NCBI GenBank assembly: GCA_023267375.1
Contig: JAHFNJ010000001.1
Span: forward strand, 21,878-85,877
DNA from: Candidatus Nomurabacteria bacterium
GTDB taxonomy: Bacteria; Patescibacteriota; Minisyncoccia; Phycocordibacterales; UBA9973
Reading direction: 5' to 3'
Length of the DNA: 64,000 nucleotides
How positions within the stretch are numbered: the stretch's first letter is position 1; each line of letters begins with the position of its first letter. Positions 1 through 64,000 of the stretch are shown piece by piece. Under the pieces are notes generated by a model. It was not told the DNA's origin. It searched no databases and saw only the letters and a list, made by a program, of their open reading frames with translations. A program made the translations under genes and the position numbers.

Positions 1-214
1 GGTCGCCAGTTCGGACACATTTTTGGATATCGGCGATACGAGTACCTGCGGGATGTTTCTGTCCTAACAAATACGGCACGAGTGGCTGCATGCCGGCAGT
101 ATTAAAAAGCACCGAAGGATCATTTTCGGGCACAAGCGAAGCTGAGGGAATAATTGCATGGCCTCGCTTCTCAAAAAACTCTAGAAATCGTTTCCGTATC
201 TCATCTGAATGCAT
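1..214 (-). CDS. alaS: alanyl-tRNA synthetase, N-terminal fragment (the gene continues beyond the window start)
   Basis: Minus-strand translation from the ATG at 214 gives [61 protein letters not shown]. This is a typical AlaRS N-terminus. No ORF-track entry exists because the ORF is cut off by the window edge. Confidence 0.6.
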
Positions 215-217
215 ATA

Positions 218-697
218 TTAGTTTTTTTGATCTGGAGGAAATTGTTCAGACATTTTTCTGATCGGCTTTTCCAAAAGATTAAGGACGGTAAGAATAAAAA
301 GTACAAGAACAGTAACAATAATGGCAAGACTAAAGTAGCCAAATCCAGAAGCAATACCGATACTTGCAGAAACCCAGAGTCCCGAAGCGGTCGTTAACCC
401 TGCAATATGTGCTCCATGTTCCCGAAGAATGATCATACCTGCTCCCAAAAAGCCAACGCCTACAATAATCTGGGAAGCGATACGAGAAGGATCAAAACCA
501 GAGAGCCCTGGATGATTGAGAGGAATCATTTCTCCAATAAGCACAAACACCGCTGCTCCTAAAGCTACCAGTGCATGCGTCTTCATTCCTGCTTCTTTGT
601 GGACAAAAAGTCGTTCAGCTCCGATTGCCATACCTAAAACCATTGCAATGCCCAGTCGGGTAATAATATCACTATTGGTAATTAAAAATTGATGCAT
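218..697 (-). CDS. MgtC/SapB family membrane protein
   Basis: 159 aa and hydrophobic. The motifs MVLGMAIGAERLFVHKEAGMKTHALVALGAAVFVLIG and ASGLWVSASIGIASGFG are typical of MgtC. Confidence 0.65.
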   Translation of the reverse strand: MHQFLITNSDIITRLGIAMVLGMAIGAERLFVHKEAGMKTHALVALGAAVFVLIGEMIPLNHPGLSGFDPSRIASQIIVGVGFLGAGMIILREHGAHIAGLTTASGLWVSASIGIASGFGYFSLAIIVTVLVLFILTVLNLLEKPIRKMSEQFPPDQKN

Positions 698-711
698 GAA
701 ATTTATTGTAA

Positions 712-1137
712 TTATTTAGTAATGTTCAAATATCCTCTTACTTTTTCAACAAGTTCATCAAGCGTAAAGTTTGCCTTAATGACGTACTCTTGCACCCCAA
801 GCTCTTGTGCTCTATCGATATACTTCTGTTCACCGAGATTTGAGAAAATAATGACAGGAATACGCGCAAACGTAGCATTTGCTTTTATCTCCTTCAAGAT
901 CTCAAACCCATCCATACCAGGAAGCATAATATCCAAAATAATAATGTCGGGGAGTATCCCCTTATTGATAAGATAATCAAAAGCCTGAACGCTGCTTGGC
1001 GCAGGCATAGTTTGGAAACCTTCTGTAAGGAATTTCCTTGAAATAAGATCCTGAATAAACTGGTCGTCTTCGATTATCATCACCTTGGGTGGCATAGTTC
1101 TTTTATTATAGAGTGTATTACCCGCTCCGGCAAGCAA
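712..1137 (-). CDS. stand-alone response-regulator receiver domain (CheY-like)
   Basis: VMIIEDDQFIQDLISRKF..DIIILDIMLPGMDGFEILKEIK..IPVIIFSNLG matches the receiver-domain D/D/K signature. The true start is probably the internal MPPKV. Confidence 0.7.
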   Translation of the reverse strand: MLAGAGNTLYNKRTMPPKVMIIEDDQFIQDLISRKFLTEGFQTMPAPSSVQAFDYLINKGILPDIIILDIMLPGMDGFEILKEIKANATFARIPVIIFSNLGEQKYIDRAQELGVQEYVIKANFTLDELVEKVRGYLNITK

Positions 1138-2250
1138 CTAGGCCACGACGCCACCACCAACACAAACGGCTCCATCAAAAATAACGATTGATTGCCCAGG
1201 AGAAACAAGCTCTGGTTTTTTAAAAATAATATCAGCAGACGTTTCGCCGGTGACAGCAATAGTTACCGGAAGGAATTCACCATGGTAGCGAATTTGGGCA
1301 CGATATTTTTTTGAACCAGGGATACCGCTAATCCAATTCGTATGCGTCAACGAGATCGTACTGCCGGCAGTGTCGAGTAGCGAGAGCTTCTCATGAGAAA
1401 CAGTTACTGTATTTTTCAAGATATCTTTTGCTACCACATAATAAGGTGCCTCTGTCGCGGTTTTTTTTGTTACCGTAAAACCATGCCGCGTACCGAGCGT
1501 CAAAAAGACAGCACCATCATGCTCTCCAATAACCATACCATCCCGATCAAGAACTACTCCTTTTTTGGGGTGAATATAGTGTGAAAGAAAATCCTTCATA
1601 TCAAGTGGCCCCAAGAAACAAACACCTTGGCTGTCTTTTTTCTCTGCAGTAGGAAGACCATATTTCTCGGCAAGCTTTCGTACATACGGTTTTTTAAAAC
1701 CCCCAACAGGAAATAAAATGTGTGCAAGATCTTCTTGCTGTAGTGTCCAAAGAAAGTAACTCTGATCTTTTGCAGGATCGGCACCCATTTGTAATGTATT
1801 ACTATTTTTTTGTATTTTGTTTTGGGCATAGTGTCCTGTGGCAATATAGTCTGCCCCTTTTGCTTTTGCCCACTTCCAAAAAGCACCAAATTTCACCTCT
1901 CGATTACAAGCAACATCAGGATTTGGTGTTCGTCCCTCTTTGTATTCACGGATCATGTAATCAGCAACGCCTTCTTTATATTCTTTTTCCAGATCACATT
2001 CTAAGAACGGAATATCAAGATGCGCAGCAACGCGCATCGCGTCACGCCGTTCGCTTCGCCACGTACAGTCAATGAAATCGGGAGTCCAAGTGCGAATAAA
2101 AACTCCGACGACTTTGTAGCCCTCGTTCTTCAAAAGTGCAGCAGAAACAGAAGAATCCACGCCTCCGGAAAGACCGACAAAAACAGTGCCTTTTTTATTT
2201 TTTAATTTATGAGACATTGTATTATTAGTAAGTACGTTCATTTGAAACAA
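1138..2250 (-). CDS. mnmA: tRNA-specific 2-thiouridylase MnmA
   Basis: VFVGLSGGVDSSVSAALL PP-loop, and the whole protein aligns with MnmA. The start may be the internal MSHKLKNKK, 11 codons downstream of the ORF's first ATG. Confidence 0.85.
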   Translation of the reverse strand: MFQMNVLTNNTMSHKLKNKKGTVFVGLSGGVDSSVSAALLKNEGYKVVGVFIRTWTPDFIDCTWRSERRDAMRVAAHLDIPFLECDLEKEYKEGVADYMIREYKEGRTPNPDVACNREVKFGAFWKWAKAKGADYIATGHYAQNKIQKNSNTLQMGADPAKDQSYFLWTLQQEDLAHILFPVGGFKKPYVRKLAEKYGLPTAEKKDSQGVCFLGPLDMKDFLSHYIHPKKGVVLDRDGMVIGEHDGAVFLTLGTRHGFTVTKKTATEAPYYVVAKDILKNTVTVSHEKLSLLDTAGSTISLTHTNWISGIPGSKKYRAQIRYHGEFLPVTIAVTGETSADIIFKKPELVSPGQSIVIFDGAVCVGGGVVA

Positions 2251-2386
2251 TAACCTAGAAGCAGGCTCAGCTCCTTTGAGCGAGACTTTCCCTTTTTAGA
2301 ACATTGCGCAGTGCGTCGGCACGAGCATAGCGATTTTTCAACAGAAAAATACGCGTGTTCTCAAAAAGGGACAGGTAAGCGTATTT

Positions 2387-2653
2387 TTAGGATTTTGCAT
2401 AGAGGTCTTTTGTGACAAGTGCCTGGAGGGCTAGTCCACCCAGAAGACCAAAGAGGATACTATTATAGAACCCAAACAAAATCAACAAAATAAGCAAGAG
2501 AGCCGCAAGGTGTCCGTGATTAAAATGGACAATGTAAGCATAGATACGCACGTTTACGACTCGTAAAAATGCACGCTTCCCTAGTTTTCGCTGAGAAAAA
2601 AGCATGCCGATAATAAATCCTATTATGAAACTCAGTACAAATTGTGCGTACAT
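2387..2653 (-). CDS. hypothetical small membrane protein
   Basis: 88 aa with two predicted TM helices and no recognisable motif. Confidence 0.3.
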   Translation of the reverse strand: MYAQFVLSFIIGFIIGMLFSQRKLGKRAFLRVVNVRIYAYIVHFNHGHLAALLLILLILFGFYNSILFGLLGGLALQALVTKDLYAKS

Positions 2654-2797
2654 CCGGTAGTGAAAAATGGCATTATTGATTTCTGCTATTTTTTATTGAT
2701 GATAATGAATTGTCATAATTGTATAGTATGCCTATTCTCAGTCAATGCTCAGACTTTTCGTCTGAGCCATGCCATTTTCTACTACCGGATACATTTT

Positions 2798-3361
2798 TTA
2801 TAAAACAATTAATTTCTTATAGAGTTCAAAAGTTGCCCGAGCATCAGAGAGCGCACGATGCGAATGTTCATTTGCAATACCAAAATACTCACAGAGCGAG
2901 CGGAGCGAATATTTTTCAATCGTTTCATTCAAATTCAATTTCGCAAATGCGATCGAGATGGTGTCGAGTTTGAGATAATGCATTTGATTCCCGTATCCAG
3001 TCGACTTCAATACTTTGTCAAGAAAAGCAGAGTCAAAAGAAACATTGTGCCCGACCATAATCGCACCAACAGTCTTTTCAGAAAAAAGCTTCATTGCCTC
3101 TTCTTTTGAAATAGCATCTACCCATTCTTCATTAGTATAGCCATTTACCCGAAGCGACACAGGGTCAGCAGTACCCAACTGTTCTGGTTTTATCTTTATA
3201 TCAAACTCATCGAAAACACGAAAAGACGGCACTCCATCTTCTGTGTCCCAATCTTGCTCGACAAGCACGCAACCGATTTCAATTATTTCATGGCGCTCGA
3301 CATCGAGCCCGGTTGTTTCGGTATCGATGAAGGCGAGCCGTTGTTGTTTCATTTGGGTCAT
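2798..3361 (-). CDS. DEDDh 3'-5' exonuclease (DNA pol III epsilon-like)
   Basis: FIDTETTGLD (Exo I), GHNVSFDSAFL (Exo II) and HRALSDA (Exo III). Confidence 0.75.
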   Translation of the reverse strand: MTQMKQQRLAFIDTETTGLDVERHEIIEIGCVLVEQDWDTEDGVPSFRVFDEFDIKIKPEQLGTADPVSLRVNGYTNEEWVDAISKEEAMKLFSEKTVGAIMVGHNVSFDSAFLDKVLKSTGYGNQMHYLKLDTISIAFAKLNLNETIEKYSLRSLCEYFGIANEHSHRALSDARATFELYKKLIVL

Positions 3362-3366
3362 AAGAG

Positions 3367-4362
3367 CTACTTCAAATAGAGCGTTTGATTCTTCTTATGC
3401 TCCTCGAATGTTGTAGCGTAGTGAATTGTACCATTTGCATCGTGGAGATAAAACAGGTAGGGCGTCTTTGCCGGATGCGCAGCCGCTTTAAGCGACGCCA
3501 GCCCAGGATTGGCGATCGGAGCAGGAGGTAGCCCTGTATGGATATACGTATTGTACGGAGAATCAATTTTTAAGTCAGTAAGGGTAAGCTCGCTTGATGA
3601 TTTGCCAGTTATAAACGAAAGTGTGGCATCGGCTCCAAGCGGCATCCTTTTTGCTAAACGATTCATAAAAATGCCTGCAATCGTCGCGCGATCCGAGTCC
3701 CCCGCTGCCTCTTTTTCAACGATTGAAGCAAGGATTACCATATCAGCAAACTGGTTTGTGTTCATGTTTTTAAATTCTTTCGTTGCTACCAAAAAATTAT
3801 CTTCAAGTGTTTGCACAACAACTTCTGTTGTTGCTCCTGGAAAAAAGAAGTACGTGTCGGGGAATAAATACCCCTCCTTCCCTTCTGTTTGTTTTAAAAA
3901 TGTTTCAACGGAGAAGCCATCTAGTTTCTGAGATAAAACTTTCGCCATCTCAGATCTGGTCAGCCCTTCAGGAAGTGTTACTTTCACCATAGGAAGATTG
4001 TGATTCTTACTTGCAATCATTTCCGCAACAAGCACAACTGACGGCCGTGTGTCGAACAGATAATCGCCAGGCGCAATTTTTTTCTCACCACCAAACAAGA
4101 CCACAAAAAATTTAAAAACAAGGACTGAACGAATCACCTGAGCGCTCGCCAATGCTTCGCCAGCTTGCGTCAACGAAGAACCCTCTGCAATCGTGACGGT
4201 AGTTCCTTTTACAAACGCACCCGGAGGAGTAATGAGAGAGAAGTACGCCACAAAAACAGCTAGGCAGAAAAAGAAAGCGATAGTTGCTTTTCTTTTTCCT
4301 GGGCGCAACTTTTCTATGCCATAATCGTGTGGATTAATATGGGATGGTTGAGTATCGTTCAT
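3367..4362 (-). CDS. mltG: endolytic murein transglycosylase MltG (YceG family)
   Basis: N-terminal TM helix, then YceG motifs (ASIVEKEA, MPLGADATL, YNTYIHTGLPPAPIANPG). The start was moved to the internal MNDTQ. The longer ORF would overlap the upstream gene by 110 bp. Confidence 0.8.
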   Translation of the reverse strand: MNDTQPSHINPHDYGIEKLRPGKRKATIAFFFCLAVFVAYFSLITPPGAFVKGTTVTIAEGSSLTQAGEALASAQVIRSVLVFKFFVVLFGGEKKIAPGDYLFDTRPSVVLVAEMIASKNHNLPMVKVTLPEGLTRSEMAKVLSQKLDGFSVETFLKQTEGKEGYLFPDTYFFFPGATTEVVVQTLEDNFLVATKEFKNMNTNQFADMVILASIVEKEAAGDSDRATIAGIFMNRLAKRMPLGADATLSFITGKSSSELTLTDLKIDSPYNTYIHTGLPPAPIANPGLASLKAAAHPAKTPYLFYLHDANGTIHYATTFEEHKKNQTLYLK

Positions 4363-4372
4363 GAAATGATGC

Positions 4373-5686
4373 CTACATTGGCAAGTTGTGTGGTGGTTCT
4401 GATTTACGAGATTCAAGACGACGGAAGGTAGGTGTTTCAGATACACGACCGGGGAAGTGATAGAGTGTGGCGAGTTCTTCACTAGACATCACCATAATCT
4501 CTGGCTTTTGAGATGGAAAGAAATTCTCCAAAAAACCGTACGAAAATGTATCACGAATACGTAAATAAAAGAAAGCGCGCAATTTATATTTCTGGAGCAT
4601 ATCGCGCTTCAATTTTGTTTCTACCTTCCCCGTAATGTCTTGCCATGGATCATCCGCGTAGTTTGTCTTGTTTACGCGCTGAAATCCATTCAAGGTGTTG
4701 CTCTCATAACTCTTCAGCATCAATTCAATACCTTTTGAGGTGTATTTGTGGTAATTTTCTTTTTTGGCGATATAGAGAACACGAATACCTACATCAAACG
4801 GCAATTTATTTAAATTGCGTTCAATAGAAAAAATAATTTCTCGCTGCCCTTTCGTCATACCAGCTGGAGACTTCCCTTCTTCTTCATCATCTTCAACCGC
4901 ATGACTTGACCCCTTTGAGTACTTTTCTTTCAACTCATCGATCACGTGTTCCGCCTCTTCCATATACCCGTGGTGTCCATGAAAAAAGTGGTACAGATAT
5001 TCTGACTGTTGCGCACGAATAACGATCTGATACCAAATTTGTTCGCCTTTTCCAATCGAACCCATAAGCTCGATCTGACTTGTAATCGGATCAATACGTT
5101 CCTGTTCAGTATCTTCACCGGTTGTTTTATCAAGACCGTAGTCAACATACGTTTTTATAGGATAGACATTCGATTTTCTGAAACCAAATTCCGTTCCCCA
5201 CACTTCCCAACCATTTCCTTTTTCATACGGTGGCACGTTACTCGTATAGTCCGGAACGTCATGGATTTCGGCTTGTGGATATTGCGCATATATTTGTGAT
5301 TCTACTTCGCGGCGCAAACGCGATGGAGTCCAAATAAAAAAATACACTCTTCCTTCGATCGATACAATTTCCAAAGAAAACCAAATGCGAACGAGCCCTA
5401 GCCAAAATCGTTCATAAAATGTACCAAGACCACTTGTTTGATAAAACGCATTCGTTAAAATAACTTCCATTGCAAGCGGTGATTTATACACATCTTTCGG
5501 AAGCTGTATCTGTAAGAGTGTCCACTTCAATTTTGAAATATACACTTCACGAACATAGTGAATCCAGAAGCGGACTGCCGCATACCAAAAGAACCAGAGA
5601 AAAACAAATGGGATAATCCATCGTATGATGGCAACAATATAGAAAAGAAGTGAGTGGGTTATTTGAGAAACACCAATATCGAGCAT
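4373..5686 (-). CDS. hypothetical membrane protein (two N-terminal TM helices plus a large soluble domain)
   Basis: 437-aa ORF tightly packed between mltG and the next gene. No motif I can name. Confidence 0.5.
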   Translation of the reverse strand: MLDIGVSQITHSLLFYIVAIIRWIIPFVFLWFFWYAAVRFWIHYVREVYISKLKWTLLQIQLPKDVYKSPLAMEVILTNAFYQTSGLGTFYERFWLGLVRIWFSLEIVSIEGRVYFFIWTPSRLRREVESQIYAQYPQAEIHDVPDYTSNVPPYEKGNGWEVWGTEFGFRKSNVYPIKTYVDYGLDKTTGEDTEQERIDPITSQIELMGSIGKGEQIWYQIVIRAQQSEYLYHFFHGHHGYMEEAEHVIDELKEKYSKGSSHAVEDDEEEGKSPAGMTKGQREIIFSIERNLNKLPFDVGIRVLYIAKKENYHKYTSKGIELMLKSYESNTLNGFQRVNKTNYADDPWQDITGKVETKLKRDMLQKYKLRAFFYLRIRDTFSYGFLENFFPSQKPEIMVMSSEELATLYHFPGRVSETPTFRRLESRKSEPPHNLPM

Positions 5687-5704
5687 ATATAATTATTATA
5701 GCAT

Positions 5705-6202
5705 TTAGAATGAAACAGGCACATCAACAACACTTGGATGCCGACCGTGATCGCTTGATATATATATGTGTACCGTGGATGTTTGCAGGTCACCGAGAAT
5801 TGAAGGAATTGTCGTTTCAAAATATGCAGGTAGATTAAAATTCGAATCCTTGCGCAAAAGCGGATACTCTGCACTGATAAGTTGCCCGCGCTCATTTAAG
5901 ATCTTCACGTAACCAACAGTAATCGGCGCATTGTTCCAACCGCAGCCGTTTATATAACCACGAACAGTAATAGGCATCTGAACTTGCTGATTCGGCATTG
6001 GATCAAGTACGGTGATTCCACACGGCAAATGAGTCGGTCGTTCAAACTTAAGTGGACGTGAGCGTTCAGGAACTTGATAGGGATTCGTATTAGTACTAAC
6101 TACAGAATGCTTTACTGCAAAAAAACCAAAGAGAAGTAATATTAAAACTACTCCGACAAGAATGAGTATGACGTGCGTGAACCCCCTCGTGCCATTTTTC
6201 AT
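5705..6202 (-). CDS. hypothetical protein with N-terminal membrane anchor (possibly an Ig-like Gmad2-type domain)
   Basis: 165 aa. One TM helix followed by a beta-rich domain containing ...GCGWNNAPITVGYVKI... Confidence 0.4.
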   Translation of the reverse strand: MKNGTRGFTHVILILVGVVLILLLFGFFAVKHSVVSTNTNPYQVPERSRPLKFERPTHLPCGITVLDPMPNQQVQMPITVRGYINGCGWNNAPITVGYVKILNERGQLISAEYPLLRKDSNFNLPAYFETTIPSILGDLQTSTVHIYISSDHGRHPSVVDVPVSF

Positions 6203-6249
6203 AGATGATTCAAGTATAACAAAAATCTCCCGAAAAGGGAGATTTTTGT

Positions 6250-7278
6250 TTACGCTACACTATAGAGTCCGTTTTTATTCTTCTTGAAATATTTTGGATT
6301 CTGCAGATTGACGAGGATTGTATTTTTCTTAAGAAAACGTTCTTTGGAAACCTTATCGACAACATCATCTTTCGAGAGCGGTCCTTCTTTTTTCAAAATT
6401 TCCTTGATGACATCGCGGACAATTCCTTTTTTATATCCCCATTCAGAGAGTCCGTAAGTACCGCGACCAACCAACACGAAACGCCCATCTTTAATAAGTT
6501 CATTGTGACAGGTAGCCGTGTGACATTTCTTGTTGAACGTATCACCGATAGCTTTTGCAACTTCACGGAAGTGCATTGGTGAACCATGTTTTCGCATCAT
6601 AAGGAATGCGTAATCTTTGATACCGCGAGTCTTCACATTTGAAGATTCTGCCTTACCCCATTCACCGAGTGGATTGCGATTTATATTTTTTGAAATGTTC
6701 AACCAGCGACGAGCGATTTCTTCATTGCGGTATTTATCAGAAACGTTCTTGATGTTCTCAAGAAATCGACTGATCAAATCAGATTCGGAAATGAGTTCAT
6801 CATCAGAAAGAGAACTGTAGAGTTTGCGAAGTGACTCATGCACTTCTTTTGAAATTTCATCATCAACACTCCAGCGTGCACGGAACTCTTCATCTTCTTT
6901 TTCTTTCTTAAATTCGTCACCCAAGACGAGATAGAGGTGGATGTGGTTCTGCGTAGCTTTATCAGAAGAGAGATGTTCAAGGAAATCATCCTCAGAGACA
7001 ACGGCACCAAGCTCATGCATAGCAGTTTTGAGTTCTTCAAACGCCTGAGTTGCTTCCTTAAATGTTTCAGACTTTTTAACAGCAGCGAGCGCAGCGTTTT
7101 CAATCTGACGAACACGCTCACGAGTAATACCATATTTTTGACCGATAGCTTCAAGCGTCTTTCGTTCTGCATCTTCACCTAAACCGAAACGATTAAAGAC
7201 CACATCGTACGCGCGGTTCTGAAGTGGTGAGAGAATCTTTTTAGTAACTTGCTTAGGTTTGAAGGAAATTTTTGCCAT
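6250..7278 (-). CDS. DNA-binding protein: sigma-70 region-4-like HTH plus a C-terminal HARE-HTH domain
   Basis: N-terminal LEAIGQKYGITRERVRQIENAALAAVKK is a sigma-70 region 4 HTH. C-terminal ...MHFREVAKAIGD..GRFVLVGRGTYGLSEW is HARE-HTH-like, as in the RpoE delta N-terminal domain. Confidence 0.6.
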   Translation of the reverse strand: MAKISFKPKQVTKKILSPLQNRAYDVVFNRFGLGEDAERKTLEAIGQKYGITRERVRQIENAALAAVKKSETFKEATQAFEELKTAMHELGAVVSEDDFLEHLSSDKATQNHIHLYLVLGDEFKKEKEDEEFRARWSVDDEISKEVHESLRKLYSSLSDDELISESDLISRFLENIKNVSDKYRNEEIARRWLNISKNINRNPLGEWGKAESSNVKTRGIKDYAFLMMRKHGSPMHFREVAKAIGDTFNKKCHTATCHNELIKDGRFVLVGRGTYGLSEWGYKKGIVRDVIKEILKKEGPLSKDDVVDKVSKERFLKKNTILVNLQNPKYFKKNKNGLYSVA

Positions 7279-7332
7279 TTGTTTTATAAAATTAACGCTT
7301 ATAAAATATGATATTTATTAATCGGTGAACCC

Positions 7333-7360
7333 ATTCTACACTATGGTAAAAAATTGTCAA
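7333..7360 (-). promoter_or_regulatory. sigma-70-type promoter for the 6250..7278 gene
   Basis: The minus strand reads TTGACA, a 16-nt spacer, then TAGAAT. It lies about 50 nt upstream of the start codon at 7278. Confidence 0.4.
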
Positions 7361-7421
7361 CTATTTTTAAAACCCTTATTTAACAAGCTTTTTCTGTGAT
7401 TTCCCCCTTCCGCCAAACGAG

Positions 7422-9206
7422 CTATGACTTACTTTTGGCCTTATTTCGAGCCTGTTCATTAAGGTATTTTTTGCGTAGACGGACTGACCCAGGAGTGATT
7501 TCTAAGTATTCATCGTCAGCCATCACCTCAAGACCGCGCTCAATTGAGAGCGTATATGGAGGAGTCACAGTAATTGCTTCATCAGAACCAGATGCGCGCA
7601 TGTTGGTAAGCTGTTTTCCTTTAATCGGATTTACCGCGAGTTCTCCACCTTTGAGCACGTTACCGATAACCATACCTTCATACACTTCAGTACCGTGGCC
7701 GATATAGAGCAATCCGCGATCCTGCAAATTCCAGAGCGCAAAAGCAACCGCTTTACCAGCAATCATTGAAGTCATTGAACCAACATCTCGGCTCTTAATT
7801 TCTCCGGCATATGGACGGAAGCCAACTACGCGTGAAGACATAATCCCCTCGCCTTTGGTATCGATAACGAACATCCCTCGGTAGCCCAAAAGTCCGCGAG
7901 TTGGAATTTCAAATGAAAGTCGGGCAATTCCCTCTTTCTCATGCATCGCGGTCATAAGACCACGGCGGCGAGTAAGCTTTTCGATAACGGCGCCAGACAT
8001 TTCTTGTGGTACATCGATACTTACCTCTTCATACGGTTCCATTTTCTCCCCATCAACTTCTTTGATGATAACTTTTGGCTGTGACACCTGGAGTTCATAT
8101 CCTTCACGACGCATATTTTCAAGCAACACAGAAATGTGGAGTTCTCCACGTCCATAGACTTTGAAAAATTCACCTGAGTCGAAATCAACTTTCAATCCGA
8201 CGTTTATTTCAAGTTCACGTTCAAGACGCTCGCGAATCTGGCGAGAAGTAACAAATTTTCCTTCGCGACCAGCAAACGGTGAATCATTCACCAAAAATTC
8301 AAGCGAGATAGTCGGCTCATCAATTGCAATCGCAGGCATTGCAGGTGTTGCTTCATCAATAACAAGTGTTTCGCCGATGTAAATGTCAGGAATACCCGCA
8401 ACGATAGCAATTTCACCAGAGTTGATTGAATCTACTTCAGTACGTGCAATTCCTTCAAAATTGAATAGCTTCGTGATTTTTGCCTTACGTGATACACCAT
8501 CACTACTCTTTACGATAATAGGATCACTGGCCTTTATTGACCCACTGTAGACACGCACGATAGCAAGACGTCCCAAGAAGTTGTCATAGCCCAAGTTAAA
8601 TACTTGTGCTGAAAAAGACTTTTCAAGATCAACCGATGCAACAGGAACTTCTTCGAGTATCAAATCAAGCAACGGAGTGAGGTCTTTGCGTTCATCTTCG
8701 AGATTTTTCATAGCAACACCCTGTCGTCCGATAGCGTAAATGGTTTTGAAATCAATCTGTTCGTTTGTTGCGCCAAGTTCGATAAAGAGTTCCAAGATTT
8801 CATCGTGCGCCCGTGCTGGATCGGCTGCAGGCTTATCGATTTTGTTTAAAACGACGATCGGCTTCAATCCAAGCTCTAATGATTTCTTGAGCACAAAGCG
8901 AGTCTGCGGCATCGGACCTTCTTGTGCATCAACAACAAGAAGCACGTCGTCGATAGCACGAAGTACGCGTTCAACTTCTGAACCGAAGTCAGCGTGACCA
9001 GGAGTGTCTACGATGTTAATTTTTGTACCCTTATAGTTAACAGAAGTATTTTTTGCGTAAATAGTGATGCCACGCTCTTGCTCAAGTGCGTTTGAGTCCA
9101 TTGTTACACCCTCTTCAACCATTCCACACTGACGCATAAGCGCATCAGTAAGAGTTGTCTTGCCGTGGTCCACGTGAGCAATAATCGCAATGTTTCGAAT
9201 ATCCAT
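7422..9206 (-). CDS. typA: translational GTPase TypA/BipA
   Basis: AIIAHVDHGKTTL, DTPGHADF, NKID, and full-length similarity to BipA. Confidence 0.9.
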   Translation of the reverse strand: MDIRNIAIIAHVDHGKTTLTDALMRQCGMVEEGVTMDSNALEQERGITIYAKNTSVNYKGTKINIVDTPGHADFGSEVERVLRAIDDVLLVVDAQEGPMPQTRFVLKKSLELGLKPIVVLNKIDKPAADPARAHDEILELFIELGATNEQIDFKTIYAIGRQGVAMKNLEDERKDLTPLLDLILEEVPVASVDLEKSFSAQVFNLGYDNFLGRLAIVRVYSGSIKASDPIIVKSSDGVSRKAKITKLFNFEGIARTEVDSINSGEIAIVAGIPDIYIGETLVIDEATPAMPAIAIDEPTISLEFLVNDSPFAGREGKFVTSRQIRERLERELEINVGLKVDFDSGEFFKVYGRGELHISVLLENMRREGYELQVSQPKVIIKEVDGEKMEPYEEVSIDVPQEMSGAVIEKLTRRRGLMTAMHEKEGIARLSFEIPTRGLLGYRGMFVIDTKGEGIMSSRVVGFRPYAGEIKSRDVGSMTSMIAGKAVAFALWNLQDRGLLYIGHGTEVYEGMVIGNVLKGGELAVNPIKGKQLTNMRASGSDEAITVTPPYTLSIERGLEVMADDEYLEITPGSVRLRKKYLNEQARNKAKSKS

Positions 9207-9336
9207 GAAAAAGTAAATAAGTAAGCTTGTAAATTGGTAATCTAGAAAATAAAAAAGCCCTTACGGCTTGTTTTGTGTAGCTACTATACCAGCAAAAATG
9301 AATTGGTGCAAGACTGTGGCAGTCGTGTCAATTACC

Positions 9337-10293
9337 CTACGCGGTATCCTGTAATCTTTGTAGCCGCACTTTCAGCTCATCTGCGGTAAGAGATTTGTTA
9401 CTGTGTGAAAAAGAAAGATATTTATTTATTTCAAAATGTAGATGTTGGCCATGCCCTTTTAGGGTTGCATTTTTACCCGTATGGCCCACGGTTCCTAATA
9501 TCTCTCCTTCAAGTACCAATTCTCCAGGCTCTACTGCAACCTCCTTCAAATGTGCGTAGCGATAAAACTCTTTTGTTTGATAATTGAATATTATAACCGT
9601 GTTGCCGCCTCTCATAGAACTTGATGATGTCTCATCATTTGGTTTCCACCCCCTATCTGCCACCATAACTATACCACCACCAATAGCATATATTGGAGCT
9701 TGTTCGTGGGTAAACAAGTCTACTGCATCTTTATGATTTTCTCCTTTTCCAAAACTAAATTTCTGAAGAGGTACTTTTTCCTTACTTGATATTTTTTTAT
9801 TCTTAAGACGTTCTTTGTCTTTTGTTACTTGCTCAAGATAGCCTAAGTATGCGGCTCTAAAGTCAGGGGTAATAAGGCTTTTCACTTCTGCCATAATTTT
9901 TTCCGGTATAAAATGCTGCCGCGAAGGGTCTGTTGTTTCTGAAAGAAACCGTTGGGAGTAATACAGCAACGACGCCAAATAAGCATTGTCTTTGACTTTC
10001 TCATACCTTTTATTGGAGATAATATCTTTTATTTTTTGAACCTGATCAGCAATAAATGCTTCCGGCGTCATATTTTTTTCCTTAGAGATCACCCCCTCAG
10101 CCTTAGAAATAACTGGACCGAGAGCTACAGCGGTTCCCAAAATTGCCAACTTCTTAAGAAAACCGCGACGAGAATTATCTACCACTGGTTCTTCTGGGAA
10201 CTTATCTATATGCTCGTTATTTGTAGAATCATTAAACTGCTTTGATTCGAGATTGCTCATATTATAAGAAAATAATATCAGTAACATCACCAT
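9337..10293 (-). CDS. M23 family peptidoglycan metalloendopeptidase with a Tat-type signal
   Basis: N-terminal RRGFLKKLAILGTAVALG is a twin-arginine signal. C-terminal HTG...HLHFEI is the M23 LytM signature. Confidence 0.75.
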   Translation of the reverse strand: MVMLLILFSYNMSNLESKQFNDSTNNEHIDKFPEEPVVDNSRRGFLKKLAILGTAVALGPVISKAEGVISKEKNMTPEAFIADQVQKIKDIISNKRYEKVKDNAYLASLLYYSQRFLSETTDPSRQHFIPEKIMAEVKSLITPDFRAAYLGYLEQVTKDKERLKNKKISSKEKVPLQKFSFGKGENHKDAVDLFTHEQAPIYAIGGGIVMVADRGWKPNDETSSSSMRGGNTVIIFNYQTKEFYRYAHLKEVAVEPGELVLEGEILGTVGHTGKNATLKGHGQHLHFEINKYLSFSHSNKSLTADELKVRLQRLQDTA

Positions 10294-10373
10294 ACTGCAA
10301 CGTACTTTGAAATATACTACGAATAAGCTATAGTTTTAAAAAAAATAAATCTAAACTTCAAACCCCTACCGCC

Positions 10374-10754
10374 ATGAAAGAAATCGTCCAATTTATGTAC
10401 CTTGTACTTTTTACATTATCTCTACATCTTTTTTCTGATCAGTTAGGAGTAACACCAACTATTCAGAAAATACTATTTCACTCCTTCAGTTTTACACTAC
10501 TTTTATTCCTCTACTACCTTGTTTACCGCAAGACATACTACGGCCCGGAACTGCCAAGATGGACATACGTAATCATATATCCTAATGCGATTGTCTATGC
10601 CACAGTGATATGCTTGTTTCTATTTGGTTTTGGAGTACCACCGAGTAGTAGCGGAGGATGGATAATGGCAATCATTTTTGCAGTTATGTTTACTATTATA
10701 ATTGCAACAATATACGCAGTTAAAAATTTCAGAGAAATCTGGGGTGATTTGTAA
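10374..10754 (+). CDS. hypothetical membrane protein
   Basis: 126 aa with four predicted TM helices. Confidence 0.4.
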   Translation: MKEIVQFMYLVLFTLSLHLFSDQLGVTPTIQKILFHSFSFTLLLFLYYLVYRKTYYGPELPRWTYVIIYPNAIVYATVICLFLFGFGVPPSSSGGWIMAIIFAVMFTIIIATIYAVKNFREIWGDL

Positions 10755-10785
10755 AAATAGTAAATGGTAAAAATGTATACTAAAA

Positions 10786-10815
10786 CAAAAAACCTTCCTG
10801 TTTTTATGGGGAGGT
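10786..10815. terminator. bidirectional rho-independent terminator
   Basis: aaccttcc..ggggaggtt hairpin flanked by A and T runs, between convergent genes. Confidence 0.45.
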
Positions 10816-10841
10816 TTTTTTATTTCTCATTCAATTATTTT

Positions 10842-11954
10842 TTAAAACAACTTCACAATATCGTGATAGGTCACCACAAGCATCAGGATGATAAGAAGTG
10901 CGAAACCAACACTATTGAATGCATTGGCAATTTTAGGAGTAATGCGTGAACCCTTTATTTTTTCAATCAACAAAAAGAGTAATCGCCCACCATCAAGCGC
11001 AGGAAATGGAATAAAATTAATAACCGCAAGATTTATAGAAATGAGCGCGGTGAATGAAAGCAGATACACGAATCCGAAATGCGCAGCGTCACCAACAACT
11101 CCAACGATACCAACAGGTCCAGTTATAGAAGAAAGCGATCCGTGTCCAGTCACAGCATCTTTAATCAAATGATAGAGAGATGCTGCTGTTGCCCCAGTCA
11201 CTCGTGCTGTCATCGTCAGTCCTTCCCAAATAGCCTTATGCACTGGCAATTTAAGTGTACCAATCATCCCCATCGAAATACCAATTGCTGCTTTTTCTTT
11301 ATCATCAGGAATCACATTTTGTGCCGGTGTCACTGGAATAACAGTATGTTCTGTTCCGCGAACGACATCAATTTCAAGAGGGACTGTATCGTGCGCTGCG
11401 ATAAATTTCTGGAAGACATCTACTTCGGGCGTCACTAGCCCGCCATCCTTTTCTCCTACAATCGTCACTGCAGAAATTTTGTCGCCAATTTTCAATCCCG
11501 CTTGTTCAGCAGGTGTCCCCTTTGAAACTGAGGTTATAGTAAGTGCAGCATTATCAATATACTTGTTATCATAGCCAGAATCTAAAGCAGAAGGCATACC
11601 AGAAATAAATCCAACAGAGAACAAGAGCCACGCAAGCAGTAAATTGAAAAAAATACCAGCAAACAACACCATGGCCTGTACGCGAGCAGGCTTATTTACA
11701 AAACTACGACTGGCATCAGGTCCAGAGATTGATTCATCGTCGGGATTTTCTCCAAAAATTTTCACATACCCGCCAAGCGGTAACGCATTAAATGCATATG
11801 TTGTCTCCCCTTTCTTTTTAGAAAAAAGGCGTGGTGGAAAACCGAATGCAAATTCATCCACACGAATACCTGATTTTTTGGCAGTAATAAAATGCCCGAA
11901 CTCGTGAACAAGTACGAGCACTAAAAGTATAAGTAAAAAGATTAATATGTTCAT
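10842..11954 (-). CDS. rseP: RIP metalloprotease RseP (M50 site-2 protease with PDZ domain)
   Basis: HEFGHFITAK HExxH motif in TM1, PDZ-like middle domain, and C-terminal LDGG motif. Confidence 0.85.
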   Translation of the reverse strand: MNILIFLLILLVLVLVHEFGHFITAKKSGIRVDEFAFGFPPRLFSKKKGETTYAFNALPLGGYVKIFGENPDDESISGPDASRSFVNKPARVQAMVLFAGIFFNLLLAWLLFSVGFISGMPSALDSGYDNKYIDNAALTITSVSKGTPAEQAGLKIGDKISAVTIVGEKDGGLVTPEVDVFQKFIAAHDTVPLEIDVVRGTEHTVIPVTPAQNVIPDDKEKAAIGISMGMIGTLKLPVHKAIWEGLTMTARVTGATAASLYHLIKDAVTGHGSLSSITGPVGIVGVVGDAAHFGFVYLLSFTALISINLAVINFIPFPALDGGRLLFLLIEKIKGSRITPKIANAFNSVGFALLIILMLVVTYHDIVKLF

Positions 11955-11963
11955 TAGATTAGG

Positions 11964-11992
11964 TTTTAGGTTCTAGTTGCTAGGTTCTAGTT
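11964..11992. repeat. left inverted repeat of the four-helix-bundle cassette
   Basis: ttaggttctagttgctaggttctag. It matches the reverse complement of 12336..12369 over about 19 of 20 bp, plus extensions. Confidence 0.6.
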
Positions 11993-12335
11993 TATTAATA
12001 ATAGTTCGTAACATTTTACTTACTTCTTCAAGTAACGGCAATGACTCATCGACAGAAATACTATACAAATCCCTGCAAAGAAGTAGTTGGGTCTCAAGTT
12101 CTGCAGCAGATCCATACGCTAAATGCAGAAACTGGCAATAATCCTTTCTTGTTTTTCTATTACTACCTTCAGCAATATTGGATACGATTGAGACTGCAGA
12201 TCGGCGCACCTGAGATTGAAGTGCATATACTTCGGAATTTGGAAGTTTAATACTTATCTTGTAAACAATTTTTACCAACTCATATCCTTTCTGCCAAACA
12301 ATTAGATCTTTGTATGATTTTATTTTTGTATCCAT
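11973..12335 (-). CDS. four-helix-bundle protein (TIGR02436 family, the kind found in 23S rRNA intervening sequences)
   Basis: SQVRRSAVSIVSNIAEGSNRKTRKDYCQFLHLAYGSAAELETQL is the family signature. The ORF is bracketed by CTAG-rich inverted repeats. Confidence 0.8.
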   Translation of the reverse strand: MDTKIKSYKDLIVWQKGYELVKIVYKISIKLPNSEVYALQSQVRRSAVSIVSNIAEGSNRKTRKDYCQFLHLAYGSAAELETQLLLCRDLYSISVDESLPLLEEVSKMLRTIINKLEPSN

Positions 12336-12369
12336 ACTAGAAACCTAGCCCCTAGTAACTAGAACCTAA
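12336..12369. repeat. right inverted repeat of the four-helix-bundle cassette
   Basis: actagaaacctagcccctagtaactagaacctaa. Its reverse complement matches the left repeat. It overlaps the frr stop codon. Confidence 0.6.
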
Positions 12370-12917
12370 TTCATTACCTCCTTCTGTTTCTTCTCAAACA
12401 TTGCTTCAAGTGTTTTGTTTGCCTCATCAACGAGTTTCTGGAGTTCATCTTTACTCTTAAATTTCTCATCTTCGGTCAATGCTCCGTCTTTTTCGCGTTG
12501 CTGAATATCGTTCCAGGTTTTTTCACGGTCTTGCTTTACCGCAATGCGTGCCTCTTCAAGACGTTCTTTCAAGATTTTTACCAAGCGTTCGCGAGTTTCA
12601 GTCGTGAGCATTGGGAAAATCACCCGAAGCCCTGCATCATCGGTCGCAACCGAAAGACCCAAGTTCGCAGCAACGATAGCCTTTTCCACATCCTTAACCT
12701 GATTTTTGTCCCATGGGGCAATGCGGAGTGTTTTTGGATCCTCAATAGTGATTGAACCAATATTCTTAAGCGGTTGGAGGGCTCCATAAACAGAGACCAT
12801 CACGCCATCCAAAATGGCCGGCGTTGCACGACCAGTGTGTAATTGCGAGTACTCCTTGGCGAGCCACTCTTCTGACTTTTTTTCTTGTTGTTTAAATAGT
12901 GCGAAGTTATATTGCAT
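12366..12917 (-). CDS. frr: ribosome recycling factor
   Basis: 183 aa. Frr signature throughout (LHTGRATPAILDGVMVSVYG.. and coiled-coil). Confidence 0.9.
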   Translation of the reverse strand: MQYNFALFKQQEKKSEEWLAKEYSQLHTGRATPAILDGVMVSVYGALQPLKNIGSITIEDPKTLRIAPWDKNQVKDVEKAIVAANLGLSVATDDAGLRVIFPMLTTETRERLVKILKERLEEARIAVKQDREKTWNDIQQREKDGALTEDEKFKSKDELQKLVDEANKTLEAMFEKKQKEVMN

Positions 12918-13027
12918 GTGTCTATTATAGCAGAAAAAATAAAAAAGTGATTTGTTGACAAGTGGTTTTTTATATTCTAAGGTATAGCAAATTGTTTTAT
13001 ATTGTCTTACCTTAAAAAAATACCCCT

Positions 13028-13441
13028 ATGAAAAAAGATTCTAAAAATCTAATGACTGTTTTACTTGGTGATTTAAAAAATGGCATTCGTGCACATTTTG
13101 CAGATTCCGCTATTAAGAACAGCGCACTCAAAGAAGAAACCTTTTTACTATCCGCCAATGGTGTCGTACATTATCACCGTAAATGGATTTTTGAAAAATC
13201 AAACGATGGGTGCGATGAGATTAAACAGCATACAATACTTATCTCCAGAACTAAACTGGAAGAAATTATGTTACATTCTGCTATCACCGTATTCAAGCTG
13301 CCAAATACGGAACATCAGAAATGGGAACATGTCGATCCGGTATGGAGTGATCTAAATTTTAATCACAAATCTGATGCGGCTCCCATTTTTACATCAACCC
13401 TGAAGCAGGTAATTAAAAAAGATAGCGTCACCGCTGAATAA
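13028..13441 (+). CDS. hypothetical protein
   Basis: 137 aa with no recognisable motif. Followed by a terminator. Confidence 0.4.
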   Translation: MKKDSKNLMTVLLGDLKNGIRAHFADSAIKNSALKEETFLLSANGVVHYHRKWIFEKSNDGCDEIKQHTILISRTKLEEIMLHSAITVFKLPNTEHQKWEHVDPVWSDLNFNHKSDAAPIFTSTLKQVIKKDSVTAE

Positions 13442-13465
13442 TCTTACTGAATTAATTTTTTAAAA

Positions 13466-13487
13466 AAGCCCCGCATGTGCGGGGCTT
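13466..13487. terminator. bidirectional rho-independent terminator
   Basis: aagccccgcatgtgcggggctt hairpin with an A run 5' and a T run 3', between convergent genes. Confidence 0.6.
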
Positions 13488-14213
13488 TTACTTTTCCGGC
13501 ATCAAAAGTGCCACCGATTCTAAGAGCATTTTAACTGATGCTCCAGGTGTCTGCAGATATTCTCGAGACTTCCCTATTTGCTGAAATGCCATTTTTTCCG
13601 TATCAGTAAGTATGCTCATTTTTCCACCTTCATGGAGTACAAATTCAATACTATTTAAAAGCGAAACAGCCTGCGCACGGAGCGCGCCAAATTCGTCATC
13701 ATTTTCATGTGCTTTGATCAAAGATGCGACATGTTTCAATCGTGCTGGTTTTTTCATTGCTAAAAATTCACTTCCCGCTTTTGTACTTTTATTTTCTTCG
13801 GTGCTTCGGATATGCACGAGTCGTGATGCCAGCGTTTCCAAGAGCGCACCAATACGCGGAACGATTATGAAAAAATGAACATTTTGCGCGGGCTCTTCAA
13901 ATACTTTCAAAAGCGCCTGTTGTGCTTCACTGTTAAAAAAATCAGTTTGGATAATAAAAAATTTCTTACCCGATTGGATAGACGTACCACTTCCGATAGC
14001 TCGCTCCCCTTGCCGCGCTTTCAGCTGGCGACCATTTTCGATGGTAAACGTACTATATTTTTCAATGATGAGGTCAGGGTTACCGTGAATAGCAATATTC
14101 GCATTTTCAAAAAAGATAAGCAGGTTCGGCAAAACAACTTCCGAATTACCCTCAAGCAAATATGCATGGTGGAGAGAATTGATGTCTATAGATTGTGCAA
14201 GCTCTTCGAGCAT
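13488..14213 (-). CDS. DNA polymerase III delta'-like protein (HolB-like, no P-loop)
   Basis: HAYLLEG..DLII..AQQALLKVFEEP..LETLASRLVHI matches the clamp-loader delta' pattern. GxxGxGK is absent. Confidence 0.55.
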   Translation of the reverse strand: MLEELAQSIDINSLHHAYLLEGNSEVVLPNLLIFFENANIAIHGNPDLIIEKYSTFTIENGRQLKARQGERAIGSGTSIQSGKKFFIIQTDFFNSEAQQALLKVFEEPAQNVHFFIIVPRIGALLETLASRLVHIRSTEENKSTKAGSEFLAMKKPARLKHVASLIKAHENDDEFGALRAQAVSLLNSIEFVLHEGGKMSILTDTEKMAFQQIGKSREYLQTPGASVKMLLESVALLMPEK

Positions 14214-14224
14214 TGAGATAAAAA

Positions 14225-15238
14225 TTACCGCTTTGATATGATTGTCTTCTTATACATATCGAGGTGATCAAGTGCAACACCGGTGCCGTTTACCACACAG
14301 TACAGTGCTTCATCGGCAAGACGTGCTTTTACCCCTGTCTTGCGATACACAAGATCCGGGAAATTACGAAGCTGCGAAGTTCCCCCAGTCATAATGATGC
14401 CTTGATCAATAATGTCTGATGCGAGTTCGGGTGGCGTTTCCTGGAGCACCGCTTTGATCGCCTGTACGATTTGCTTCAATTCTTTATCAATCGCGCGAAC
14501 AATTTCATTTGTTGAGACCTGAGCAGAGCGCGGCAGACCCTGAATGAAATCGCGTCCTTTGATTGTCATTGTTAACTCTTCTTCAAGCGGAATGGCTGCA
14601 CCAATTTTTATTTTTACATCTTCAGCAGTTTTATCGCCGATCGCTAAGTTGAATGTTTTTTTGATATAGTCCGCAATCGCAGCATCAATTTTATTTCCCG
14701 CGCATTTTACTGACGTAGATGCAACGATACCTCCCAAGGAAATCACCGCAACGTCAGTCGTACCGCCGCCAATATCGACGATCATGTGTCCGCGTGATTC
14801 TTGAATTGGAATACCCGCACCAATCGCTGCCAAAATCGGCTCTTTCACCACGTAAGCATTTTTTGCACCAGCTTTTATTGCTGCTTCAACCACGGCGCGA
14901 CGTTCAGTCGATGTCACGCCAGCTGGCACAGAAATCATCACATCTGGTTTAAACAAATTGAATGGGCCGAGCGCTTTCGTAATGAAGTAACGAAGCATTG
15001 CTTCAGTGACTCGGTAGTCGGCGATCACGCCATCTTTCATAGGACGATATGCAATAATGCTTTCCGGTGTTTTTCCGATCATTTCTTTCGCTTCTACCCC
15101 GATCGCTAAAATTCGATTGTCTTGCTCTGAAACCGCTACCACCGAAGGCTCATTGAGCACAACGCCTTTTCCAGGAAGGAACACGAGTGTGTTGGCGGTC
15201 CCCAAATCAATACCTAGTTTTTTAGTAAAAAGCGCCAT
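14225..15238 (-). CDS. mreB: rod-shape-determining protein MreB
   Basis: LGIDLGTANTLVF..., DIGGGTTDVAVIS, and full-length actin-like ATPase. Confidence 0.9.
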   Translation of the reverse strand: MALFTKKLGIDLGTANTLVFLPGKGVVLNEPSVVAVSEQDNRILAIGVEAKEMIGKTPESIIAYRPMKDGVIADYRVTEAMLRYFITKALGPFNLFKPDVMISVPAGVTSTERRAVVEAAIKAGAKNAYVVKEPILAAIGAGIPIQESRGHMIVDIGGGTTDVAVISLGGIVASTSVKCAGNKIDAAIADYIKKTFNLAIGDKTAEDVKIKIGAAIPLEEELTMTIKGRDFIQGLPRSAQVSTNEIVRAIDKELKQIVQAIKAVLQETPPELASDIIDQGIIMTGGTSQLRNFPDLVYRKTGVKARLADEALYCVVNGTGVALDHLDMYKKTIISKR

Positions 15239-15335
15239 ATATAGTAGATAGAATATAGCACGATACTTCCGAGAGACAAAAAGTGGATCGTTTGATAATA
15301 CGTAAAATATATTATATAATTCGCAACATCAATTT

Positions 15336-16640
15336 ATGGCAAGTTTAAAGATACAAGGCGGGAAAAAACTAAGCGGCGAAATCATTCCGCAAGGAACAAA
15401 AAACGAAGCGCTCGAAGTCTTGTGCGCAACATTACTCACTGATGAAGAAATCCGGATCGAAAATGTTCCGGATATTTTGGATATACAAAACCTTCTCACG
15501 GTGCTTGAAAAATTGGGAGTAACTATTACAAAAGAAGATGCGCACACCTATACGTTTCGCGCACAGAATATTAACGTTGACTATTTAAATGGTAATGGCG
15601 ACATCGCCGAAGCAGCAACGATCCGTGGCTCACTCATGGTTGCGGGACCGCTTCTTGGCCGTTTTGGAAAAGCATACATGCCGAAGCCGGGCGGAGACAA
15701 AATTGGTCGCCGCAGACTCGATGCTCATATTTTCGGATTTGAAAAATTAGGAGCGACCGTAGCACGCTCAGAAAAAACAAATGCATACCTCATCTCGGCC
15801 CACAAACTCACTGGTGCAGATATTCTTTTTGATTATGCCTCTGTCACTGGAACAGCAAATACTATTATGGCAGCAGTACTCGCAGAAGGTACAACCACAC
15901 TCTACAACGCAGCGTGCGAACCCCACGTCCAACAATTATGCAGAATGCTAAACTCTATGGGCGCGCAGATCTCTGGTATTGGTTCAAACATGCTTGCAAT
16001 TACTGGTGTAGAAAAATTAAAAGGCTGCACGCACCGCATATTGCCCGACATGATTGAAATTGGTAGCTTCATCGGACTTGCCGCAATGACCGGCTCTGCG
16101 CTTACCATAAAAGATGCGGATTACGGACACCTGGGAAACATTCTTCCAACATTTCGCAAACTTGGTATTCAGATACAACAGGAAGGAAAAGATATCATCA
16201 TTCCAACACAAGAACACTACGCTATAGAAAAATTCTTAGATGGATCAATCTACACACTCATGGATGCAGTGTGGCCAGCCTTCCCTGCAGACTTGCTCTC
16301 AGTAGTACTCGTCGTTGCAACACAGGCAAAAGGAAGTATGCTAATCCATCAATCAATGTTTGAGAGCAGACTTTTCTTTGTTGATAAATTGATCGACATG
16401 GGTGCACAGATTATTTTATGTGATCCGCATCGTGCAGTTGTTGTCGGACTCGATCATGAAAGTTCTCTTCGCGGCATTACCATGTCATCTCCAGATATTC
16501 GCGCCGGCGTTGCACTCTTGATCGCCGCACTTTCCGCAAATGGAGAAAGCACTATTCACAATAGCGAACAAATCGATCGCGGCTATGAACGTATCGCTGA
16601 ACGACTTTCACTACTCGGAGCAAAAATTGAACGTTTTTAA
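15336..16640 (+). CDS. murA: UDP-N-acetylglucosamine 1-carboxyvinyltransferase
   Basis: 434 aa. LKIQGGKKLSGEI..KNEALEVLCA and full-length MurA similarity. Confidence 0.9.
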   Translation: MASLKIQGGKKLSGEIIPQGTKNEALEVLCATLLTDEEIRIENVPDILDIQNLLTVLEKLGVTITKEDAHTYTFRAQNINVDYLNGNGDIAEAATIRGSLMVAGPLLGRFGKAYMPKPGGDKIGRRRLDAHIFGFEKLGATVARSEKTNAYLISAHKLTGADILFDYASVTGTANTIMAAVLAEGTTTLYNAACEPHVQQLCRMLNSMGAQISGIGSNMLAITGVEKLKGCTHRILPDMIEIGSFIGLAAMTGSALTIKDADYGHLGNILPTFRKLGIQIQQEGKDIIIPTQEHYAIEKFLDGSIYTLMDAVWPAFPADLLSVVLVVATQAKGSMLIHQSMFESRLFFVDKLIDMGAQIILCDPHRAVVVGLDHESSLRGITMSSPDIRAGVALLIAALSANGESTIHNSEQIDRGYERIAERLSLLGAKIERF

Positions 16641-16657
16641 AAAATTAAATAAAAAGA

Positions 16658-16688
16658 AACCCGCCCTGCGTAAGCAAGACGGGTTTTT
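16658..16688 (+). terminator. rho-independent terminator of murA
   Basis: aaacccg..cgggttt stem followed by a T run. Confidence 0.5.
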
Positions 16689-16709
16689 TGTTTTTGTTTC
16701 CCTTTTTTT

Positions 16710-17120
16710 TCAATTATTTTTTTGTAATACATCCAGCTCTTTCTTAAAAAAGAGGATGTGGCGGCGATTTTCTTCGATTGTCATTAGCATTCCTGCAAAG
16801 AAACGTGAGATAACAATCACAAGAATAAAACCGATTGGAAAAAGAAACGATTCGACAACAGCCAAATCATTTGCTCTTCCAATAAAATAACTGAGGAAAA
16901 TGATAAGAGTAACTCCTGCACCAACAGGGGTAAGCACTTCAAACAATTTCTTGAAGCCAGTTCTTAATTGAGAAACCAGCGAATCAAGAATCACCACGAT
17001 TGGTGAGGGGCCAGCGGTAACTGCTTGGGAGTAATTCCATAATAATTGAGCGACTACAATATTCGCCCGCTTTTTTAATCTTTTCATTTTACTTTTTTGG
17101 GGTTTTTGGGGGTTGAACAC
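16710..17120 (-). CDS. hypothetical membrane protein
   Basis: 136 aa with three or four TM helices and a basic N-terminus. Confidence 0.4.
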   Translation of the reverse strand: MFNPQKPQKSKMKRLKKRANIVVAQLLWNYSQAVTAGPSPIVVILDSLVSQLRTGFKKLFEVLTPVGAGVTLIIFLSYFIGRANDLAVVESFLFPIGFILVIVISRFFAGMLMTIEENRRHILFFKKELDVLQKNN

Positions 17121-17268
17121 TATTATACTGTAAAAATAACAAGCCTAAATAATAGCATTCCATACCAAAAAGTCAAGCATCTTTTGCGTTAAAATGCCAA
17201 TATTTAAAGGATTTACTGGTTAAATGTACCCTTCTCCTTTAAGGAGAGTGTGATACACTAGCACTCGT

Positions 17269-19203
17269 ATGAAAGCAGTGACTGTTGTCCCTATCGCAAA
17301 AGGGATAGGCAAAGAGCATTTAACCTATTTTTCGGCCAAAGATATTACTGTTGGCACGATTGTTTCTGTACCGATTCGCAATAAAATTATTGATGCACTC
17401 GTCGTTGAAACCAGCGACGTTGAAAATACAAAATCTGAAATTAAAGAAGCATCCTATCAGCTTAAGAAAATAGAAAAAGTAAAAGGAACTTCCCTCTTTT
17501 CTGATGCATTTCTTCACACTGTTGATCTAGCTCGCCGCTACTACCTGACACAAACTGGTGCCATGATTGAAGCAGTTGTGCCAAAAGTACTCATGACTCA
17601 TGCACAGTCGCTCAATCATCCGGCAAAAGAAAAAGAGAGTGACAAGCCCACCATCAAACAAGAAAAAGTGGCATTCCAAGCGCCACTCGAAGATCGACTA
17701 GTCTACTACAAAACATTCATCCGCGAATCATTCGCTCGCAAGCAGTCAGTGTTTATTACACTACCGACGATTCACGAAATCGAAACGTTCGCGGAAACAC
17801 TCGCAAAAGGAATCGAGACGTACACATTTGTGCTTCATAGCGACCTGCCTGCTAAAGAAATTGTCTTGCTCTACAATCAAATCCTCGACGAACCGCATCC
17901 GGTGCTCATTATTGCAACACCATCATATGTGGTCATCCCTCGGCAAGACATTGGCACCTATATCGTTGAACGCGAAAACTCAAGTGCCTATCGCCTGATC
18001 GAACGCCCACAAATTGATATGCGTCTCTTTGTGGAATTTTATGCCCGTGAACGAAACAAAAAATATATTCTCGCAGACACCTTTCTCCGCGTTGAAACAC
18101 TCTTTCGTATTGATGTGCATGAATTGGGAGAAGTCGCCTCTTCTGTTTTTCGATTACCACAAGGCGTAGAAATAGATATCGTTGATACGAAGCGTTCCGA
18201 CGCACCAGTTGTTGTACGAAAGAAATTCCAAATCATCAGCGACGAAGCACTGGCGACCATCCGCTCGGCAATAGCTGCAAAAAAACATGTCTTTCTTTTC
18301 ACCCTTAAAAAAGGCTTAGGGTCAATTACACTCTGCAACGACTGTGGTGAAGCACTCTTGTGCGATATGTGCGCTTCGCCAATGCGGCTCGTGCAAAATG
18401 CTACCGGGGATCGCATGTATCGCTGTAACCGCTGCAAGCGCACAAAGGACGCCACGACTCCATGCTCGCTCTGCGGCAGCTGGAATTTGATCGCGCTTGG
18501 TATCGGCACCGACCGCGTCTATGAAGAATTGCATTCTCATTTTCCAGACGTTCCGCTATTTCGTGTCGATAAAGACATCACAAAAACGGATGCTGCTGCG
18601 CGAAAAGTAATGCGCGAATTTTATAAAACAAAAGGCGCAATTCTCTTGGGTACCGAAATGACTTTTTTCCATCTTGATAATAAAGTGGACTACAGTGTCA
18701 TCGTTTCATTTGATTCTCTCTTCTCATTGCCATCATTTCGCATCCACGAAAAAATTCTCCAACTCTACCTTACCCTTCATTCATACACAGAGAAAAAAAT
18801 AATAATCCAAACAAAAAATCCACGTGAAGAAATAATCATGGCTATCAAACATTCAAATGCGCTCAATTGGTACCGGAGTGAACTCAAAATGCGCGAAGCG
18901 GCACACTATCCACCATTTACGATGCTCATGAAAATTAGTTACCGCGGTATAAAAGACGAAGTCGAGAAAGCGAAGGCAGAATTTTTGCTTGCCCTCCACG
19001 ACTACCATCCAGTTGTTTTTCAATCGACCGAGGCAAAAATAAAAGGCGTCTATGTCGTCAACGCGGTACTCAAAATAGCTCGCGAACGCTGGATACTATC
19101 ATTCTTAAACGACAGCAACACCTATGACAAGAAGCTAGAGCGTATTTTACGCTCCCTGGACCCCGAAGCCTCTATTCAGATTGATCCGGAGGACCTTTTA
19201 TAA
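17269..19203 (+). CDS. priA: primosomal protein N' (PriA)-like, with degenerate helicase motifs
   Basis: PriA-like N-terminal 3'-DNA-binding region and Cys-rich zinc region (CNDCGEALLCDMC...YRCNRCKRT...CSLCGS). Where Walker A should be, the sequence is FQAPLEDR. DEEH is ERENSSAY. Confidence 0.7.
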   Translation: MKAVTVVPIAKGIGKEHLTYFSAKDITVGTIVSVPIRNKIIDALVVETSDVENTKSEIKEASYQLKKIEKVKGTSLFSDAFLHTVDLARRYYLTQTGAMIEAVVPKVLMTHAQSLNHPAKEKESDKPTIKQEKVAFQAPLEDRLVYYKTFIRESFARKQSVFITLPTIHEIETFAETLAKGIETYTFVLHSDLPAKEIVLLYNQILDEPHPVLIIATPSYVVIPRQDIGTYIVERENSSAYRLIERPQIDMRLFVEFYARERNKKYILADTFLRVETLFRIDVHELGEVASSVFRLPQGVEIDIVDTKRSDAPVVVRKKFQIISDEALATIRSAIAAKKHVFLFTLKKGLGSITLCNDCGEALLCDMCASPMRLVQNATGDRMYRCNRCKRTKDATTPCSLCGSWNLIALGIGTDRVYEELHSHFPDVPLFRVDKDITKTDAAARKVMREFYKTKGAILLGTEMTFFHLDNKVDYSVIVSFDSLFSLPSFRIHEKILQLYLTLHSYTEKKIIIQTKNPREEIIMAIKHSNALNWYRSELKMREAAHYPPFTMLMKISYRGIKDEVEKAKAEFLLALHDYHPVVFQSTEAKIKGVYVVNAVLKIARERWILSFLNDSNTYDKKLERILRSLDPEASIQIDPEDLL

Positions 19204-19243
19204 AATGACGAATGTCTAATTTCTAATGACTAATGAAAAATCC
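19204..19243 (-). repeat. copy A of the 'tagtcattagaaattag' repeat family (minus orientation, next to a terminator hairpin)
   Basis: Reverse complement reads ...cattagtcattagaaattagacattcgtcatt, immediately 3' of the hairpin containing cgattcgtgaaa. Confidence 0.55.
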
Positions 19244-19276
19244 CGACTCGCTTTCACGAATCGGGATTTTTTAATT
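19244..19276. terminator. bidirectional rho-independent terminator (priA-like / 19289..20029)
   Basis: atcccgactcg..cgaatcgggat, an 11-bp stem including G-U pairs, then a T run. Confidence 0.55.
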
Positions 19277-19288
19277 TTAAGAAATTAG

Positions 19289-20029
19289 TTACTTGAAACA
19301 CGCAACCATCGCATTCTCAATTTTAAAAGATCTGCCACAGAAACGAATGTCGTCTGATAAGTACATTTTCGGAAAATACTTTATCTGCCTATCCCAATGG
19401 TTTTCATAATCACATCCCATAAATCGAACATATGCATCTCCGTTCTCTGTTCCTCCATATTTTTTACCGTAAATAGTATTGAGAAACAAAGTAGGATACT
19501 CTTTCCATGATTCAGGGATTAAGTAACGAAAATCAAAAAGATAATCAGCAATACATCCGTTGCACAAGCTGAAATGCTTGCTGAAATATTCATGCATCAG
19601 CCAACCATTAATGATCCCTTTTTTACTTGCGAAATGATCTCTGTATTTAATAAGAGGAACAAGAGATATTTTTTTAGGATTCCAAGGAAAATCTGGCTGA
19701 GGAGTATGTTTCTTCAGATAATACCCATCCTGGGGATGGAAGAGATCTGGTTGAACATCTCCACAAATCATGTGGCTTTCATTTGGCATCCCTCCATTGT
19801 TAACAAATAGGATGAATTCTTTTACAAGTCGTTCATCATTTTTAATGAGTACTTGACTTCCCTCTTTGTTTAAGAGTTCTTCCATTTCTGGATACTTACT
19901 CAATAGGCAAGTGATCATTTTATGAAATTGACCAAGACTTGCTTTTTCATTTACTGGTTTCATTTTATTCTTTTTTATGGGTTTACGACACCCGACTACG
20001 GAATAGTACTTAGCAACATGGCTGTTCAA
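19289..20029 (-). CDS. hypothetical Cys-rich protein (orphan, flanked by inverted repeats)
   Basis: 246-aa ORF with nine Cys, several Trp/Tyr-rich stretches and no motif I recognise. It has its own terminator. Confidence 0.5.
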   Translation of the reverse strand: MNSHVAKYYSVVGCRKPIKKNKMKPVNEKASLGQFHKMITCLLSKYPEMEELLNKEGSQVLIKNDERLVKEFILFVNNGGMPNESHMICGDVQPDLFHPQDGYYLKKHTPQPDFPWNPKKISLVPLIKYRDHFASKKGIINGWLMHEYFSKHFSLCNGCIADYLFDFRYLIPESWKEYPTLFLNTIYGKKYGGTENGDAYVRFMGCDYENHWDRQIKYFPKMYLSDDIRFCGRSFKIENAMVACFK

Positions 20030-20069
20030 TTCAAACTAACCATACTATTTTTTAACATATAGTCAAGAT

Positions 20070-20108
20070 TACTACATTTTTTAGTCATTAGAAATTAATA
20101 ATTAGACA
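20070..20108 (+). repeat. copy C of the 'tagtcattagaaattag' repeat family
   Basis: ttttttagtcattagaaattaataattagacatt. This is the inverted partner of copy A. Confidence 0.55.
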
Positions 20109-20128
20109 TTTGCGTAATCACAACTGGT

Positions 20129-20395
20129 ATGTTATTATCCCCTCACATGATTTCAAATATAGCAGTCAGTAAAAATAACAACGAAAACAACCAGAGCTTG
20201 CTCCGCCGTTTTTCTCGTCGCGTACAAGAAACAAGCCTTTTGCCAAAAGTAAAAGGAAATCGCTATGCACAGCGCAAGAAATCAAAATTGGTAGTAAAAG
20301 CAGCAACCTTGAAGAAGCTCGCTCGTCGAAAAGAGATTGAAAAACTCAAGAAACTCGGCAAAATGGTAGAACGCGAAGGACGTGGATCTAAATAA
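20129..20395 (+). CDS. rpsU: 30S ribosomal protein S21
   Basis: LLRRFSRRVQETSLLPKVKGNRYAQRKKSKLVVKAATLKKLARRK matches the bS21 pattern. The start may be the in-frame ATG at 20147. Confidence 0.55.
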   Translation: MLLSPHMISNIAVSKNNNENNQSLLRRFSRRVQETSLLPKVKGNRYAQRKKSKLVVKAATLKKLARRKEIEKLKKLGKMVEREGRGSK

Positions 20396-20398
20396 TAA

Positions 20399-20791
20399 AT
20401 GAAGTACGAGGAAAAAGTTTCAATAACGTACATACAGACAAAAGGCAAGCTCCCCCGCTTGCCTTTTGTGCAGATGAAAGAGGCTATTTTGGGTAAAAAC
20501 TACGACCTCTCTATCGCCTGCGTCTCTCCTCTTATCTCAAAAAAACTAAACAACACCTACCGTGGCAAAAATAAGCCAACAAATATCTTAAGCTTCCCGC
20601 TTTCAAAAAAAGACGGCGAGCTAGTGCTTGATCTCGCACTCATCAAAAAAGAAGCGCCTAAATTTGAGCGTTCATACCGTCGATTTGTCGGTTTTTTACT
20701 TATCCACGGAATGCTCCATTTGAAAGGAATGCAACATGGTAGTACAATGGAGGGTAAGGAGAGAAAATTTCTAAAGAAATTTGAGCTCTAA
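20399..20791 (+). CDS. ybeY: rRNA maturation endoribonuclease YbeY
   Basis: LLIHGMLHLKGMQHG is the HxxxHxxGxxH zinc motif. Confidence 0.8.
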   Translation: MKYEEKVSITYIQTKGKLPRLPFVQMKEAILGKNYDLSIACVSPLISKKLNNTYRGKNKPTNILSFPLSKKDGELVLDLALIKKEAPKFERSYRRFVGFLLIHGMLHLKGMQHGSTMEGKERKFLKKFEL

Positions 20792-20904
20792 AAAAATATT
20801 GTCTCGATCTTAAGCATTTGTTTAAGATGAAACATTTGGATTTCGGAAGAGAAAACCGGAATGACAATTTTTTTGGAAATTTTCCCTTGTCTACATAATT
20901 ACAC

Positions 20905-22065
20905 ATGGCCATACGTAACATTACAGTCGGAATAGATGTGGGAACCTACGCGACACGCGTTGTTGTTGCTGAATATAAAAAAGGCGAAAAAATCCCTCAA
21001 ATATTAGGCACTGGCATGAGCGTTTCAAATGGCCTCCGTCACGGTTATATCATCAACAGTGATGAAGCGGTAAAAAGCATTCGCCGCGCAGTCGCTGACG
21101 CAGAAAAAAATGCTGGCATCAAAATTAAGCGCGCAGCTTTGTCTATCGGCGGCGTGAGCGTCGGATCTGCACTCAGTGTTGGCAGTACGATTATTTCAAA
21201 AGCTGATACTGAAGTCACCTCACTCGATATCGCCAAAGCCGTAAAAGAAGCAGAAGATAATCTCTCGCTCGCTAATAAAAAAATAATTGAAACAATCCCC
21301 GTCGCATACAAACTTGATGGGAAAGAAATCACCGGTCGCCCAGAAGGCATGCACGGGATCAAGCTCGAGGTTCGCGTACTCTTCATCACCTGCCTTGAAC
21401 AACATTTTGACGACTTAGTAGAAGCGGCAACTGATGCAGGTATTGAGGTTGTCGACGTTGTGCCTTCTCCGCTTGCAGCAAGCGCAATCGCCCTCTCAGA
21501 CCGCCAGAAATCAGTGGGGTCTATTTTGGTAAATATCGGCGCCGAAACAGTTTCTATCGCCGTCTTTGAAAACGGGCATGCGATCTCGCTCCACATATTT
21601 TCCATCGGTTCTACTGATATCACCAATGACATCGCCCTAGGACTGAAAGTGCCGCTTGATGAAGCAGAAGGAATTAAAATTGGATCAGTCATGGGCAACT
21701 ATCCAAAAAAGAAACTGGATGAAATCATTGAAGCACGACTCTCAGATATTTTTGAACTCATCGACAATCATTTGAAAAAAATAAAACGTAGCGAACTTTT
21801 ACCGGCAGGAATAATCATCACCGGCGGCGGTGCGCAAATTGCAATGATTGATGAGATGGCAAAATCATTTCTTAAACTTCCAGCGCGTATCGGTGTCGCT
21901 GAATTTTTCGGTAATGCAAAGAGCAAGATTCGCGATTCGTCATGGTTTGTAGCGACAGGGTTATGTGTTCATGATTCTCATCGAAACATGGGTGGTAGTG
22001 AGAGCGGTTTCGGTAAAGAAATCAAGAATTTCTTCAAAAATATAGGGAAACAATTGCTCCCGTAG
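20905..22065 (+). CDS. ftsA: cell division protein FtsA
   Basis: VGIDVGTYATRVVVAE, an actin-like fold over the full length, and located directly upstream of ftsZ. Confidence 0.9.
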   Translation: MAIRNITVGIDVGTYATRVVVAEYKKGEKIPQILGTGMSVSNGLRHGYIINSDEAVKSIRRAVADAEKNAGIKIKRAALSIGGVSVGSALSVGSTIISKADTEVTSLDIAKAVKEAEDNLSLANKKIIETIPVAYKLDGKEITGRPEGMHGIKLEVRVLFITCLEQHFDDLVEAATDAGIEVVDVVPSPLAASAIALSDRQKSVGSILVNIGAETVSIAVFENGHAISLHIFSIGSTDITNDIALGLKVPLDEAEGIKIGSVMGNYPKKKLDEIIEARLSDIFELIDNHLKKIKRSELLPAGIIITGGGAQIAMIDEMAKSFLKLPARIGVAEFFGNAKSKIRDSSWFVATGLCVHDSHRNMGGSESGFGKEIKNFFKNIGKQLLP

Positions 22066-22168
22066 TCAACTTGTCTTTTCTTGACAAGGAGAGCACGTAC
22101 AAGCTATCCTATTAACACTTAGCGTGGCCGAAAGTCCTATTCATAATTAATTTATATTCAATTTTTAT

Positions 22169-23416
22169 ATGCCAAAAATAAGCCCAGAAATAGAAACATT
22201 TGCTCGAATTAAAGTCATTGGCGTCGGCGGATCAGGTAAAAACGCCTTGAACCATATGATCGTTTCGAAAGTAAAAGGTGTCGAGTTTATTGCAATGAAC
22301 ACCGATACACAGGACCTCCACAATTCTCTTGCAGACAAGAAAATCCACATTGGTAAAAATTTGACAAAAGGCTTGGGGGCTGGCATGAATCCGGAAGTCG
22401 GCAAACGTGCAGCAGAAGAAACCAAAGCTGAAATCCAAGATGTCATCAAGGGCTCTGACATGGTCTTTATCGCATGTGGATTAGGCGGTGGTACTGGTAC
22501 TGGCGCTGCTCCGATTGTTGCACGTGCAGCAAAAGAACAAGGAGTACTCACTGTTGCTGTTGTCACTCGTCCATTTTCATTCGAAGGAACACAACGTACA
22601 AAACTTGCAGAAAAAGGATTGGAAGAACTTTCAAAAGAAGTAGACGCTATCATCGTGATTCCAAACGACCGTCTCCTTTTGATTGCAAATAAAGATACTG
22701 GGTTCAAACAAGCATTCGCGATGTGCGATGAAGTGCTCCGCCAAGCAGTTGAAGGCATTTCTGATCTCATCACTACCCCAGGCGTCATCAACGTCGACTT
22801 CGCTGATATCAAAGCAGTCATGTCTGATGCAGGAAGCGCACTTATGGGTATCGGTATGGCTTCTGGTGAAGATCGCGCAAAGAAAGCAGCTACCGAAGCA
22901 ATCAATTCCCCCCTCCTCGACATTTCAATTCACGGTGCACGCGGCGTCCTCTTTGCTATCTCTGGCGGTGAAGACCTCGGTATTCTTGAAGTACAGGAAG
23001 CAGCAAAGGTTATCACTGAATCTATCGACAAAGAAGCACGGGTTATCTTTGGTACTATCAAGGACGATCGTCTAAAGAAAGGTGAAATCAAAGTTACGGT
23101 GATCGCTTCAGCATTCCCAACCGACGCTCCAAAGAAATCACTCTTTGCCGGACAACAAAAAGAGCAGCGAGAACAAGCTCCAGCAGTAGCTCCAAAAACC
23201 ATCTCTTCTATTCTCCGCGAAGATGTAAACTTAGGAACAAGTAACACTGAAAAAGAAAAGAAGGAAATTCACAACAGTCTGCCAGTCAACGAATATGTTA
23301 AGAAAATCGACAACAGCCAAACAAACAAGAAACCTGATATCGAAGTTCTAACCGATGACGATGATGATACTGGTGACTGGAGTGCGGTCCCTGCATTTCT
23401 CCGAAGAAAAAAGTAA
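22169..23416 (+). CDS. ftsZ: cell division protein FtsZ
   Basis: IKVIGVGGSGKNALNHM and GGGTGTGAAPIVA tubulin signatures, with an acidic C-terminal tail. Confidence 0.95.
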   Translation: MPKISPEIETFARIKVIGVGGSGKNALNHMIVSKVKGVEFIAMNTDTQDLHNSLADKKIHIGKNLTKGLGAGMNPEVGKRAAEETKAEIQDVIKGSDMVFIACGLGGGTGTGAAPIVARAAKEQGVLTVAVVTRPFSFEGTQRTKLAEKGLEELSKEVDAIIVIPNDRLLLIANKDTGFKQAFAMCDEVLRQAVEGISDLITTPGVINVDFADIKAVMSDAGSALMGIGMASGEDRAKKAATEAINSPLLDISIHGARGVLFAISGGEDLGILEVQEAAKVITESIDKEARVIFGTIKDDRLKKGEIKVTVIASAFPTDAPKKSLFAGQQKEQREQAPAVAPKTISSILREDVNLGTSNTEKEKKEIHNSLPVNEYVKKIDNSQTNKKPDIEVLTDDDDDTGDWSAVPAFLRRKK

Positions 23417-23432
23417 GCTACTCACTAAAAAA

Positions 23433-23455
23433 ACACCCATTAGGGTGTTTTTTTA
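23433..23455 (+). terminator. rho-independent terminator of ftsZ
   Basis: acacccattagggtgt hairpin followed by T7. Confidence 0.6.
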
Positions 23456-23469
23456 TTTCTTGACTCACG

Positions 23470-23478
23470 TGGTATAAT
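23470..23478 (+). promoter_or_regulatory. extended -10 promoter (TGgTATAAT) for trxB, predicting a leaderless transcript
   Basis: tggtataat ends 6 nt before the trxB ATG at 23485. Confidence 0.4.
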
Positions 23479-23484
23479 GCCCGA

Positions 23485-24414
23485 ATGTTATACGATTTGA
23501 TCATTATCGGTGGTGGACCAGCAGGCTGTGCTGCGGCTGTGTATGCTGCCCGTAAACGCTTAAAAACCCTCCTTATTGCCGAATCTTTTGGTGGTCAGTC
23601 TACCGACTCAATGGGAGTCCAAAACTGGATCGGAACGATTAATATTTCTGGTGTAGACCTCGCCAAAAACCTCCGCGAGCATGCATTTGCTTACAAGAGC
23701 GATGTACTCGATATCAAAGAAGGCGAACGAGCTCAAAAAATTGAACAAAAAGGAGAAAACCATTTTGCTGTAAGTACCCAAAACGGCGAAACGTTTGAAT
23801 CAAAAACAGTCCTCGTTACCACTGGTTCTGGTCGCCGAAAACTCCCTGCAAAAAATGCAGACAAGTTCGAACACAAAGGACTCACCTATTGCGCTTCCTG
23901 TGATGGACCACTCTTTAGCGATCAAGACGTCGTGGTTGTCGGTGGCGGCAATGCTGGCTTCGAATCAGCTGCGCAGCTTCTTGCCTACTGCAAAAGCGTG
24001 ACACTGCTTAACCGAAGCGACAGTTTTCGTGCAGATGAAATTACCGTCACCAAGGTGCTTTCAAATCCAAAAATGAAAGCAATCAAAAATGTGGATATTC
24101 TTGAAGTCACGGGTGATCAGTTCGTACAAGGAATTATTTACAAAGATGCAAAATCAGGAGAAACAATCACGCTTCCCGTTGCTGGCATTTTTGTTGAAAT
24201 CGGACAAATTCCAAACACCGGCTTTGTTGATGGATTCTTAAAGCTTGATGAAAATAAGAAGATAATTGTTGACCCAATGAATCAGCGCACGTCCGTAAAT
24301 GGCATCTGGTGCGCTGGCGATGCGACCAACGGTCTCTACCACCAGAACAACATCGCTGCTGGTGATGCAGTTAAAGCACTCGAAGACATCTACCTCTATC
24401 TGAACGCAAAATAA
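23485..24414 (+). CDS. trxB: thioredoxin-disulfide reductase
   Basis: IIIGGGPAGCAAAVYAAR FAD site, CASCDG redox-active CxxC, VVVGGGNAGFESA NADPH site. Confidence 0.85.
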   Translation: MLYDLIIIGGGPAGCAAAVYAARKRLKTLLIAESFGGQSTDSMGVQNWIGTINISGVDLAKNLREHAFAYKSDVLDIKEGERAQKIEQKGENHFAVSTQNGETFESKTVLVTTGSGRRKLPAKNADKFEHKGLTYCASCDGPLFSDQDVVVVGGGNAGFESAAQLLAYCKSVTLLNRSDSFRADEITVTKVLSNPKMKAIKNVDILEVTGDQFVQGIIYKDAKSGETITLPVAGIFVEIGQIPNTGFVDGFLKLDENKKIIVDPMNQRTSVNGIWCAGDATNGLYHQNNIAAGDAVKALEDIYLYLNAK

Positions 24415-24421
24415 AAAAAAA

Positions 24422-24447
24422 TCCCCGCAAAAGCGGGGACTTTTTTT
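24422..24447. terminator. rho-independent terminator after trxB
   Basis: tccccgcaaaagcgggga hairpin followed by T7. Confidence 0.6.
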
Positions 24448-24458
24448 ATTTAAGATAT

Positions 24459-24947
24459 CTAAGCTGCAATAGGTTTTTTAATCCTAAAAAATTTACAGAC
24501 CCGAGAAGTCATCTTCCCCACTTTAACAGCAGGAAAATCATGGCCGAATATTTCCCTGGTGGGAGAATATTTTAATCTTGGGTGGTAGTAGCTTAACTCT
24601 ACTCCTTCGTTTAATACAAATCGAAACACAATTTTTTTCTTCGACTGTGGACGAGTTAAATCAATGGACGGAGTTCGCTCTCCTCCTCGCCTTTCCTCAG
24701 GCAAAGTTGGAGAAACGGAAACATTTGTCCCAACAATAATTTGTTGAGCAAGTGAAGTTAATCTATTTTCAAGCCCTCTCTTTTTAAATTTTCCGGGCTG
24801 AAAAGTTAATCGCTGTGATTTCATTTTTTTCGGGGGTTTTATAGGTGAAACAAAATGTTGAGAACAATTTTGCAAAGAGTGTAGCAAAATGAGCGCAAAC
24901 GTCAATACGTTTGCGCTCATTTGTATCAAATATTTACGGATGGACAA
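24459..24947 (-). CDS. hypothetical basic protein (doubtful gene)
   Basis: 162-aa ORF that fills a 520-bp gap. Its first ~20 codons overlap the terminator hairpin of the upstream gene, so a real gene would be shorter. No motifs. Confidence 0.2.
   Translation of the reverse strand: MSIRKYLIQMSANVLTFALILLHSLQNCSQHFVSPIKPPKKMKSQRLTFQPGKFKKRGLENRLTSLAQQIIVGTNVSVSPTLPEERRGGERTPSIDLTRPQSKKKIVFRFVLNEGVELSYYHPRLKYSPTREIFGHDFPAVKVGKMTSRVCKFFRIKKPIAA
24890..24920 (-). terminator. rho-independent terminator of the 24934..25683 gene
   Basis: tgagcgcaaacg..cgtttgcgctca perfect 12-bp hairpin, followed on the minus strand by TTTTGCT. Confidence 0.5.
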
Positions 24948-25683
24948 TACTGTGTGCCAACTCGAGCTGTTCTTGAGTATTCACTCCAAGAGCTTCATGC
25001 GGATCAATAACGATCGAAGCAATTGGTTTCGATTCATTACAAGCCGCTTCAACCAAATCCGTGAGATAGTATTCTTGTTGAGCATTATTGTTCTTGAGCC
25101 CATGAAGCTCTCTCCACATCCATGCTGCATTAAAACAGAAATAGCACGGATTTACTTCAGTTATTTTTTTCTCTTCTTCAGTCGCATCTTTATTTTCAAC
25201 TGTTCGTAAAATCTTTCCATCAGCATCACGAATAATCCGTGAGAAGTTCGTAAAACCACCACGCCAGTCCTCAAAATCCTCCACCACGGTTGTGGCCATG
25301 GTCAGATATGCGCCTGAGGATACATGCATCTCTGCGAGCTTTCTGATGGTCTCCGCGCTCATATAGGGCTGATCGCCATAGAGCACCATAATGTTCTCTG
25401 CTTTGTCCTTTAAAAGCGATTCTGTGGACATTACAGCGTGACCTGTACCCAACTGCTCAGCCTGTACGGCGTAGGTATAGCCATCGCCTAAAGCCGCACG
25501 TACCTGATCACCCTTCTGCCCAATAACAATCACCGGATCAGCACACACTCCTGACTCTTTGATTGAGTCTAAAAGATGCACAATGAGCGGTTTCCCGTGG
25601 AGTGGAGTGAGTACTTTCGGGATTTCAGAATTCATGCGCTTACCGTGACCAGCTGCCAGAATAACAATTTGAATTTTTTGCAT
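24934..25683 (-). CDS. sugar-1-phosphate nucleotidyltransferase (GlmU N-terminal uridyltransferase domain only)
   Basis: ILAAGHGKRMNSEIPKVLTPLHGKPLI.. and GTGHAV match the GlmU pyrophosphorylase domain. There is no C-terminal left-handed beta-helix acetyltransferase domain. Confidence 0.75.
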   Translation of the reverse strand: MQKIQIVILAAGHGKRMNSEIPKVLTPLHGKPLIVHLLDSIKESGVCADPVIVIGQKGDQVRAALGDGYTYAVQAEQLGTGHAVMSTESLLKDKAENIMVLYGDQPYMSAETIRKLAEMHVSSGAYLTMATTVVEDFEDWRGGFTNFSRIIRDADGKILRTVENKDATEEEKKITEVNPCYFCFNAAWMWRELHGLKNNNAQQEYYLTDLVEAACNESKPIASIVIDPHEALGVNTQEQLELAHSIVHP

Positions 25684-25689
25684 ATAATT

Positions 25690-27000
25690 TTAGTGTTCTG
25701 TCGTATCTAAAATACTATCAGCGACTTGGAATATATCCCCGGCGCCAACTGTAATAATAATATCATGATCAGTCGCTGTTTCAGCAAGGTATGAAGCAAT
25801 TGAAGCAAAGCTGTCGAATGAACGCGCATCGACACCTTTCTTGGTAAGTGCCTCAGCAATCATGTGTGAGCTGATTGATGGATCAAATGGTTCTCGGGCC
25901 GGATAGATGGGCGCAAAAAGTGCTTCGCTCACGCCAGTAAACGAATCAACGAAATCACTGAAAAGCGACTTTGTTCGTGAGTAGAGATGCGGTTGAAACA
26001 CGAGCACAATATCGAGTCCTGGATACTCTTCTTTCACGCCAGCAATGAGCGCACGAATTTCATTTGGATGATGGGCATAGTCATCGTACACGAGTGCGCC
26101 AGAATTGAGCATTCCTTTGTATTCAAATCTCCGCCACGTACCAGCAAATGTTTCAAGCGCGCCACGAGTTGTTTCTTCGGCAACACCAAGTGTTGCAAGT
26201 ACTGAAAGTGCTGCCATTGCATTCTGCTGATTGTGTTTTCCGGGTAATGATAAATCGATCGGACTATCTCCATATTCCATATAATCAACAACTGTTCCTT
26301 TGCAACGCGCAATAACGGATGCTAGCCGCGTATCAGCCGTATTACAGATCAAATATCCATCTACCGGAATTCGCTCAGCGAGTTCACCAAACGCATTCTC
26401 AATATCAACCAGATTCTTGTAGTAGTCGAGATGATCAGCATCAATATTTGTAATAACTAAAATCGTTGGATGGAGGTGTAAAAATGAGCGACGATATTCG
26501 CATGCTTCAGCAAGAAAATAATTGCTTTTCCCGGCAATAAAATTACTTTTGACATCGAGCATCATCGAACCCACAATTACCGTTGGATCAAGCTTCGCTT
26601 CGATCATCGCGTGTGCAATCATGGCAGTGGTGGTTGTCTTGCCATGTGTTCCCGAAACAGCAATCGTGAATTTATTTTTAGAAATGATTTCAAGCGCTTC
26701 TGGGTATGAAATAATCGGCACAGATGATGCCTGTAGCTTTTCCAAAAGCGGCTTGTCGTATTCAGCAATCGCGATTGTATAAATCACGAGATCTGTATCA
26801 GAATCGATAAAATGCACATCCTGCCCGATATCGATATGCGCGCCGGCTTTCTCAAGCTCGAGGGTTATCATCGAGGGACTGGTATCAGATCCGCGGACTG
26901 TTTTGCCTTCAGCGAGCATCATGCGAGCGATGGCTGAAACACCGATTCCGCCGATGCCAATAAAGTACACTTTTTCAATTTTTGCAAAGTCTATTTCCAT
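25690..27000 (-). CDS. murC: UDP-N-acetylmuramate--L-alanine ligase
   Basis: YFIGIGGIGVSAIA and GTHGKTTTTAMIAH, a full-length Mur ligase. Confidence 0.9.
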   Translation of the reverse strand: MEIDFAKIEKVYFIGIGGIGVSAIARMMLAEGKTVRGSDTSPSMITLELEKAGAHIDIGQDVHFIDSDTDLVIYTIAIAEYDKPLLEKLQASSVPIISYPEALEIISKNKFTIAVSGTHGKTTTTAMIAHAMIEAKLDPTVIVGSMMLDVKSNFIAGKSNYFLAEACEYRRSFLHLHPTILVITNIDADHLDYYKNLVDIENAFGELAERIPVDGYLICNTADTRLASVIARCKGTVVDYMEYGDSPIDLSLPGKHNQQNAMAALSVLATLGVAEETTRGALETFAGTWRRFEYKGMLNSGALVYDDYAHHPNEIRALIAGVKEEYPGLDIVLVFQPHLYSRTKSLFSDFVDSFTGVSEALFAPIYPAREPFDPSISSHMIAEALTKKGVDARSFDSFASIASYLAETATDHDIIITVGAGDIFQVADSILDTTEH

Positions 27001-27041
27001 AAAAACGCTTTAATTGTAGCGTATTTTTTGTCTTTTATTTA

Positions 27042-27070
27042 TTGACAAATACATATTAATATGCTATTAT
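27042..27070 (+). promoter_or_regulatory. sigma-70-type promoter (TTGACA-17-TATTAT)
   Basis: Consensus -35 and -10 with a 17-nt spacer, upstream of the 27145 ORF. The 'ttattgacaaatac' core recurs at 47323. Confidence 0.4.
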
Positions 27071-27144
27071 ATCGCAGTAATTGCTCTTTAATATTTTTGA
27101 TTTTTTGTAGCTATTTGGTAAACCATCCCTACTCCTTTTGGTAG

Positions 27145-27483
27145 TTGAGATGGTTTACTAAATTAGTCTCACAATTTAATCTTAATATTATGAATTATAA
27201 ATTGAATCTTAAAGGCACAGAGGTGGATGTAGAATTTTCACCTGATGAAAAAATAGTCATTGTTGAAGAAATTCATCTTTCACCTTACACCTATGGCGTA
27301 CTTGATTTAATAAAGAAAAAAGAAGGTATTCCTGCAGGGGAAGTAATTGTTACAAATGGCATTTTTAGTCTCATGAAAAAACGTGATCAGGAAGCGTATA
27401 TCGTTGACTGTAGAGACTATCAAAAAATCTGTAACATTTCAGAGATACAGGAGTTAAAACTTTCTCAACCTATAAAAGGTTAA
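27145..27483 (+). CDS. hypothetical protein inserted in the mur cluster
   Basis: 112-aa ORF (possibly starting at MNYKL, 27190) with no motifs. Followed by a terminator plus copy B of the repeat family. Confidence 0.35.
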   Translation: MRWFTKLVSQFNLNIMNYKLNLKGTEVDVEFSPDEKIVIVEEIHLSPYTYGVLDLIKKKEGIPAGEVIVTNGIFSLMKKRDQEAYIVDCRDYQKICNISEIQELKLSQPIKG

Positions 27484-27517
27484 TTACACCAAGGTAGCCT
27501 CTGATGAAACTGGTAAA

Positions 27518-27592
27518 ATAGAAACTCGCGATTCGTGAAAACGGACCGCGAGTTTTTCTTTTTTAGTCATTAGATATTAGAAATTAGTCATT
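27518..27592 (+). repeat. copy B of the terminator-associated repeat family
   Basis: aaactcgcgattcgtgaaaacggaccgcgagttttt hairpin, then ttttttagtcattagatattagaaattagtcatt. It shares cgattcgtgaaa and the tail with the copy at 19204..19285. Confidence 0.55.
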
Positions 27593-27594
27593 TC

Positions 27595-28935
27595 CTACCC
27601 CTGCAATCTGCTTACTATTTCATTAAACTGCTCTCCCCTGTCGTATTCATTTTTAAACATACCAAACGAAGCAAAGCCAGGACTAAAGAGCACAATATCT
27701 CCGGGGAGAGATTGATGCAAGGCTTCGCGCACCGCTTCCTCCAGATTTTCTGCATTATACTTCTCTACTTGAAGATCATATTCAGTTTCCAGACGTTCTG
27801 TTCCAGACCCTGGAAGCAAAATCAATCGCTTGGCATACTTCGGCATTTTGTTTACCAAGACACTCATATCAAGATGTTTATCTGCGCCACCCATGATCAG
27901 CACCACATTGTCATCATACGAAAGCGCTTTGAGTCCTGCGAGTGTCGCATCAGGAGTTGTCGAGGTAGTATCGTTATAAATTTCAACACCGCGGTACTCG
28001 CCGACACGCTGCAATCTGCCTGGCACACCCTTAAATGATTGTACAGCGACCTGAATGATACTCTCATCAACATTGAGTGCACGCGCAGCCCCGACAGCAA
28101 GTTCGACATTGTGCCGATTGTGTTCACCAGGAACGGTAATTTTCCATGCAGGAGAAAGATGGTGCGCAAAGACAATGTGTGATTTTATATCATCGTGATA
28201 TCGCTTCTTCAGATGCTCATACAATCCTTCAGTCACCACAAGAATATCGTGGCCAGATTGATAGAGAAAAATATTTGCCTTGTCGGCCAAATACCGATCA
28301 CGGTCACCACTATAATAATTTAAATGGTCATCCATGAAATTCGTAAACACGGCAATATGTGGAGAAATGTTGTCTTCACCAAAACCTTGCAGCTGCCATG
28401 AATCAAGTTCGAGCACTACAATGTCCCCCTCCTTCACTTCACGGATTAAGGGCAAAGTCGCCCTGCCCTGCAGATTGCCCGCAGCAAAAACTTTTGTGTC
28501 ACTTTCTCCATGAGCTTTTTTTAGTATTTCATAAATGAGAAGTGTGGTTGTGGTCTTGCCACGCGTACCCGTTACGCCGACAATCGTCACACCTTTCGCA
28601 AGCTTTGCAAAAAGCGATGCATCCATTTCAATCGGTATATTATTTTCTCGTGCGTGCGCAATGTACGGTGAATCAAGCGGCACTCCAGCAGCCTTGAGAA
28701 TAAAATCTTTGTTTTCAAAATCTTCCATGCGATGCTCGCCCAAAACAAACGTAATATTCGGGAGATGTGTAAGTTCTGCAAGCGACGGTTCAAGTTCTTC
28801 TTTTTTCTTTAAATCGGTAACGGTAAGAATCGCCCCGGCTTCCGCCAAGAATTTAATATCGCCGATCCCGCGCCCAAGAAGCCCGAGTCCCATTACGGTT
28901 ACTTTTTTCCCTTTAAAATAGTCAGGGTGAATCAT
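27595..28935 (-). CDS. murD: UDP-N-acetylmuramoylalanine--D-glutamate ligase
   Basis: VMGLGLLGRG and GVTGTRGKTTTT, a full-length Mur ligase. Confidence 0.9.
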   Translation of the reverse strand: MIHPDYFKGKKVTVMGLGLLGRGIGDIKFLAEAGAILTVTDLKKKEELEPSLAELTHLPNITFVLGEHRMEDFENKDFILKAAGVPLDSPYIAHARENNIPIEMDASLFAKLAKGVTIVGVTGTRGKTTTTLLIYEILKKAHGESDTKVFAAGNLQGRATLPLIREVKEGDIVVLELDSWQLQGFGEDNISPHIAVFTNFMDDHLNYYSGDRDRYLADKANIFLYQSGHDILVVTEGLYEHLKKRYHDDIKSHIVFAHHLSPAWKITVPGEHNRHNVELAVGAARALNVDESIIQVAVQSFKGVPGRLQRVGEYRGVEIYNDTTSTTPDATLAGLKALSYDDNVVLIMGGADKHLDMSVLVNKMPKYAKRLILLPGSGTERLETEYDLQVEKYNAENLEEAVREALHQSLPGDIVLFSPGFASFGMFKNEYDRGEQFNEIVSRLQG

Positions 28936-28950
28936 AGTTTGTGGAGAAAA

Positions 28951-30396
28951 CTAACTGCGAAAAGCCTGCTCTACTACCTCAAAATCAGAGAAAGGTTGCT
29001 TAAACCCTTTTATTTCTTGGTAGAGCTCATGCCCCTTCCCAGCAATTAGTACCACATCATTACTTTGAGCCATTTTGACAGCCATGTCAATTGCCTTCCG
29101 GCGGTCTGGCTCTGTGGCCACTTTTTTCATTTCATCCGGAGTAAGAGACGTTCCCATACTCGAAATAATGACAGCGGGGTCTTCACTGCGAGGATTGTCA
29201 GCGGTAAAAATAGCCGCATCGGAGAGTTTTGCAGCGATACTTCCCATAGGAGCGCGCTTTGAGGGGTCACGATCGCCCCCACAGCCAACAACAGTGATAA
29301 TACGCCCATTCGTATCTATAATTCCACGAATCGTTTCTAGAACATTTTGAAGGGCATCAGGACTGTGCGCATAATCGACAATAACCGTACTCCCATTCGG
29401 TGCTTTCATCTTATGGAAACGACCTGTCGCACCCTGAAGTTTTGAAAGATGTGCGAGTACATTCTTCTTTTCCTCGCCAAGAAGCACTGCTGTGCCATAA
29501 ATAGCTAAAATGTTGTACATATTAAATTTCCCCACAAGCTCAAACGACGTAGTTTCATTTTCAATCGAGAGCGCCATTTCGTTAATATTCATAGAAACAA
29601 TTTTTCCTGAAAAATAACCGATTTCGCCGTACGTATATTTTTTTGCACGTGTATCTGCGAGAATCTTTTCTCCGTACGCATCATTTTTATTCGTCAGTGC
29701 AAATGCGGTTTCGGATAAATCGTCAAAGAATTTTTTCTTGGCAGCAAAATATGCTTCAAAGGTTTTGTGGTAATCGAGATGATCGTGCGTAAGATTTGTA
29801 AAAATACCGCCCGTAAAATGGAGTCCGGCGATGCGATTTTGATCTACCGCATGGGAACTCACTTCCATAAAGCAATGGGTAATCCCCTCATCCACCATCT
29901 TTGCCAAAAGTTCATGGAGCACAATCAAGTCTGGAGTGGTTTGTGTCGCTGGAAGCACGGTTTCATGAATTCGATTTTCAACCGTTGAAAATAATCCAGC
30001 TTTATAACCAAGCGACTCGAAGAGCTTATACAGTACCGTGGCGATAGTCGTCTTGCCGTTTGTCCCAGTCACACCAACAAGAGCGAGTTTCTGCGATGGA
30101 TGTCCGTAGAACATGTCAGCAATGAACCCAAGTGCTTCGGGTGTATGTGCCACCTGCACGTACGTCACCCCCGATATGGGTGACGCAGGCATTTTTTCAC
30201 ACACAATAACCGTTGCGCCATTTTGAATGGCACTGTCGATAAAGGTGTGTCCATCGACATGTGTACCAACTATTGCCGCAAACAATCCCCCCTTGGTTAC
30301 TTTCGCTGAGTCGGAAGCGAGCGAAGCAATATTTTTCTCGAGTGAACCTTCCGTCGCAATATATGAAATATTATTTAAAATGTCTGAAAGTAACAT
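28951..30396 (-). CDS. murE: UDP-N-acetylmuramoyl-L-alanyl-D-glutamate--2,6-diaminopimelate (or L-lysine) ligase
   Basis: VGVTGTNGKTTIATV, the DNPRSEDP motif and full-length MurE. Confidence 0.9.
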   Translation of the reverse strand: MLLSDILNNISYIATEGSLEKNIASLASDSAKVTKGGLFAAIVGTHVDGHTFIDSAIQNGATVIVCEKMPASPISGVTYVQVAHTPEALGFIADMFYGHPSQKLALVGVTGTNGKTTIATVLYKLFESLGYKAGLFSTVENRIHETVLPATQTTPDLIVLHELLAKMVDEGITHCFMEVSSHAVDQNRIAGLHFTGGIFTNLTHDHLDYHKTFEAYFAAKKKFFDDLSETAFALTNKNDAYGEKILADTRAKKYTYGEIGYFSGKIVSMNINEMALSIENETTSFELVGKFNMYNILAIYGTAVLLGEEKKNVLAHLSKLQGATGRFHKMKAPNGSTVIVDYAHSPDALQNVLETIRGIIDTNGRIITVVGCGGDRDPSKRAPMGSIAAKLSDAAIFTADNPRSEDPAVIISSMGTSLTPDEMKKVATEPDRRKAIDMAVKMAQSNDVVLIAGKGHELYQEIKGFKQPFSDFEVVEQAFRS

Positions 30397-30400
30397 AGAA

Positions 30401-31555
30401 TTATATAAGTATTCTCTTTAACAGCGGCGAAATACGAGTCGTGACTTCGTAGTTGATGGTATCGATCGTTTCCGCAAACTGTTCAGACGTAATTTGTTCA
30501 TCACCCTGTTGTCCGATAATAACTACTTCATCTTCAATTTTCACTTGCGGTACGTGCGTCACATCAACCACAAACATATTCATAGCAACACGACCAATAA
30601 TTTTACAGCGTTTACCGCCAATAAGCACCATGCCTTTATTTGAAAGCGAACGTGGCAAGCCATCGCTGTATCCTTGCGGAATAAGTGCGATTTTTGTCAG
30701 TCGGCGTGTCATATAGGTCAACCCGTAGCCAACAGTGTGACCTGGTGGCAACATCTTCACGAGTGCTACGTGCGTTTTCCATGAGAGCACTGGCCTCAAT
30801 TTAAATTTTTTCTTTTCGTATAAAAATTCGAGGTGCTCTGATGGCCACATGCCATAGAGACCAATGCCAATACGCGCAATCGCGTGAATGCCCTTTTTTT
30901 GTTCATATGCCAAAACACCCGATGTAGCAGAAATGTGCGTCTGGAGTTTTGTATAACCCATTTTTTTTGCAATACGCAATGCTTTATCAAATGTTTGAAT
31001 CTGTTTTTTGGCAAATGATAAATTGGTAGTATCTTCAATGTTTGCAAAGTGCGCATACATCCCTGTCATACGAATATGCTTAAGTTTCTTTAGTTCAAGC
31101 AACGCGGTATGAAGCTCTCCAACCATCACGCCTTCTCGCCCCAAGTGCGCATCAATTGCTAAATGTATTTCTTGAATCGTTTTTTTCTTTGCGGAAATTG
31201 CATCAATAGCTCGTGCTTGCTCAAGCGAAAACACACCGATCACGCAACCAAGTTTACTTGCGTGTGCGATATCGGCTTCTTGCACATAGCCAAAAACAAA
31301 TGTTTGTTTTTTGGTAAGCTTGCGAAGTAATTCCAATTCATCGACATGGTTTACAATAAAATAATCGACATACGGAAGAATCGCTTCCGCGACTTCATTT
31401 TGTCCATGACCATACGCATTAGCCTTGATGACCCCGGCAATTTTTGTTTTTTTTGAGATGAGTCCCCGAAACTGCTTCACATTGTGAACAAGATTTTCTC
31501 TTGATATTTCGATATACGAAAGTGGTTGGGACATATAATTTGTCCAGTATATCAT
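30401..31555 (-). CDS. alr: alanine racemase
   Basis: AGVIKANAYGHG PLP-lysine motif and a full-length fold type III enzyme. Confidence 0.85.
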   Translation of the reverse strand: MIYWTNYMSQPLSYIEISRENLVHNVKQFRGLISKKTKIAGVIKANAYGHGQNEVAEAILPYVDYFIVNHVDELELLRKLTKKQTFVFGYVQEADIAHASKLGCVIGVFSLEQARAIDAISAKKKTIQEIHLAIDAHLGREGVMVGELHTALLELKKLKHIRMTGMYAHFANIEDTTNLSFAKKQIQTFDKALRIAKKMGYTKLQTHISATSGVLAYEQKKGIHAIARIGIGLYGMWPSEHLEFLYEKKKFKLRPVLSWKTHVALVKMLPPGHTVGYGLTYMTRRLTKIALIPQGYSDGLPRSLSNKGMVLIGGKRCKIIGRVAMNMFVVDVTHVPQVKIEDEVVIIGQQGDEQITSEQFAETIDTINYEVTTRISPLLKRILI

Positions 31556-31587
31556 AAAAAAATGCCTATTTTTAAGGGTTTTTATCC

Positions 31588-32043
31588 TTGACTTATTATA
31601 TATTATATGCTATTATTTCTTCAAATTCTTTAACTAAAAACTATAATAAAATGAAGAGGAATATTCTAATCATCTTAGGTGCTGTAGGATTAATTTCACT
31701 ACCACTTGCAGTATTGATACCCATCAATACTGCCCCGCCCATTATCGCAGAAATTTTAGTGGGTTATGTATATGGAATCATTGTTCCATTTATCCGCGCA
31801 AACTTCCGTAAGAGTTTATCGGAAGAAGAAAAAACGCCTCTTAATTATTATATAATTTGCTTCATAATAATGGCGGGATTGATGTCACTTAAATACGTTA
31901 TCGGCGACCTTACTTTAATTAACGTAAGTATTGAAAATATTAGTTATTTTGCCAGTTTTGGAGCACTCGCAATTGGGCTTATCGCAGGATTATCTTACAT
32001 GGATTGCTTCTTTGATAAAAAAGTTGCAAAAAATGAGGATTAA
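31588..32043 (+). CDS. hypothetical membrane protein
   Basis: 151 aa with four TM helices. Confidence 0.4.
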   Translation: MTYYILYAIISSNSLTKNYNKMKRNILIILGAVGLISLPLAVLIPINTAPPIIAEILVGYVYGIIVPFIRANFRKSLSEEEKTPLNYYIICFIIMAGLMSLKYVIGDLTLINVSIENISYFASFGALAIGLIAGLSYMDCFFDKKVAKNED

Positions 32044-32081
32044 ATTAAAAAAGGAGTGGATCGACAAGATTCACTCCTTTT

Positions 32082-33428
32082 CTATTTCAACAACTCTTTT
32101 ATCTTTACCGAAATCTCATCAAGCACTTCTTTTTTATTTGTTTCTCCAAACAAGCGCAATATCGGCTCAGTATTTGACGGACGGATATGCACCCAAGTCT
32201 TATCTGGAAAAGCGAGGCGTAAACCGTCTTCGCGATTTATCGAAGCTTCTGGGAATAGCACGATTATTTTTTCATACAGCATGTTGTAGTCAGCGCCCTT
32301 TTCGATATCGAATTTTGTTTTCGACATTTCATATTTCGGAAGTTCGTTTGCAAGCTCACTCAATTTTTTGCCTGTGCGACGCATAAGACTAATCACAGCG
32401 ACAATTCCTGCCATGCAATCACGGCCATAGTTTATAGTCGGATTGATAATACCACCGCTTCCCTCTCCGCCGAAAAATGCTTGCTCCTTTTTCATGAGTG
32501 CCACCACATTTGCTTCTCCAACTGGGGCGCGGAGCACCGTTACTCCTTTCCCTTCCGCGACATCTTCGGTCATGCGGCTCGTTGAAAGATTGATTACGAC
32601 TTTCCCTTGTTTCCCTTCGGCGATCATTTCTTGGAGTACCAACGGGAGCGTTGTCTCTTCGTGCAGCAAATTCCCCGCCTCATCGATGAGCACGAGTCGG
32701 TCAGCATCCGGATCAACAACTACGCACAAATCATATGAAAGTCCTTGCAGTTTTTCTTGCGTCCAGACCAGATTTTCTGGTTTTGGTTCTGGAATATGCG
32801 GAAAAGGCTGGGAGGGATCCGTCGCAATTGGTACAACTTCACAACCGATTTCTTCCAAAAATTTTGGCACAATAAATGAACCGGCACCGTTTGTGGCATC
32901 AAGCGCCACAATCAATTTCCGGCCCGGGAAAATAGTTGCCTTCACCTTATCTAGGTGAATACGCATTGCTTCTTCTTGGATATTTTTTACTTGAGCAGTT
33001 TTCTCACCCACGGCAGTTTCTTCTGGAAGTGCCTCAATAAAAGTACGTACTTTTTCTAAAATAGTTTTATCAACAAACTCACCTTCTCCATTCAAAAATT
33101 TGAGGCCGTTGTATTCAATGGGGTTGTGACTGGCAGTGACATCAATTCCACCAGCAGCTTTGAACTCACGCACCGCAATCTGTGTCGTCGGAAGCGGAAT
33201 AAGATCAGCATCGAGCACAGTGCGACCTTCTTCCGCAAGCGCTGCCAGTACGGCCGCCTTTAGCGCAAAGCCTGATGCGCGCGAATCACGAGAGACAACA
33301 ATCGGCCCCGATGGAATACTTTTCGAGAAACCAAGAGTAAATGCGTATGCCAGCGCAGGGCTTAATTTTTCAGGAGCATGTCCGCGAATACCGGAAATGC
33401 TTATCATTAGTTCTTTAGGGATTTCCAT
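32082..33428 (-). CDS. glmM: phosphoglucosamine mutase / phosphohexomutase
   Basis: TASHNPIEYNGLKF active-site serine loop and a four-domain alpha-D-phosphohexomutase architecture. Confidence 0.8.
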   Translation of the reverse strand: MEIPKELMISISGIRGHAPEKLSPALAYAFTLGFSKSIPSGPIVVSRDSRASGFALKAAVLAALAEEGRTVLDADLIPLPTTQIAVREFKAAGGIDVTASHNPIEYNGLKFLNGEGEFVDKTILEKVRTFIEALPEETAVGEKTAQVKNIQEEAMRIHLDKVKATIFPGRKLIVALDATNGAGSFIVPKFLEEIGCEVVPIATDPSQPFPHIPEPKPENLVWTQEKLQGLSYDLCVVVDPDADRLVLIDEAGNLLHEETTLPLVLQEMIAEGKQGKVVINLSTSRMTEDVAEGKGVTVLRAPVGEANVVALMKKEQAFFGGEGSGGIINPTINYGRDCMAGIVAVISLMRRTGKKLSELANELPKYEMSKTKFDIEKGADYNMLYEKIIVLFPEASINREDGLRLAFPDKTWVHIRPSNTEPILRLFGETNKKEVLDEISVKIKELLK

Positions 33429-33493
33429 AGCTTAAGTCTGCTCATTATACACCGGCAATCATGTTTTAAAAATAGAGCGTATTTACTGCTTTT

Positions 33494-33522
33494 TTGCAAT
33501 TTTCTCAAAAAAGTGTTATATT
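33494..33522 (+). promoter_or_regulatory. sigma-70-type promoter for the tRNA cluster (TTGCAA-17-TATATT)
   Basis: Near-consensus hexamers with a 17-nt spacer, about 20 nt upstream of the first tRNA-like element. Confidence 0.45.
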
Positions 33523-33543
33523 TTCAGGCGTTACTTTTTGTTT

Positions 33544-33625
33544 GGCTCCATCGTCTAACCAAGTTAAAGGATAGCGGACTCGGCTTTTCAAAAGCCTAGG
33601 ACAGGGAAAATGGGAAAGTAACTTA
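33544..33625 (+). pseudogene. tRNA-like fragment or pseudo-tRNA (duplicate of the tRNA-Glu 5' half)
   Basis: ttggctccatcgtctaac is identical to the first 18 nt of the downstream tRNA-Glu. No T-arm and no foldable cloverleaf. Confidence 0.3.
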
Positions 33626-33638
33626 CATATTTATATTT

Positions 33639-33710
33639 GGCTCCATCGTCTAACGGTTAGGACATCGGCTTTTCAAGCCGGTAATCGGGGTTCGATTCCC
33701 CGTGGAGTCA
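33639..33710 (+). tRNA. tRNA-Glu(UUC)
   Basis: Manual cloverleaf: acceptor ggctcca/tggagtc, D-stem cgtc.., anticodon loop ttTTCaa, T-arm cgggg-ttcgatt-ccccg. Confidence 0.85.
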
Positions 33711-33759
33711 CACCACTAAAAATCCCTGCTACAGAAGAAGTGGGGATTTTTTGGTTTTT

Positions 33760-33846
33760 GGAGAGGTGGCTGAGTGGTTGAAGGCACTGGTTTCGAAAAC
33801 CAGCATGGGAGAAATCTCATCGAGGGTTCAAATCCCTCCCTCTCCG
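33760..33846 (+). tRNA. tRNA-Ser(CGA), type II with long variable arm
   Basis: Acceptor ggagagg/cctctcc, anticodon loop ttCGAaa, long variable arm, T-arm gaggg-ttcaaat-ccctc. Confidence 0.85.
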
Positions 33847-33962
33847 CAACAAATTGAAATACTACAGCAAGGCAAAGGGCCTTGTTTTTTGTTTGACTAT
33901 TTATATTATGTATGTTATTTTATTAAAAAATAAATCTAATCTTTAAATCAGAATAAAAAAAA

Positions 33963-34859
33963 ATGGAAACTTGGATTATTATTGTCCTCTGTGTCACGAT
34001 AGTGGTGCTTGGATTTGTTATTGCTAAAAAGAATAGCAGAATTAAGGTAGAGGAAAAACTGAAAATTAGCGCTGTTGATCGATTAGAGCATCGACTCAAC
34101 CAGCTGAAATGGTATAACGACCTCTTTACATCTCATGCTGAGTATAAAGTATTCTCTTTACCAACAGTAAGAACGATTCTTACAAATTTGGAGAACGAAA
34201 AGAATGCTGAGGATAGAACTCTTGAAGAAGATGAGCGAAAGAAATTAAGAGAATTCTTCCTTGAACTCCAAGGCATCTTATTTGAAAAATTCATCATGGG
34301 ACTTCCGGCAGAAGTCGAATCTCTGAGCGCCATCATTGAATTTGACACCAAACACTTGCTTTCAAAATTTGTAACCAAAAGACTTGAAGACAGGGTCATG
34401 GAAATATGGAAAGTTTATGTGGAGGATGCAGTAAGAGATGCGGATGAAGTGGATTATGCTTTTGAATTAGTTAAAGGAAAAACATTCTTTCACTATCACA
34501 TTTCGGGCGTTGACAGCAGTATTTCCACTGGACCATGGTATGAAATTCTTCAAAGAAAAGCCGACGCTATCGCTACATCGAATTTGCGAAGCCGTCAGGA
34601 TGAAATGAATGAATACATGCATGAATATGGTGGAGAGAAACTTTCCGCTGTACTGCCTTATGTAATTGAGATCGCCGAAAGAAAACATTTAAGCAGCAAC
34701 GGTAAAACACTAATTTTGAGTAGGCTTGAACCAGTAATTGAAAAAGCTCTCAAGTTTGTGTACATGAAAGCAAATGATTCTAAATATCTGGCGCAAAAAT
34801 TTGCCGAATTTAAGGAAATACAGGAACGATTATATCCAAAGGCTAAAGCAACAGCCTAA
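33963..34859 (+). CDS. hypothetical protein with N-terminal TM anchor
   Basis: 298 aa. N-terminal helix then a mostly alpha-helical region. No motifs. Confidence 0.45.
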   Translation: METWIIIVLCVTIVVLGFVIAKKNSRIKVEEKLKISAVDRLEHRLNQLKWYNDLFTSHAEYKVFSLPTVRTILTNLENEKNAEDRTLEEDERKKLREFFLELQGILFEKFIMGLPAEVESLSAIIEFDTKHLLSKFVTKRLEDRVMEIWKVYVEDAVRDADEVDYAFELVKGKTFFHYHISGVDSSISTGPWYEILQRKADAIATSNLRSRQDEMNEYMHEYGGEKLSAVLPYVIEIAERKHLSSNGKTLILSRLEPVIEKALKFVYMKANDSKYLAQKFAEFKEIQERLYPKAKATA

Positions 34860-34931
34860 AAGATTTCCTATTCATCAATTTTAAAAAAACCTCCCACTCG
34901 AACTAAAATTCGTTGGGAGGTTTTTTCTTTT

Positions 34932-35903
34932 TTACGGATGCTCTACGAGATTTTTGACTGAGCTTGAATTGTGAATACCCATAATACTATCCGCCAACTC
35001 CCCTGCTACAGATAAAATTTCAAGTTGTTTAAAGTGTTTTTCTTTTGGCACTGGGATCGTATCGGTTACCACTACTTTTTTGAATTCAGAATTTTTGAGT
35101 CGCTCTATCGCAGCTCCAGAAAAAATACCATGTGTTGCCATCATATAGACATCTTTTGCTCCTTTGTCTTTCAAAAACTTCGCTGCCTCACATGCAGTGC
35201 CAGCCGTATCGATCATATCGTCGTACATAATACAGGTCATACCAGTCACATCACCAACCAAGTGCATAGGCGTTGTTTCTTGTTTTGCACTGTGACGGCG
35301 TTTGTTGACGATCGCAAAGTCGAGTCCGATACTTTCAGCAAATTTTCCCGCCTTCGCTACCCCACCCAAATCTGGCGCAACCACTTTAAACTTTTTCGGG
35401 TCATTCATTTTATTTTTCTTCACGTAGTCGATAAAGAGGCTCTTTGTAGACTTGTTGTCACAGTATGTTGAGAAAAATCCTTGTTCTTGATCGGAGTGGA
35501 GCGTCATAGTGAGCACATAGTCGGCACCAGCTGCTTTCAATAGATCTGCAACGAGACGGCCAGTAATCGGTTCGCGTGCTTTTGTCTTTCGATCCTGTCG
35601 CATGTATGGCAAAAAAGGAATAATAGCGCAAATACGCCCCGCCGCTGCACGGCGCATCGCATCAATAAAGACAAATAGTTCCATCAAGTCTGCATCAACT
35701 GAGCCAGTACGCGCAGTTTGAATAATAAAAATATCTTTACCGCGAACAGTCTCCAGTGGAAATATTTTCACTTCTCCATTTTGAAAGCGAATATGTTCTA
35801 CTTCACCGAGTGTAATACCCAACTTTTTTGCAATTTTTTCAGAAAGTTCTGGATGACTTGTTCCTGAAAATACTTTAAAGCTGGTATCTGTGTTTTTTTT
35901 CAT
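34932..35903 (-). CDS. prs: ribose-phosphate pyrophosphokinase
   Basis: FSGTSHPELSEKIAKKLG.., a divalent-cation site and a PRPP-binding loop. Confidence 0.9.
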   Translation of the reverse strand: MKKNTDTSFKVFSGTSHPELSEKIAKKLGITLGEVEHIRFQNGEVKIFPLETVRGKDIFIIQTARTGSVDADLMELFVFIDAMRRAAAGRICAIIPFLPYMRQDRKTKAREPITGRLVADLLKAAGADYVLTMTLHSDQEQGFFSTYCDNKSTKSLFIDYVKKNKMNDPKKFKVVAPDLGGVAKAGKFAESIGLDFAIVNKRRHSAKQETTPMHLVGDVTGMTCIMYDDMIDTAGTACEAAKFLKDKGAKDVYMMATHGIFSGAAIERLKNSEFKKVVVTDTIPVPKEKHFKQLEILSVAGELADSIMGIHNSSSVKNLVEHP

Positions 35904-35949
35904 ACGTTGTTATATAAATAAATGAGTGCAATAATGCCTACACGGTACC

Positions 35950-36984
35950 ATGAAATACCTCTTTTATACAACATCAGAAACAGCCTGGGATGGCCTCTTT
36001 GAGGCCATGCAAGCAGCCCAAAAATCGATATATCTCGAAATGTATATTTTCGTCGATGACACCGAAAAAGAAAATGACTTTATTTCCCTCTTATCCGCAA
36101 AAGCACGCGCGGGAGTATCGGTTCGAATGATTCTCGACATGTTTGGAAGCGCGGATCTTTCAGACAAAGCTCGAAAAGAACTTGAAGACGCCGGCGTTGA
36201 ATTACTCTTTTTCAGAAAATGGTTTCGTAGACTGCATAAAAAAATTGTTATCGTCGATGAAAAAGTTGGATTCTTGGGGGGCGTCAATATTCATCAATCA
36301 GCACGACTTTGGAGCGATCTCCTCATCCGTCTACAAGGACCTATCGTGCACTCACTTATCCGCTCATTTAAACGGACCTATCGCACATCAGGAGGCCGTG
36401 ATCAATACGTTCTTTCATTCAAGAAAAAAGCAGTGCTCGGTCATACGCGTATATGGCTCTTTGAACACATCCCTGATCTGCGCCAACCGCGATTGCGCGA
36501 TATTTATACAGAATCGATCCTCAAAGCAAAAAAACAATTGATTCTAGTGACACCATACTTCCTCCCCCATAAATGGCTCATCCAACTTCTCAAAGAAACA
36601 GTCGCGCGCGGAGTTGAGGTGCAAGTGATTGTACCAACCAAAACAGATCTTACTTTTATCACGCGCGCAAATCGATTTTTTGTAAATCTGCTCGCAGGTG
36701 ATGGAATTACCTTTTTCGAAACACCAAAAATGAATCATGCAAAACTGCTCCTCATTGATGAGAATCTCGCGCTTGTCGGTTCGCAAAATATCGATGCCAT
36801 GTCGTTTGATTTCAACGCAGAAGTTGGAGTTTTTTTTAATGATAAAAAAATGATCCATGACCTTTTTGCAATAGTCGATGGATGGAGATCAGCTGCACAA
36901 AAAATAACCACTCCTTCAAAAAATATAACATGGGATGACAAACTATTCTCTTTTTTAATTCGCGCACTACAGCCGTTATTATAA
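35950..36984 (+). CDS. phospholipase D family protein (cardiolipin synthase-like, two HKD motifs)
   Basis: HKKIVIVDEKVGFLGGVNI and HAKLLLIDENLALVGSQNID. Confidence 0.75.
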   Translation: MKYLFYTTSETAWDGLFEAMQAAQKSIYLEMYIFVDDTEKENDFISLLSAKARAGVSVRMILDMFGSADLSDKARKELEDAGVELLFFRKWFRRLHKKIVIVDEKVGFLGGVNIHQSARLWSDLLIRLQGPIVHSLIRSFKRTYRTSGGRDQYVLSFKKKAVLGHTRIWLFEHIPDLRQPRLRDIYTESILKAKKQLILVTPYFLPHKWLIQLLKETVARGVEVQVIVPTKTDLTFITRANRFFVNLLAGDGITFFETPKMNHAKLLLIDENLALVGSQNIDAMSFDFNAEVGVFFNDKKMIHDLFAIVDGWRSAAQKITTPSKNITWDDKLFSFLIRALQPLL

Positions 36985-36989
36985 AAGTG

Positions 36990-37062
36990 TGCGCGATACA
37001 GGATTCGAACCTGTGACCTACCCCACGTCAAGGGGTCGCTCTACCAACTGAGCTAACCGCGC
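36990..37062 (-). tRNA. tRNA-Val(GAC)
   Basis: Reverse complement reads gcgcggt ta gctcagttggtagagc g acccc ttGACgt ggggt aggtc acagg-ttcgaat-cctgt atcgcgc a. Confidence 0.85.
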
Positions 37063-37128
37063 AAATCAATACCGTAAGATTACAAAATATTAGGCATTCT
37101 GGCAACTTAATGAAAAAAATAATAATAA

Positions 37129-38340
37129 ATGCTAGAATGCCCGGACATGCGCATCCTTGCTATCGAAACCTCGTGCGACGAAACAGCTATCTCAATAATT
37201 GAAGCCTACGGCGGATTAAAAAATCCGCGTTTTCGTGTTTTAGGAAATAAAATAGCTTCGCAAGCAGCATTCCACGCACAATATGGCGGCGTCTTTCCTA
37301 TGATGGCAAAACGAGAACACTCAAAAAATATTGTTCCGCTTTTTCTATCAGTACTCAAAGAAGCAAAAGTATTGAAGATAAACCCTAAAGCTACCTTTAC
37401 CACTGTCCAGGAAAATAAAATCAAAAAAATGCTCGAGCGTGAACCTGAAATGCTCGATTTATTTTTAGAGAAAATTTCAAGACTCGCGAAACCTCGCTTT
37501 GATGTAATCGCGGTAACCGTCGGCCCAGGGCTCGAGCCTGCGCTTTGGGTTGGCATCAACTTCGCAAAAACACTTGCAACGATTTGGAAAATCCCGGTCA
37601 TACCAGTAAACCACATGGAAGGACACTTTCTTTCAGTGCTTATGCAAAAAAATGGAAAAAACCTGCCTGCCGGCAAGCAGGTACAATTTCCTGCTTTGTC
37701 ATTACTTGTGTCAGGAGGACATACCGAACTTGTACTTGCAACTGATTGGCTGAAATATAAAAAAATCGGTCAGACTCGCGATGACGCTGCCGGTGAAGCA
37801 TTTGATAAAGTCGCGCGTATGCTCGAACTTCCTTATCCTGGCGGGCCTGAAATTTCAAAACTCGCCGCGCAATTCCCTAAAGACCATCCTCAGACGATCA
37901 AGCTTCCTCGCCCAATGATCCAAAGCGGAGATTTTGATTTTTCCTTTTCTGGACTTAAAACAGCAGTGCTCTACCTTTTACGCGACATGACAAAAATAAA
38001 TCCTGCTGTTTTACAAAATAGCGACACAAAAAGAGAAATTGCATTTGAGTTTCAAAATGCCGTAGTTGAAGTACTCGTGACCAAAACGATGCGCGCACTG
38101 CAAAAATATAAAGCAAAAACGCTGATTGTCGGCGGTGGCGTATCTGCAAACAAAGAACTCCAAAAAGGATTACGAATGGCAACACAGAAAGAAAAAATTA
38201 TACTTCATTTTCCAATCAAAGACCTTTCCACAGACAACTCCCTTATGATTGGTATCGCCGGTTACTTTCAATTTTTGAAAAATAAAAAACGAGGCAAACC
38301 CCTTACATCGCTCAAAGCAATTGGTAATCTTTCGCTCTAA
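37129..38340 (+). CDS. tsaD: tRNA N6-adenosine threonylcarbamoyltransferase TsaD
   Basis: MRILAIETSCDETAISI, HMEGH metal site, and the Kae1/TsaD family over the full length. Carries a ~45-aa lineage-specific insertion. The start may be MRIL at 37147. Confidence 0.85.
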   Translation: MLECPDMRILAIETSCDETAISIIEAYGGLKNPRFRVLGNKIASQAAFHAQYGGVFPMMAKREHSKNIVPLFLSVLKEAKVLKINPKATFTTVQENKIKKMLEREPEMLDLFLEKISRLAKPRFDVIAVTVGPGLEPALWVGINFAKTLATIWKIPVIPVNHMEGHFLSVLMQKNGKNLPAGKQVQFPALSLLVSGGHTELVLATDWLKYKKIGQTRDDAAGEAFDKVARMLELPYPGGPEISKLAAQFPKDHPQTIKLPRPMIQSGDFDFSFSGLKTAVLYLLRDMTKINPAVLQNSDTKREIAFEFQNAVVEVLVTKTMRALQKYKAKTLIVGGGVSANKELQKGLRMATQKEKIILHFPIKDLSTDNSLMIGIAGYFQFLKNKKRGKPLTSLKAIGNLSL

Positions 38341-38350
38341 CATAAATAAA

Positions 38351-38372
38351 AAAGCCCGCTCTATAGCGGGCT
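38351..38372. terminator. bidirectional rho-independent terminator
   Basis: aagcccgctctatagcgggctt hairpin flanked by A6 and T7. Confidence 0.6.
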
Positions 38373-38402
38373 TTTTTTAGGATTGTAATTACATACACAC
38401 AA

Positions 38403-39350
38403 TTACTGCAGCACTGTTGGGCGACCTGAAATACTAGTGCCTCTGTCTGCAGAATGCTTGAACGATCGCACATGCAAAGTCATTTCCTTCTCCTTTGCTA
38501 AAAGAATTGCTTGAGGATGTACAATCTGTGCTTTCTTTTCTGTCACCAAAATGTAGGCATCATCGTATGAAATATTTTCATACCGCTTCGCGTCCGGATT
38601 AACATTTGGGTCTTCTGTATAGACACCCGGCACATCTGTCCACTTTGTAGCGGATTTTGCACCAAGAGCATACGCAATAATAGCCAAAGAATAGTCAGAA
38701 CCTTCACGACCAAGTGTTGTAACACCGCTCAGTGTTCCGCCAACAAAACCTTGAGTCATAGCAACATGTCGTAAAAAAAGTGCTTTTTCAATACTGCTGA
38801 GCGTAATCGCTGCAACTGTTTCAGGAAGCAGTACTTGTGCACGGGTGTGCACACTGTCGGTTTTGATCAATTCTGGCGCATCAAAAACAGCAACCTTGAT
38901 TCCGTTTGAATCAAAAACCTCATGCATAATAGCTGTAGCGAAAAACTCACCACAAGAAACGATGCGATCGTAAATTTCACCGTACGTAGCTTCCGTGATT
39001 ACTTGAGATGCCATAAATCTGACAATTCTATCGCGGAGCATTCTTAAGCTTCCTATTGCTTGGCGTTTATTTTTAGAATGCAAATGCAGGCTCTCAACAA
39101 GCCGGTACTGTTTTTGCACCACGGTATCAAAAAGAGCGATCCATGCTGTATCGCCTTTTTTCCAACATTCGAATACTTCTTCAAGGTCATTCGTTGTTTT
39201 GCCCGGTGCAGAGAAAACAAACAGTAAAGGAAAGAGGCTATGTTTTTTGTTTACAACGGCAAAAGTTTGATTAATAGCATGCGCATCAGCGATAGCCTTG
39301 CCACCAAACTTGTGCACTTCTAGGTGTTTGATAAATGGCTCCATAATCAT
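38403..39350 (-). CDS. aspartokinase-like amino-acid kinase (catalytic domain only, no ACT domains)
   Basis: VHKFGGKAI..VFSAPGKTTNDL N-terminal motifs and GREGSDYSLAIIAYALGAKSATKWTDVPGVYTEDP match aspartate kinase. The protein ends before any ACT regulatory domains. Confidence 0.6.
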   Translation of the reverse strand: MIMEPFIKHLEVHKFGGKAIADAHAINQTFAVVNKKHSLFPLLFVFSAPGKTTNDLEEVFECWKKGDTAWIALFDTVVQKQYRLVESLHLHSKNKRQAIGSLRMLRDRIVRFMASQVITEATYGEIYDRIVSCGEFFATAIMHEVFDSNGIKVAVFDAPELIKTDSVHTRAQVLLPETVAAITLSSIEKALFLRHVAMTQGFVGGTLSGVTTLGREGSDYSLAIIAYALGAKSATKWTDVPGVYTEDPNVNPDAKRYENISYDDAYILVTEKKAQIVHPQAILLAKEKEMTLHVRSFKHSADRGTSISGRPTVLQ

Positions 39351-39517
39351 AGGGGATTTTAATTTTTAGAATGAATTTCTCCATACCGTACTTTTTTTAG
39401 GATACTTTGTCAATTTATTAAAGAAGAGTATTTATTTAAGCACTATTCTTTTAAGGAAGAAGAATCTTTCACTAAAACCTTTAAAAATGCTATGGTTAAA
39501 ATAAAAACTACCTTGCC

Positions 39518-39796
39518 ATGAAAAAATACTTCTCTATCCGCAACTATCCTCATTTACTCTTATGGAGAAATAGGACTATCAAAAGAGTAACTACTGCCAC
39601 CAGTAAGTACTTTTCTATCCGTCATTACCCGTATTTATTCATTATCGTAATGATCCTTACACTTCTATTTGGCCTGATCTGGCATAGAATTGCAATCTTC
39701 TTTGTAGCTATTGCCCTTGGATTCACATCCTTGATAATGCTTGCCGGCTATCTTTACGAAGAAATAAAAGAAGAAATCAGATACAGATTGCCTTAG
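39518..39796 (+). CDS. hypothetical small membrane protein with an internal duplication
   Basis: 92 aa. KYFSIRNYPHLL and KYFSIRHYPYLF duplicated segments, then two TM helices. Confidence 0.3.
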   Translation: MKKYFSIRNYPHLLLWRNRTIKRVTTATSKYFSIRHYPYLFIIVMILTLLFGLIWHRIAIFFVAIALGFTSLIMLAGYLYEEIKEEIRYRLP

Positions 39797-39907
39797 AATA
39801 CACCTACGTGGAAAACAAAAAGACGGCTTAAGCAATTGCGAGAGCTGTCTTTTCATTTACCAAAAACCTGTGCAAAAACAGCCTAAAATGTTATATTTTA
39901 AAGGCAT

Positions 39908-42124
39908 ATGAAAGAAAACGAGACAACCCCGGAGAAACTGCTCAAGCCCTACAACCCAGCAGAAACTGAAGACAAAATATACAAGCTCTGGGAAGAGGGC
40001 GGTTTTTTTAACCCAGATGTCTGTATAGAAAAAGGATTCACGCAGGCAGAAGCTGAGGCATTTTCGATGGTTTTACCGCCACCGAATGTGACGGGAACAC
40101 TCCACACTGGCCACGCACTCACCCTTGCTATTGAAGACATCATGGTTCGCTACGCACGCATGCAGGGTAAAAAGACACTCTGGGTTCCTGGTACAGACCA
40201 CGCAGCGATCGCCACACAATCAAAAGTTGAAAAAATTCTTGAAAAAGAAGAAAGCAAGCGCAAAGGAGACTTGGGCCGTGAAGAATTCCTAAAACGCGTA
40301 GAAAAATTTGCCCAAGAGTCTCACGACACAATCATCAACCAAGCAAAAAAAATGGGGGCGTCACTTGATTGGTCACGCGAAGCATTTACGCTCGATAAAA
40401 AACGTGAGAAGGCAGTCTACACAGCATTCAAGCGAATGTATGACGACGGACTTATTTATCGTGGCTATCGCGTCGTAAACTGGGACCCTAAAGGCCAAAC
40501 AACCATTTCTGATGACGAGCTCGTGTATGAAGAACGCAAAGCAAAACTCTACACTTTCAAATACTCAAAAGACTTCCCTATTTCTATTTCAACTACTCGC
40601 CCCGAAACAAAACTCGGTGATACCGCTGTTGCCGTGCATCCAGATGACCCGCGTTATAAAGAATTTGTTGGCAAAGAATACGATGCTGTATTTTGCGGAG
40701 CGCCGATTCATATAAAAATAATCGCCGATGATTCAGTCGAAATGGAATTTGGTACGGGGGCACTTGGTGTGACACCAGCGCACAGTATGGCTGACTGGGA
40801 AATGGGACAGAAGCACAACTTGCCGCTCGTTCCAGTCATCAATGAATTCGCCAAAATGATTTTGGGTAATGAATCAGTGCTTGGTAAAAAAACAACTGAA
40901 GCCCGCGAAGCAGTCGTGGAATGGCTCCGCACCGAAGGACTCCTCGAGAAAGAAGAAGAAATCTCACAAAATGTTTCAACAGCTGAACGCACTGGCGCAA
41001 TTATTGAACCACTGCCAAAACTCCAATGGTTTATAAACGTAAACAAACCAATTGCTTCACGCGGCAACAAAACTCTCAAAGAGCTTATGCTTGAGCCAGT
41101 ACGTGATGGAAAGATTAAAGTTCTTCCCGATCGATTTGAACGCGTGTATTACAATTGGATTGAAAACCTCCGCGACTGGTGCATCTCAAGACAGATTTGG
41201 TATGGACACCAAGTACCTGTTTGGTATAAAAATGAAGCGCTCTATTGCGGTACAGAAGCCCCACAAGAGGAAGGTTGGATTCAAGACCCCGACACCCTCG
41301 ACACCTGGTTTTCTTCAGGTCTTTGGACGTTCTCTACACTCGGCTGGCCAGATGAAACTCCCGATCTTAAAACCTATCACCCAACAACGGTCCTTGAAAC
41401 TGGTTACGACATTTTATTCTTTTGGATCGCTCGAATGATTTTGATGAGTCAGTATTTACTCGGTGATATTCCATTCAAAAATGTCTACCTGCACGGCTTA
41501 GTACGCGATAAAGACGGCAAAAAAATGTCGAAATCGCTCGGCAATGCTATGGATCCACTCGAGCTCATTAAAAAGTATGGGACCGATGCCGTACGTATGG
41601 CACTTATTATCGGCACAGCTCCCGGTAACGATTCCAAGCTTGCTGAAGAAAACATTCGTGGCTACGGCAGATTCGCAAATAAAATGTGGAATGTCGCACG
41701 ATTCGTTGTTGAAAATACCACAGATCTCGATACAAGCGGTACACCAGCATTCGATGAAGAAGATGAGGCATCTCTCAAAGAACTTTCATCACTCATTGAT
41801 GAAATTACAAAAGAGATGGATGAGTATAAATTCTATCTTGTTGCCGAAAAGTTATACCACTACTTCTGGCACACCTTTGCTGATATAATTATTGAACGAA
41901 GTAAAAAGAAAATTGCTGAAGGTGACGCACAAGCAATCCTCTCAGCAAAATGGATTCTCGTAAGCCACTTAAACACATTACTTCGCGCCCTTCATCCGTT
42001 CATGCCATTCGTTACTGAAGAAATTTGGGGTTTGTTGTTTACCCGAAATGTTTCTACTGAAACAGGCGGGCCAAGCACATCTTCCAAAATGCTCATCGTT
42101 GAATCGTGGCCGTCTCAATCGTAG
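39908..42124 (+). CDS. valS: valyl-tRNA synthetase
   Basis: PPPNVTGTLHTGHAL (HIGH), KMSKSLGN, and an editing domain. At 738 aa it is short and seems to lack the usual C-terminal coiled-coil. Confidence 0.9.
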   Translation: MKENETTPEKLLKPYNPAETEDKIYKLWEEGGFFNPDVCIEKGFTQAEAEAFSMVLPPPNVTGTLHTGHALTLAIEDIMVRYARMQGKKTLWVPGTDHAAIATQSKVEKILEKEESKRKGDLGREEFLKRVEKFAQESHDTIINQAKKMGASLDWSREAFTLDKKREKAVYTAFKRMYDDGLIYRGYRVVNWDPKGQTTISDDELVYEERKAKLYTFKYSKDFPISISTTRPETKLGDTAVAVHPDDPRYKEFVGKEYDAVFCGAPIHIKIIADDSVEMEFGTGALGVTPAHSMADWEMGQKHNLPLVPVINEFAKMILGNESVLGKKTTEAREAVVEWLRTEGLLEKEEEISQNVSTAERTGAIIEPLPKLQWFINVNKPIASRGNKTLKELMLEPVRDGKIKVLPDRFERVYYNWIENLRDWCISRQIWYGHQVPVWYKNEALYCGTEAPQEEGWIQDPDTLDTWFSSGLWTFSTLGWPDETPDLKTYHPTTVLETGYDILFFWIARMILMSQYLLGDIPFKNVYLHGLVRDKDGKKMSKSLGNAMDPLELIKKYGTDAVRMALIIGTAPGNDSKLAEENIRGYGRFANKMWNVARFVVENTTDLDTSGTPAFDEEDEASLKELSSLIDEITKEMDEYKFYLVAEKLYHYFWHTFADIIIERSKKKIAEGDAQAILSAKWILVSHLNTLLRALHPFMPFVTEEIWGLLFTRNVSTETGGPSTSSKMLIVESWPSQS

Positions 42125-42160
42125 TAGTTTACGTTTGCCCATACACATCACCACATCCGA

Positions 42161-42847
42161 ATGATAGGAAATTATCCAATCTTGATAGCAGTTATTGGCG
42201 GATTTATTCCAGCCTTTTTATGGCTCTTGTTTTGGCTTCGCGAGGACCCACACCCTGAACCAAAAGGGCTTCTGTTTATTACTTTTTTAATCGGCATGGC
42301 GTCGGTTATCTTGATTGTGCCACTTGAACAGTTTGCGCGTGCAAACTTCACCCAAAGCACAGGCCTGACCGTAGTGTGGGCAGCACTTGAGGAGATCATA
42401 AAATACTTTGCTGTGGCAGTTGTTGCCCTTAAAAGCGCTGCCGTTGATGAACCTATCGACTACCCTATTTATTTCATTACCGCAGCACTCGGCTTTGCGT
42501 CTTTTGAAAACACCCTCTTCTTGATTCATCCCTTAACAACAGATCAAGCAACAGTCAGCTTGCTCACCGGGAGTCTTCGATTCCTTGGAGCAAACCTACT
42601 TCACTCAACAGCAAGTGCCCTAGTAGGCATTTCACTTGGCCTTGCGTTTTATCAGGGATGGCTATCACGCAAAATCCACCTTTTTATTGGACTTGCCGCT
42701 GCAGTTACCTTGCATAGTATCTTTAATTTCTTTATAATTAAAAACAGCGGAGGAAGTTTTTTTGGAATTTTTGGTTTTCTCTGGGTCGCAACCATAATTA
42801 CCTTCCTTCTTTTTGAAAAGCTACGCCGATTAAATAATCTGGAGTAG
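42161..42847 (+). CDS. PrsW-family intramembrane metalloprotease
   Basis: EEIIKYFAV, FENTLFL and HSTASALVGISLG motifs in a polytopic membrane protein. Confidence 0.6.
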   Translation: MIGNYPILIAVIGGFIPAFLWLLFWLREDPHPEPKGLLFITFLIGMASVILIVPLEQFARANFTQSTGLTVVWAALEEIIKYFAVAVVALKSAAVDEPIDYPIYFITAALGFASFENTLFLIHPLTTDQATVSLLTGSLRFLGANLLHSTASALVGISLGLAFYQGWLSRKIHLFIGLAAAVTLHSIFNFFIIKNSGGSFFGIFGFLWVATIITFLLFEKLRRLNNLE

Positions 42848-42902
42848 CAATTATCAATAGAACTTAAAAAAAATTGAAGTTCTAACCTTTTAAAACACAA
42901 TT

Positions 42903-43382
42903 ATGTTATTTAAGAAAAAATCTTTTTTGGAACGACTCACCGGCGCGGCTCGCATGGATGACGAAATAGAAGAAGAGGCTCCACACGAACTAAAACCAAA
43001 AAGTATTGGAGGTCATAGCAAGGATTCAAACTGGATGGAAGAAGAAGCTGAAGAAGGACAGCTAACGGTGGATGTATACCAAACACCAAACGAAATAGTT
43101 GTGCAAACAATGGTTGCTGGTGTTCGCCCAGAAGATTTGAGTATCTCTATCACCCGCGACATGATCACTATTCGCGGTAAACGCGAAGAAAATAGATCTA
43201 TCAACGACGAAAATTACTTTACCAAAGAGCTCTATTGGGGATCATTCTCTCGTACAATCCTCCTTCCCCAAGAAATTGACCCAGAGGAAGCTGAAGCAGT
43301 AGAAAAACACGGATTGCTTGTGGTAAAGCTTCCGAAAATAGACAAGGAGCGAAAGACAAACCTCCGAATTAAATCGCTTTAA
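42903..43382 (+). CDS. Hsp20/alpha-crystallin small heat-shock protein
   Basis: Alpha-crystallin domain (DVYQTPNEIVVQTMVAGVRPEDLSISITRDMITIRGKRE ... GLLVVKLPK). Confidence 0.85.
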   Translation: MLFKKKSFLERLTGAARMDDEIEEEAPHELKPKSIGGHSKDSNWMEEEAEEGQLTVDVYQTPNEIVVQTMVAGVRPEDLSISITRDMITIRGKREENRSINDENYFTKELYWGSFSRTILLPQEIDPEEAEAVEKHGLLVVKLPKIDKERKTNLRIKSL

Positions 43383-43386
43383 AATC

Positions 43387-43412
43387 AAAAGACGCCACAT
43401 CGGGCGTCTTTT
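43387..43412. terminator. rho-independent terminator after hsp20
   Basis: aaaagacgcc-acatcg-ggcgtctttt hairpin. Confidence 0.55.
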
Positions 43413-43425
43413 GATTTACGGTGTG

Positions 43426-43498
43426 TGCTTGGGACCAGATTTGAACTGGTGACATCTCCCTCTTCAGGGGAGCGCTCTACCAACTGAGCTACCCAAGC
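43426..43498 (-). tRNA. tRNA-Phe(GAA)
   Basis: Reverse complement reads gcttggg ta gctcagttggtagagc g ctccc ctGAAga gggag atgtc accag-ttcaaat-ctggt cccaagc a. Confidence 0.85.
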
Positions 43499-43596
43499 AA
43501 CTAACTATGCTACAGTAGCATATTTTGACATAAATATGCAAAAACCCCATAAGAAAACTAGACATTCTGCGATATCTAGTTTTCTTACTAGTTTTT

Positions 43597-44013
43597 TTAA
43601 TTCACTCCTTGAGCTGGCTTAAAGAAATCTTTAAAATTCGTGAAATTTTGTGCTCCTTGTGTATAGAGAGCCATTGCTTTATCAAAGTATGGCTTTGCAA
43701 AGTAGTACGCACCCACACTAATGCCAAGAATGATGATCCAATAGATGAGGTGGAGCGTAAACGTACGACGTTGTGCGCGGCGCATTTTTTTCAAAATATT
43801 ATTGTTCTCTCGAGCAAAGTTCAGTGTTTCTTGAACCATATTTCTCAAATCATTTGTATTTTCACCCATAAAGTTGCCTGGCATATTCATACTGTTTGGC
43901 ATCATGTTCGGTACTATGTTAGGCATAGCTGGTGGCGGAGTACTTGGAGTCATATTAGGAATAGCGTTTGGCACAGCACCTGGTTGCGTTGTGTTAATGT
44001 TATTGTTTTCCAT
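43597..44013 (-). CDS. hypothetical protein (Pro/Asn/Met-rich N-terminus, C-terminal TM helix)
   Basis: 138 aa. Low-complexity PNM repeats then LIYWIIILGISVGAYYF. Confidence 0.4.
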   Translation of the reverse strand: MENNNINTTQPGAVPNAIPNMTPSTPPPAMPNIVPNMMPNSMNMPGNFMGENTNDLRNMVQETLNFARENNNILKKMRRAQRRTFTLHLIYWIIILGISVGAYYFAKPYFDKAMALYTQGAQNFTNFKDFFKPAQGVN

Positions 44014-44080
44014 ATACAGTAAATTGTAACATGAGAAAAAGTGAGGGCAATGTGGGTAACTTAAATCTTGTGGTCACAGA

Positions 44081-44179
44081 TAATTTTCTGCTGAAAATTT
44101 CCGCGACCCCGCCTCGCGCCGTCGCGCTCCGGCCGGCACCAATACAAAAGAGTGACTTTGAGTCACTCTTTTGTATTGG
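44081..44179. repeat. structured block: hairpin, then 40-nt ~97% GC island, then a perfect 19-bp-stem palindrome abutting the tRNA-Arg CCA end
   Basis: aattttctgctgaaaatt hairpin. ccgcgaccccgcctcgcgccgtcgcgctccggccggcacc in an AT-rich genome. accaatacaaaagagtgact-ttg-agtcactcttttgtattggt. Confidence 0.5.
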
Positions 44180-44251
44180 TGCCCCCACTCCGAATCGAAC
44201 GGGGATCTATTCCTTAGGACGGAACTGTTCTATCCATTGAACTATGGGGGC
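44177..44251 (-). tRNA. tRNA-Arg(CCU) with encoded CCA
   Basis: Reverse complement reads gccccca ta gttcaatggatagaac a gttcc gtCCTaa ggaat agat ccccg-ttcgatt-cggag tgggggc a cca. One T-stem mismatch. Confidence 0.7.
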
Positions 44252-44256
44252 AACGT

Positions 44257-44283
44257 AAAAGCACCGTTGTGACGGTGCTTTTA
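44257..44283. terminator. bidirectional rho-independent terminator
   Basis: aaaagcaccgt-tgtgac-ggtgctttt. Confidence 0.5.
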
Positions 44284-44315
44284 CTATCATAGGATATTTC
44301 TGCTAAAAAATGAAA

Positions 44316-44558
44316 CTAGACAGCTTCCCCCTTGAGTAATTTTTCAATAACAGGCTTATTAAAACCGATAACAAGATTATTGCCAATTTGAATAACTGGC
44401 ACGCCCATTTGTCCGCTTTTTTGGATCATTTCAGTGCGTTTTTCTGTATCAGCTGCCACATTAAACTCCTCGTATTCTACGTTATTCTCCTTAAAATAAA
44501 CTTTTGCCAGCTGGCAGAAGTGGCATGTCGGGGTTGTATATATGAATGCTTTTTGCAT
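44316..44558 (-). CDS. glutaredoxin-like protein (NrdH/YruB type)
   Basis: 80 aa. CHFC active site at the N-terminus and a thioredoxin fold (..GVPVIQIGNNLVIGF..). Confidence 0.75.
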   Translation of the reverse strand: MQKAFIYTTPTCHFCQLAKVYFKENNVEYEEFNVAADTEKRTEMIQKSGQMGVPVIQIGNNLVIGFNKPVIEKLLKGEAV

Positions 44559-44628
44559 GACAGTTAAAATAATTGATTAATAATTTCCTTACTTCTCTAG
44601 TATAGCATACGAGTCAAGTACCTGGTTT

Positions 44629-44650
44629 TTGTGCGGAATGGGAGAATCGA
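44629..44650 (-). repeat. 22-bp direct repeat of the tRNA-Gly 3' end
   Basis: tgtgcggaatgggagaatcgaa is identical to 44785..44806, the T-arm and acceptor 3' end of tRNA-Gly. An inverted partial copy, ttcgattctccca, lies at 44728..44741. Confidence 0.6.
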
Positions 44651-44786
44651 AACTTACAGTTTCAGTACACCTTTTCGATTGATTCGGAGCAAAGCTCCTC
44701 ATCCATAACGAAAAGCTCTTCGATTCTCCCACGCGAGTGAAGCAGTTCACTCGCTATTCTCTCAATAAAAATCTTCGATTTTTATG

Positions 44787-44857
44787 TGCGGAATGGGAGA
44801 ATCGAACTCCCGCCCAATGCTTGGGAAGCACTAGTTCTACCACTAAACTAATTCCGC
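44787..44857 (-). tRNA. tRNA-Gly(CCC)
   Basis: Reverse complement reads gcggaat ta gttt agtggta gaac t agtgc ttCCCaa gcatt gggc gggag-ttcgatt-ctccc attccgc a. Confidence 0.8.
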
Positions 44858-44863
44858 AGGTTA

Positions 44864-45313
44864 CTACTTTTTAGCATTTTCTGGCCTTTTTTCAAACATT
44901 CCTTTGATAAAATTCCAAAATCCATGCTCTTGTGCCACACCTCCATCAATTGGCCCAGTATCAGTATCTTTAGGCGCATCCGTAATAACGACCAGTCCTT
45001 CCCCGTCCTTTACCACACGATACTTCTCCCGAATGGAATCTTCAACACCCTGATCAGTGCTTAAGGTATCCACCGCAGATTGCAGTGAGGCTTGTTTTGC
45101 TTTAAGAGTATCAAGCTCTGAAAGCGCCATGGCAAGATTTTTATTTGTCTCATGGCTTTTCCTAATGAGACCACTTACATTGTAGGCAAAAAAGATAGTC
45201 AAAAGACCTAGTGTGACAAGACTATATTTTGAATATAGTATCCGCGGCCACTTTTTCTCTTTTTGAAACGATGCCATATATATGCTATCATAGCACCATG
45301 ATTTTAAATCCAA
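44864..45313 (-). CDS. septum formation initiator (FtsB/DivIC-like)
   Basis: TM helix, then a coiled-coil (LSELDTLKAKQASLQSAVDTL), then IREKYRVVKDGEGLVV, typical of the FtsB/DivIC family. The start is probably the internal MASFQ. Confidence 0.5.
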   Translation of the reverse strand: MDLKSWCYDSIYMASFQKEKKWPRILYSKYSLVTLGLLTIFFAYNVSGLIRKSHETNKNLAMALSELDTLKAKQASLQSAVDTLSTDQGVEDSIREKYRVVKDGEGLVVITDAPKDTDTGPIDGGVAQEHGFWNFIKGMFEKRPENAKK

Positions 45314-45486
45314 AACACCGCAAGAAAATAGCTCGAGTTTGGGCCGTTATTTGCGTGCTTATCATTATTTCAATGATAATGCTCTATACCCCAATATTCA
45401 AATAGCTTTTAGCTTGATTAGAAAAATCACTTGAGAGCCAGGCTCCCAAGTGATTTTTCATGTTTCTGAAATTTAGTCGTTAGATT

Positions 45487-47286
45487 CTACTCCCCACTTT
45501 TCATCATCTTCATAAAAACCTCATGTGGAATATTCACCTTGCCCCGTTCCTGCATTTTCTTCTTGCCTTTCTTCTGTTTCTCACGGAGTTTCATTTTTCG
45601 CGTAATATCGCCACCATACATGTGCTGCGTCACATCTTTGCGGAACGCAGAAAGCGTTTTAGCTGAAAGAATACGTCCTAAGCCATATGCCTGCATCTTT
45701 ATCTGAATCTGTTGTCGCGGCAAAATATCTGCCAATTTTTCAATCGCTTTTTCTGCATCTTTTTCAACCTGTCGTTTTGAAACTACTCGAGAAAATGCAG
45801 GGACGACTTCCTCGTTGATCATGATATCAAGACGCGTGACATCCGCGTCGCGAAGTTCTGCTACTTCGTACGAGACTGAAGCATAACCGGATGAAATACT
45901 CTTGAGCTCATCGAAAAAGTTACGCATCATTTCGCGGAGCGGAATCTGTACCTCTACACGAGAGCGGTTATCACCGAAGTTATCTGTAGCACCCACTTCT
46001 GCTTCGTGCTCGTACAACAGCTGCATTAAGGCGCCCAAATAATCTATCGGTGTAATGATGGTGAGCTTTACCCATGGCTCGCGCGCAGAAAGATAGGTCT
46101 TATCATCCGGAAACAAGTGCGGTGAATAAATAATTTCTTCTTTGCCGGATTTATTGGTGATGTAATAAGTAATAGACGGCGTGGTAACAATAAGAGAAAG
46201 ATTGAACTCACGGCGCAAACGCTCGCTAATTATTTCCAAATGGAGCATTCCCAAAAATCCACAACGATAGCCACGGCCGAGGGCGCCAGATGTTTCTTCG
46301 TCATATGAAAAAGATGAATCCGAAAGACGCAGCTTGCCGAGTGCGCTTTTCAATTCAGGAAAATCATCCTGCGACTCCGGATAGATAGATGCCCAAACCA
46401 CCGGCGATGGCCGCATGTATCCTGGCAACGCCGGCAATGGCTTTTTCAGAAGCGTAATCGTATCACCCACTGATGCGATACCTGGTTTTTTAATTCCGGT
46501 CACGATATAGCCGATCTCTCCAGCAGAAAGTTTTTCCGTTTCTTTTTCAAACGGCGTAAAGATACCGACTTCGAGCGATATGAATTTTTCGTTTGCGATA
46601 GAAAAAAGAAGCGGTGTATTGCGTGTGACAACACCATCGAGTACGCGGACATAGACGATCACCCCTTTGTGATTTGAATACTTAAAATCAAAGACAAGTC
46701 CGCGAAACGTATTGCCATCGGTAAATTCTGCTTCTGGCGGCGGAATGCGCTTGATCACTTCTTGAATCAATTTTTCTACGCCTTCGCCGGTCTTTCCGGA
46801 AACCAAAAGCACTTCATCGACACTGCAATCAAGCAGCTTCACCACTTCATTTTTCACATCCTCAACTCGGGCTAAAGGGCTGTCTATTTTTGACAATACA
46901 GGAATGATTTTAAGCCCAGAATCGCGTGCCATCTGCAGTGTAGTTAGTGTCTGTGCTTGGACTCCTTGCGTCGCGTCTACGAGCAAAATAGAGCCTTCTA
47001 CGGCCTTTAAAGCGCGAGATACTTCATATGAGAAGTCGATATGCCCCGGGGTATCGATGAGGTTTAAGGTATAGCTCACTCCGTCCAACTTGTAGCTCAT
47101 GCAAACAGGCGTCATTTTGATGGTGATACCGCGTTCTTTTTCAAGTTCCATGGTGTCGAGCACTTGGTTGGTCATTTTGCGCTTCTCAATCGTACCCGTC
47201 ATTTCAAGCATCCGGTCAGCCAACGTGGACTTGCCGTGGTCAATGTGCGCTATGATGCTAAAGTTTCTGATGTGCTTTAAATCCAT
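45487..47286 (-). CDS. lepA: elongation factor 4 (LepA)
   Basis: FSIIAHIDHGKSTLADR, DTPGHIDF, and the LepA-specific C-terminal domain. Confidence 0.9.
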   Translation of the reverse strand: MDLKHIRNFSIIAHIDHGKSTLADRMLEMTGTIEKRKMTNQVLDTMELEKERGITIKMTPVCMSYKLDGVSYTLNLIDTPGHIDFSYEVSRALKAVEGSILLVDATQGVQAQTLTTLQMARDSGLKIIPVLSKIDSPLARVEDVKNEVVKLLDCSVDEVLLVSGKTGEGVEKLIQEVIKRIPPPEAEFTDGNTFRGLVFDFKYSNHKGVIVYVRVLDGVVTRNTPLLFSIANEKFISLEVGIFTPFEKETEKLSAGEIGYIVTGIKKPGIASVGDTITLLKKPLPALPGYMRPSPVVWASIYPESQDDFPELKSALGKLRLSDSSFSYDEETSGALGRGYRCGFLGMLHLEIISERLRREFNLSLIVTTPSITYYITNKSGKEEIIYSPHLFPDDKTYLSAREPWVKLTIITPIDYLGALMQLLYEHEAEVGATDNFGDNRSRVEVQIPLREMMRNFFDELKSISSGYASVSYEVAELRDADVTRLDIMINEEVVPAFSRVVSKRQVEKDAEKAIEKLADILPRQQIQIKMQAYGLGRILSAKTLSAFRKDVTQHMYGGDITRKMKLREKQKKGKKKMQERGKVNIPHEVFMKMMKSGE

Positions 47287-47399
47287 AAAGTACTCTCATA
47301 CTAGCAGAAAATCAGTATTTTTTCAGCTTTTATTGACAAATACTACAAAGATGATACTGTTTTTAAAAATACTATCATTCACTTAAAAAAATAACACTT

Positions 47400-47726
47400 A
47401 TGGATTCTTTAACTTTTAAAAAAATTAATGGTGGCTATACGTTAGAACTTAGCCCGCTTTCAGGAATTATTTTATCTCTCCAGGATATAGCTGGACATAG
47501 AGTAGCGCTCAACGATATCGTGGTGTCGAATGGAAACATTGGCCCGAGCAAAGACACCCAAGGACGTGTCATCGAGATTCTTGAGCCAGGCACACAAGGA
47601 CATAGTAGCGACGTGATTCTTTGCGACTTCAACGGAGAAGTATCTTTCATGAAGTTTGGAGACTTAGAACACGATAGAAATGGTCACATCTTTCATCCAG
47701 CTCCCGGAGAATCCATCGCTGAATAA
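47400..47726 (+). CDS. hypothetical protein
   Basis: 108 aa with no motifs. Followed by the terminator at 47747..47776. Confidence 0.35.
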   Translation: MDSLTFKKINGGYTLELSPLSGIILSLQDIAGHRVALNDIVVSNGNIGPSKDTQGRVIEILEPGTQGHSSDVILCDFNGEVSFMKFGDLEHDRNGHIFHPAPGESIAE

Positions 47727-47746
47727 ACGAAAAACAAAATAAAGAA

Positions 47747-47776
47747 AAGCATTCCGCTTCTAAGCGGGATGCTTTT
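47747..47776. terminator. bidirectional rho-independent terminator
   Basis: agcattccgc-ttctaa-gcgggatgct followed by T7. Confidence 0.5.
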
Positions 47777-47783
47777 TTATTTT

Positions 47784-49484
47784 CTAACTAAGGTCTTCCG
47801 GACCTGGTGAGAATACTTTCGTTCCCCAAATCTTGTGGTGGAGCGACGTCAGCACATTTTCAATTTCTTTATTTTTCATAAGTTTAAGCGCAAGTACGGC
47901 AACCAAAATACCCAAGATACCCGCGATCAAACCTTGCCCGAAGACACCCCAAAACGATGAGAGACCGAAGATCGGACCGAGAAATGCGAGCGTTGCGTAC
48001 GAGACAATTCCTAAACAAAGTGCAGCAGTAAGACTCTGGAAAAAAGTTCGTGACAATTCCCATGGATGACCTTGCATGAAATCGCGACGGAATAAAATCC
48101 AGTGCGCAAAGAAGTTGAAGATTGAGCCGATAGAATATGCGAGCGGCAGCATCAATATTGCCGATCCCTGAATATTATCGACACGGAGTAATGTTCGGAA
48201 GAAATTTTGCATAGCCACGGAAGTACCGTAGCAGTACATCAGCACGTAGGCTAAGATAATTGTAATGACCGAGGCAACAATATTTACCAAAAGCGGTTGG
48301 CGAGTTTTCCCGGATGCATAGTACGCACGGACAAAAAGTAATACGAGCCCTTGTGCCACAATTGAAATTGAAAAAAGTGCGAGCGCAGCAGCAGTCAATC
48401 GTGTTGAAGACCATGAGAATTCGCCGGAACCTAAGATCACGCGCACAATCTGCGCACGGATGACGATAAAAAGCACCATGATCGGCAGCGACCAGAAAAT
48501 CATCTGGCGTGCGGTAATCATGGTGTAGTCGATAAAACGCTTAATATTCCCCACCGCATACGCTTCGGCAAGAATCGGGAAAACTGCCACTGAATAAGAA
48601 GTACCGATAATATTGAGCGGTACGGTTTCCAGATTGTAGGCAAACGTAAAAATAGAAATAGAACCTTCTTTGATGAGCGATGCGAGCGCTACAATCACGA
48701 TGAGCGTAATGCTATTCAATGATAGCGCCAACGTACGCGGTAATGAGATCGCTGTCACTTCGCGTATTTGCTTCCAATCGATCTTTTTTACAAAATGCGG
48801 AACAAAACCATGTTTAATAATGACTGGCAACTGAATTGCAAAGTGAAGCAACGCACCTAAAACAACACCGATTGCCAATCCATACACACCAAACAGTGGA
48901 TAGAAAAAGAGCACCCCGGAAATGATGCCGATGTTATAAAAAACGGGAGACAGCGCATAGACAAAAAAATTCTTGTAATACTGCGTGATCGAACCAAGTA
49001 CATTTGAAATACCGATAAAGAGCGGCGAAAGAAGCATAATGCGCGAGGTCATGATGAGCTCAGCCAGCTCTTTTGCATCAAAGCCTGGTGCAATATAGCG
49101 TGCAATATACGGCATTAAAATCGCAATGACTGCGGAGAGAATAACCATCGCCCCGAAAAAGACCGTAAAAACTTGGTTGAGAAACTTTCGCCCCTCTTCT
49201 TTTCCGGTTTCATCACTCGCGTTACCATTCATTCGCTTGATCAAAAATGGAATAATAACCGTAATCGAAACGAGTGATGCGATAGACACGTATAAAAAGT
49301 CTGGCACTCGAAATGCCGCGTAGTAAACATCAAGATGAGCAGAAGGACCAAGGAAGTGCGCAAGTGAACGATCACGGACGAGCGCCAAAAGCTGTGAAAT
49401 GAGGGTAAAAAATCCCATCAGCAAAGCTGCATCGTGGATTCCGTTTGATTCTTTGTGGAGCAGCGCAAATATCTTTTTAACCAT
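47784..49484 (-). CDS. murJ: lipid II flippase MurJ (MviN)
   Basis: 566 aa with about 14 TM helices. N-terminal region typical of MurJ (..LALVRDRSLAHFLGPSAHLDVYYAAFRVPDFLY..). Confidence 0.85.
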   Translation of the reverse strand: MVKKIFALLHKESNGIHDAALLMGFFTLISQLLALVRDRSLAHFLGPSAHLDVYYAAFRVPDFLYVSIASLVSITVIIPFLIKRMNGNASDETGKEEGRKFLNQVFTVFFGAMVILSAVIAILMPYIARYIAPGFDAKELAELIMTSRIMLLSPLFIGISNVLGSITQYYKNFFVYALSPVFYNIGIISGVLFFYPLFGVYGLAIGVVLGALLHFAIQLPVIIKHGFVPHFVKKIDWKQIREVTAISLPRTLALSLNSITLIVIVALASLIKEGSISIFTFAYNLETVPLNIIGTSYSVAVFPILAEAYAVGNIKRFIDYTMITARQMIFWSLPIMVLFIVIRAQIVRVILGSGEFSWSSTRLTAAALALFSISIVAQGLVLLFVRAYYASGKTRQPLLVNIVASVITIILAYVLMYCYGTSVAMQNFFRTLLRVDNIQGSAILMLPLAYSIGSIFNFFAHWILFRRDFMQGHPWELSRTFFQSLTAALCLGIVSYATLAFLGPIFGLSSFWGVFGQGLIAGILGILVAVLALKLMKNKEIENVLTSLHHKIWGTKVFSPGPEDLS

Positions 49485-49486
49485 GA

Positions 49487-52345
49487 TTATGCAGCGACAA
49501 TGTTCACCAATTTATTTTTTACGTAAATTATTTTTCGAATCGTCTTGCCTGCTATCCATGATTGTATCATAGGATGATTCTTTGCTATTTCTTCTGCTTC
49601 TTTTTCTGATAGTGAAACAGGGACTGTTGCTTCGGCGCGAACTTTGCTATTTACCTGTATGACGAGCGTAAAGGTATCATCAACAATTTTCTTCGGATCA
49701 TACTTTGGCCACTTTGAAAGATGGATAGATTTCTTCTCTCCCATCTCTCGCCAAAGCTCTTCAGCAACGTGCGGGATAAATGGCGCGACTATCTGCAAAA
49801 ATAGCTTGAAATCTTTTACCGAAAGGCTTTCTGCCTTCTCCATTTCATTTACACAAATCATCATCGATGAAATCGCAGTATTGAAACCCATGATTTCAAT
49901 ATCTTCAGTCACCTTTTTAATTGCCTTATGGAGTAATCGTTCTATCTCTTTACTGCTTGTCTTCGCTTTTGCACTCATTACCTTTTCTCCTAGTCGCCAG
50001 ACTTTTTCAATAAAGCGTCGTGAACCGATCATGCTCTCCGTTGACCACACCACTGCTTGATCAAATGGACCAAGAAACATCTCATAGAGACGAAGTGTAT
50101 CAGCGCCGTAGGTTTTGACGATATCGTCAGGATTTACTACATTACCCCGAGATTTTGACATCTTCTCTCCTCCTTCAGCCAAAATAAGTCCATGCGATGT
50201 ACGCTTCTTGTATGGCTCACTCGTCGGCACTAATTTCAAATCATAGAGGAATTTGTGCCAGAAACGAGAATAGAGCAGGTGAAGTGTGGTGTGTTCCATT
50301 CCCCCGTTATACCAATCAACTGGCGTCCAATATTTCAAATTTTTCTTTGACGCAAACTCTTTTTTATTTTTCGGATCGGTGTAGCGAAGATAGTACCAAG
50401 AACTTCCTGCCCAGTTTGGCATCGTATCAGTTTCGCGTTTTGCTTTACCTTTGCATTTTGGACACTTCGTATTTACCCATGAAGTAATAGCGGAAAGTGG
50501 CGATTCCCCAGTATCAGTCGGCTGGTAACTTTTTACTTTTGGCAATTTGAGTGGCAATTCTTTCTCTGGTACTGGCACCCAGCCACACTTTTCACAATTG
50601 ACGAGCGGAATCGGTTCACCCCAATAACGCTGCCGAGAGAACACCCAATCACGAAGTTTGAATTTCGTCACCATTTTTCCGCCGACAAATTCAGTTATAT
50701 TCTTTTTTACTTCTTGAGAAGAAAGACCATTGAACTGGCCGGAGTTAATCAAAACACCACCTTCAGTGTAGGCACCTATTTTCCCAAGATACTTATTCCA
50801 AGAAAGTTTATGATTGCCATGCACCAAAAAATCTTCCATCTTATTTTTTTCTATCCAAAGCGGCTCATGTTTTTTTAACTCCTCTTCATCAACGTTATTC
50901 TGCGCGCCACTTCCAAGTTCGATCACTATCGTTTGTGCTTTCGCATAACGGTTTTCGCCTTTTTGGTGTTGATAAAATTTTGAATGTACTTCAAACTGTA
51001 AATCATATGCTTTCTTAAAATCAGTAAACCCTGTTTCTTCTGAAACCTCACGCTTCATAGCACTTACTGCATCTTCCCCTGTATCAATACCTCCCATAAC
51101 AAGCGACGTCCAATGATCTACTTGTTTCCATTTAAGTGCCAAATATTTATCCTCACTCCAATGTTTAATGATTGCATAGGCAACATCACGCTCAATTACA
51201 GGTTTACCCGCAACAGGCTTATCAGGATGACCTTCTCCAGATTCAAACATCGGTGCAATAACCTGCTTAATCGGCAATTTGTATTTTGTCGCAAACGCAA
51301 AATCACGCTCATCATGTGCGGGTACCGCCATAACCGCGCCCGTACCGTAATTTACCAATGCATAATCAGCCACCCAGACTGAAACCTTTTCACCATTTGC
51401 TGGGTTGATTGCTTCTACACCTTTCAATTCCACGCCAGTCTTTTCTTTGTCGGCCGCTGTTCGGGTCAATTCATCTTTCTTTTTTGCTAGAGCTATATAT
51501 TTCTCAACCTCGTCCCAATTTTTAACTTTCGACTTTAGACTTTCGACTAATGTATGTTCAGGCGCAAGTATCACGTAGGTTGCACCAAAAATAGTATCTG
51601 CACGTGTTGTAAATACTTTGATTCCCAATTCTGAATCTGTAATTTTAAATTCAATTTCACTGCCTTCTGATTTTCCAATCCAATTTCGCTGTTGTGTTTT
51701 GACTTGCGGCAGATAATCTACCGTATCCAAATCTTTATCGAGACGGTCAGCATATTTTGTGATCGCAAGCATCCATTGTTCTTTCTCACGCTTTTCAGTC
51801 AGCGTACCGCAGCGCTCGCAGCAACCATTGATCACTTCTTCGTTCGCTAAACCAATTTTATCTTTTGGACACCAGTTAATGACGGTCTTGGTTTTGTACG
51901 CCAAACCTTTTTTAAAAAATTGCAGAAATATCCACTGCGTCCATTTATAGTACGCAGGGTCAGTGGTATTTACTTCACGAGACCAATCAAACGAAACTGC
52001 CAATGATTTTATCTGTCGACGAAAGTTATCACTGTTTTTCTTGGTGACTTTCTCCGGCGCAATACCTGTCTTGATCGCATAGTTTTCGGTGGGCAGTCCG
52101 AACGCATCCCAACCAATCGGATAAAGCACATTATAGCCTTCCATGCGACGCTTACGAGAAATAATATCCATACCTATATATGGACGCGGGTGACCGACGT
52201 GAAGGCCATCACCTGATGGATATGGGAACTCAATTAAACCGTAGAATTTTTTACCCTTAAGCTTATTTTGAGCGTTATAAATTTTCTTCTTTTCCCATTC
52301 CTTCTGCCATTTGCCCTCGATTTTCTTGTGATCGTAATTCTTCAT
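49487..52345 (-). CDS. leuS: leucyl-tRNA synthetase carrying an inserted Nudix hydrolase domain
   Basis: FPYPSGDGLHVGH (HIGH), CP1 editing domain (TRADTIFGATYVILAPEH...AVPAHDERDFAFA), KMSKS. Between CP1 and the YTEGGVLINSGQFNGL segment there is an extra ~160 aa containing GGIDTGEDAVSAMKREVSEETGF, a canonical Nudix box. Confidence 0.9.
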   Translation of the reverse strand: MKNYDHKKIEGKWQKEWEKKKIYNAQNKLKGKKFYGLIEFPYPSGDGLHVGHPRPYIGMDIISRKRRMEGYNVLYPIGWDAFGLPTENYAIKTGIAPEKVTKKNSDNFRRQIKSLAVSFDWSREVNTTDPAYYKWTQWIFLQFFKKGLAYKTKTVINWCPKDKIGLANEEVINGCCERCGTLTEKREKEQWMLAITKYADRLDKDLDTVDYLPQVKTQQRNWIGKSEGSEIEFKITDSELGIKVFTTRADTIFGATYVILAPEHTLVESLKSKVKNWDEVEKYIALAKKKDELTRTAADKEKTGVELKGVEAINPANGEKVSVWVADYALVNYGTGAVMAVPAHDERDFAFATKYKLPIKQVIAPMFESGEGHPDKPVAGKPVIERDVAYAIIKHWSEDKYLALKWKQVDHWTSLVMGGIDTGEDAVSAMKREVSEETGFTDFKKAYDLQFEVHSKFYQHQKGENRYAKAQTIVIELGSGAQNNVDEEELKKHEPLWIEKNKMEDFLVHGNHKLSWNKYLGKIGAYTEGGVLINSGQFNGLSSQEVKKNITEFVGGKMVTKFKLRDWVFSRQRYWGEPIPLVNCEKCGWVPVPEKELPLKLPKVKSYQPTDTGESPLSAITSWVNTKCPKCKGKAKRETDTMPNWAGSSWYYLRYTDPKNKKEFASKKNLKYWTPVDWYNGGMEHTTLHLLYSRFWHKFLYDLKLVPTSEPYKKRTSHGLILAEGGEKMSKSRGNVVNPDDIVKTYGADTLRLYEMFLGPFDQAVVWSTESMIGSRRFIEKVWRLGEKVMSAKAKTSSKEIERLLHKAIKKVTEDIEIMGFNTAISSMMICVNEMEKAESLSVKDFKLFLQIVAPFIPHVAEELWREMGEKKSIHLSKWPKYDPKKIVDDTFTLVIQVNSKVRAEATVPVSLSEKEAEEIAKNHPMIQSWIAGKTIRKIIYVKNKLVNIVAA

Positions 52346-52413
52346 ATAGTTTTACCACTATAGCAAAAAATCCCCGAAAATTCGAGGATTTTTTGACTGT
52401 GGAAAGAAAGATA

Positions 52414-53025
52414 CTATTCTTTCATCTTCTTCACTCCAACCCAGATAAGTGCGGCTAGAGCAACTGCGAGTATTACCACTCGAATGACATCATTCATATC
52501 ACTCCAGTAACGCATCGAACCGATAATGAGCGAAACAACTCCCCCGAACGCTAGTCCGAGAGAAACAGCTCCCACACTTGAGAAGACAGTGATTCCAAGC
52601 ACAAGCGATATCACGCCAAGGATTACGAGGATAATGAACACATTGCGGTTATATACCGACTGCGCATCATTGAAGTGCATGCTACATGTGTACGTTGCAT
52701 TACAATACCCAGAAATCTGAACAGTATTAGCAGGCAGCGGTTTCGTCATCCCTTTGGCATCAGCTGTTACCGGCACCGTTGTCTCAACCCACTGACCACC
52801 CACAGTAGTACACTCCTCGCTTGTTTGGTACACTTTGACGTTTAAATCATTCGGGCAAAATGTTTCAAATTTTGGTTCTTCATACAGCAAGTGAATTGTG
52901 TAATTGAAAAATAAATTAAGTACAATAATAATTCCCAATATGAGCGCCCACTTTACGACTTTTGTATTTTTCTTCGCTGACTGGCTACTTGGAGCCATAG
53001 TGTTATTTGTTTCCATATTCTGCAT
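52414..53025 (-). CDS. hypothetical membrane protein
   Basis: 203 aa. N-terminal TM, a Cys-containing extracytoplasmic segment, then four C-terminal TM helices. Confidence 0.4.
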   Translation of the reverse strand: MQNMETNNTMAPSSQSAKKNTKVVKWALILGIIIVLNLFFNYTIHLLYEEPKFETFCPNDLNVKVYQTSEECTTVGGQWVETTVPVTADAKGMTKPLPANTVQISGYCNATYTCSMHFNDAQSVYNRNVFIILVILGVISLVLGITVFSSVGAVSLGLAFGGVVSLIIGSMRYWSDMNDVIRVVILAVALAALIWVGVKKMKE

Positions 53026-53055
53026 TATATCATTTTTTTGCTACAATAGCAGACA

Positions 53056-53538
53056 ATGACTCGCGCAGAAAGAAACCGAAAACGTATAGAGACAGCCTCG
53101 ATAAAGCTTACTCGCTGGATCGGTTCAACACCATCTGTGATCGTCCACACGATCTTTTTTGCGATTATGCTCGCCCTTCCGTTTTGGGGCGTTGGTTTTG
53201 ACAGAATACTACTCGTCCTTACCACAGCCGTCTCGCTTGAAGCGATCTATCTTTCCATATTTATCCAAATGACGGTGAACCGACACAGTAAAGAACTTGA
53301 AGAAGTATCAGAAGATATTGAAGAGATTCAGGAAGATGTGGAAGAGATTCAGGAAGATGTGGATGAAATTCAAGAGGATGTCGACGAAATCCAGGAAGAC
53401 GTGAGTGAAATTCAAGAGGATGTCGAAGACATCGAAGAAGAAACTCAATCAGACGATGATAGAACGATGGAGAAAATTGAAACAACCTTGGCCGATCTCA
53501 TGCGCGAAATAAAAGAGCTCAAAAACTCAAAAAAGTAA
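53056..53538 (+). CDS. DUF1003-like membrane protein with an acidic heptad-repeat tail
   Basis: Two TM helices plus IFIQMTVNRHSKE (DUF1003-like), then (E/D)(E/D)IQEDV repeated five or more times, encoded by 21-bp tandem repeats. Confidence 0.5.
   Translation: MTRAERNRKRIETASIKLTRWIGSTPSVIVHTIFFAIMLALPFWGVGFDRILLVLTTAVSLEAIYLSIFIQMTVNRHSKELEEVSEDIEEIQEDVEEIQEDVDEIQEDVDEIQEDVSEIQEDVEDIEEETQSDDDRTMEKIETTLADLMREIKELKNSKK
53299..53440 (+). repeat. 21-bp tandem repeat array inside the 53056..53538 CDS (about 6 units)
   Basis: gaagagattcaggaagatgtg occurs as two perfect units, followed by degenerate units. Confidence 0.7.
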
Positions 53539-53541
53539 CAC

Positions 53542-54129
53542 CTACGGACGGAGAACGACAGGAACGCCAGTAACTAAAGAAATAATCTTAGATGGTTTTG
53601 ATTTGCGAGTGCCTGCTGACATATAAAAATCAATCGTATCGCCAAAATATTTTTTCGCGTCAGAAATAGTAAGTGCAGGAGGAAATCCTTCTTTATTTGC
53701 CGACGGCGCAACCAATGGGCCTGTTTTTTTAAGAATAGCGATCAGTGCTTTTTTATTCGGAAAGCGGAAAGCCAAAGACTCTACCCCACGATGCAAGTAT
53801 GTAATTTTTTTCTGACTCTTTTTTTCTACCGGCAACACGATACTGACCTTCCCTGGCCAGACTTTTTCTAACATACTTTTGTTTGCACGAATAAGTTCTG
53901 GTGAGATGCCAAACTTTTGTAAATCATGTATGGAGCTAATTAAAATAATGCACGGTTTCTTTGGATCACGTCCACGAACTTTATATATGCGTTCAACTGT
54001 TTTTTTTGAAAACGCACTGCCAACAACACCATAGAGTGTGTCGGTTGGAATGACACCAACTCCGCCTTTTTTTAATATTTTTACCAAATCCATAATAACG
54101 ATAGTAACATAGTTCCCGTCTATTGACAC
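53542..54129 (-). CDS. tsaC: L-threonylcarbamoyladenylate synthase (TsaC/YrdC family)
   Basis: GGVGVIPTDTLYGVVGSAFSKKTVERIYKVRGRDPKKPCIILI, a YrdC-fold signature. Confidence 0.8.
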   Translation of the reverse strand: MSIDGNYVTIVIMDLVKILKKGGVGVIPTDTLYGVVGSAFSKKTVERIYKVRGRDPKKPCIILISSIHDLQKFGISPELIRANKSMLEKVWPGKVSIVLPVEKKSQKKITYLHRGVESLAFRFPNKKALIAILKKTGPLVAPSANKEGFPPALTISDAKKYFGDTIDFYMSAGTRKSKPSKIISLVTGVPVVLRP

Positions 54130-54204
54130 TTATCCACAATACTCTACTATTAACCTCAAATATTCTTATTTCATTCATTGTCTAATTAAATACCCCCTAC
54201 ATCT

Positions 54205-54927
54205 ATGAAGAAGTTCAATCCTTTAAGCTTCATGCTACAGGTAGCATGTGCTCTATTAGTAGCGTTCTTTATTCCAAAAGGAACTACTGCTCAGTACACA
54301 GAAGAAAAATCTGATACAACGGAACAAAGTCTGGATAGCACCAGCAACAAAAAACTGCCACCTCCTATCGAATACCACCCTCAGTACGTAAAAGAGAAGT
54401 TTGCACTGGAACTGAGTTTAGGAAGTTCCTTAAACAGCAAGCTGCTGCCAATTGATTACAGGCCAAACTGGTCAGCAAACGCTCTTATTTCATTAGGCAA
54501 GAGAGGGATAATTGTTGTCGGAATGCTTTCACAAGGAAACTATGTCCGCGCTGATCTCAAGAGTAACGCCGAAGATGAACTGAATGCTGATGCAGAAGCA
54601 ACAGCATTTGAAGTCTGCGTTGGAGGCAATATCCCAAAATCTACAACTTCTCTTATTCTGCAAAAAATTGCGGGAAGTGGTGGAAGATTTTTTTATGGTT
54701 TTGGTTTTGGACCAGCAACGACCGGATTCTATCCCGCAACACATACGGGATTAGAATTGATCTTAACCACAAACCTTACCCCGAGAGCCAAGTATGCTTT
54801 TAATCCACTTATTGGATATATAAAATCATTCTGGGACTCGTACGAGAGTACACACGGAGCAGCAGCTCCTCGAAAAAATGATGCATCGTACCTGTACTTT
54901 GGTTTCCGATTTGGAGTTACGGGATAA
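54205..54927 (+). CDS. hypothetical secreted protein
   Basis: 240 aa. N-terminal signal peptide (MKKFNPLSFMLQVACALLVAFFIP). Ser/Gly-rich, beta-rich. Confidence 0.4.
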   Translation: MKKFNPLSFMLQVACALLVAFFIPKGTTAQYTEEKSDTTEQSLDSTSNKKLPPPIEYHPQYVKEKFALELSLGSSLNSKLLPIDYRPNWSANALISLGKRGIIVVGMLSQGNYVRADLKSNAEDELNADAEATAFEVCVGGNIPKSTTSLILQKIAGSGGRFFYGFGFGPATTGFYPATHTGLELILTTNLTPRAKYAFNPLIGYIKSFWDSYESTHGAAAPRKNDASYLYFGFRFGVTG

Positions 54928-54948
54928 AACTTCATTGTGTAAAAACAA

Positions 54949-54979
54949 AAAGCGGCCGTGCATAACGGCCGCTTTTTTT
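54949..54979. terminator. bidirectional rho-independent terminator
   Basis: aaaaagcggccg-tgcataa-cggccgcttttttt. Confidence 0.6.
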
Positions 54980-54981
54980 AT

Positions 54982-56094
54982 TTAAATTTTGAATTCGATT
55001 ACATCTCCATCTTTCACGATATATTCCTTCCCTTCCGTTCGCACTTTTCCTTTGGCGCGAGCTTCTCCGTATGAACCAGCATCGAGTAGATCTTTCCAAA
55101 AAACAACTTCGGCACGAATAAATTTATCCTTGAAGTCGGTATGGATTGCCGTACCAGCGATTGGCGCAGTGCTCCCCTTCTTGATGGTCCACGCGCGAGT
55201 CTCGTCTTCGCCTGTGGTGAAATAAGTATCAAGTCCAAGCAGTTTGTACCCCTCACTAATCAGATCATTGATACCATCATGTTCTCCGCCCATTTCTTTA
55301 CGGAACATATCTTTTTCTTCACCTTCAAAATCTTTAAGTTCGTCTTCAATCTTTGCATCGAGCACCACATACCGCGCACCAGTTGAAACGATATAATCAG
55401 TCAGCTCTTTGAAGAGTTCCGGGTTTGATTCATCGAGATTCTTTGATCCGCCTCGCTTATTCAATCCATAGAGAATCGGTTTGATAGTAAGCAAATTAAA
55501 TTGCTTCGCGCGTATAGCTTCTTTTTCATCAAGCACCACCGTGTTTGCCATCTGTTCTGCTTCAAGAGCTTGGAGTATTTTTTCAAGCACCACATTTTCA
55601 GCAATAGCTTCTTTGTCTCCCCGCTTCACATCGCGAGAAATATTCGCTATGCGTTTTGAGACTGTTTCAAGATCTGAAAGAATGAGTTCGAGATTAATTA
55701 CTTTAATATCACGGAGTGGATCAATGTCACCGTAGACATGCATAACATCGTTTCCTTTTTCTGCCTTTAGTGGAAAAATACGCACCATTTCAAAAATAGC
55801 ATCTGTCTCGCGAATATTGGCAAGAAATTTATTCCCAAGTCCTTCACCTTTCGAGGCGCCTGCAACTAGACCTGCAATATCAACAAATTCGATGGCTGCA
55901 GGAATTGTCTTTGCTGATTTTGAAAAAGTAGAAAGCTTCCAAAGACGTTCATCGGGTACCGCCACAATACCCACTGATGGATCAATAGTGCAAAATGGAT
56001 AGTTTTCAGCCGGCACCCCTTTCTTTGTTAGGGCATTAAAAAGCGTCGATTTACCGACGTTTGGAAGACCTACGATTCCTATTGATAGTGACAT
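54982..56094 (-). CDS. ychF: ribosome-binding ATPase YchF
   Basis: IGIVGLPNVGKSTLFNALT, and a TGS domain at the C-terminus. Confidence 0.9.
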   Translation of the reverse strand: MSLSIGIVGLPNVGKSTLFNALTKKGVPAENYPFCTIDPSVGIVAVPDERLWKLSTFSKSAKTIPAAIEFVDIAGLVAGASKGEGLGNKFLANIRETDAIFEMVRIFPLKAEKGNDVMHVYGDIDPLRDIKVINLELILSDLETVSKRIANISRDVKRGDKEAIAENVVLEKILQALEAEQMANTVVLDEKEAIRAKQFNLLTIKPILYGLNKRGGSKNLDESNPELFKELTDYIVSTGARYVVLDAKIEDELKDFEGEEKDMFRKEMGGEHDGINDLISEGYKLLGLDTYFTTGEDETRAWTIKKGSTAPIAGTAIHTDFKDKFIRAEVVFWKDLLDAGSYGEARAKGKVRTEGKEYIVKDGDVIEFKI

Positions 56095-56165
56095 GGGAGA
56101 AATATAACAGAAAAACCCTTTCTACTCAATGAGGAGAAAGGGTTTTTCTTATTATTATTTTTTTA

Positions 56166-59100
56166 TTACAACCCCAATGCTTGCAGTATCGCTGCCCAGG
56201 TTACTGGACCAACAACACCATCAACCGGAGCAAGACCTTTTGCAGCTTGGAATGCTTTCACCGCTGCTTCGGTCTGTAATCCGAAGTATGCATTTTCATT
56301 ACCAGGAGAACCGCCACCAGTTGTTGAAACGATGAATCCCAATTTGTTGAGTGATTGCTGAAGGAACATTACATCAGGACCGGTTGATTTGTATTTCAAT
56401 ACTCCAGTGTATGGATGACCGTTTGATGATGCTCCTGCATTACTGTTCCCTGATGGAGGAGTAACGCCAGCACACGACTGACCGGTTGATGGAGAGAAGA
56501 GGAAGCCTGCAGCACAGTCTGTTGGAGGGGTTGCTGGGGTTGCAGGAGGAGTTACTTTTGGACGTGATGATCCTCCACCGCCTCCACCACTAATGCTGGT
56601 GCCAGACGATGACTTATTAAATGTTGCAGTGCAGGTCTTGTCATCATCCATTGTAATTGTAATCGTCGCATTTGTACTTGAAGAACAGCCAGACCAATTC
56701 TTGAACGTAGATTTTGCTGCCGCTACTGCATAGAGTGTTACTTCTGTACCATCATCATAATCAGGTCCTTCTGGGTCAACATGGATAGTGCCTGTGCCAT
56801 TTCCTGAAGTATTGGTAGTTAAAGTAAATTGTTCAGGACCAGTCGAAACAAATGTTGCATGAATAGAATGGTTACCAGTAACATCTGTAAATTCATACGT
56901 TGTAACTGCGCCAACAGAAACATCATCTACAGTTACATCATCAATTGCGTATCCTTCGCTTGGAGCTACTGTAAAGGATTGGTCATCTCCTTCTGCAACG
57001 GACACCACTCCACTTGGAGTGACTGTTCCATTACCACCAGTTGTAGCGGTAATGTGATGCGTTTGAACGAGTGTAGGATAATCACCAACATTTGTTTTCC
57101 ATATGGTGTCAAAATTCCAGCTACCATTATCAAATGGATGATTAGCGGTGACGTCGCCGAAGAAATAGTTTGCACCAAGGGCAACAGGCGCGTTCACTCC
57201 TTCACATTCACCTGCAGTATCGTTTGCAACAGGAGGATCGATCCAGTCAGTAAATATCGAACAATGATCCTGTCCACTTCGATCTATATCGTAATAGTTA
57301 TTTGAGAGAGTTGCGCCATCATCATTTTCACCGAGAAAGCCGGCAGTAAAGATTCCAAATCCGGAAACTTCTTCAACTGCACCAGCAGAGAAACTGTTTG
57401 AGATAGTACCGCCTTCAGTTTCACCCACAAGTCCGCCGACTTCAGATTCAGTTTCTTGAACATCTGTTTCTAAATCTTCATCCCACATAAGCAACCCTGT
57501 AAGATCTCCCGTTACATCACCAGAAGCATATGAGTGGTCAATAATTGTTTCGTCAGCAAACCCTACGAGGCCACCAACCGAACGTGTTCCTGAAACATCA
57601 CCACTCGCATAAGAGTTATCGATTGTAAGAACACCTTCTGAATCTCCAATAAGACCTCCGGTATCCTGACCTCCAGTAACATCACCAGTCGCATATGAAG
57701 TGGTAATAGTTGTATCATCATCTGCTCCACCTATAAGTCCACCGAATCCATAGTAATCATTATCAATTTGAGATGTTATATTACCAGTTGCATGAGAATC
57801 AGTAATATTCACAGTTACTAAATCACTCGTCCACCCAACTAAGCCACCCAAATACTCATAGATACTTGAAACATCATTTGTTGCATAGCTTTGATCAATG
57901 TTTACTGTTGTTGGATTTTCACCCCACCACCAACCTGACTCTACTGAACCGAGTAGTCCACCAGCGTATCCTTCATCAATACTACCAAGTTCATCTGACG
58001 CGCCAATATCTCCCACAGCATTTGAGTTGGTAATGTTTATAACTTGGTGACCTCCACTATTTATCGAATAACCTATAAGCCCACCGATAGAGGAACTTCC
58101 AATTTCAATCGGAACGTCACTATAACTATCAGTTACGGTGAGCGTATTTGTTTCACCTGTATCGCCACCTGTATAAAATTCTCCTATCAATCCTCCAATG
58201 TATTCACCATCTTCTGTTGTACTTGAGATGGTTCCTGTAGCGCTACTTCCATCAATCACTGCTGTTGCTTGATCATTAAGTTCAATTTCACCAATAAGAC
58301 CTCCAGCGTAACCTTCTGGTGCGGTAACCACGTTCCCACTTTCATTAGTCCATGAACTATCAGTTATAGTAAGCTCATCTCCATTTTCAACATTAGCATA
58401 ACCAATTAGTCCGCCAACTTCCTCATTACCTGTAACATCTTCAGTTGAAGTACTATTTTCTATAGTAATGTCAGCATCGTATATTTCACCTAAAAATCCA
58501 CCTATACCATAAGATTCACTTGTATTTGTAATAACATTTGCAGAATTTGTACTATCAGTAATCGTTATTGCTCCACTATTATTATCATCCCCATCATACT
58601 CTCCGATAAATCCACCCACTCCCTCTCCATTACCTGTTGTAACTGCTCCCTGATTTGTTGCATCATCAAAATTAATAGTAAAAGGTATATCCTCTGAGTA
58701 TGCATGTCCGATGAAGCCACCTATATAATAATTCCAAGTAGTACCCTCATTATCTGTGGCAGTTACACTTGCATTATTGTAACTCTCTCCTTCTATACTT
58801 ATAGAACTATTACGAGAATCTACTTGCCCAATAAATCCTCCAAGACTGTATATATCGTTACCACTTGAAGTACTACCAATACTTCCATCAACATAACTAT
58901 TATCTACAGTAATCACGCTGTTATAACGGATTATAGAATAACCTATAAGTCCACCGATATACCCACTATTTGTAGCAGAAATATTTACGTTAGCATCTGA
59001 ATCTGAAATAGTTACATTACTTCCAAAGCGCTGCTCCAATCTTCCAAACATTCCACCTAAATTATTCTGACCATCATCTACTGAAAGCTGTCCTTCGGTG

Positions 59101-60566
59101 CCATAATTTACGGAAGTATTTGAAACCGTGAGTGTTGCTCCGTGGTATGCATCTCCATATCCAACAAGACCACCGACATCATAATTACCGTGCACAGCTC
59201 CATCAACTCCACCAACAATAGTATCTGAAATAGTTAAAGAAGAATCGTAATACATCTCGTATCCTCCTATAAGACCACCGACATCACTATCCCCAGTTAA
59301 ATGAAGATTACTTGTACTGTTTGTTATTGAAAGCAAACTATCACGTGCATCCCAGTATCCAACAAATCCTCCTATATCACTCCACGCACTATCAATTGTT
59401 CCATCGGCACTTGTATCATCTATGTAAACACTACCTGCGGAAGATTCCCAATAATCATCATTGTTAACATAACCAATAATTCCACCAACATCATATATAT
59501 TATCTCCATTGCCAATATCTACAGTGGCATGAGAACCGCCATTAATAACAAGTGAACCACCACGATACTGTTCTACTTCTCCAACAAGTCCACCAATATC
59601 ATATCCTGGAATTATTCCACCTTCATCTATAAGTACATTAGTATCTACGTTTGTAAGCGTGAGAACAGAACCACCAGATTCAATATCTGCATAACCGACA
59701 GCTCCACCCAATTCTCCTTGACCATTTATAGTTGCCTCTCCATCCCCCCAAGAAGTGTCACTAAGAGTAGCTTTTGCCGAGGAATCAAGATATACATAAC
59801 CAATAAGTCCCCCAACATCATTACTACCTGACGCAACATCACCAGTTACCACTACATCATCAACAGTAAGACTCGCATTATTGGACATATTTACATATCC
59901 AATAAGTCCACCTGTTGCCCAACCATCATTCGTGACATTCACCGATACAGATCCTCCTGTTATTGAAACAGCACTACTTGCAGCATCCCCATATACTTCT
60001 CCGACAAGTCCACCGATATAGTAGTTTACTCCATGAACAGTTCCGCTTGCTGACACATTTTCAACCGTTGAATCATATTGAAGGTACCCAGCAAGTGCTC
60101 CGATATTATAAGCTCCACTCATATTAACGTCTGTAAGTGTAAAATCATGAATATATGCACCATTATTTGTATCACTGAAAAGTCCTACACCATCCTCACC
60201 TGGACGATTTATATATAAGCCAGTAATTGTATTACTGTTTCCGTCCAAGGTTCCAGAGAAATTTTCAAGTGGAGAAAAACCATAAAATCCACCTTCTCCA
60301 TTATCATTCCAGGTGGTTGTACCCGAACAATTAATAACTCCTTCGCCACCATTTAATTGATAGTAAACTCCTGGAGCTACATTGTTACCAATTGCTTGCA
60401 ATTCTTCACACGTAGTAATGAGATAAGGATTATCGGCAGTACCATCGGGATCAGCAAACGATGTTTTTGGGTAGACAGCAACCAAGGTAACTAGCACTAT
60501 CGCAAAAATTCCCGTTGGAACAAATGAAAACTTCCTGAATTTTTTAAAAAAGTTTGTGGTAATCAT
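56166..60566 (-). CDS. giant cell-surface protein: signal anchor, ~35 GLUG-type repeats, InlB-B-like repeat, Cys motif, and a C-terminal peptidoglycan-binding domain
   Basis: 1466 aa. Reiterated ..(I/V)GG(L/F)(I/V)G(Y/E).. units of ~25 to 30 aa (GLUG motif). C-terminus ...PSEGYAIDDVTVDDVSVG..YEFTDVTGNHSIHATF, G6SS linker, DCAAGFLFSPSTGQSC, then LxxGxxGxxVxxLQ...DGVVGPVT (PG_binding_1-like). Confidence 0.7.
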   Translation of the reverse strand: MITTNFFKKFRKFSFVPTGIFAIVLVTLVAVYPKTSFADPDGTADNPYLITTCEELQAIGNNVAPGVYYQLNGGEGVINCSGTTTWNDNGEGGFYGFSPLENFSGTLDGNSNTITGLYINRPGEDGVGLFSDTNNGAYIHDFTLTDVNMSGAYNIGALAGYLQYDSTVENVSASGTVHGVNYYIGGLVGEVYGDAASSAVSITGGSVSVNVTNDGWATGGLIGYVNMSNNASLTVDDVVVTGDVASGSNDVGGLIGYVYLDSSAKATLSDTSWGDGEATINGQGELGGAVGYADIESGGSVLTLTNVDTNVLIDEGGIIPGYDIGGLVGEVEQYRGGSLVINGGSHATVDIGNGDNIYDVGGIIGYVNNDDYWESSAGSVYIDDTSADGTIDSAWSDIGGFVGYWDARDSLLSITNSTSNLHLTGDSDVGGLIGGYEMYYDSSLTISDTIVGGVDGAVHGNYDVGGLVGYGDAYHGATLTVSNTSVNYGTEGQLSVDDGQNNLGGMFGRLEQRFGSNVTISDSDANVNISATNSGYIGGLIGYSIIRYNSVITVDNSYVDGSIGSTSSGNDIYSLGGFIGQVDSRNSSISIEGESYNNASVTATDNEGTTWNYYIGGFIGHAYSEDIPFTINFDDATNQGAVTTGNGEGVGGFIGEYDGDDNNSGAITITDSTNSANVITNTSESYGIGGFLGEIYDADITIENSTSTEDVTGNEEVGGLIGYANVENGDELTITDSSWTNESGNVVTAPEGYAGGLIGEIELNDQATAVIDGSSATGTISSTTEDGEYIGGLIGEFYTGGDTGETNTLTVTDSYSDVPIEIGSSSIGGLIGYSINSGGHQVINITNSNAVGDIGASDELGSIDEGYAGGLLGSVESGWWWGENPTTVNIDQSYATNDVSSIYEYLGGLVGWTSDLVTVNITDSHATGNITSQIDNDYYGFGGLIGGADDDTTITTSYATGDVTGGQDTGGLIGDSEGVLTIDNSYASGDVSGTRSVGGLVGFADETIIDHSYASGDVTGDLTGLLMWDEDLETDVQETESEVGGLVGETEGGTISNSFSAGAVEEVSGFGIFTAGFLGENDDGATLSNNYYDIDRSGQDHCSIFTDWIDPPVANDTAGECEGVNAPVALGANYFFGDVTANHPFDNGSWNFDTIWKTNVGDYPTLVQTHHITATTGGNGTVTPSGVVSVAEGDDQSFTVAPSEGYAIDDVTVDDVSVGAVTTYEFTDVTGNHSIHATFVSTGPEQFTLTTNTSGNGTGTIHVDPEGPDYDDGTEVTLYAVAAAKSTFKNWSGCSSSTNATITITMDDDKTCTATFNKSSSGTSISGGGGGGSSRPKVTPPATPATPPTDCAAGFLFSPSTGQSCAGVTPPSGNSNAGASSNGHPYTGVLKYKSTGPDVMFLQQSLNKLGFIVSTTGGGSPGNENAYFGLQTEAAVKAFQAAKGLAPVDGVVGPVTWAAILQALGL

Positions 60567-60571
60567 AGTAA

Positions 60572-61045
60572 TTATTGTTGCGCCGGAGCAATAATATCTG
60601 CTAATGCTGTCTCATAGTTTTCAAGTTGATCAATGGTTGTAGTAGATTGAATATTTTCCTTGAGTGCCTGGAGTTGCGAAATTAAACCACTACTTGATTG
60701 AATTGTTTTTTTTGTACCATTTTGATGAATCGATAGTGCTTGAATGCTTGCAATTTTTGTATTACGAGCATCTTCTGATTGAAGATGTCTGATAACACGC
60801 TCCACATTCAAAATCTCGCGCGCTTTTTCAGCAACAAACCGAGATGTTGACTGTGCTAAACGCGCATCTTGTGGGTGTCGTGCGCTAAATGAAGTAGCCT
60901 GGCGAGATTTCGCGGCAGTCTCATTCCTCGTTGCATGGTCCGATGCTTTTGATGCCTGCGCCGTATGTATCGAAAAAATGCCAATACCAACAAGTAGTAC
61001 GGCAGAGATAATTAAAAAAGTATATTTTTTCATAGCAAAAAACAT
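60572..61045 (-). CDS. hypothetical secreted protein
   Basis: 157 aa. Signal peptide (LIISAVLLVGIGIFSIHTAQA), a Ser/Thr/Gln-rich middle region and a helical C-terminal region. Confidence 0.4.
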   Translation of the reverse strand: MFFAMKKYTFLIISAVLLVGIGIFSIHTAQASKASDHATRNETAAKSRQATSFSARHPQDARLAQSTSRFVAEKAREILNVERVIRHLQSEDARNTKIASIQALSIHQNGTKKTIQSSSGLISQLQALKENIQSTTTIDQLENYETALADIIAPAQQ

Positions 61046-61215
61046 TTAACACAACACTTTTGAGCGCTGCGTAATTAATTCATAATAAATAAAACTTCAA
61101 CTCTTATATTTTAAGTGTTCTCGAACTATTTGTCATTATTTTATGGGGATAACTCGCACACAAAGAGCACGCAATCTCTGCGTATGCAACAAAGTAAGTA
61201 GATCAATGATCTACA

Positions 61216-63936
61216 CTATTTCATTCTACTTGCCGTTACTGGACCAACGACACCATCAGCAGGAAGTCCGTTCATTCGTTGAAAGAGTTGCACCGCTTGC
61301 ATTGTTTTAGTACCAAACGAATTTGTTTCAAATCCTTTTGAGCCAGTACCAGAGAGAGAAACGGGGTATCCATGCGTATTCAAATATTTTTGCAACAGGA
61401 GTACGTCGTTCCCGATCATGCCAAATTTGAGTGTGCGAACATAGACATAGGGTGCACCACCACTCGTTTGATTTCCTAAAAACAGTGACTGCAGTGGCGC
61501 GCTACCGCCTGTGCATGATTGCCCAGTTGACGGACTAAAGGCAAAACCAAGTGAACAATCAGCGGGCTTGGCGAGAGCCGGACATGCCCTTCCAGTCGAA
61601 GGACTAAAAGCAAAACCAAGTGAACAATCAGCGGGAACTACCGGTTTTGGAGCACCGCCTCCCCCTCCACCACCACCACTAGAAGTATTTTTTTTAAACG
61701 TTACGCTGATTGTATGGTCTTCGTTCACTCCCGAAAATGTATATTTTTTTACTGACCCAACTGATGAACCATCAACAAGCACTTTATTTACTGAGTATCC
61801 CCGTGCCGGAGTGATTGTAAAGAGTTGACTGCCACCAAATGAAACAGTAACGGCTCCTGTTGGAGTGATTGTTCCATTTGCGTCTGCTGAAGCAGTAATA
61901 TGCGGGGAAACAATGCCGCTACTAAAAGTAGCGACAGCGGCATTGAGAGTCACCAGTGCCGCGTCAACAGTTGCTTGCGCGACAGCATTGGTTATTGATG
62001 AGGCGGTATCAATTGCAGTTTGGAGTGTCGCTTTCGAACCAACAGCATATTGTCCGGTTGCCGTACCTTCTACAGCTCCGTCGTATAATGTTTGCGCAGA
62101 AGAAATTGCAGCAGTGAGCGCAGTTAAATCGGATGGTGGCACTACTGAAGCATAAAATGTTGTTTCAGCGCTAACTAATGCAGCCAGTGCAGAATTTATT
62201 GTTGATTGAGATGAGCTTATTGTGTTCGCCACTGCTTGAGCAGCATCTATCGCAGATTGAAATAGTGCCTTCGAACCCACCACATGATCTCCTGGGGTTG
62301 TGCCTTCGATTGCATCATCGTGGAGTCCTTGTGCGGTCACAATCTCAACATTTAAAGCATCGAAATCAGCCGGAACAATACCTGACAGAAACACTCCAGT
62401 TGCAGCATCGAGCGCACTGACTCCATCGGCAATGAAACTCGAGGAGGAATCACTGTCATCTAAAATTGCAGTTGCGGCGTCAATTGCCGTTTGGTAAGTA
62501 GCTTTTGAGCCGACACTGTACTGTCCTGGACTTGTTCCCTCAACGGCGCTGTCATGGACACCTTGGGCGTAGAGAATATCAGCATCAAACAAGGCTTTCT
62601 GAGCATTTATTCTTTTTTCAGAAACAGTCTTGCCGGAATATCCCGCCTTAGTATCTCCAGTATTTAAAATGATGCTTCTTACTTGTGTCGCAGTGAGATT
62701 ATTTTTATATCCCCAAATAAGCCCTGCTAAACCTGCGACGTACGGAGTCGCCATTGAAGTACCTGAAAGGTATGCGTACGCATTTTGCGTAATCGTACTT
62801 GCGATATTTTCTCCCGGAGCGGCGACATCCACAGAGGTAGCCCCATAATTTGAGAATGAGGTAAGCGCATCATTTTGATCAGTGGCCGCAACTGAAATAA
62901 TACTTGGCAAATCATAATCTGAAGGATAAAAATGAGAAGTATCGTTATTGTTAGTATCATTCCCTGCCGCAGCCACAAAAATTCCTCCGGCGTTTTGGAA
63001 GCGCTCAATTGCATCATATTCGGCTTGAGAAAATCCTCCACCCCCAAAGGAAGCATTGATAACTTTTGCGCCATTTTGAATCGCAAAATCAATTGCCTTC
63101 ACTTCGGACGATACTGTGAGCGCAAAACGAAGTGCCATTATTTTTGCATGCGGCGCAATACCCAAGACTCCGATGCCGTTATTTTTTTCTGCAGCAATAA
63201 TTCCAGCAACGTGAGTACCATGATAATCCGAGTTGGTCCCTGGTAATGGCGTTTTGTCATTACCACTATAATCATACCCATAGTTACATCCACCAAGTAC
63301 CGCACCAGTATTACTCTTGCAGTTGGTGCCATCCCACATATTCGTAGCCAAATCAGGGTGTGTATATGAGACACCGATATCAATCACCGCAACAACAACA
63401 GCTGCATTTGTTCCTTCATTTATTGCCCATGCTTCTGGAGCATCAACATCTGCGTCGGCGGTTCCAGTGATATTCGCCCAATCACCATTTATCGTCTGAC
63501 CAGTGTTATCGAGTCCCCAAAGTAATGCTCGATGGGTATCATCCGAACTAATCGTTGTAATATCTCGCACGTAGTTTGGTTCAGCATATTCGATATTTGG
63601 ATCATTTTGCAAATCAGCAATAGTCTCCTCTACTGTTTTTACTGAATCCGTTTTGAGTAGTGAAATATTTTCTTTTTGAAAATGCTCTTCAATAGAAAGT
63701 GCTTGCTTTTTACTGAGCGCATCAGCAAGAGCTCTCCCTGAGGCAGTCTTTAAATTCACTTTCTCTTCTTTGTATTTCACCAGAACTTCATCCGGAACAT
63801 AGTGATGCACCTCTTGGCTTTTCATTTGCGGGACTGGAATAATAACGTCGTCCGCAGAAGCAAGTGGTGCCACAACAAGCATACTAAACAGAAGTATGCT
63901 TGTTACAAACAGAGTTTTGCTTTTTATGGTAAGCAT
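61216..63936 (-). CDS. secreted S8 subtilisin-like serine protease with FIVAR-like repeats and a C-terminal peptidoglycan-binding domain
   Basis: Signal peptide. D (VIDIGV), H (HGTHVAGIIAA), S (GTSMATPYVAGLAGL) catalytic triad. Four ~55-aa repeats (..EGT.PGQY.VGSKAT.QTAIDAA..). InlB-B-like repeat, G8 linker, 2x DCSLGFAFSPSTG(R/Q)xC, and a PG-binding domain. Confidence 0.8.
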   Translation of the reverse strand: MLTIKSKTLFVTSILLFSMLVVAPLASADDVIIPVPQMKSQEVHHYVPDEVLVKYKEEKVNLKTASGRALADALSKKQALSIEEHFQKENISLLKTDSVKTVEETIADLQNDPNIEYAEPNYVRDITTISSDDTHRALLWGLDNTGQTINGDWANITGTADADVDAPEAWAINEGTNAAVVVAVIDIGVSYTHPDLATNMWDGTNCKSNTGAVLGGCNYGYDYSGNDKTPLPGTNSDYHGTHVAGIIAAEKNNGIGVLGIAPHAKIMALRFALTVSSEVKAIDFAIQNGAKVINASFGGGGFSQAEYDAIERFQNAGGIFVAAAGNDTNNNDTSHFYPSDYDLPSIISVAATDQNDALTSFSNYGATSVDVAAPGENIASTITQNAYAYLSGTSMATPYVAGLAGLIWGYKNNLTATQVRSIILNTGDTKAGYSGKTVSEKRINAQKALFDADILYAQGVHDSAVEGTSPGQYSVGSKATYQTAIDAATAILDDSDSSSSFIADGVSALDAATGVFLSGIVPADFDALNVEIVTAQGLHDDAIEGTTPGDHVVGSKALFQSAIDAAQAVANTISSSQSTINSALAALVSAETTFYASVVPPSDLTALTAAISSAQTLYDGAVEGTATGQYAVGSKATLQTAIDTASSITNAVAQATVDAALVTLNAAVATFSSGIVSPHITASADANGTITPTGAVTVSFGGSQLFTITPARGYSVNKVLVDGSSVGSVKKYTFSGVNEDHTISVTFKKNTSSGGGGGGGGAPKPVVPADCSLGFAFSPSTGRACPALAKPADCSLGFAFSPSTGQSCTGGSAPLQSLFLGNQTSGGAPYVYVRTLKFGMIGNDVLLLQKYLNTHGYPVSLSGTGSKGFETNSFGTKTMQAVQLFQRMNGLPADGVVGPVTASRMK
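61521..61634 (-). repeat. ~57-bp tandem duplication inside the S8 protease CDS, encoding the duplicated DCSLGFAFSPSTGxxC motif
   Basis: actaaaggcaaaaccaagtgaacaatcagcggg and actaaaagcaaaaccaagtgaacaatcagcggg are nearly identical cores, 57 bp apart. Confidence 0.6.
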
Positions 63937-64000
63937 TCGTGGCTTCTATTATAAACAAAACTTTCTTTTTTAGCGAGAATGATGAGATGAACAAGGACAC

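Follow-up and report, generated by a model that had tools for sequence, protein, structure and literature searches.

Does a PriA protein whose helicase motifs have been replaced still serve replication restart, has it been put to some other use, does it go on handling nucleotide in disguised form, or is its gene simply decaying? The question is raised by a priA-like gene in the 64-kb stretch of DNA analysed here (the window), which was originally predicted to encode a PriA with a dead motor. The gene and its parts are listed in Table 1.

Table 1. Coordinates of the priA-like gene and of its parts within the window; residues are those of the encoded protein.
Feature	Residues	Position (nt)	Strand	Basis or remark
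priA-like gene, whole feature	644 aa	17269–19203	+	644 codons plus stop; ATG start
3' DNA-binding domain (3'BD)	1–110	17269–17598	+	Pfam PF17764 above cutoff; pocket residues
Short linker	111–132	17599–17664	+	stands where the winged-helix domain and the segment before motif I were
RecA-like lobe 1	133–300	17665–18168	+	catalytically degenerate; most conserved domain; pLDDT 94–97
Pseudo-motif I, QAPLEDRL replacing Walker A GVTGSGKT	137–144	17677–17700	+	MAFFT
Pseudo-motif II, EREN replacing DEEH (Walker B)		17968–17979	+	HMMER, MAFFT
Pseudo-motif III, DTF replacing SAT		18076–18084	+	S356→D in alignments
RecA-like lobe 2, including the CRR insert	325–545	18241–18903	+	secondary structure, pLDDT
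Cysteine-rich region (CRR)	353–410	18325–18498	+	four CxxC pairs, two zinc sites
Pseudo-motif V, GTEM replacing GTQM		18649–18660	+	Q540→E in alignments
Pseudo-motif VI, LYLTLHSY replacing QVAGRAGR, then a 5-residue deletion		18763–18786	+	no arginine in this protein
C-terminal domain (CTD)	546–644	18904–19200	+	covered by the full-length structural match to PriA

Identity and fold

The protein is recognized by the NCBIfam priA models, the best match being to the PRK05580 models (E = 5e-61), and phmmer pairs it with Klebsiella PriA at E = 2.7e-27. Its match to the PRK14873 models, which are named 'primosome assembly protein PriA' and which we take to be those of actinobacterial PriA, is far weaker (E = 1.8e-21); some actinobacterial PriAs are flagged in UniProt as lacking detectable helicase domains. 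Against the TIGR00595 equivalog the protein scores 192.9 bits, below the cutoff of 230.35. In the databases, many of its relatives are called 'hypothetical protein' at NCBI, and the name at JGI and UniRef is primosomal protein N'. Because many of these proteins fall below the NCBI PriA threshold and are labelled hypothetical, surveys could wrongly score their genomes as lacking replication restart.

An AlphaFold2 model of the protein (pLDDT 87.4, pTM 0.84) was compared with the PDB using Foldseek, and the top nine matches are all PriA, with TM scores of 0.72–0.74. The best of them is E. coli PriA (8fak_H, E = 2.7e-38, TM 0.74); 4nl4 and 6dcr, an engineered PriA from which the winged helix was deleted (TM 0.73/0.74), are also among them, and the next fold to appear is that of Mfd (E ~5e-8). 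The predicted structure is a PriA fold over its full length, minus the winged-helix domain, and bears out the original identification of the protein as a PriA homologue. The identical 644-residue protein is present in independent NCBI, ENA and Logan assemblies, which rules out an assembly artefact.

Replacement of the helicase motifs

All of the SF2 motifs for nucleotide binding and hydrolysis (I, II, III and VI) are replaced in this protein, together with motif Ia. Alignments were made pairwise with Klebsiella PriA using HMMER, and with MAFFT for the protein, E. coli PriA and 120 homologues; in all, MAFFT was applied to three family samples of 120, 140 and 119 proteins, the last of them representing the neighbourhood of a divergent member, P0250. 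Nine canonical PriAs from Bacillota, Bacteroidota, Cyanobacteriota, Fusobacteriota and Pseudomonadota, ~21–28% identical to the protein described here, served as a positive control, and in the same procedure all nine keep motifs I, Ia, II, III, IV, V and VI.

In pseudo-motif I, G224 has become Q and G229 an acidic residue (D or E), each in 119/120 homologues, T231 has given way to hydrophobic residues, and K230 is replaced by arginine without exception in the three samples (120/120, 140/140 and 119/119). The string originally placed at Walker A, FQAPLEDR, is present (aa 136–143, nt 17674–17697) and holds no P-loop, but its register was one residue off. The pattern GxxGxGK[ST] occurs nowhere in any of the 382 family proteins, among which two loose [AG]xxxxGK[ST] matches fall at unrelated positions, and neither an intact Walker A nor an intact DExH motif was found elsewhere in the protein itself or in any of the 382. 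For motif II, the DEEH box had been said to read ERENSSAY, and HMMER indeed sets this segment (aa 234–241, nt 17968–17991) opposite DEEHDSSY of Klebsiella PriA, pairing IVERENSSAY with VIDEEHDSSY. Across the family, D320 is replaced by E (or remains D), E321 by H, R, K or N, and H323 by S or N, while E322 is an invariant E. S356 of motif III has become D in 120/120, 127/140 and 115/119 proteins of the three samples, and Q540 of motif V has become E in 120/120, 127/140 and 117/119. At motif VI, more divergent subfamilies have a single R or K near the R584 position, the placement of which depends on the alignment. The Pfam models DEAD, ResIII and Helicase_C match the canonical PriAs, whereas the protein described here is matched by Pfam only at its 3'BD.

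Misalignment was rejected as a cause of these differences, since the HMMER pairing, MAFFT on the three family samples and the nine-species control all concur; the motif replacement holds in alignment with both Klebsiella PriA (HMMER) and E. coli PriA (MAFFT). An intermediate with a Walker A motif was sought by walking outwards from P0250, which keeps DEEH, and none was present among the further 119 proteins that this yielded.

From the replacement of motifs I, II, III and VI, with K230→R among the changes, we infer that ATPase and unwinding activity would be lost, as originally predicted. It could instead be argued that the protein is a cryptic NTPase, in which nucleotide would be bound, and perhaps hydrolysed, by means of the Arg-for-Lys and Glu-for-Asp replacements and the E-x-E arrangement, so as to act as a slow switch. 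Such an activity would fit a pseudo-P-loop that has the length of a P-loop and in which the Lys is always replaced by another basic residue, the carboxylate (E or D) that still stands in place of the Walker B Asp, the reading DEEH or EEEH that persists in the divergent members P0250 and P0153, and the one R or K near motif VI in many members. However, the pseudo-P-loop has lost its three glycines and the Thr/Ser, and the Arg comes after two acidic residues; a Lys→Arg change by itself kills the ATPase of E. coli PriA (PMC5778457) and goes with the inactivity of Deinococcus radiodurans PriA (PMC4504706). E321 has been exchanged for H, R, K or N, SAT for D-x-x, and both motif VI arginines are missing from this protein, whose lobes also escape the Pfam helicase models that detect those of the controls. 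We therefore regard a cryptic NTPase as very unlikely, and consider the protein below as one with a predicted dead motor.

Retained and missing domains

The N-terminal DNA-binding region originally ascribed to the protein is there in one half and missing in the other. The 3'BD is recognized by Pfam PF17764 (PriA_3primeBD; aa 18–105, E = 8.4e-9, 35.6 bits against a cutoff of 22.7), but residues ~107–210 of E. coli PriA have no counterpart, and the spacing between the 3'BD and lobe 1 is 27 residues, versus 106–197 in the nine canonical PriAs, such that the winged-helix domain is absent. The same spacing is 20–34 residues in the family panel and 27–58 in the second neighbourhood, walked from P0250, and the linker is the least conserved part of the protein and that of lowest pLDDT. 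The 3'-end pocket of E. coli PriA comprises Tyr18, Lys61, Asp17 and Gly37 (PMC5778457). Tyr18 corresponds to Y20 (Y in 119/120 homologues) and Lys61 to K66 (K or R in 120/120), while Asp17 is replaced by T or S and Gly37 is deleted; because two of the four pocket residues differ, recognition of the 3' end may be altered.

At least 90% conservation is found at 40 of the 168 positions of lobe 1, the highest proportion among all domains, and at 17 of the 99 positions of the CTD, which on some relatives has precomputed matches to Pfam PriA_C (PF18074). Lobe 2 keeps a remnant of motif IV, LFTLKKGL (aa 343–350), in which the pattern [RK][RK]GL is 93–99% conserved in the family; canonical PriAs read NRRG. 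The four-cysteine-pair zinc module of the original prediction was confirmed, with CxxC pairs at C356, C365, C386 and C399; its eight cysteines align with those of E. coli between C436 and C479 and are invariant in 120/120 homologues. The docking site for PriB on the CRR of E. coli PriA includes D438, T482 and H483 (PMC10175261), to which D358 (119/120), W405 (117/120) and N406 (116/120) correspond. The suggestion that fork recognition may outlast the motor is consistent with the conservation of the Tyr18, Lys61 and Asp438 equivalents and of all eight cysteines.

Distribution and selection

A PriA without the motifs is common to all 382 relatives collected and is found in at least 572 species-level Patescibacteria/Parcubacteria genomes, of which 80 loci were kept for analysis; 1,247 cluster representatives match at E ≤ 1e-30. 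The winged-helix loss, the near-invariance of the substitutions, the predicted clade-wide selected state and the precedent of D. radiodurans are points that go beyond the original prediction.

Reduced genomes lose repair functions, and the motifs of this gene could have been lost through relaxed selection in such a genome; the deleted winged-helix domain and some drift of the motifs between subfamilies would be in keeping with decay. Against this, the reading frame is intact in 80/80 kept loci and full-length in 76 of them, 377/382 collected proteins are intact and full-length, 38 positions are invariant, and the lobe that is best conserved is lobe 1. The structural model is confident, the substituted motif residues are fixed, and dN (0.15–0.20) is far below dS, which is saturated, so that the resulting omega of about 0.02–0.07 is qualitative only. 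Conservation and the low dN rule out a pseudogene, and the conservation data effectively refute decay, which we find scarcely credible. Conservation of the substituted residues, and of the dead lobe 1 above all other domains, means that the gene is under purifying selection, and the predicted loss of the motor is a clade-wide, selected state rather than a peculiarity of one reduced genome.

Gene neighbourhood

The pair holB-mreB, of which holB is a replication gene, lies divergent from priA in 56 of the 80 loci. In 6 loci priA is followed immediately by a def-like gene, which echoes the priA-def/fmt arrangement of Listeria and Monoglobus. No conserved co-oriented partner gene adjoins priA in the 80 loci, where only the divergent holB-mreB pair is conserved. 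Neither the 64-kb window nor the ±8 kb around the 80 related loci contains a second priA-like reading frame, a dnaB or a helicase loader gene; comparison of the ~58 reading frames of the window with Pfam found no second priA, dnaB, dciA, dnaC/dnaI, ssb or priB, and partner genes for DnaB, DciA or SSB were seen in neither the window nor the related loci.

The cell-envelope and division genes among which priA is set (mreB, murA, ftsA and ftsZ), as well as the TIGR00595 score below cutoff, could be taken to mean that the gene is a repurposed paralogue, a PriA-derived DNA-binding scaffold acting outside restart in recombination, chromosome organisation or the coupling of cell division, restart itself being left to a canonical PriA, or to some other factor, encoded elsewhere in the genome. 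The single copy in every locus examined speaks against such a paralogue, as do the small genomes of the group (the longest of the relatives' contigs among those listed are 0.6–0.84 Mb). So do the linkage to holB (55/80 loci) and the def-like gene, a vestigial canonical neighbour, and the protein shares with restart-competent PriA the conserved Tyr and Lys of the 3'BD, the CRR and its docking Asp. Bacteria are not known to have PriA paralogues, which counts further against this explanation, and we consider it unlikely.

Proposed role and significance

We propose, with good though not full confidence, that the protein is the PriA orthologue of a member of the Parcubacteria/Paceibacteria and a pseudohelicase, serving as a motor-less scaffold for fork recognition and replisome reloading. 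PriA would bind an abandoned fork or a D-loop via its 3'BD, lobes and CTD, and would recruit DnaB, the replicative helicase, in a direct manner, as has been reported for D. radiodurans PriA, or via a lineage-specific partner on the CRR, with both fork binding and recruitment proceeding without ATP. The recruitment step is an extrapolation, because neither the window nor the related loci showed a DnaB, DciA or SSB. On forks whose lagging arm is single-stranded, PriA has been described to recognize the fork, rotate its CRR and dock partners, and a duplex arm needs unwinding (PMC10175261, PMC13594977). Because a PriA of the kind proposed would be unable to unwind a duplex lagging arm, its action would be limited to forks that expose lagging-strand ssDNA, or would have to follow another enzyme that exposes it.

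The old ATP cleft contains conserved charged residues, namely [DE]-R in pseudo-motif I, E-[HRK]-E in II, D in III and E in V, which probably form a predicted salt-bridge network that joins the lobes in place of nucleotide. A bolder version, which we hold tentatively and as the less likely outcome, is that Parcubacteria/Paceibacteria, an entire major radiation, restart with a PriA that has never needed to be a motor; its cleft would be a fixed salt-bridge latch mimicking the nucleotide-bound state, and the conserved CRR surface of D358, W405 and N406, which differs from that of E. coli, would dock a lineage-specific partner or, directly, DnaB. The latch would make PriA a constitutively 'armed' fork sensor, and latch and CRR docking together, if true, would amount to a minimal route of restart that relies on PriA only and whose origin is independent of the Deinococcus-Thermus case.

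The carriers of this protein are hundreds of species of ultra-small, probably symbiotic Patescibacteria. The findings support the view that structure-specific fork recognition and helicase recruitment are the essential, ancestral job of PriA, to which unwinding is accessory. With neither a motor nor a winged helix, the protein also offers a natural minimal PriA for structural and biochemical work on the handover of DnaB to the fork, relevant to organisms that lack PriB, DnaT or DnaC.

Comparison with known PriA proteins

Canonical PriA (4nl4, 6dgd, 8fak; TIGR00595) shares with this protein its fold (TM 0.72–0.74), the 3'BD, two lobes, the eight-cysteine CRR and the CTD, but differs in having Walker A, DExH, SAT, QxxGRxGR and the winged helix, and in what the TIGR00595 cutoff admits. 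The E. coli priA300 variant (K230R) has arginine at the very position of the invariant arginine of the family and has been reviewed alongside the K230A and K230D variants (PMC5778457). Dead as an ATPase, helicase and translocase, it is nevertheless able to assemble the primosome and to serve PriA-PriB restart, both in vivo and in vitro, and is defective in the PriA-PriC pathway (PMC5778457). The K230 variants are point mutants engineered into a PriA that is canonical in all else and relies on PriB and DnaT, whereas the protein described here is natural and multiply substituted, and in the loci examined from its lineage no PriB, PriC or DnaT was seen.

The direct experimental precedent, and the accepted example of such a protein, is D. 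radiodurans PriA, which has no ATPase or helicase activity but is still able to bind ssDNA, forks and DnaB (Lopper, Boone & Morrow 2015, PMC4504706), and which matches Walker A and Walker B poorly, with Lys→Arg in the GKT triplet (PMC4504706). We predict the same behaviour for the protein described here. We found no prior report in the literature, follow-ups to that paper included, of a motor-dead PriA in Patescibacteria, the Candidate Phyla Radiation or Parcubacteria. No Deinococcus-Thermus or actinobacterial PriA was present among 73 plasmid and chromid records, and the likeness to the Deinococcus-Thermus pseudohelicase is drawn from its published description rather than from compared sequences: both have a degenerate Walker A with Lys→Arg, and both have a degenerate motif II, which in the patescibacterial family runs from DEEH to E-[HRKN]-E-[SN]. 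The paper describes motifs I and II of the D. radiodurans protein as degenerate, while the protein described here has also lost Ia, III, VI and the winged helix. As judged by these motifs, the motor is erased more thoroughly in Patescibacteria than in Deinococcus, with the fork-recognition and zinc modules under strong selection. The family would thus be a second, and far larger, natural case of motor-dead PriA, in a different phylum and known from the sequences of at least 572 species genomes, beside that of Deinococcus, in which the loss has so far alone been proven biochemically.

Results

The 644-aa protein is encoded by a long forward-strand reading frame with the boundaries originally predicted, an exact match in the ORF list. 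NCBIfam PriA models cover most of it (best E = 5.2e-61), and its significant sequence matches among solved structures are Klebsiella and E. coli PriA only (E = 2.7e-27 to 1.2e-25, aa 163-555). Its sole Pfam domain is the PriA 3' DNA-binding domain (3'BD; aa 18-105, 35.6 bits against a cutoff of 22.7). The protein recurs unchanged in independent assemblies from NCBI, ENA and Logan, ruling out an assembly artefact.

When an AlphaFold2 model built from a 118-sequence family alignment (mean pLDDT 87.4, pTM 0.84) was compared with the PDB using Foldseek, PriA took all nine top hits, among them the E. coli fork complex (8fak_H; E = 2.7e-38, TM 0.74), an engineered winged-helix-deletion PriA (6dcr; E = 1.9e-33, TM 0.73/0.74) and Klebsiella PriA (4nl4; E = 1.0e-31, TM 0.72). 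The first non-PriA fold, Mfd, lay far behind (E ~5e-8), so the protein as modelled is a complete PriA, with 3'BD, two RecA-like lobes, cysteine-rich region (CRR) and C-terminal domain (CTD), that lacks the winged helix. In the alignment, a 22-residue linker (aa 111-132) stands in for E. coli residues ~107-210, a stretch comprising the winged-helix domain (residues 109-181; PMC5778457) and the part upstream of motif I. Of the N-terminal DNA-binding region recognised in the original prediction, the 3'BD stands, but the absence of the winged-helix domain had been overlooked. The four-Cys-pair zinc module was correctly identified: CxxC pairs at C356, C365, C386 and C399 align with the eight E. coli PriA zinc ligands.

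HMM-based alignment to the characterised Klebsiella PriA bears out the claimed replacement of the DEEH box. Because this alignment begins past Walker A, a second one was made that combines the protein with 119 homologs and E. coli K-12 PriA. Walker A is indeed replaced, although the string first proposed for it, FQAPLEDR, was one residue out of register, since GVTGSGKT aligns with QAPLEDRL.

Helicase motifs of the 644-aa protein and its family (triplets of counts refer to the three protein sets in which they were made; replacements are from the alignment with E. coli PriA and 119 homologs unless stated)
Motif	Canonical PriA	644-aa protein	Family
I (Walker A)	GVTGSGKT (E. coli 224-231)	QAPLEDRL (aa 137-144), gap-free	Lys to Arg in 120/120, 140/140, 119/119; preceding residue D/E in 119/120, 132/140, 119/119
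Ia	PEIGLT	LP----T
II	DEEH (Klebsiella VIDEEHDSSY)	EREN (IVERENSSAY; HMMER)	E/D-x-E; second-position Glu replaced by H, R, K or N
III	SAT	DTF	Opens with D in 120/120, 127/140, 115/119
IV			Remnant [RK][RK]GL, 93-99% conserved
V	GTQM	GTEM	GTE in 120/120, 127/140, 117/119
VI	QVAGRAGR	LHSY, then 5-residue deletion; arginine absent	One R/K near the first arginine kept in many divergent members, absent in this protein's subfamily

As a control we used PriA genes of Listeria, Staphylococcus, Monoglobus, Parabacteroides, Fusobacterium, Acaryochloris, Neisseria and Sinorhizobium, drawn from a plasmid collection that includes chromids and mislabelled chromosomes. Their products are about 21-28% identical to the 644-aa protein, which puts them at the same distance as E. 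coli PriA. In a joint alignment, G[VI]T[GS]SGKT, PEIxLT, DEEH, SAT, xR[RK]G (mostly NRRG), GTQ and QVxGRAGR are present in 9/9 canonical PriAs, whereas motifs I, Ia, II, III and VI are found in neither the 644-aa protein nor 20 diverse relatives. The spacing between 3'BD and lobe 1 is 106-197 residues in the former and 20-34 in the latter. Pfam DEAD, ResIII, Helicase_C, Zn_ribbon_PriA and PriA_C match the canonical proteins; the 644-aa protein matches the 3'BD alone.

A protein-database search returned 391 relatives; the 120 best of these have lengths of ~640-660 aa and identities of 41-75% to the query and, where named, are assigned to Paceibacterota, Minisyncoccia, Nomurabacteria, Wolfebacteria or Patescibacteria; Nomurabacteria belong to the Parcubacteria group of Patescibacteria (NCBI taxonomy). 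When each GTDB species was represented by a single genome, at least 572 genomes proved to encode a relative, and 80 of these loci carry the titles Patescibacteria, Paceibacteria, Nomurabacteria, Taylorbacteria, Minisyncoccia or the generic 'uncultured Candidatus Saccharibacteria', apart from nine titled merely 'bacterium' or 'uncultured bacterium'. At a threshold of E<=1e-30, the cluster representatives in an exhaustive representative library number 1,247. The pattern GxxGxGK[ST] is absent anywhere in 382/382 family proteins. Two divergent members, P0250 and P0153, retain DEEH or EEEH at motif II with Walker A entirely gone, which suggests stepwise loss, Walker A first and motif II eroding afterwards; 119 further proteins reached outward from P0250 contained no intermediate, all sharing the same motif state.

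Several other functional sites are retained. In the 3'-end pocket, as listed for E. coli PriA (PMC5778457), Tyr18 is Y in 119/120 and Lys61 K/R in 120/120 family proteins, Asp17 is T/S and Gly37 is deleted; the eight zinc cysteines are invariant (120/120). Among the PriB docking residues mutated in E. coli (PMC10175261), Asp438 is kept (119/120) while Thr482 and His483 have become a conserved W (117/120) and N (116/120), so that the docking surface is constrained yet unlike that of E. coli, as expected if the partner differs. Gene decay is ruled out: 38 positions are invariant throughout the family alignment, the catalytically degenerate lobe 1 (aa 133-300) is its best-conserved domain (40/168 positions at >=90%), and dN is 0.15-0.20 in comparisons with the nearest two relatives, which are 75% and 72% identical, with dS saturated, which makes the corresponding omega of ~0.02-0.07 qualitative only. 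The degenerate-motif state is clade-wide and selected.

The window is an ordinary chromosomal housekeeping region, with genes for an RseP-like protease and RRF, holB, mreB, murA, priA, ybeY, ftsA, ftsZ, trxB, mur ligases, aminoacyl-tRNA synthetases and tRNAs. Neither dnaB nor the dnaC/dnaI-like loader raised in the original prediction lies within these 64 kb, nor do ssb, priB or another helicase. Divergent holB-mreB is the conserved neighbourhood of priA (mreB at -1 in 56/80 loci, holB in 55/80), and none of the 80 loci has a second priA-like ORF within +/-8 kb; together these support orthology with priA. No co-oriented neighbour is conserved across the 80 loci. In six, a gene identified by eye as deformylase-like lies directly 3' of priA on the same strand, echoing the priA-def-fmt arrangement of Listeria and Monoglobus, of which it looks like a vestige.

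Several features of the region are recorded for their own sake. Homologs of the two ORFs flanking priA do not adjoin it in the 80 related loci. The NUDIX insertion is unusual for a leucyl-tRNA synthetase, and the 342-aa protein could be a DNA-binding regulator.

Coordinates of features in the window and in related contigs
Feature	Position (strand)	Length	Observation
priA-like gene	17269-19203 (+)	644 aa	ATG start
murA	15336-16640		Inserted between mreB and priA, against the usual holB-mreB / priA order
Flanking ORF	16710-17120 (-)	136 aa	No Pfam match
Flanking ORF	19289-20029 (-)	246 aa	No Pfam match
Sigma70 region 4/HARE-HTH protein	6250-7278 (-)	342 aa
Its counterpart, closest relative's contig (L082)	2122-3144	340 aa	Precomputed Bac_DnaA_C match
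bAvd-like four-helix-bundle / '23S rRNA-intervening sequence protein'	11973-12335 (-)	120 aa	E = 7.7e-34; between RRF and M50 protease genes, no rRNA nearby
Leucyl-tRNA synthetase	49487-52345 (-)	952 aa	NUDIX-domain match aa 408-503 (E = 5e-7), after editing domain
GLUG-repeat protein	56166-60566 (-)	1466 aa	C-terminal peptidoglycan-binding domain (PG_binding_1)
S8 subtilase	61216-63936 (-)	906 aa	Likewise ends with PG_binding_1
GC skew	58-60 kb		Strongly negative (-0.36) against the remainder of the window
Deformylase-like gene, related locus L069	9942-10505
Deformylase-like gene, related locus L075	10108-10653

Discussion

With the motor motifs gone and the pocket Tyr/Lys and zinc cysteines kept, the sequence supports the original reading of a predicted ATPase-dead protein that may retain fork recognition. 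In E. coli PriA, changing the Walker A Lys to Arg eliminates the protein's activity as an ATPase, helicase and translocase, and the priA300 mutant still supports primosome assembly and PriA-PriB restart (PMC5778457). Fork recognition reshapes E. coli PriA, closing the CRR around single-stranded lagging-strand DNA and exposing a partner-docking surface, a rearrangement that a duplex lagging arm prevents until it is unwound (PMC10175261, PMC13594977). We infer that the 644-aa protein would recognise forks or D-loops through its 3'BD, lobes, CRR and CTD without ATP, and would recruit the replicative helicase directly or through a CRR-bound partner. Its substrates would be only those whose lagging-strand ssDNA is exposed, or other enzymes would have to expose it. 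The conserved charged residues of the former ATP cleft ([DE]-R, E-[HRK]-E, D and E) plausibly form a salt-bridge network in place of nucleotide.

Many NCBI records give family members the name 'hypothetical protein'; JGI, UniRef and some NCBI entries use 'primosomal protein N''. As the 644-aa protein scores below the trusted cutoff of the TIGR00595 equivalog model (192.9 against 230.35 bits), automated surveys may score such genomes as lacking PriA, an annotation gap. For mechanistic studies, the family also provides a minimal PriA that occurs in nature.

In the literature on PriA in Patescibacteria, the Candidate Phyla Radiation and Parcubacteria, and among follow-ups of the Deinococcus paper, we found no report for this clade. 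Deinococcus-Thermus has been reviewed as the sole exception to conserved PriA helicase activity (PMC5778457). D. radiodurans PriA carries the same Lys-to-Arg change and a degenerate Walker B; its ATPase and unwinding were not measurable, and it bound ssDNA, forks and DnaB (PMC4504706). Judged by its motifs, the present family is a very large new case of a PriA pseudohelicase, joining a kind already known there rather than a categorically new one, and what was a single-phylum curiosity becomes a trait found in a major radiation of bacteria. The family's motif loss is the more extensive, covering Ia, III and VI besides I and II, and it has no winged-helix domain.

Follow-up and report, generated by a model that had tools for sequence, protein, structure and literature searches.

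Among the variable proteins of diversity-generating retroelements (DGRs), those with a C-type-lectin fold and solved structures include Mtd from Bordetella phage BPP-1, TvpA from Treponema denticola, and TaqVP from Thermus aquaticus (PMC6328139). A GC-rich IMH-type sequence is located at the 3' end of the variable region (VR) and is conserved between the VR and the template repeat (TR; Guo et al. 2011, PMC3240598). Clade-2 DGRs of CPR/Patescibacteria are credited to Paul et al. 2017 by Roux et al. 2021 (PMC8144416), according to whom the targets in this clade typically have neither transmembrane segments nor recognizable domains. Arrays of short repeats are known from the omega/ParB operators and parS of pSM19035, which consist of contiguous 7-bp heptads WATCACW bound by ribbon-helix-helix proteins (PMC9499535). 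Here, we analyze a 64-kb stretch of DNA (hereafter the window) from an ultra-small bacterium of the Paceibacteria, containing the gene ORF X (P0001), which is encoded on the minus strand between priA and rpsU and is bracketed by inverted repeats. ORF X is probably a divergent DGR-type variable protein without a retroelement, residing in a slot where genes are swapped, and the repeats around it are probably older boundary motifs rather than transposon ends.

The longer reading of the ORF X frame, which the initial annotation adopted, spans positions 19289..20029 of the minus strand and has 246 codons starting from TTG. According to public gene calls, and to how the N-termini of homologues align, translation starts from the ATG at 19963, and the gene therefore most likely covers 19289..19963 and encodes 224 residues. 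The protein contains seven cysteines, or eight in the 246-residue reading, instead of the nine counted previously, and 34 phenylalanine, tryptophan, and tyrosine residues (36 in the longer reading). Both a signal peptide and a transmembrane segment are absent from it, and the product looks cytoplasmic. The earlier view of ORF X as an accessory gene in a housekeeping slot holds: the gene is strain-specific and deviates in composition, its GC content of 0.354 making it AT-richer than its neighbours (0.40–0.46). The low GC content is common to all six strain-specific small genes near ORF X.

A promoter-like site of ORF X, identified by its match to the consensus, is located at 20039..20066 on the minus strand and consists of TTGACT, a 16-nt spacer, and TATGGT. 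The homologues in loci L011 and L099 have equivalent TTGACA/-10 boxes upstream. The segment 19964..20030 (minus strand) forms a conserved non-coding 5' leader, TGAATTGAACAGC ... AGTACTATTCCGTA ... GGGTGTCGTAAAC, which ORF X has in common with its homologues in L011 (P0122) and L099 (P0124), and which is missing from 80 canonical family loci. RNAalifold indicates a weak structure of the leader, based on three sequences only, and Rfam contains no match for it. Neither ORF X nor its leader was found in a scan of viral contigs.

ORF X had been considered an orphan without a recognizable motif. In a word-indexed homology search, the protein matched nothing but itself; an exhaustive phmmer search, however, identified 38 homologues at E ≤ 1e-3 in a representative library of 1.84 billion proteins, with the best value of 3.5e-51. 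The phmmer matches to canonical-type members of a Patescibacteria family have E-values from 3.7e-10 to 2e-8, and hhalign aligns residues 7–197 of ORF X to the canonical alignment A2 with a probability of 99.2% and an E-value of 1.6e-19. These alignments establish ORF X as a divergent member of a large, Patescibacteria-specific family of DGR variable proteins. The aligned region (19373..19945, minus strand) comprises the N-terminal helical part and the core, which includes the motifs H.I.C.D..P, LCNGCIADYLF (LNACVLDYLL in the family), LIPESWK, and LNTIY (FWGTIY in the family). Searches of Pfam, NCBIfam, PADLOC, PHROGs, and PDB sequences with ORF X provided nothing significant; a defence or toxin-like protein, as suggested initially, finds no match in PADLOC or PHROGs, and membership in the DGR variable-protein family takes its place. 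ORF X thus resembles the DGR targets of CPR/Patescibacteria in its scaffold homology, its size within a range of about 200–240 residues, the arrangement of an N-terminal helical part followed by an α/β core, and the lack of a signal peptide, transmembrane segment, or Pfam domain; it also comes from the same group of organisms.

The canonical member P0159 from locus L015 adjoins genes for bAvd (PF22296) and RVT_1. The last 126 nucleotides of P0159 recur 499 nucleotides downstream with 14 mismatches, 13 of which are at template adenines. In the canonical members, the VR is C-terminal, comprises the last ~42 codons, and is matched by a TR; the VR/TR pair has been verified in L015 and ten further loci. 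The family has at least 520 metagenomic loci, and Avd, reverse transcriptase, or TR was seen in 37 of the best 80. In eleven of these 80, the TR-to-VR mismatches are adenine-specific, which applies to 114 of the 118 mismatches within the best 60-nt windows. DGR parts are present in 13 and absent from 14 of the 27 family loci with at least 1.5 kb of downstream sequence; therefore, stand-alone copies are common. Neither Pfam nor PDB nor Foldseek provides a match for the canonical family, and only five of its loci were found on viral contigs. Pfam identified no informative partner domain in multi-domain relatives; the match of P0138, in an SprB adhesin, is short and probably spurious. The adjacent Avd and reverse transcriptase of canonical members rewrite the VR from the TR by adenine-specific mutagenesis, so that a conserved scaffold presents a hypervariable surface. 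A role of this surface in ligand binding is proposed by extension from the variable proteins of other DGRs.

The model of ORF X calculated by AF2 from the family alignment has a mean pLDDT of 86.7, with values above 90 at residues about 70–224, whereas prediction from the single sequence was useless (pLDDT 33). The predicted secondary-structure elements begin with strands, continue with two to three helices, and end with a C-terminal sheet, an order that a C-type-lectin-like α/β domain could also have. The families of ORF X and of Mtd, TvpA, and TaqVP also share the C-terminal position of the variable region. However, unlike these proteins, ORF X has no sequence match to a PDB chain, and a Foldseek comparison of its model to PDB and BFVD identified no match at E ≤ 1e-3, the C-type-lectin fold included. 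The remote-homology and structure analyses proposed in the initial annotation thus provided a family and a confident model, but not a structural relative.

ORF X and P0122–P0125 form a small and divergent X-type subfamily. The X-type homologues, which are 34–51% identical to ORF X, have the same length, the same C-terminal extension, and the conserved 5' leader, which argues for purifying selection acting on a distinct subfamily. The contigs of the four closest homologues are all shorter than 1.4 kb, which puts any DGR neighbours beyond view. The common features of the X-type genes, together with the full-length, unbroken reading frame of ORF X, the preserved scaffold motifs, and the confidence of the family-based model, speak against ORF X being a decaying, non-functional remnant, left by a former DGR cassette or by a transfer and retained by chance. 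Such a relic would be consistent with the low GC content, strain specificity, and very few close relatives of the gene, and with the fast turnover of the slot, but we consider it improbable.

The counterpart of the VR in ORF X was located from the VR of P0159 and the alignment to residues 165–224 (19292..19471, minus strand). It is longer than the VR of the family and has an insertion of ~17 residues. Its codon usage is ordinary, with AAA, AAG, and GAG codons and only two AAC codons, and does not follow the codon design of DGR targets. Locus L015 carries CCTGCGGCGGTGCTCGCAA at the ends of both VR and TR, whereas ORF X ends with ...AATGCGATGGTTGCGTGTTTCAAGTAA and has no GC-rich IMH-like 3' end. 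When the two strands of the window were scanned for a TR of ORF X with a sliding, adenine-tolerant comparison, the best non-self match was at the level of the shuffled background, and the window contains no long repeats involving ORF X. The reverse transcriptase and Avd from L015 had no real tblastn match in the window; one reverse-transcriptase-like match at 33691–33891 (E 0.004) was rejected because it is in a tRNA gene region. An Avd-like gene is present at 11973..12335, 7 kb from ORF X; however, it is of the PF05635 type and has no detectable similarity to the cognate Avd of the family. ORF X therefore differs from the CPR DGR targets in lacking a reverse transcriptase, cognate Avd, and TR within 64 kb, in its longer VR-equivalent, in the absence of DGR codon design and of an IMH-like end, and in belonging to a small subfamily with its own 5' leader.

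DGRs with remote targets are known, and ORF X could still be diversified by a reverse transcriptase, Avd, and TR encoded outside the window. Its established family membership and the Avd-like gene 7 kb away are in line with this possibility, as is a 3.1-kb contig from a Logan run (L101), which is 100% identical to the window and stops after covering 59 nucleotides of the gene at its 3' end, because such breaks can arise at hypervariable regions. By contrast, the contigs from two ENA samples (18.4 and 2.0 kb) that are 100% identical to the window both include the whole of ORF X, and thus its VR-equivalent in the same form. Furthermore, adenine mutagenesis of the A-rich codons AAA, AAG, and GAG would generate stop codons, and the insertion in the VR-equivalent, the missing IMH-like end, the type of the nearby Avd-like gene, and the lack of a TR-like sequence in 64 kb count against it, so that ongoing diversification from a distance has a low probability. 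The collections searched contain no further copy of the ORF X gene. The reading that we prefer is that ORF X retained the scaffold, lacks the retroelement within the 64 kb, and acquired a longer C-terminus without DGR codon design. By analogy with other DGR variable proteins, it may function as a binding protein of fixed specificity, that is, a domesticated or 'frozen' variable protein and stand-alone paralogue, equipped with its own putative promoter, the conserved 5' leader, and a terminator in common with priA.

The genes flanking ORF X are conserved housekeeping genes, as originally noted. On the left is priA, encoding primosomal protein N' (17269..19203, plus strand), and on the right is the rpsU-like gene for S21 (20129..20395, plus strand; its true start is likely the ATG at 20147, according to relatives), which is followed by the genes for YbeY, FtsA, and FtsZ. 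The suggested synteny comparison demonstrates that priA is next to rpsU-ybeY-ftsA-ftsZ in relatives with PriA identities of 75%, 72%, 67%, and 41%, and that ORF X is absent from all four of them. Five genomes were compared, and the priA–rpsU slot contains five unrelated small genes. Relatives carry slot genes of 97, 48, and 119 residues, which were considered as fragments of ORF X and dismissed, since they have no similarity to it. None of the relatives has an empty site. The junction of priA and rpsU is thus, in terms of gene content, a variable slot that turns over among related genomes.

Two arrays of 7-nt units delimit the slot in the window. The left array (19204..19238, plus strand) starts directly after the stop codon of priA and reads AATGACG, AATGTCT, AATTTCT, AATGACT, and AATGAAA; it contains stop codons in all six frames. 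The right array (20076..20110, minus strand) is inverted, one heptad longer than the left one, and reads AATGTCT, AATTATT, AATTTCT, AATGACT, and AAAAAAT. It is positioned between the promoter-like site of ORF X and the upstream region of rpsU. The near-perfect inverted repeats reported initially are real, since positions 19211–19232 match the reverse complement of 20082–20110 at 22 of 22 positions; however, the insertion in one copy is 7 nt, exactly one additional heptad, rather than 5 bp. A search of the window with the 22-mer, allowing up to three mismatches, gave four matches, compared with zero expected. The arrays are built of CTAA-containing 7-nt units and occupy five sites in the window. 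Arrays of at least three CTAR units occur only at period 7, with six matches at four exact sites compared with about 0.03 in shuffled sequences, and none were found in the window at periods 5, 6, or 8–11. The imperfect right arm (20076–20110) is the additional site, recovered by mismatch-tolerant scans.

The terminator ascribed to ORF X is a genuine hairpin at 19236..19271 that lies between an A-run and a T-run, but it is not the property of ORF X alone. It folds strongly on both strands (z-scores of -5.4 and -8.0), which indicates a bidirectional intrinsic terminator serving the convergent priA and ORF X jointly. Its loop and stem resemble those of a hairpin at 27523–27556, which belongs to a third module of an array and hairpin (27515..27592, minus strand). 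The array of this module (27563–27592) is 89% identical, follows the stop codon of a Mur-ligase gene (27595..28935), and faces a 97-residue ORFan at 27190..27483; it is single. The same class of heptad-array motifs is found beside terminators in other Paceibacteria, and a Taylorbacteria contig contains the arrays as single copies beside terminators. Further copies of the repeat, as sought initially, are thus present in the window, but the arrays also stand alone at terminators.

A second inverted pair of heptad arrays (11959–11990 and 12345–12369) flanks the Avd/IVP-like gene at 11973..12335. It belongs to a clean 411-nt insertion (11955–12365) in the frr–rseP junction, which is 1–3 nt long in L007 and L009, and such arrays may therefore be tied to gene gain. 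Intervening sequences in 23S rRNA encode a four-helix-bundle protein (PF05635) and have inverted repeats at their flanks. The frr–rseP cassette is similar to them in its PF05635/Avd-like ORF, its ~35-nt inverted repeats, and its insertion as a unit, but it is located in a protein-coding operon junction rather than in rRNA. This likeness bears on ORF X only through the common heptad-array flanks.

The ORF X cassette shares with MITEs and IS-derived non-autonomous elements the short terminal inverted repeats, the transposase-less segment, and the several copies of the array. The arrays could accordingly be recognition ends or att-like sites of an exchangeable single-gene cassette that moves small genes into housekeeping junctions. 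In addition to the heptad indel between otherwise matching arms, the second array pair, the dispersal of the repeat, and the AT-rich cargo, this possibility draws on the homologue in L099, which is followed by a hairpin and a heptad array, and on that in L011, which is flanked by ~32-nt direct repeats. The window and L010 have near-identical arrays, whereas in L007 and L009, which are closer relatives, the arrays are degenerate or missing; such a patchy distribution is also consistent with an element that is mobile or exchanged. However, in L010 (PriA identity 67%), both arms enclose an unrelated 119-residue gene, and each of the left and right arms is orthologous to that of the window, which demonstrates that the arms are older than the ORF X cargo; in L009 and L007, the array next to priA persists together with the hairpin, although reduced in L007. 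There is no target-site duplication, as the outer flanks (...TATAAAATGACG next to AATGTCT, and AGACATT next to TGCGTAATC) contain no direct repeat, and no transposase or integrase is encoded in or near the cassette. Moreover, the heptads differ between the two cassettes of the window (AATGACT around ORF X and CTAGGTT at frr–rseP), and the slot is never empty in relatives. Movement by the arrays is therefore unlikely. The arms being tandem 7-nt arrays instead of unique terminal sequences and the third copy with its hairpin also lend no support to the MITE- or IS-like organization proposed initially; of the idea of inserted or mobilized cargo, the strain-specific slot gene stands, but the repeats are not supported as its delivering termini.

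According to the preferred reading of a retroelement-less variable protein in a gene-swapping slot, ORF X would have entered by recombination between the conserved flanks and not by transposition. In what is the weakest step of this proposal, the arrays might be boundary elements at the ends of transcription units, acting through six-frame stops by terminators, as protein-binding arrays, or both. They are analogous to the heptads of pSM19035 in having three to five contiguous 7-nt repeats in either orientation at promoter-proximal or intergenic positions. The resemblance is an analogy only, because the units are AATGACT or CTAGGTT rather than WATCACW, and several arrays follow stop codons beside terminators. 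A bolder proposal, to which we assign little likelihood, is that inverted pairs of period-7 CTAA/CTAG arrays serve as boundary or recognition modules in an undescribed Paceibacteria single-gene cassette system swapping small accessory genes into housekeeping junctions, and that the X-type subfamily is a DGR variable protein that escaped from its retroelement and acquired its own conserved 5' regulatory leader. ORF X, as a 'frozen' variable protein, and the Avd-like four-helix-bundle gene at a distance of 7 kb would be examples of the cargo of such a system.

Domain-less DGR targets have already been reported in CPR bacteria, and the analysis of ORF X does not overturn the current understanding of them. 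It assigns an apparent ORFan to a defined, very abundant, and unannotated family of hypervariable proteins of ultra-small symbiotic bacteria. It also singles out a class of 7-nt-periodic motifs with stop codons in six frames at the boundaries of slots, and exposes fine-scale gene turnover at fixed positions in the otherwise rigidly syntenic genomes of Patescibacteria. Among the family members with enough genomic context, about half lack a neighbouring retroelement, which prompts one to ask how bacteria make use of 'frozen' variable proteins.

ORF X is located in a Paceibacteria genome (Patescibacteria/CPR), and the top relatives of its PriA are from 'Candidatus Paceibacterota' MAGs. Genes at the locus are, in order, a minus-strand group (rseP, an IVP-like gene, frr, holB and mreB), plus-strand murA, a minus-strand 125-aa ORF, priA (17269–19203, plus), ORF X (19289–19963, minus) and the plus-strand block of rpsU-like, ybeY, ftsA, ftsZ and trxB. 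ORF X is confirmed; the mechanical ORF has 246 codons with a TTG start at 20029, and public gene calls place the start at ATG 19963, where the N-termini of homologues align, which results in a protein of 224 aa. The protein is rich in aromatics (~15% of residues), as the initial annotation states, and contains seven cysteines (eight in the 246-aa reading) rather than nine. The suspected deviation in base composition is present: ORF X has a GC content of 0.354 and a GC3 of 0.316, compared with 0.40–0.46 GC in the neighbouring housekeeping genes. The terminator ascribed to ORF X is a real hairpin (19236–19271) with an A-run and a T-run and folding z of −5.4 and −8.0 relative to shuffles on both strands; however, it does not belong to ORF X alone, being a bidirectional terminator for the convergent priA and ORF X. 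On the other side of ORF X, the start of the rpsU-like ORF (20129–20149) is probably over-extended, with relatives aligning from ATG 20147 (MISNIAV...), and a promoter-like pair TTGCGT-17-TATTAT at 20110–20138 would overlap the upstream rpsU-like ATG at 20129.

ORF X has no match in Pfam, NCBIfam, PDB sequences, PADLOC or PHROGs, and a word-indexed search retrieves only ORF X itself, in two ENA samples. Nevertheless, it is not the orphan it was taken for: when 1.84 billion cluster representatives are searched exhaustively with phmmer, 38 proteins match at E ≤ 1e-3. They form two groups. The X-type group comprises four proteins, P0122–P0125, with identities of 30–51% (A1 alignment) and E values from 3.5e-51 to 1.6e-16. 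The second, canonical group has many members of about 150–240 aa, which share the motifs H.IDCDADPF.P.GW, LNACVLDYLL.HP.LIPEEWKGK, FFWGTIYR, VR.L.W and PAAVLAS. Some members (P0126, P0128, P0133 and P0135; 481–804 aa) contain three to four tandem target domains of diversity-generating retroelements (DGRs) per polypeptide. Profile comparison, which had been proposed as a check, aligns residues 7–197 of ORF X with the canonical alignment (hhalign 99.2%, E 1.6e-19). Family members give nothing at a meaningful level in Pfam and no match to PDB sequences.

The canonical protein P0159 (237 aa) occurs on 24 contigs, where its gene adjoins those of a bAvd (PF22296) and an RVT_1 reverse transcriptase (RT). 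The last 126 nt of the P0159 gene on contig L015 (6587–6712) are repeated 499 nt downstream (7086–7211) with 89% identity, and the downstream copy has adenine at 13 of the 14 differences. Such adenine-biased mismatches are the signature of the template repeat (TR) and variable region (VR) of a DGR. A scan with two family motifs detects at least 520 family loci in metagenome contigs, and the best 80 of them were surveyed for DGR parts. A recognisable Avd, RT or TR is present at 37 of these 80; at eleven, 114 of 118 mismatches in the best 60-nt VR/TR window fall at TR adenines, and at a further set the tblastn match extends into the TR itself. Therefore, the P0159 neighbourhood, the TR/VR mismatches and the locus survey identify the family as DGR variable proteins of Patescibacteria. 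Downstream sequence of at least 1.5 kb is available for 27 of the best 80 loci; DGR parts occur at 13 of them and are lacking at the other 14, so that stand-alone copies represent roughly half of the family. The family is almost entirely cellular, with just five loci in IMG/VR. It agrees with what is published on the DGR targets of CPR clade 2: TM or other recognisable domains are usually missing, and the targets may represent CLec variants that have gone unrecognised (Roux et al. 2021, PMC8144416).

The homology of ORF X to this verified DGR-target family is established, as is the absence of DGR parts from the 64 kb. Tblastn with the family RT and Avd queries over the 64-kb window finds nothing real; the one weak match is to a tRNA region and was rejected. 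A search for a TR of the last 200 nt of ORF X, using 60-nt stretches on both strands of the window and tolerating adenine mismatches, gives background only, and no long repeat in the window involves ORF X. The VR-equivalent part of ORF X (residues 165–224), with a ~17-residue insertion common to P0122 and P0123, has ordinary, A-rich codons and lacks a GC-rich IMH-like end. The searches thus characterize ORF X as a divergent, DGR-less new member of the CPR DGR variable proteins, with DGR parts absent within 64 kb. Two ENA contigs of 18.4 kb and 2.0 kb, each with the whole of ORF X, and a 3.1-kb Logan contig covering 59 nt of it only all show 100% identity to the window; this identity demonstrates that the consensus sequence is constant between samples. 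The Logan contig (L101, SRR14366796, corresponding to 16269–19347) was assembled independently from the same organism; it stops 59 nt into the 3′ end of ORF X, possibly owing to low coverage or to variation within the population in the VR-equivalent region. Separately, a 1466-aa ORF (56166–60566, minus) contains diverged internal repeats, a 57-nt family of five copies and a 53-nt pair, which suggest a repetitive surface protein.

The X-type genes have a conserved non-coding 5′ leader, TGAATYGAAYRGC ... AGTAMYATTCCGYA ... G.G.CG.AA, at 19964–20030 (minus) in the window, 195–283 in the P0122 contig L011 and 205–292 in the P0124 contig L099. It is strongly conserved although the proteins share just 34–44% identity, and lies directly downstream of a predicted TTGACA/−10 promoter. 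The leader has no Rfam match and its predicted structure is only weak; none of 80 canonical DGR-target loci contains it. P0122, the closest homologue of ORF X (44% identity), has ~32-nt direct repeats on either side (AAGCTGAC..T.TGGGACGA.GTTGGAACC; L011 ~85–125 and ~1015–1050), which suggests an att-like duplication around this gene copy.

The priA gene adjoins rpsU-ybeY-ftsA-ftsZ in all four relatives, with PriA identities of 75% (L007), 72% (L009), 67% (L010) and 41% (L003). ORF X is in none of them, and this synteny check favours gene turnover. The slot between priA and rpsU is demonstrably variable: it spans 410–925 nt in the relatives and holds a different small gene in each, encoding 97 aa (L007, minus), 48 aa (L009, minus), a lipoprotein-like 119 aa (L010, minus) and a membrane protein of about 170–204 aa (L003, plus), with no similarity to ORF X or one another. 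The murA|priA slot is as variable among the relatives. The six strain-specific small genes lying between conserved blocks at 10.8–29 kb (13028..13441, 16710..17087, 24459..24920, 27190..27483 and those of the two cassettes) all have low GC, 0.32–0.385 compared with 0.40–0.46 for housekeeping genes, and no tblastn counterpart in the relatives. The genome combines a rigid core with numerous small slots of variable content.

The inverted repeats flanking ORF X are confirmed, 19211–19232 matching the reverse complement of 20082–20110 at 22 of 22 positions, where none is expected by chance; the insertion in one copy is 7 nt long, not 5 bp. The repeats are arrays of 7-nt units and not unique terminal sequence: AATGACG, AATGTCT, AATTTCT, AATGACT and AATGAAA on the left, and AATGTCT, AATTATT, AATTTCT and AATGACT on the right (minus strand). 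A third array (27563–27592) has 89% identity to the right arm and is joined to a terminator hairpin like that at 19236–19271. This AATGACT-type array and hairpin (27515–27592) lie immediately 3′ of a Mur-ligase stop codon, and are faced by a 97-aa ORFan (27190–27483, GC 0.323) without a family match. CTAA/CTAG recurring at least three times at period 7 gives six hits at four exact sites in the window, compared with ~0.03 in shuffles, and mismatch-tolerant scans add the imperfect right arm as a fifth site. Periods 5, 6 and 8–11 yield none in the window. Another 451 kb of CPR DNA contains six arrays at period 7, among them one 3′ of the priA terminator on the Taylorbacteria contig L004 and one 3′ of the terminator of the P0124 gene on L099, and none at periods 5, 6 and 8–10. 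A period of 7 is not divisible by 3, which puts TAA/TAG in all six frames of these arrays, as can be read directly from the sequence. Speculatively, they may be boundary modules acting as six-frame translational stops and/or protein-binding arrays, and they can be likened to the heptad arrays of pSM19035 (PMC9499535).

Inverted arrays also enclose a gene between frr and rseP. These genes are separated by 1–3 nt in L007 and L009, and the window has a 411-nt array-gene-array unit (11955–12365) precisely there. Its CTAGGTT-type arrays (11959–11990 and 12345–12369) are ~35-nt inverted and 80% complementary, and the gene between them (11973..12335, minus) encodes a 120-aa PF05635 (23S rRNA IVS protein)/Avd-like four-helix bundle. 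The unit is an IVS-like single-gene element inside a protein-coding operon. Its clean insertion indicates that inverted heptad arrays can form the ends of an inserted unit, in favour of the initial proposal of a horizontally inserted or mobilised, MITE- or IS-like cargo gene. Against a single transposition system, the two cassettes have different heptads, and ordinary terminators also carry single arrays. Furthermore, the ORF X arms persist while the cargo next to them differs: the priA-side array and hairpin occupy the orthologous position in L010, L009 and, in reduced form, L007, and L010 has the rpsU-side array as well. The left arms of the window and L010 share AAATGAC and the right arms AAATGTC, which makes both arms orthologous between these genomes. 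Since the genes between them are unrelated, the arms are older than the present cargo. The ORF X arms have no target-site duplication. The description of a cassette bounded by inverted repeats is thus correct, whereas the mobile-element mechanism is probably wrong. Instead, ORF X may have entered a recombination-prone slot through homologous replacement.

On the basis of established DGR biology, the scaffold of this family would present a C-terminal ligand-binding surface, and ORF X would be a fixed-specificity binder without a retroelement or DGR codon design. It is probably intracellular, because it has no signal peptide. The DGR-target family to which it belongs is abundant yet without structural or functional characterisation, and the period-7 arrays and the conserved leader of the X-type genes, both unexplained, deserve a census.

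Follow-up and report, generated by a model that had tools for sequence, protein, structure and literature searches.

The window, by which we mean the whole 64,000-nucleotide stretch of DNA analysed, carries on its reverse strand a leuS gene whose product holds a complete Nudix domain within its CP1 editing domain (Table 1). The product scored 995.8 bits against the TIGR00396 leuS_bact model (curated equivalog cut-off 548.4), in two stretches with the insert between them, and also matched the Pfam families tRNA-synt_1, tRNA-synt_1_2 and Anticodon_1. All of the leucyl-tRNA synthetase (LeuRS) motifs named in the original prediction, namely HIGH, KMSKS, those of CP1 editing and the flanks of the insert, could be located in the translation. 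The PF13603 profile aligns residues 220-368 to its positions 1-145 of 185, and within this region lie the T-rich motif TTRADT (246-251), the GTG motif YGTGAVM (333-339) and AHDERD (343-348); T246, T247, R248, D250 and T251 are invariant in 99 homologues, as are G334-G336, H344, D345, R347 and D348. The last CP1 motif before the insert is LPIKQVIAP (residues 357-365). CP1 resumes after the insert with YTEGGVLINSGQFNGL (residues 526-541), where G530, L532 and S535 are conserved in 119, 112 and 118 of 120 homologues, respectively. The protein is a working-looking bacterial LeuRS.

Table 1. Features of the leuS gene and of its Nudix insert, in coordinates of the window.
Feature	Residues	Position	Strand	Remarks
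leuS, leucyl-tRNA synthetase hosting the Nudix insert		49487..52345	(-)	ORF, 952 aa
HIGH motif LHVGH	48-52	52190..52204	(-)	H49, G51, H52 invariant (99 homologues)
CP1 editing domain upstream of insert	220-365	51251..51688	(-)	PF13603
Inserted Nudix module	366-525	50771..51250	(-)	N-terminal linker and strand, then alpha/beta/alpha sandwich
Nudix core	383-519	50789..51199	(-)
Nudix box GGIDTGEDAVSAMKREVSEETGF	418-440	51026..51094	(-)	Predicted metal-binding catalytic helix; regular-expression match
K-x-x-N-R motif, family-specific	K462, N465, R466	50948..50962	(-)	In or adjoining the X-loop, ~17-25 residues past the box
C-terminal Nudix elements	E489, H493, W497	50855..50887	(-)	119/120, 111/120, 119/120 homologues
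CP1 editing domain downstream of insert, YTEGGVLINSGQFNGL...	526-562	50660..50770	(-)	Aligns to Aquifex CP1
KMSKS motif	728-732	50150..50164	(-)	K728, S730, K731, S732 invariant (99 homologues)

A full Nudix domain had been predicted at 50770-51255, coordinates that proved to be two bases out of frame; the in-frame segment is 50771..51253 (-), residues 365-525. When excised, this segment matched PF00293 (NUDIX) with 34.1 bits and an E value of 3.2e-8, and within the whole LeuRS protein the match was 30.2 bits, both against a gathering cut-off of 21.1. The segment GGIDTGEDAVSAMKREVSEETGF fits G-x5-E-x7-R-E-U-x-E-E-x-G-U exactly, as had been claimed, and is the single match to this pattern in a six-frame translation of the window. 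In the AlphaFold2 (AF2) model the domain has a pLDDT of 92 (83-96 for the same region of the full-length model) and forms an alpha/beta/alpha sandwich with the box on a loop-helix-loop, the helix spanning residues 426-438. The profile score, the exact box and the modelled fold all support its identity as a Nudix domain. In the full-length model the flanking linkers have a pLDDT of 81-87, a sign that the Nudix domain may sit on LeuRS in a fixed orientation.

Canonical bacterial LeuRS proteins (T. thermophilus 1h3n/2byt, E. coli 4aq7 and the Aquifex CP1 domain 3pz5) have the same motifs in the same domain order, but their solved sequences align to the flanks of the insert only. The measured case is Aquifex, where residues 316-365 of the window LeuRS align with 103-152 of 3pz5 and residues 523-554 with 160-191, so that Aquifex CP1 has 7 residues in place of ~157. 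The insert is seated in a surface loop of the C-terminal part of CP1. It is close to certain that the domain is a Nudix fold nested in LeuRS. The ORF is unbroken, and hundreds of independent assemblies show this architecture as well, so that both an assembly artefact and a chance motif are ruled out. A chance motif or a known LeuRS-specific insertion is also excluded by the PF00293 match, the fold matches and the alignment to solved CP1. An intein, other self-splicing insert or mobile element was rejected because splice-junction residues are absent: upstream, P365 is followed by M, L, V or I, with no nucleophilic Cys, Ser or Thr as first insert residue, and the downstream junction (A/V/C525-Y526-T/V/I527) has no conserved His-Asn. 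The AF2 model is of a decorated CP1 and not of a HINT fold.

The insert has diverged much further than its host, with an identity among homologues of 34% as against 71% for the LeuRS body, and yet its Nudix box residues are 83-100% conserved among 120 homologues (G418, E433 and E437 in 120, G439 in 118, E436 in 117 and R432 in 100). Residues G418, G419, E436, G439, R466, E489 and W497 are each at least 94% conserved in this set. Past the box, the K-x-x-N-R motif is kept in every architectural context (K462 and N465 in 120/120, R466 in 113/120) and is preceded, at +17 and +18 after the box, by the aromatics F457 (F in 94, Y in 19) and Y458 (Y in 78, F in 32). The insert is a member of a distinct Nudix family, whose signature is R...W...GG(I/V)ExGE...REIxEETGY...(F/Y)(Y/F)HxxKxxNR...E...H...W, and the family has every residue required for Mg2+/Mn2+-dependent pyrophosphate hydrolysis. 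The domain is probably an active enzyme; the invariance of E433, E437, K462 and N465 despite the 34% identity of the insert makes a catalytic role likely.

Whether the insert is lineage-wide had been left as a question, and it was present in 120/120 of the closest LeuRS homologues, from Paceibacterota, Nomura- and Taylorbacteria and others. A whole-protein search and an exhaustive HMMER search brought hundreds of relatives; the insert alone found no match in a word-indexed set of 5.8 billion proteins, which reflects the sensitivity limit of that search and not absence. With a 7-sequence alignment of the Nudix domain as the query for related loci, ~73 of 80 species-representative loci of the family fell inside LeuRS. 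The separate insertion sites in LeuRS lie near q208-242, q365/525 and q627-645. The family resides mostly in the LeuRS of Patescibacteria, and the arrangement is widespread in the phylum. Two or three Nudix copies are held by 23 LeuRS proteins; copies inside one protein are 20-46% identical, compared to 56-83% for most same-site copies between proteins. The insertions are therefore old and independent, and recent intragenic duplication was rejected as the origin of the multi-copy proteins. Some LeuRS homologues in these lineages host unrelated inserts, namely an alpha/beta serine hydrolase, HAD and a DUF559 nuclease, at several sites. Some long homologues bear a precomputed Ham1 (PF01725) label, which failed to reappear at E <= 0.01 for one of them, P0008.

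The same family was also found outside LeuRS. It is inserted in 5 clusters of ProRS, an archaeal-type enzyme in these cases, and the nearest ProRS relatives without the insert go under the names of DPANN archaea. The family was captured independently by LeuRS, at no fewer than three sites, and by ProRS. The ProRS copies, and those at site C (the ZN-2 region of LeuRS), lie away from CP1. Stand-alone “mini-CP1 + Nudix” proteins join the Nudix domain to the C-terminal half of CP1, the T-rich and GTG motifs having been lost, which suggests that the CP1-Nudix pair is a structural unit. Free Nudix genes encode 160-190 aa, and three of eight lie directly upstream of leuS, with copies P0139, P0169 and P0224 at 2-10 nt from it; the LeuRS beside P0224 is without an insert, so that the distribution is complementary in at least this case. 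In locus L002 the free copy, TatD, an HD 5'-nucleotidase-like gene and a MutT-like Nudix gene form a string just ahead of leuS. Four of the eight free homologues are away from leuS, and one of them, P0155, begins 4 nt past fpg/mutM, a hint of a MutT-like role. The same motif residues are retained in site-A, site-B, site-C, ProRS-embedded and free copies, with E424 changed to Q or R432 to A in some of them. A link to anti-phage defence was considered and rejected, since PADLOC gave only marginal matches, with one candidate model, PDC-S07.

Against characterised Nudix families, the best PDB sequence-profile match was the lupin Ap4A hydrolase 1f3y (E 4e-7), in an alignment extending little beyond the Nudix box. 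The NCBIfam models of RppH (PRK00714), a family earlier described as ApnA hydrolase, matched 32 of 34 family members weakly (best E 4.5e-10), and the window domain scored 22.8 bits against a curated cut-off of 116; the MutT model (TIGR00586) matched 8 of the 34 at E <= 0.01 and gave the window domain 15.6 bits against 97.9. The top structural neighbours include the NTP pyrophosphatases NudI, NudB and MutT1, together with the uncharacterised 2azw, and among the PDB matches are Dcp2, AvrM14 (solved as a Nudix effector, and an enzyme with decapping activity), NudC and RppH. The 2azw protein, a free-standing MutT/nudix family protein of Enterococcus faecalis, is 21% identical to the insert and has no known substrate or assigned function, so that no functional transfer can be made from it. 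RppH/NudH and the Nudix ApnA hydrolases (E. coli RppH; the lupin, C. elegans, Aquifex and human NUDT2 enzymes) share with the insert a single-domain alpha/beta/alpha fold and a canonical box, as well as one or more aromatics around the X-loop and basic residues that would suit a polyphosphate chain. However, identity to them is only 14-20%, the scores are far below curated cut-offs, and they are free-standing, whereas the insert is nested in an aminoacyl-tRNA synthetase (aaRS) and shows a K-x-x-N-R / E-x3-H-x3-W signature of its own.

Predicting Nudix specificity is notoriously difficult. No CoA-pyrophosphatase motif is seen ahead of the Nudix box in the window LeuRS. The proline of the ADP-ribose pyrophosphatases reportedly lies ~16 residues downstream of the box; there is no conserved proline at 450-463 among 120 homologues, position 456 being K, E or Q. 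Since that subfamily is recognised by a conserved proline past the box (PMC5389931), ADP-ribose pyrophosphatase specificity was rejected. NADH pyrophosphatases of the NudC type carry the motif SQPWPFPxS downstream of the box (PMC5389931); it is missing from the post-box sequence TDFKKAYDLQFEVHSKFYQHQKGENRY of the window domain, and this specificity was rejected on that ground. The X-loop is a concept set out for Nudix hydrolases in the same review (PMC5389931), and in the ApnA hydrolases a conserved X-loop tyrosine lies past the box (Dunn et al. 1999, summarised in PMC5389931). F457 and Y458, which are aromatic and conserved, may fall in the region of this specificity tyrosine, judged by sequence spacing.

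Aminoacyl-tRNA synthetases make dinucleoside polyphosphates from enzyme-bound aminoacyl-AMP and ATP or NTPs. In the mechanism that we favour, the Nudix domain would be an active pyrophosphohydrolase working beside the synthetase, its most likely substrates being Ap4A, Ap3A, ApnN or their close relatives among the nucleoside polyphosphates that this synthetase produces; a hydrolase tethered to the producer would destroy such by-products at source, in a setting of very small genomes and scavenged nucleotide pools. That the domain hydrolyses Ap4A, ApnN or related compounds of this origin is a tentative assignment, plausible but short of probable. The weak RppH/ApnA-type preference is consistent with clean-up in cis of Ap4A, Leu-AMP or caps, as are the conserved aromatic and basic residues of the X-loop and the repeated capture by LeuRS and ProRS together with operon linkage to leuS. 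The invariant basic residues would be suited to a polyphosphate X group, and functional coupling to the synthetases is favoured by the prevalence in LeuRS, the separate sites, the ProRS copies and the free copies adjacent to leuS. Counted against an ApnN substrate are the scores of all characterised-family matches, far below curated cut-offs, the NTP pyrophosphatases among the top structural neighbours and the free homologues located away from leuS, including that after fpg/mutM. Furthermore, the strongest producers of Ap4A do not, to our knowledge, include LeuRS, and given the unrelated inserts LeuRS may simply be a permissive carrier. Of the original prediction, the Nudix identity stands, whereas the substrate is a matter of several candidates, since the top fold matches include NTP house-cleaning enzymes and a free homologue lies beside fpg/mutM.

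The main rival is a house-cleaning NTP pyrophosphatase, like MutT, NudI or NudB, that would act on damaged or non-canonical (d)NTPs with no mechanistic tie to aminoacylation, LeuRS lending assured expression and insertion-tolerant CP1, ZN and linker loops. This would fit the fold matches to NudI, NudB and MutT1, the surroundings of P0155 and L002 and the fact that the LeuRS Nudix domain is the sole one in the window, and the serine-hydrolase, HAD and DUF559 inserts make LeuRS a general insertion host. However, the MutT and NudI models score far below cut-off, and the repeated independent capture (three LeuRS sites and ProRS), the retention of a degenerate CP1 fragment and the linkage to leuS when free are hard to reconcile with neutral hitch-hiking; we consider this rival unlikely, though a serious one. 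An RppH-like enzyme acting on RNA 5' ends (pppRNA, Np4N or NAD caps), either merely borne by LeuRS or acting on LeuRS-bound RNAs, is improbable: the RppH models are the most frequent weak match and Dcp2, AvrM14, NudC and RppH occur among the PDB matches, but the score of the window domain is far below the RppH cut-off, an RNA-binding extension is not evident in the insert, and such a role leaves the specific coupling to LeuRS and ProRS unexplained.

The position of the domain in CP1, its fixed orientation as suggested by the linkers and the stand-alone proteins that keep it with half of CP1 after loss of the editing motifs could also point to an extra proofreading or repair site, which would hydrolyse non-cognate aminoacyl-adenylates or would clear the tRNA 3' end, beside the CP1 pocket, of a block of the pyrophosphate or ADP-ribose type. 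Yet the site C and ProRS copies are not beside CP1, the intact editing motifs of the window LeuRS mean that a compensating activity is not obviously needed, and hydrolysis of acyl-adenylates by a Nudix enzyme has no precedent known to us; such a site is distinctly improbable. Least probable of all, and very much so, is a catalytically silent module, whether a nucleotide-binding regulator or an additional tRNA- or protein-binding surface. The copies with altered E424 or R432 would suit it, but even very divergent copies keep E433, E436, E437 and the remaining motif residues essentially unchanged, as active enzymes typically do and regulator-type Nudix domains do not.

A more novel reading, which on balance we find doubtful, is that a third hydrolytic site has repeatedly been built into the synthetases of Patescibacteria (and of some archaea with archaeal-type ProRS, their nearest named relatives being DPANN), where its substrates would be adenylate-derived species formed on that very enzyme: ApnN alarmones, non-cognate aminoacyl-adenylates after their release, or a tRNA blocked at its 3' end. 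If true, quality control at the synthetases, or control of alarmones, would have a layer not known until now, and LeuRS would act as a modular platform open to esterase- and phosphatase-type domains as well.

That synthetases make Ap4A and related dinucleotides is long established, but the cellular coupling of their production and removal is still debated. In the animal LysRS-Ap4A-NUDT2 axis the synthetase makes Ap4A and a Nudix enzyme removes it; these are separate proteins acting in trans, whereas Nudix-LeuRS would be one polypeptide. With clear point mutants available in a single chain, it could serve as a testbed for selection of by-product clean-up, or of new proofreading or repair, at the synthetase. 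A literature search on LeuRS or aaRS with Nudix and CPR, Patescibacteria or Parcubacteria, with subscription-only papers outside its reach, found no description of the arrangement, and a 2017 review of the Nudix clan (PMC5389931) makes no mention of tRNA or synthetases; the arrangement seems never to have been described before. IleRS with an N-acetyltransferase domain (NCBIfam NF040702, ileS_w_GNAT) likewise unites a class I synthetase with an unrelated second catalytic domain, but the extra domain differs, and the window protein reached only 76 bits with that model, whose cut-off is 1999. The LeuRS of ultra-small genomes is a hotspot for nested enzyme domains, which bears on how reduced genomes pack functions together. 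It also bears on annotation, as the NCBI name for many of the Nudix-LeuRS proteins is only “class I tRNA ligase family protein”.

It is clear that the 952-aa protein encoded by the minus-strand ORF 49487..52345 is a bacterial leucyl-tRNA synthetase (LeuRS); it matches the equivalog TIGR00396 with 995.8 bits (cut-off 548.4 bits) in two stretches, and Pfam assigns to it the class I catalytic, LeuRS editing and anticodon-binding domains together with NUDIX. This last domain, PF00293, scores 30.2 bits on the whole protein and 34.1 bits (E 3.2e-8) on the excised segment, where the cut-off is 21.1 bits; the Nudix-box regular expression, matched exactly, has this one match in a six-frame translation of the whole window. 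The original prediction of a Nudix domain inside LeuRS is thus borne out, and every motif that it cited was located by residue (see table); the segment that it placed at 50770-51255 was confirmed but lay two bases off frame, the in-frame coordinates being 50771..51253 (residues 365-525). When solved LeuRS sequences are compared, only the flanks of the insert align, to residues 103-152 and 160-191 of the isolated Aquifex CP1 domain; therefore 7 Aquifex residues take the place of about 157 in the window LeuRS. The insert is nested within CP1, which in turn is inserted into the Rossmann fold, and its Nudix catalytic motif is intact.

Coordinates of features of the window LeuRS and its relatives (q, residue on the window LeuRS; P, homologous protein or cluster; L, related genomic locus)
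Feature	Location	Remark
LHVGH	residues 48-52	window LeuRS
TTRADT	residues 246-251	window LeuRS
YGTGAVM	residues 333-339	window LeuRS
AHDERD	residues 343-348	window LeuRS
LPIKQVIAP	residues 357-365	window LeuRS
Nudix box	residues 418-440	window LeuRS
YTEGGVLINSGQFNGL	residues 526-541	window LeuRS
KMSKS	residues 728-732	window LeuRS
Invariant	G418, E433, E437, K462, N465	120 homologues
Conserved 94% or more	G419, E436, G439, R466, E489, W497	120 homologues
Conserved >90%	R386, H493	120 homologues
Site A	q365/525	window's own site
Site B	q208-242	CP1 entry
Site C	q627-645	second zinc-binding region; P0141, P0207, P0158
Ser_hydrolase/alpha-beta hydrolase	P0013 residues 752-919; P0119 residues 484-656	
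HAD phosphatase	P0112 residues 828-989	
DUF559/REase-like nuclease	P0050 residues 266-367	
Mini-CP1 + Nudix	L071:3716-4552 (+), L076:3689-4543 (+), L068:3650-4519 (+)	further members P0246, P0239, P0258, P0222
Free copy P0139	ends 2 nt upstream of 951-aa LeuRS	LeuRS also with insert
Free copy P0169	ends 10 nt upstream of gene beginning with LeuRS N-terminus	
Free copy P0224	ends 3 nt upstream of insert-less LeuRS	three assemblies
Free copy P0137	2.4 kb upstream of 823-aa LeuRS	LeuRS without insert
Free copy P0155	L086:3016-4513, L087:110-1607	away from leuS; starts 4 nt downstream of fpg/mutM (Fapy-DNA glycosylase)
Free copy P0194	away from leuS	divergent from another Nudix
Free copies P0200, P0146	away from leuS	
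Second Nudix ORF	L021:6896-7393, L043:6907-7443, L065:4358-4942, L070:7377-7919	

The AlphaFold2 model of the full-length protein (99 homologues) has a mean pLDDT of 86.7, with 83-96 in the insert region and the expected strand-strand-helix-strand pattern; modelled by itself from a 34-sequence alignment, the domain (residues 366-528) reaches pLDDT 92.2 and pTM 0.86. A Foldseek comparison with the PDB returned the Nudix fold in 50 of the 50 matches listed, the best being 2azw (E 1e-8; TM 0.70-0.77). As modelled, the insert is therefore a real Nudix fold. Identity to solved structures is only 9-21% among the matches listed, and the insert is therefore a distinct family within the Nudix superfamily.

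The insert is also lineage-wide, a point that the original prediction had raised: PF00293 is present in all of the 120 best LeuRS homologues (53-68% identity), whose source names include Paceibacterota, Nomurabacteria, Taylorbacteria, Minisyncoccia and Parcubacteria. Across species-representative genomes, at least 158 relatives were confirmed; among the matches listed, about 73 of 80 lie inside LeuRS, and record titles name Paceibacterota, Adler-, Kaiser-, Komeili-, Moran-, Magasanik-, Berkel- and Gracilibacteria and many Saccharibacteria-labelled MAGs, the taxonomy being as deposited and possibly unreliable (some loci are labelled Saccharibacteria, Gammaproteobacteria or Woesearchaeota). Mean identity to the window copy across 99 homologues is 34% for the insert as against 71% for the LeuRS body. 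Such fast divergence around a frozen metal-binding motif is the sequence pattern of an active enzyme, not of a decaying relic, and indicates that the insert is under selection.

With the insert alone as query, an exhaustive HMMER search through 1.84 billion representatives brought up 319 proteins (E <= 1e-3); the best 150 of these were mapped onto the window LeuRS, giving three insertion sites, A, B and C (approximate for fragmentary proteins). At site A, 213 of 295 detected domains fall within a single unbroken alignment with the window LeuRS that spans the site. Site B is the only location of the domain in P0147 and P0126; in P0013, P0027, P0034, P0049, P0062, P0083, P0100 and P0112 it holds a second copy. 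Among the same 150, two copies occur in 21 proteins and three in 2. A 1735-codon stop-to-stop LeuRS frame from a Candidatus Taylorbacteria-labelled MAG (L014:1205-6409, +) also has three, two upstream of CP1 and the other at site A. Sibling copies in one protein are only 20-46% identical, which excludes recent internal duplication as their origin, whereas same-site copies across proteins are mostly 56-83% identical and site-C copies form a cluster of their own; the insertions are therefore old and separate.

The family's association with synthetases is strong and has recurred in evolution, extending from LeuRS to ProRS. Five ProRS clusters carry the insert (P0220, P0274-P0277); in P0220, an archaeal-type ProRS, it sits between the anticodon-binding and C-terminal domains, and the nearest relatives of these clusters, named Nanoarchaeota or Woesearchaeota, are 480-490 aa long and have no insert. 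Residues 312-555 of LeuRS are matched colinearly (36% identity, E 1e-38) by stand-alone proteins of 278-290 aa from Bacilli- or Clostridia-labelled MAGs. These retain the Nudix and the C-terminal CP1 elements, but their T-rich and GTG editing motifs are gone, and there is no leuS within 4 kb of these mini-CP1 genes. P0248 and P0259 are fusions of Nudix with an alpha/beta serine hydrolase.

Genuine free Nudix-family proteins are 154-190 aa long. Three or four of the eight whose genomic context was inspected adjoin leuS, far beyond chance, and these include a complementary fused/unfused case. The LeuRS adjacent to P0224 connects q371 to q530 by about 16 residues, and the P0137 gene string also has TatD, an HD 5'-nucleotidase-like gene and a different MutT-like Nudix. 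In four genomes, leuS is followed at a distance of 1.1-1.6 kb by a second, more remote Nudix relative, an ORF of 166-195 codons from stop to stop that scores 30-36 bits with the family HMM. The short contig L063, with mirror-image leuS fragments on both strands, looks like a palindromic assembly artefact.

As to substrate, no CoA-pyrophosphatase motif was seen upstream of the Nudix box. The NADH- and ADP-ribose-pyrophosphatase motifs, by published criteria (PMC5389931), are absent. Conserved aromatics F457/Y458 lie at +17/+18 past the box, in the region of the X-loop, which in ApnA hydrolases contains the specificity tyrosine (PMC5389931). An invariant K-x-x-N-R follows them and, with R386 and H493, would supply basic residues suited to a polyphosphate-bearing X group. 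The top PDB sequence-profile match, over the box region only, is lupin Ap4A hydrolase (E 4e-7). Of the NCBIfam models, those for RppH give weak matches most often (32 of 34 members), at scores far below cut-off. Synthetases make Ap4A/ApnN from enzyme-bound aminoacyl-adenylate, and this, combined with the specificity clues, makes it the most economical reading, drawn tentatively from weak similarity and inference, that the insert may be an ApnN/nucleoside-polyphosphate hydrolase working beside its producer, the synthetase.

The main rival, which we consider rather unlikely, is a MutT/NudI-like house-cleaning enzyme for which LeuRS is a carrier. It is favoured by the fpg neighbour of P0155, a hint that some members at least have a MutT-like role, and by the unrelated domains (Ser_hydrolase, HAD, DUF559) nested in LeuRS homologues of 1100-1370 aa (P0013, P0119, P0112, P0080, P0050, P0008). 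These further domains enter at about 208-242, 273, 537, 587 and 631-634 of the window LeuRS and some homologues have additional inserts of ~200 aa without domain assignment; in these lineages, LeuRS seems to be a hotspot for inserted domains in general. Furthermore, four of the eight free copies lie elsewhere than beside leuS, so a synthetase-independent role is possible. RNA-end hydrolysis is less likely. LeuRS and its editing motifs are both intact in the window protein; proofreading or repair of the adenylate or tRNA end is again less likely. Catalytic residues are kept in all contexts (LeuRS sites A-C, ProRS, mini-CP1 and fusions), and a non-catalytic role is also less likely.

Both parts, the bacterial LeuRS and the Nudix hydrolase, are members of superfamilies already known. 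No description of their nested architecture was found in the full-text literature outside subscription-only papers, and neither tRNA nor synthetases are mentioned anywhere in a comprehensive review of the Nudix clan (PMC5389931). Databases already record PF00293 on these homologues, to which NCBI often gives no more specific name than "class I tRNA ligase family protein"; the data are thus in the public domain, though uninterpreted.

Elsewhere in the window, 53056..53538 (+) encodes a predicted membrane protein of 160 aa; its N-terminus resembles DUF1003, and its C-terminal half contains a series of acidic, near-perfect repeats, EEIQEDV(E/D/S). The strongest GC skew of the window (-0.359, bin 58001-60000) coincides with the very long, 1466-aa ORF 56166..60566 (-).
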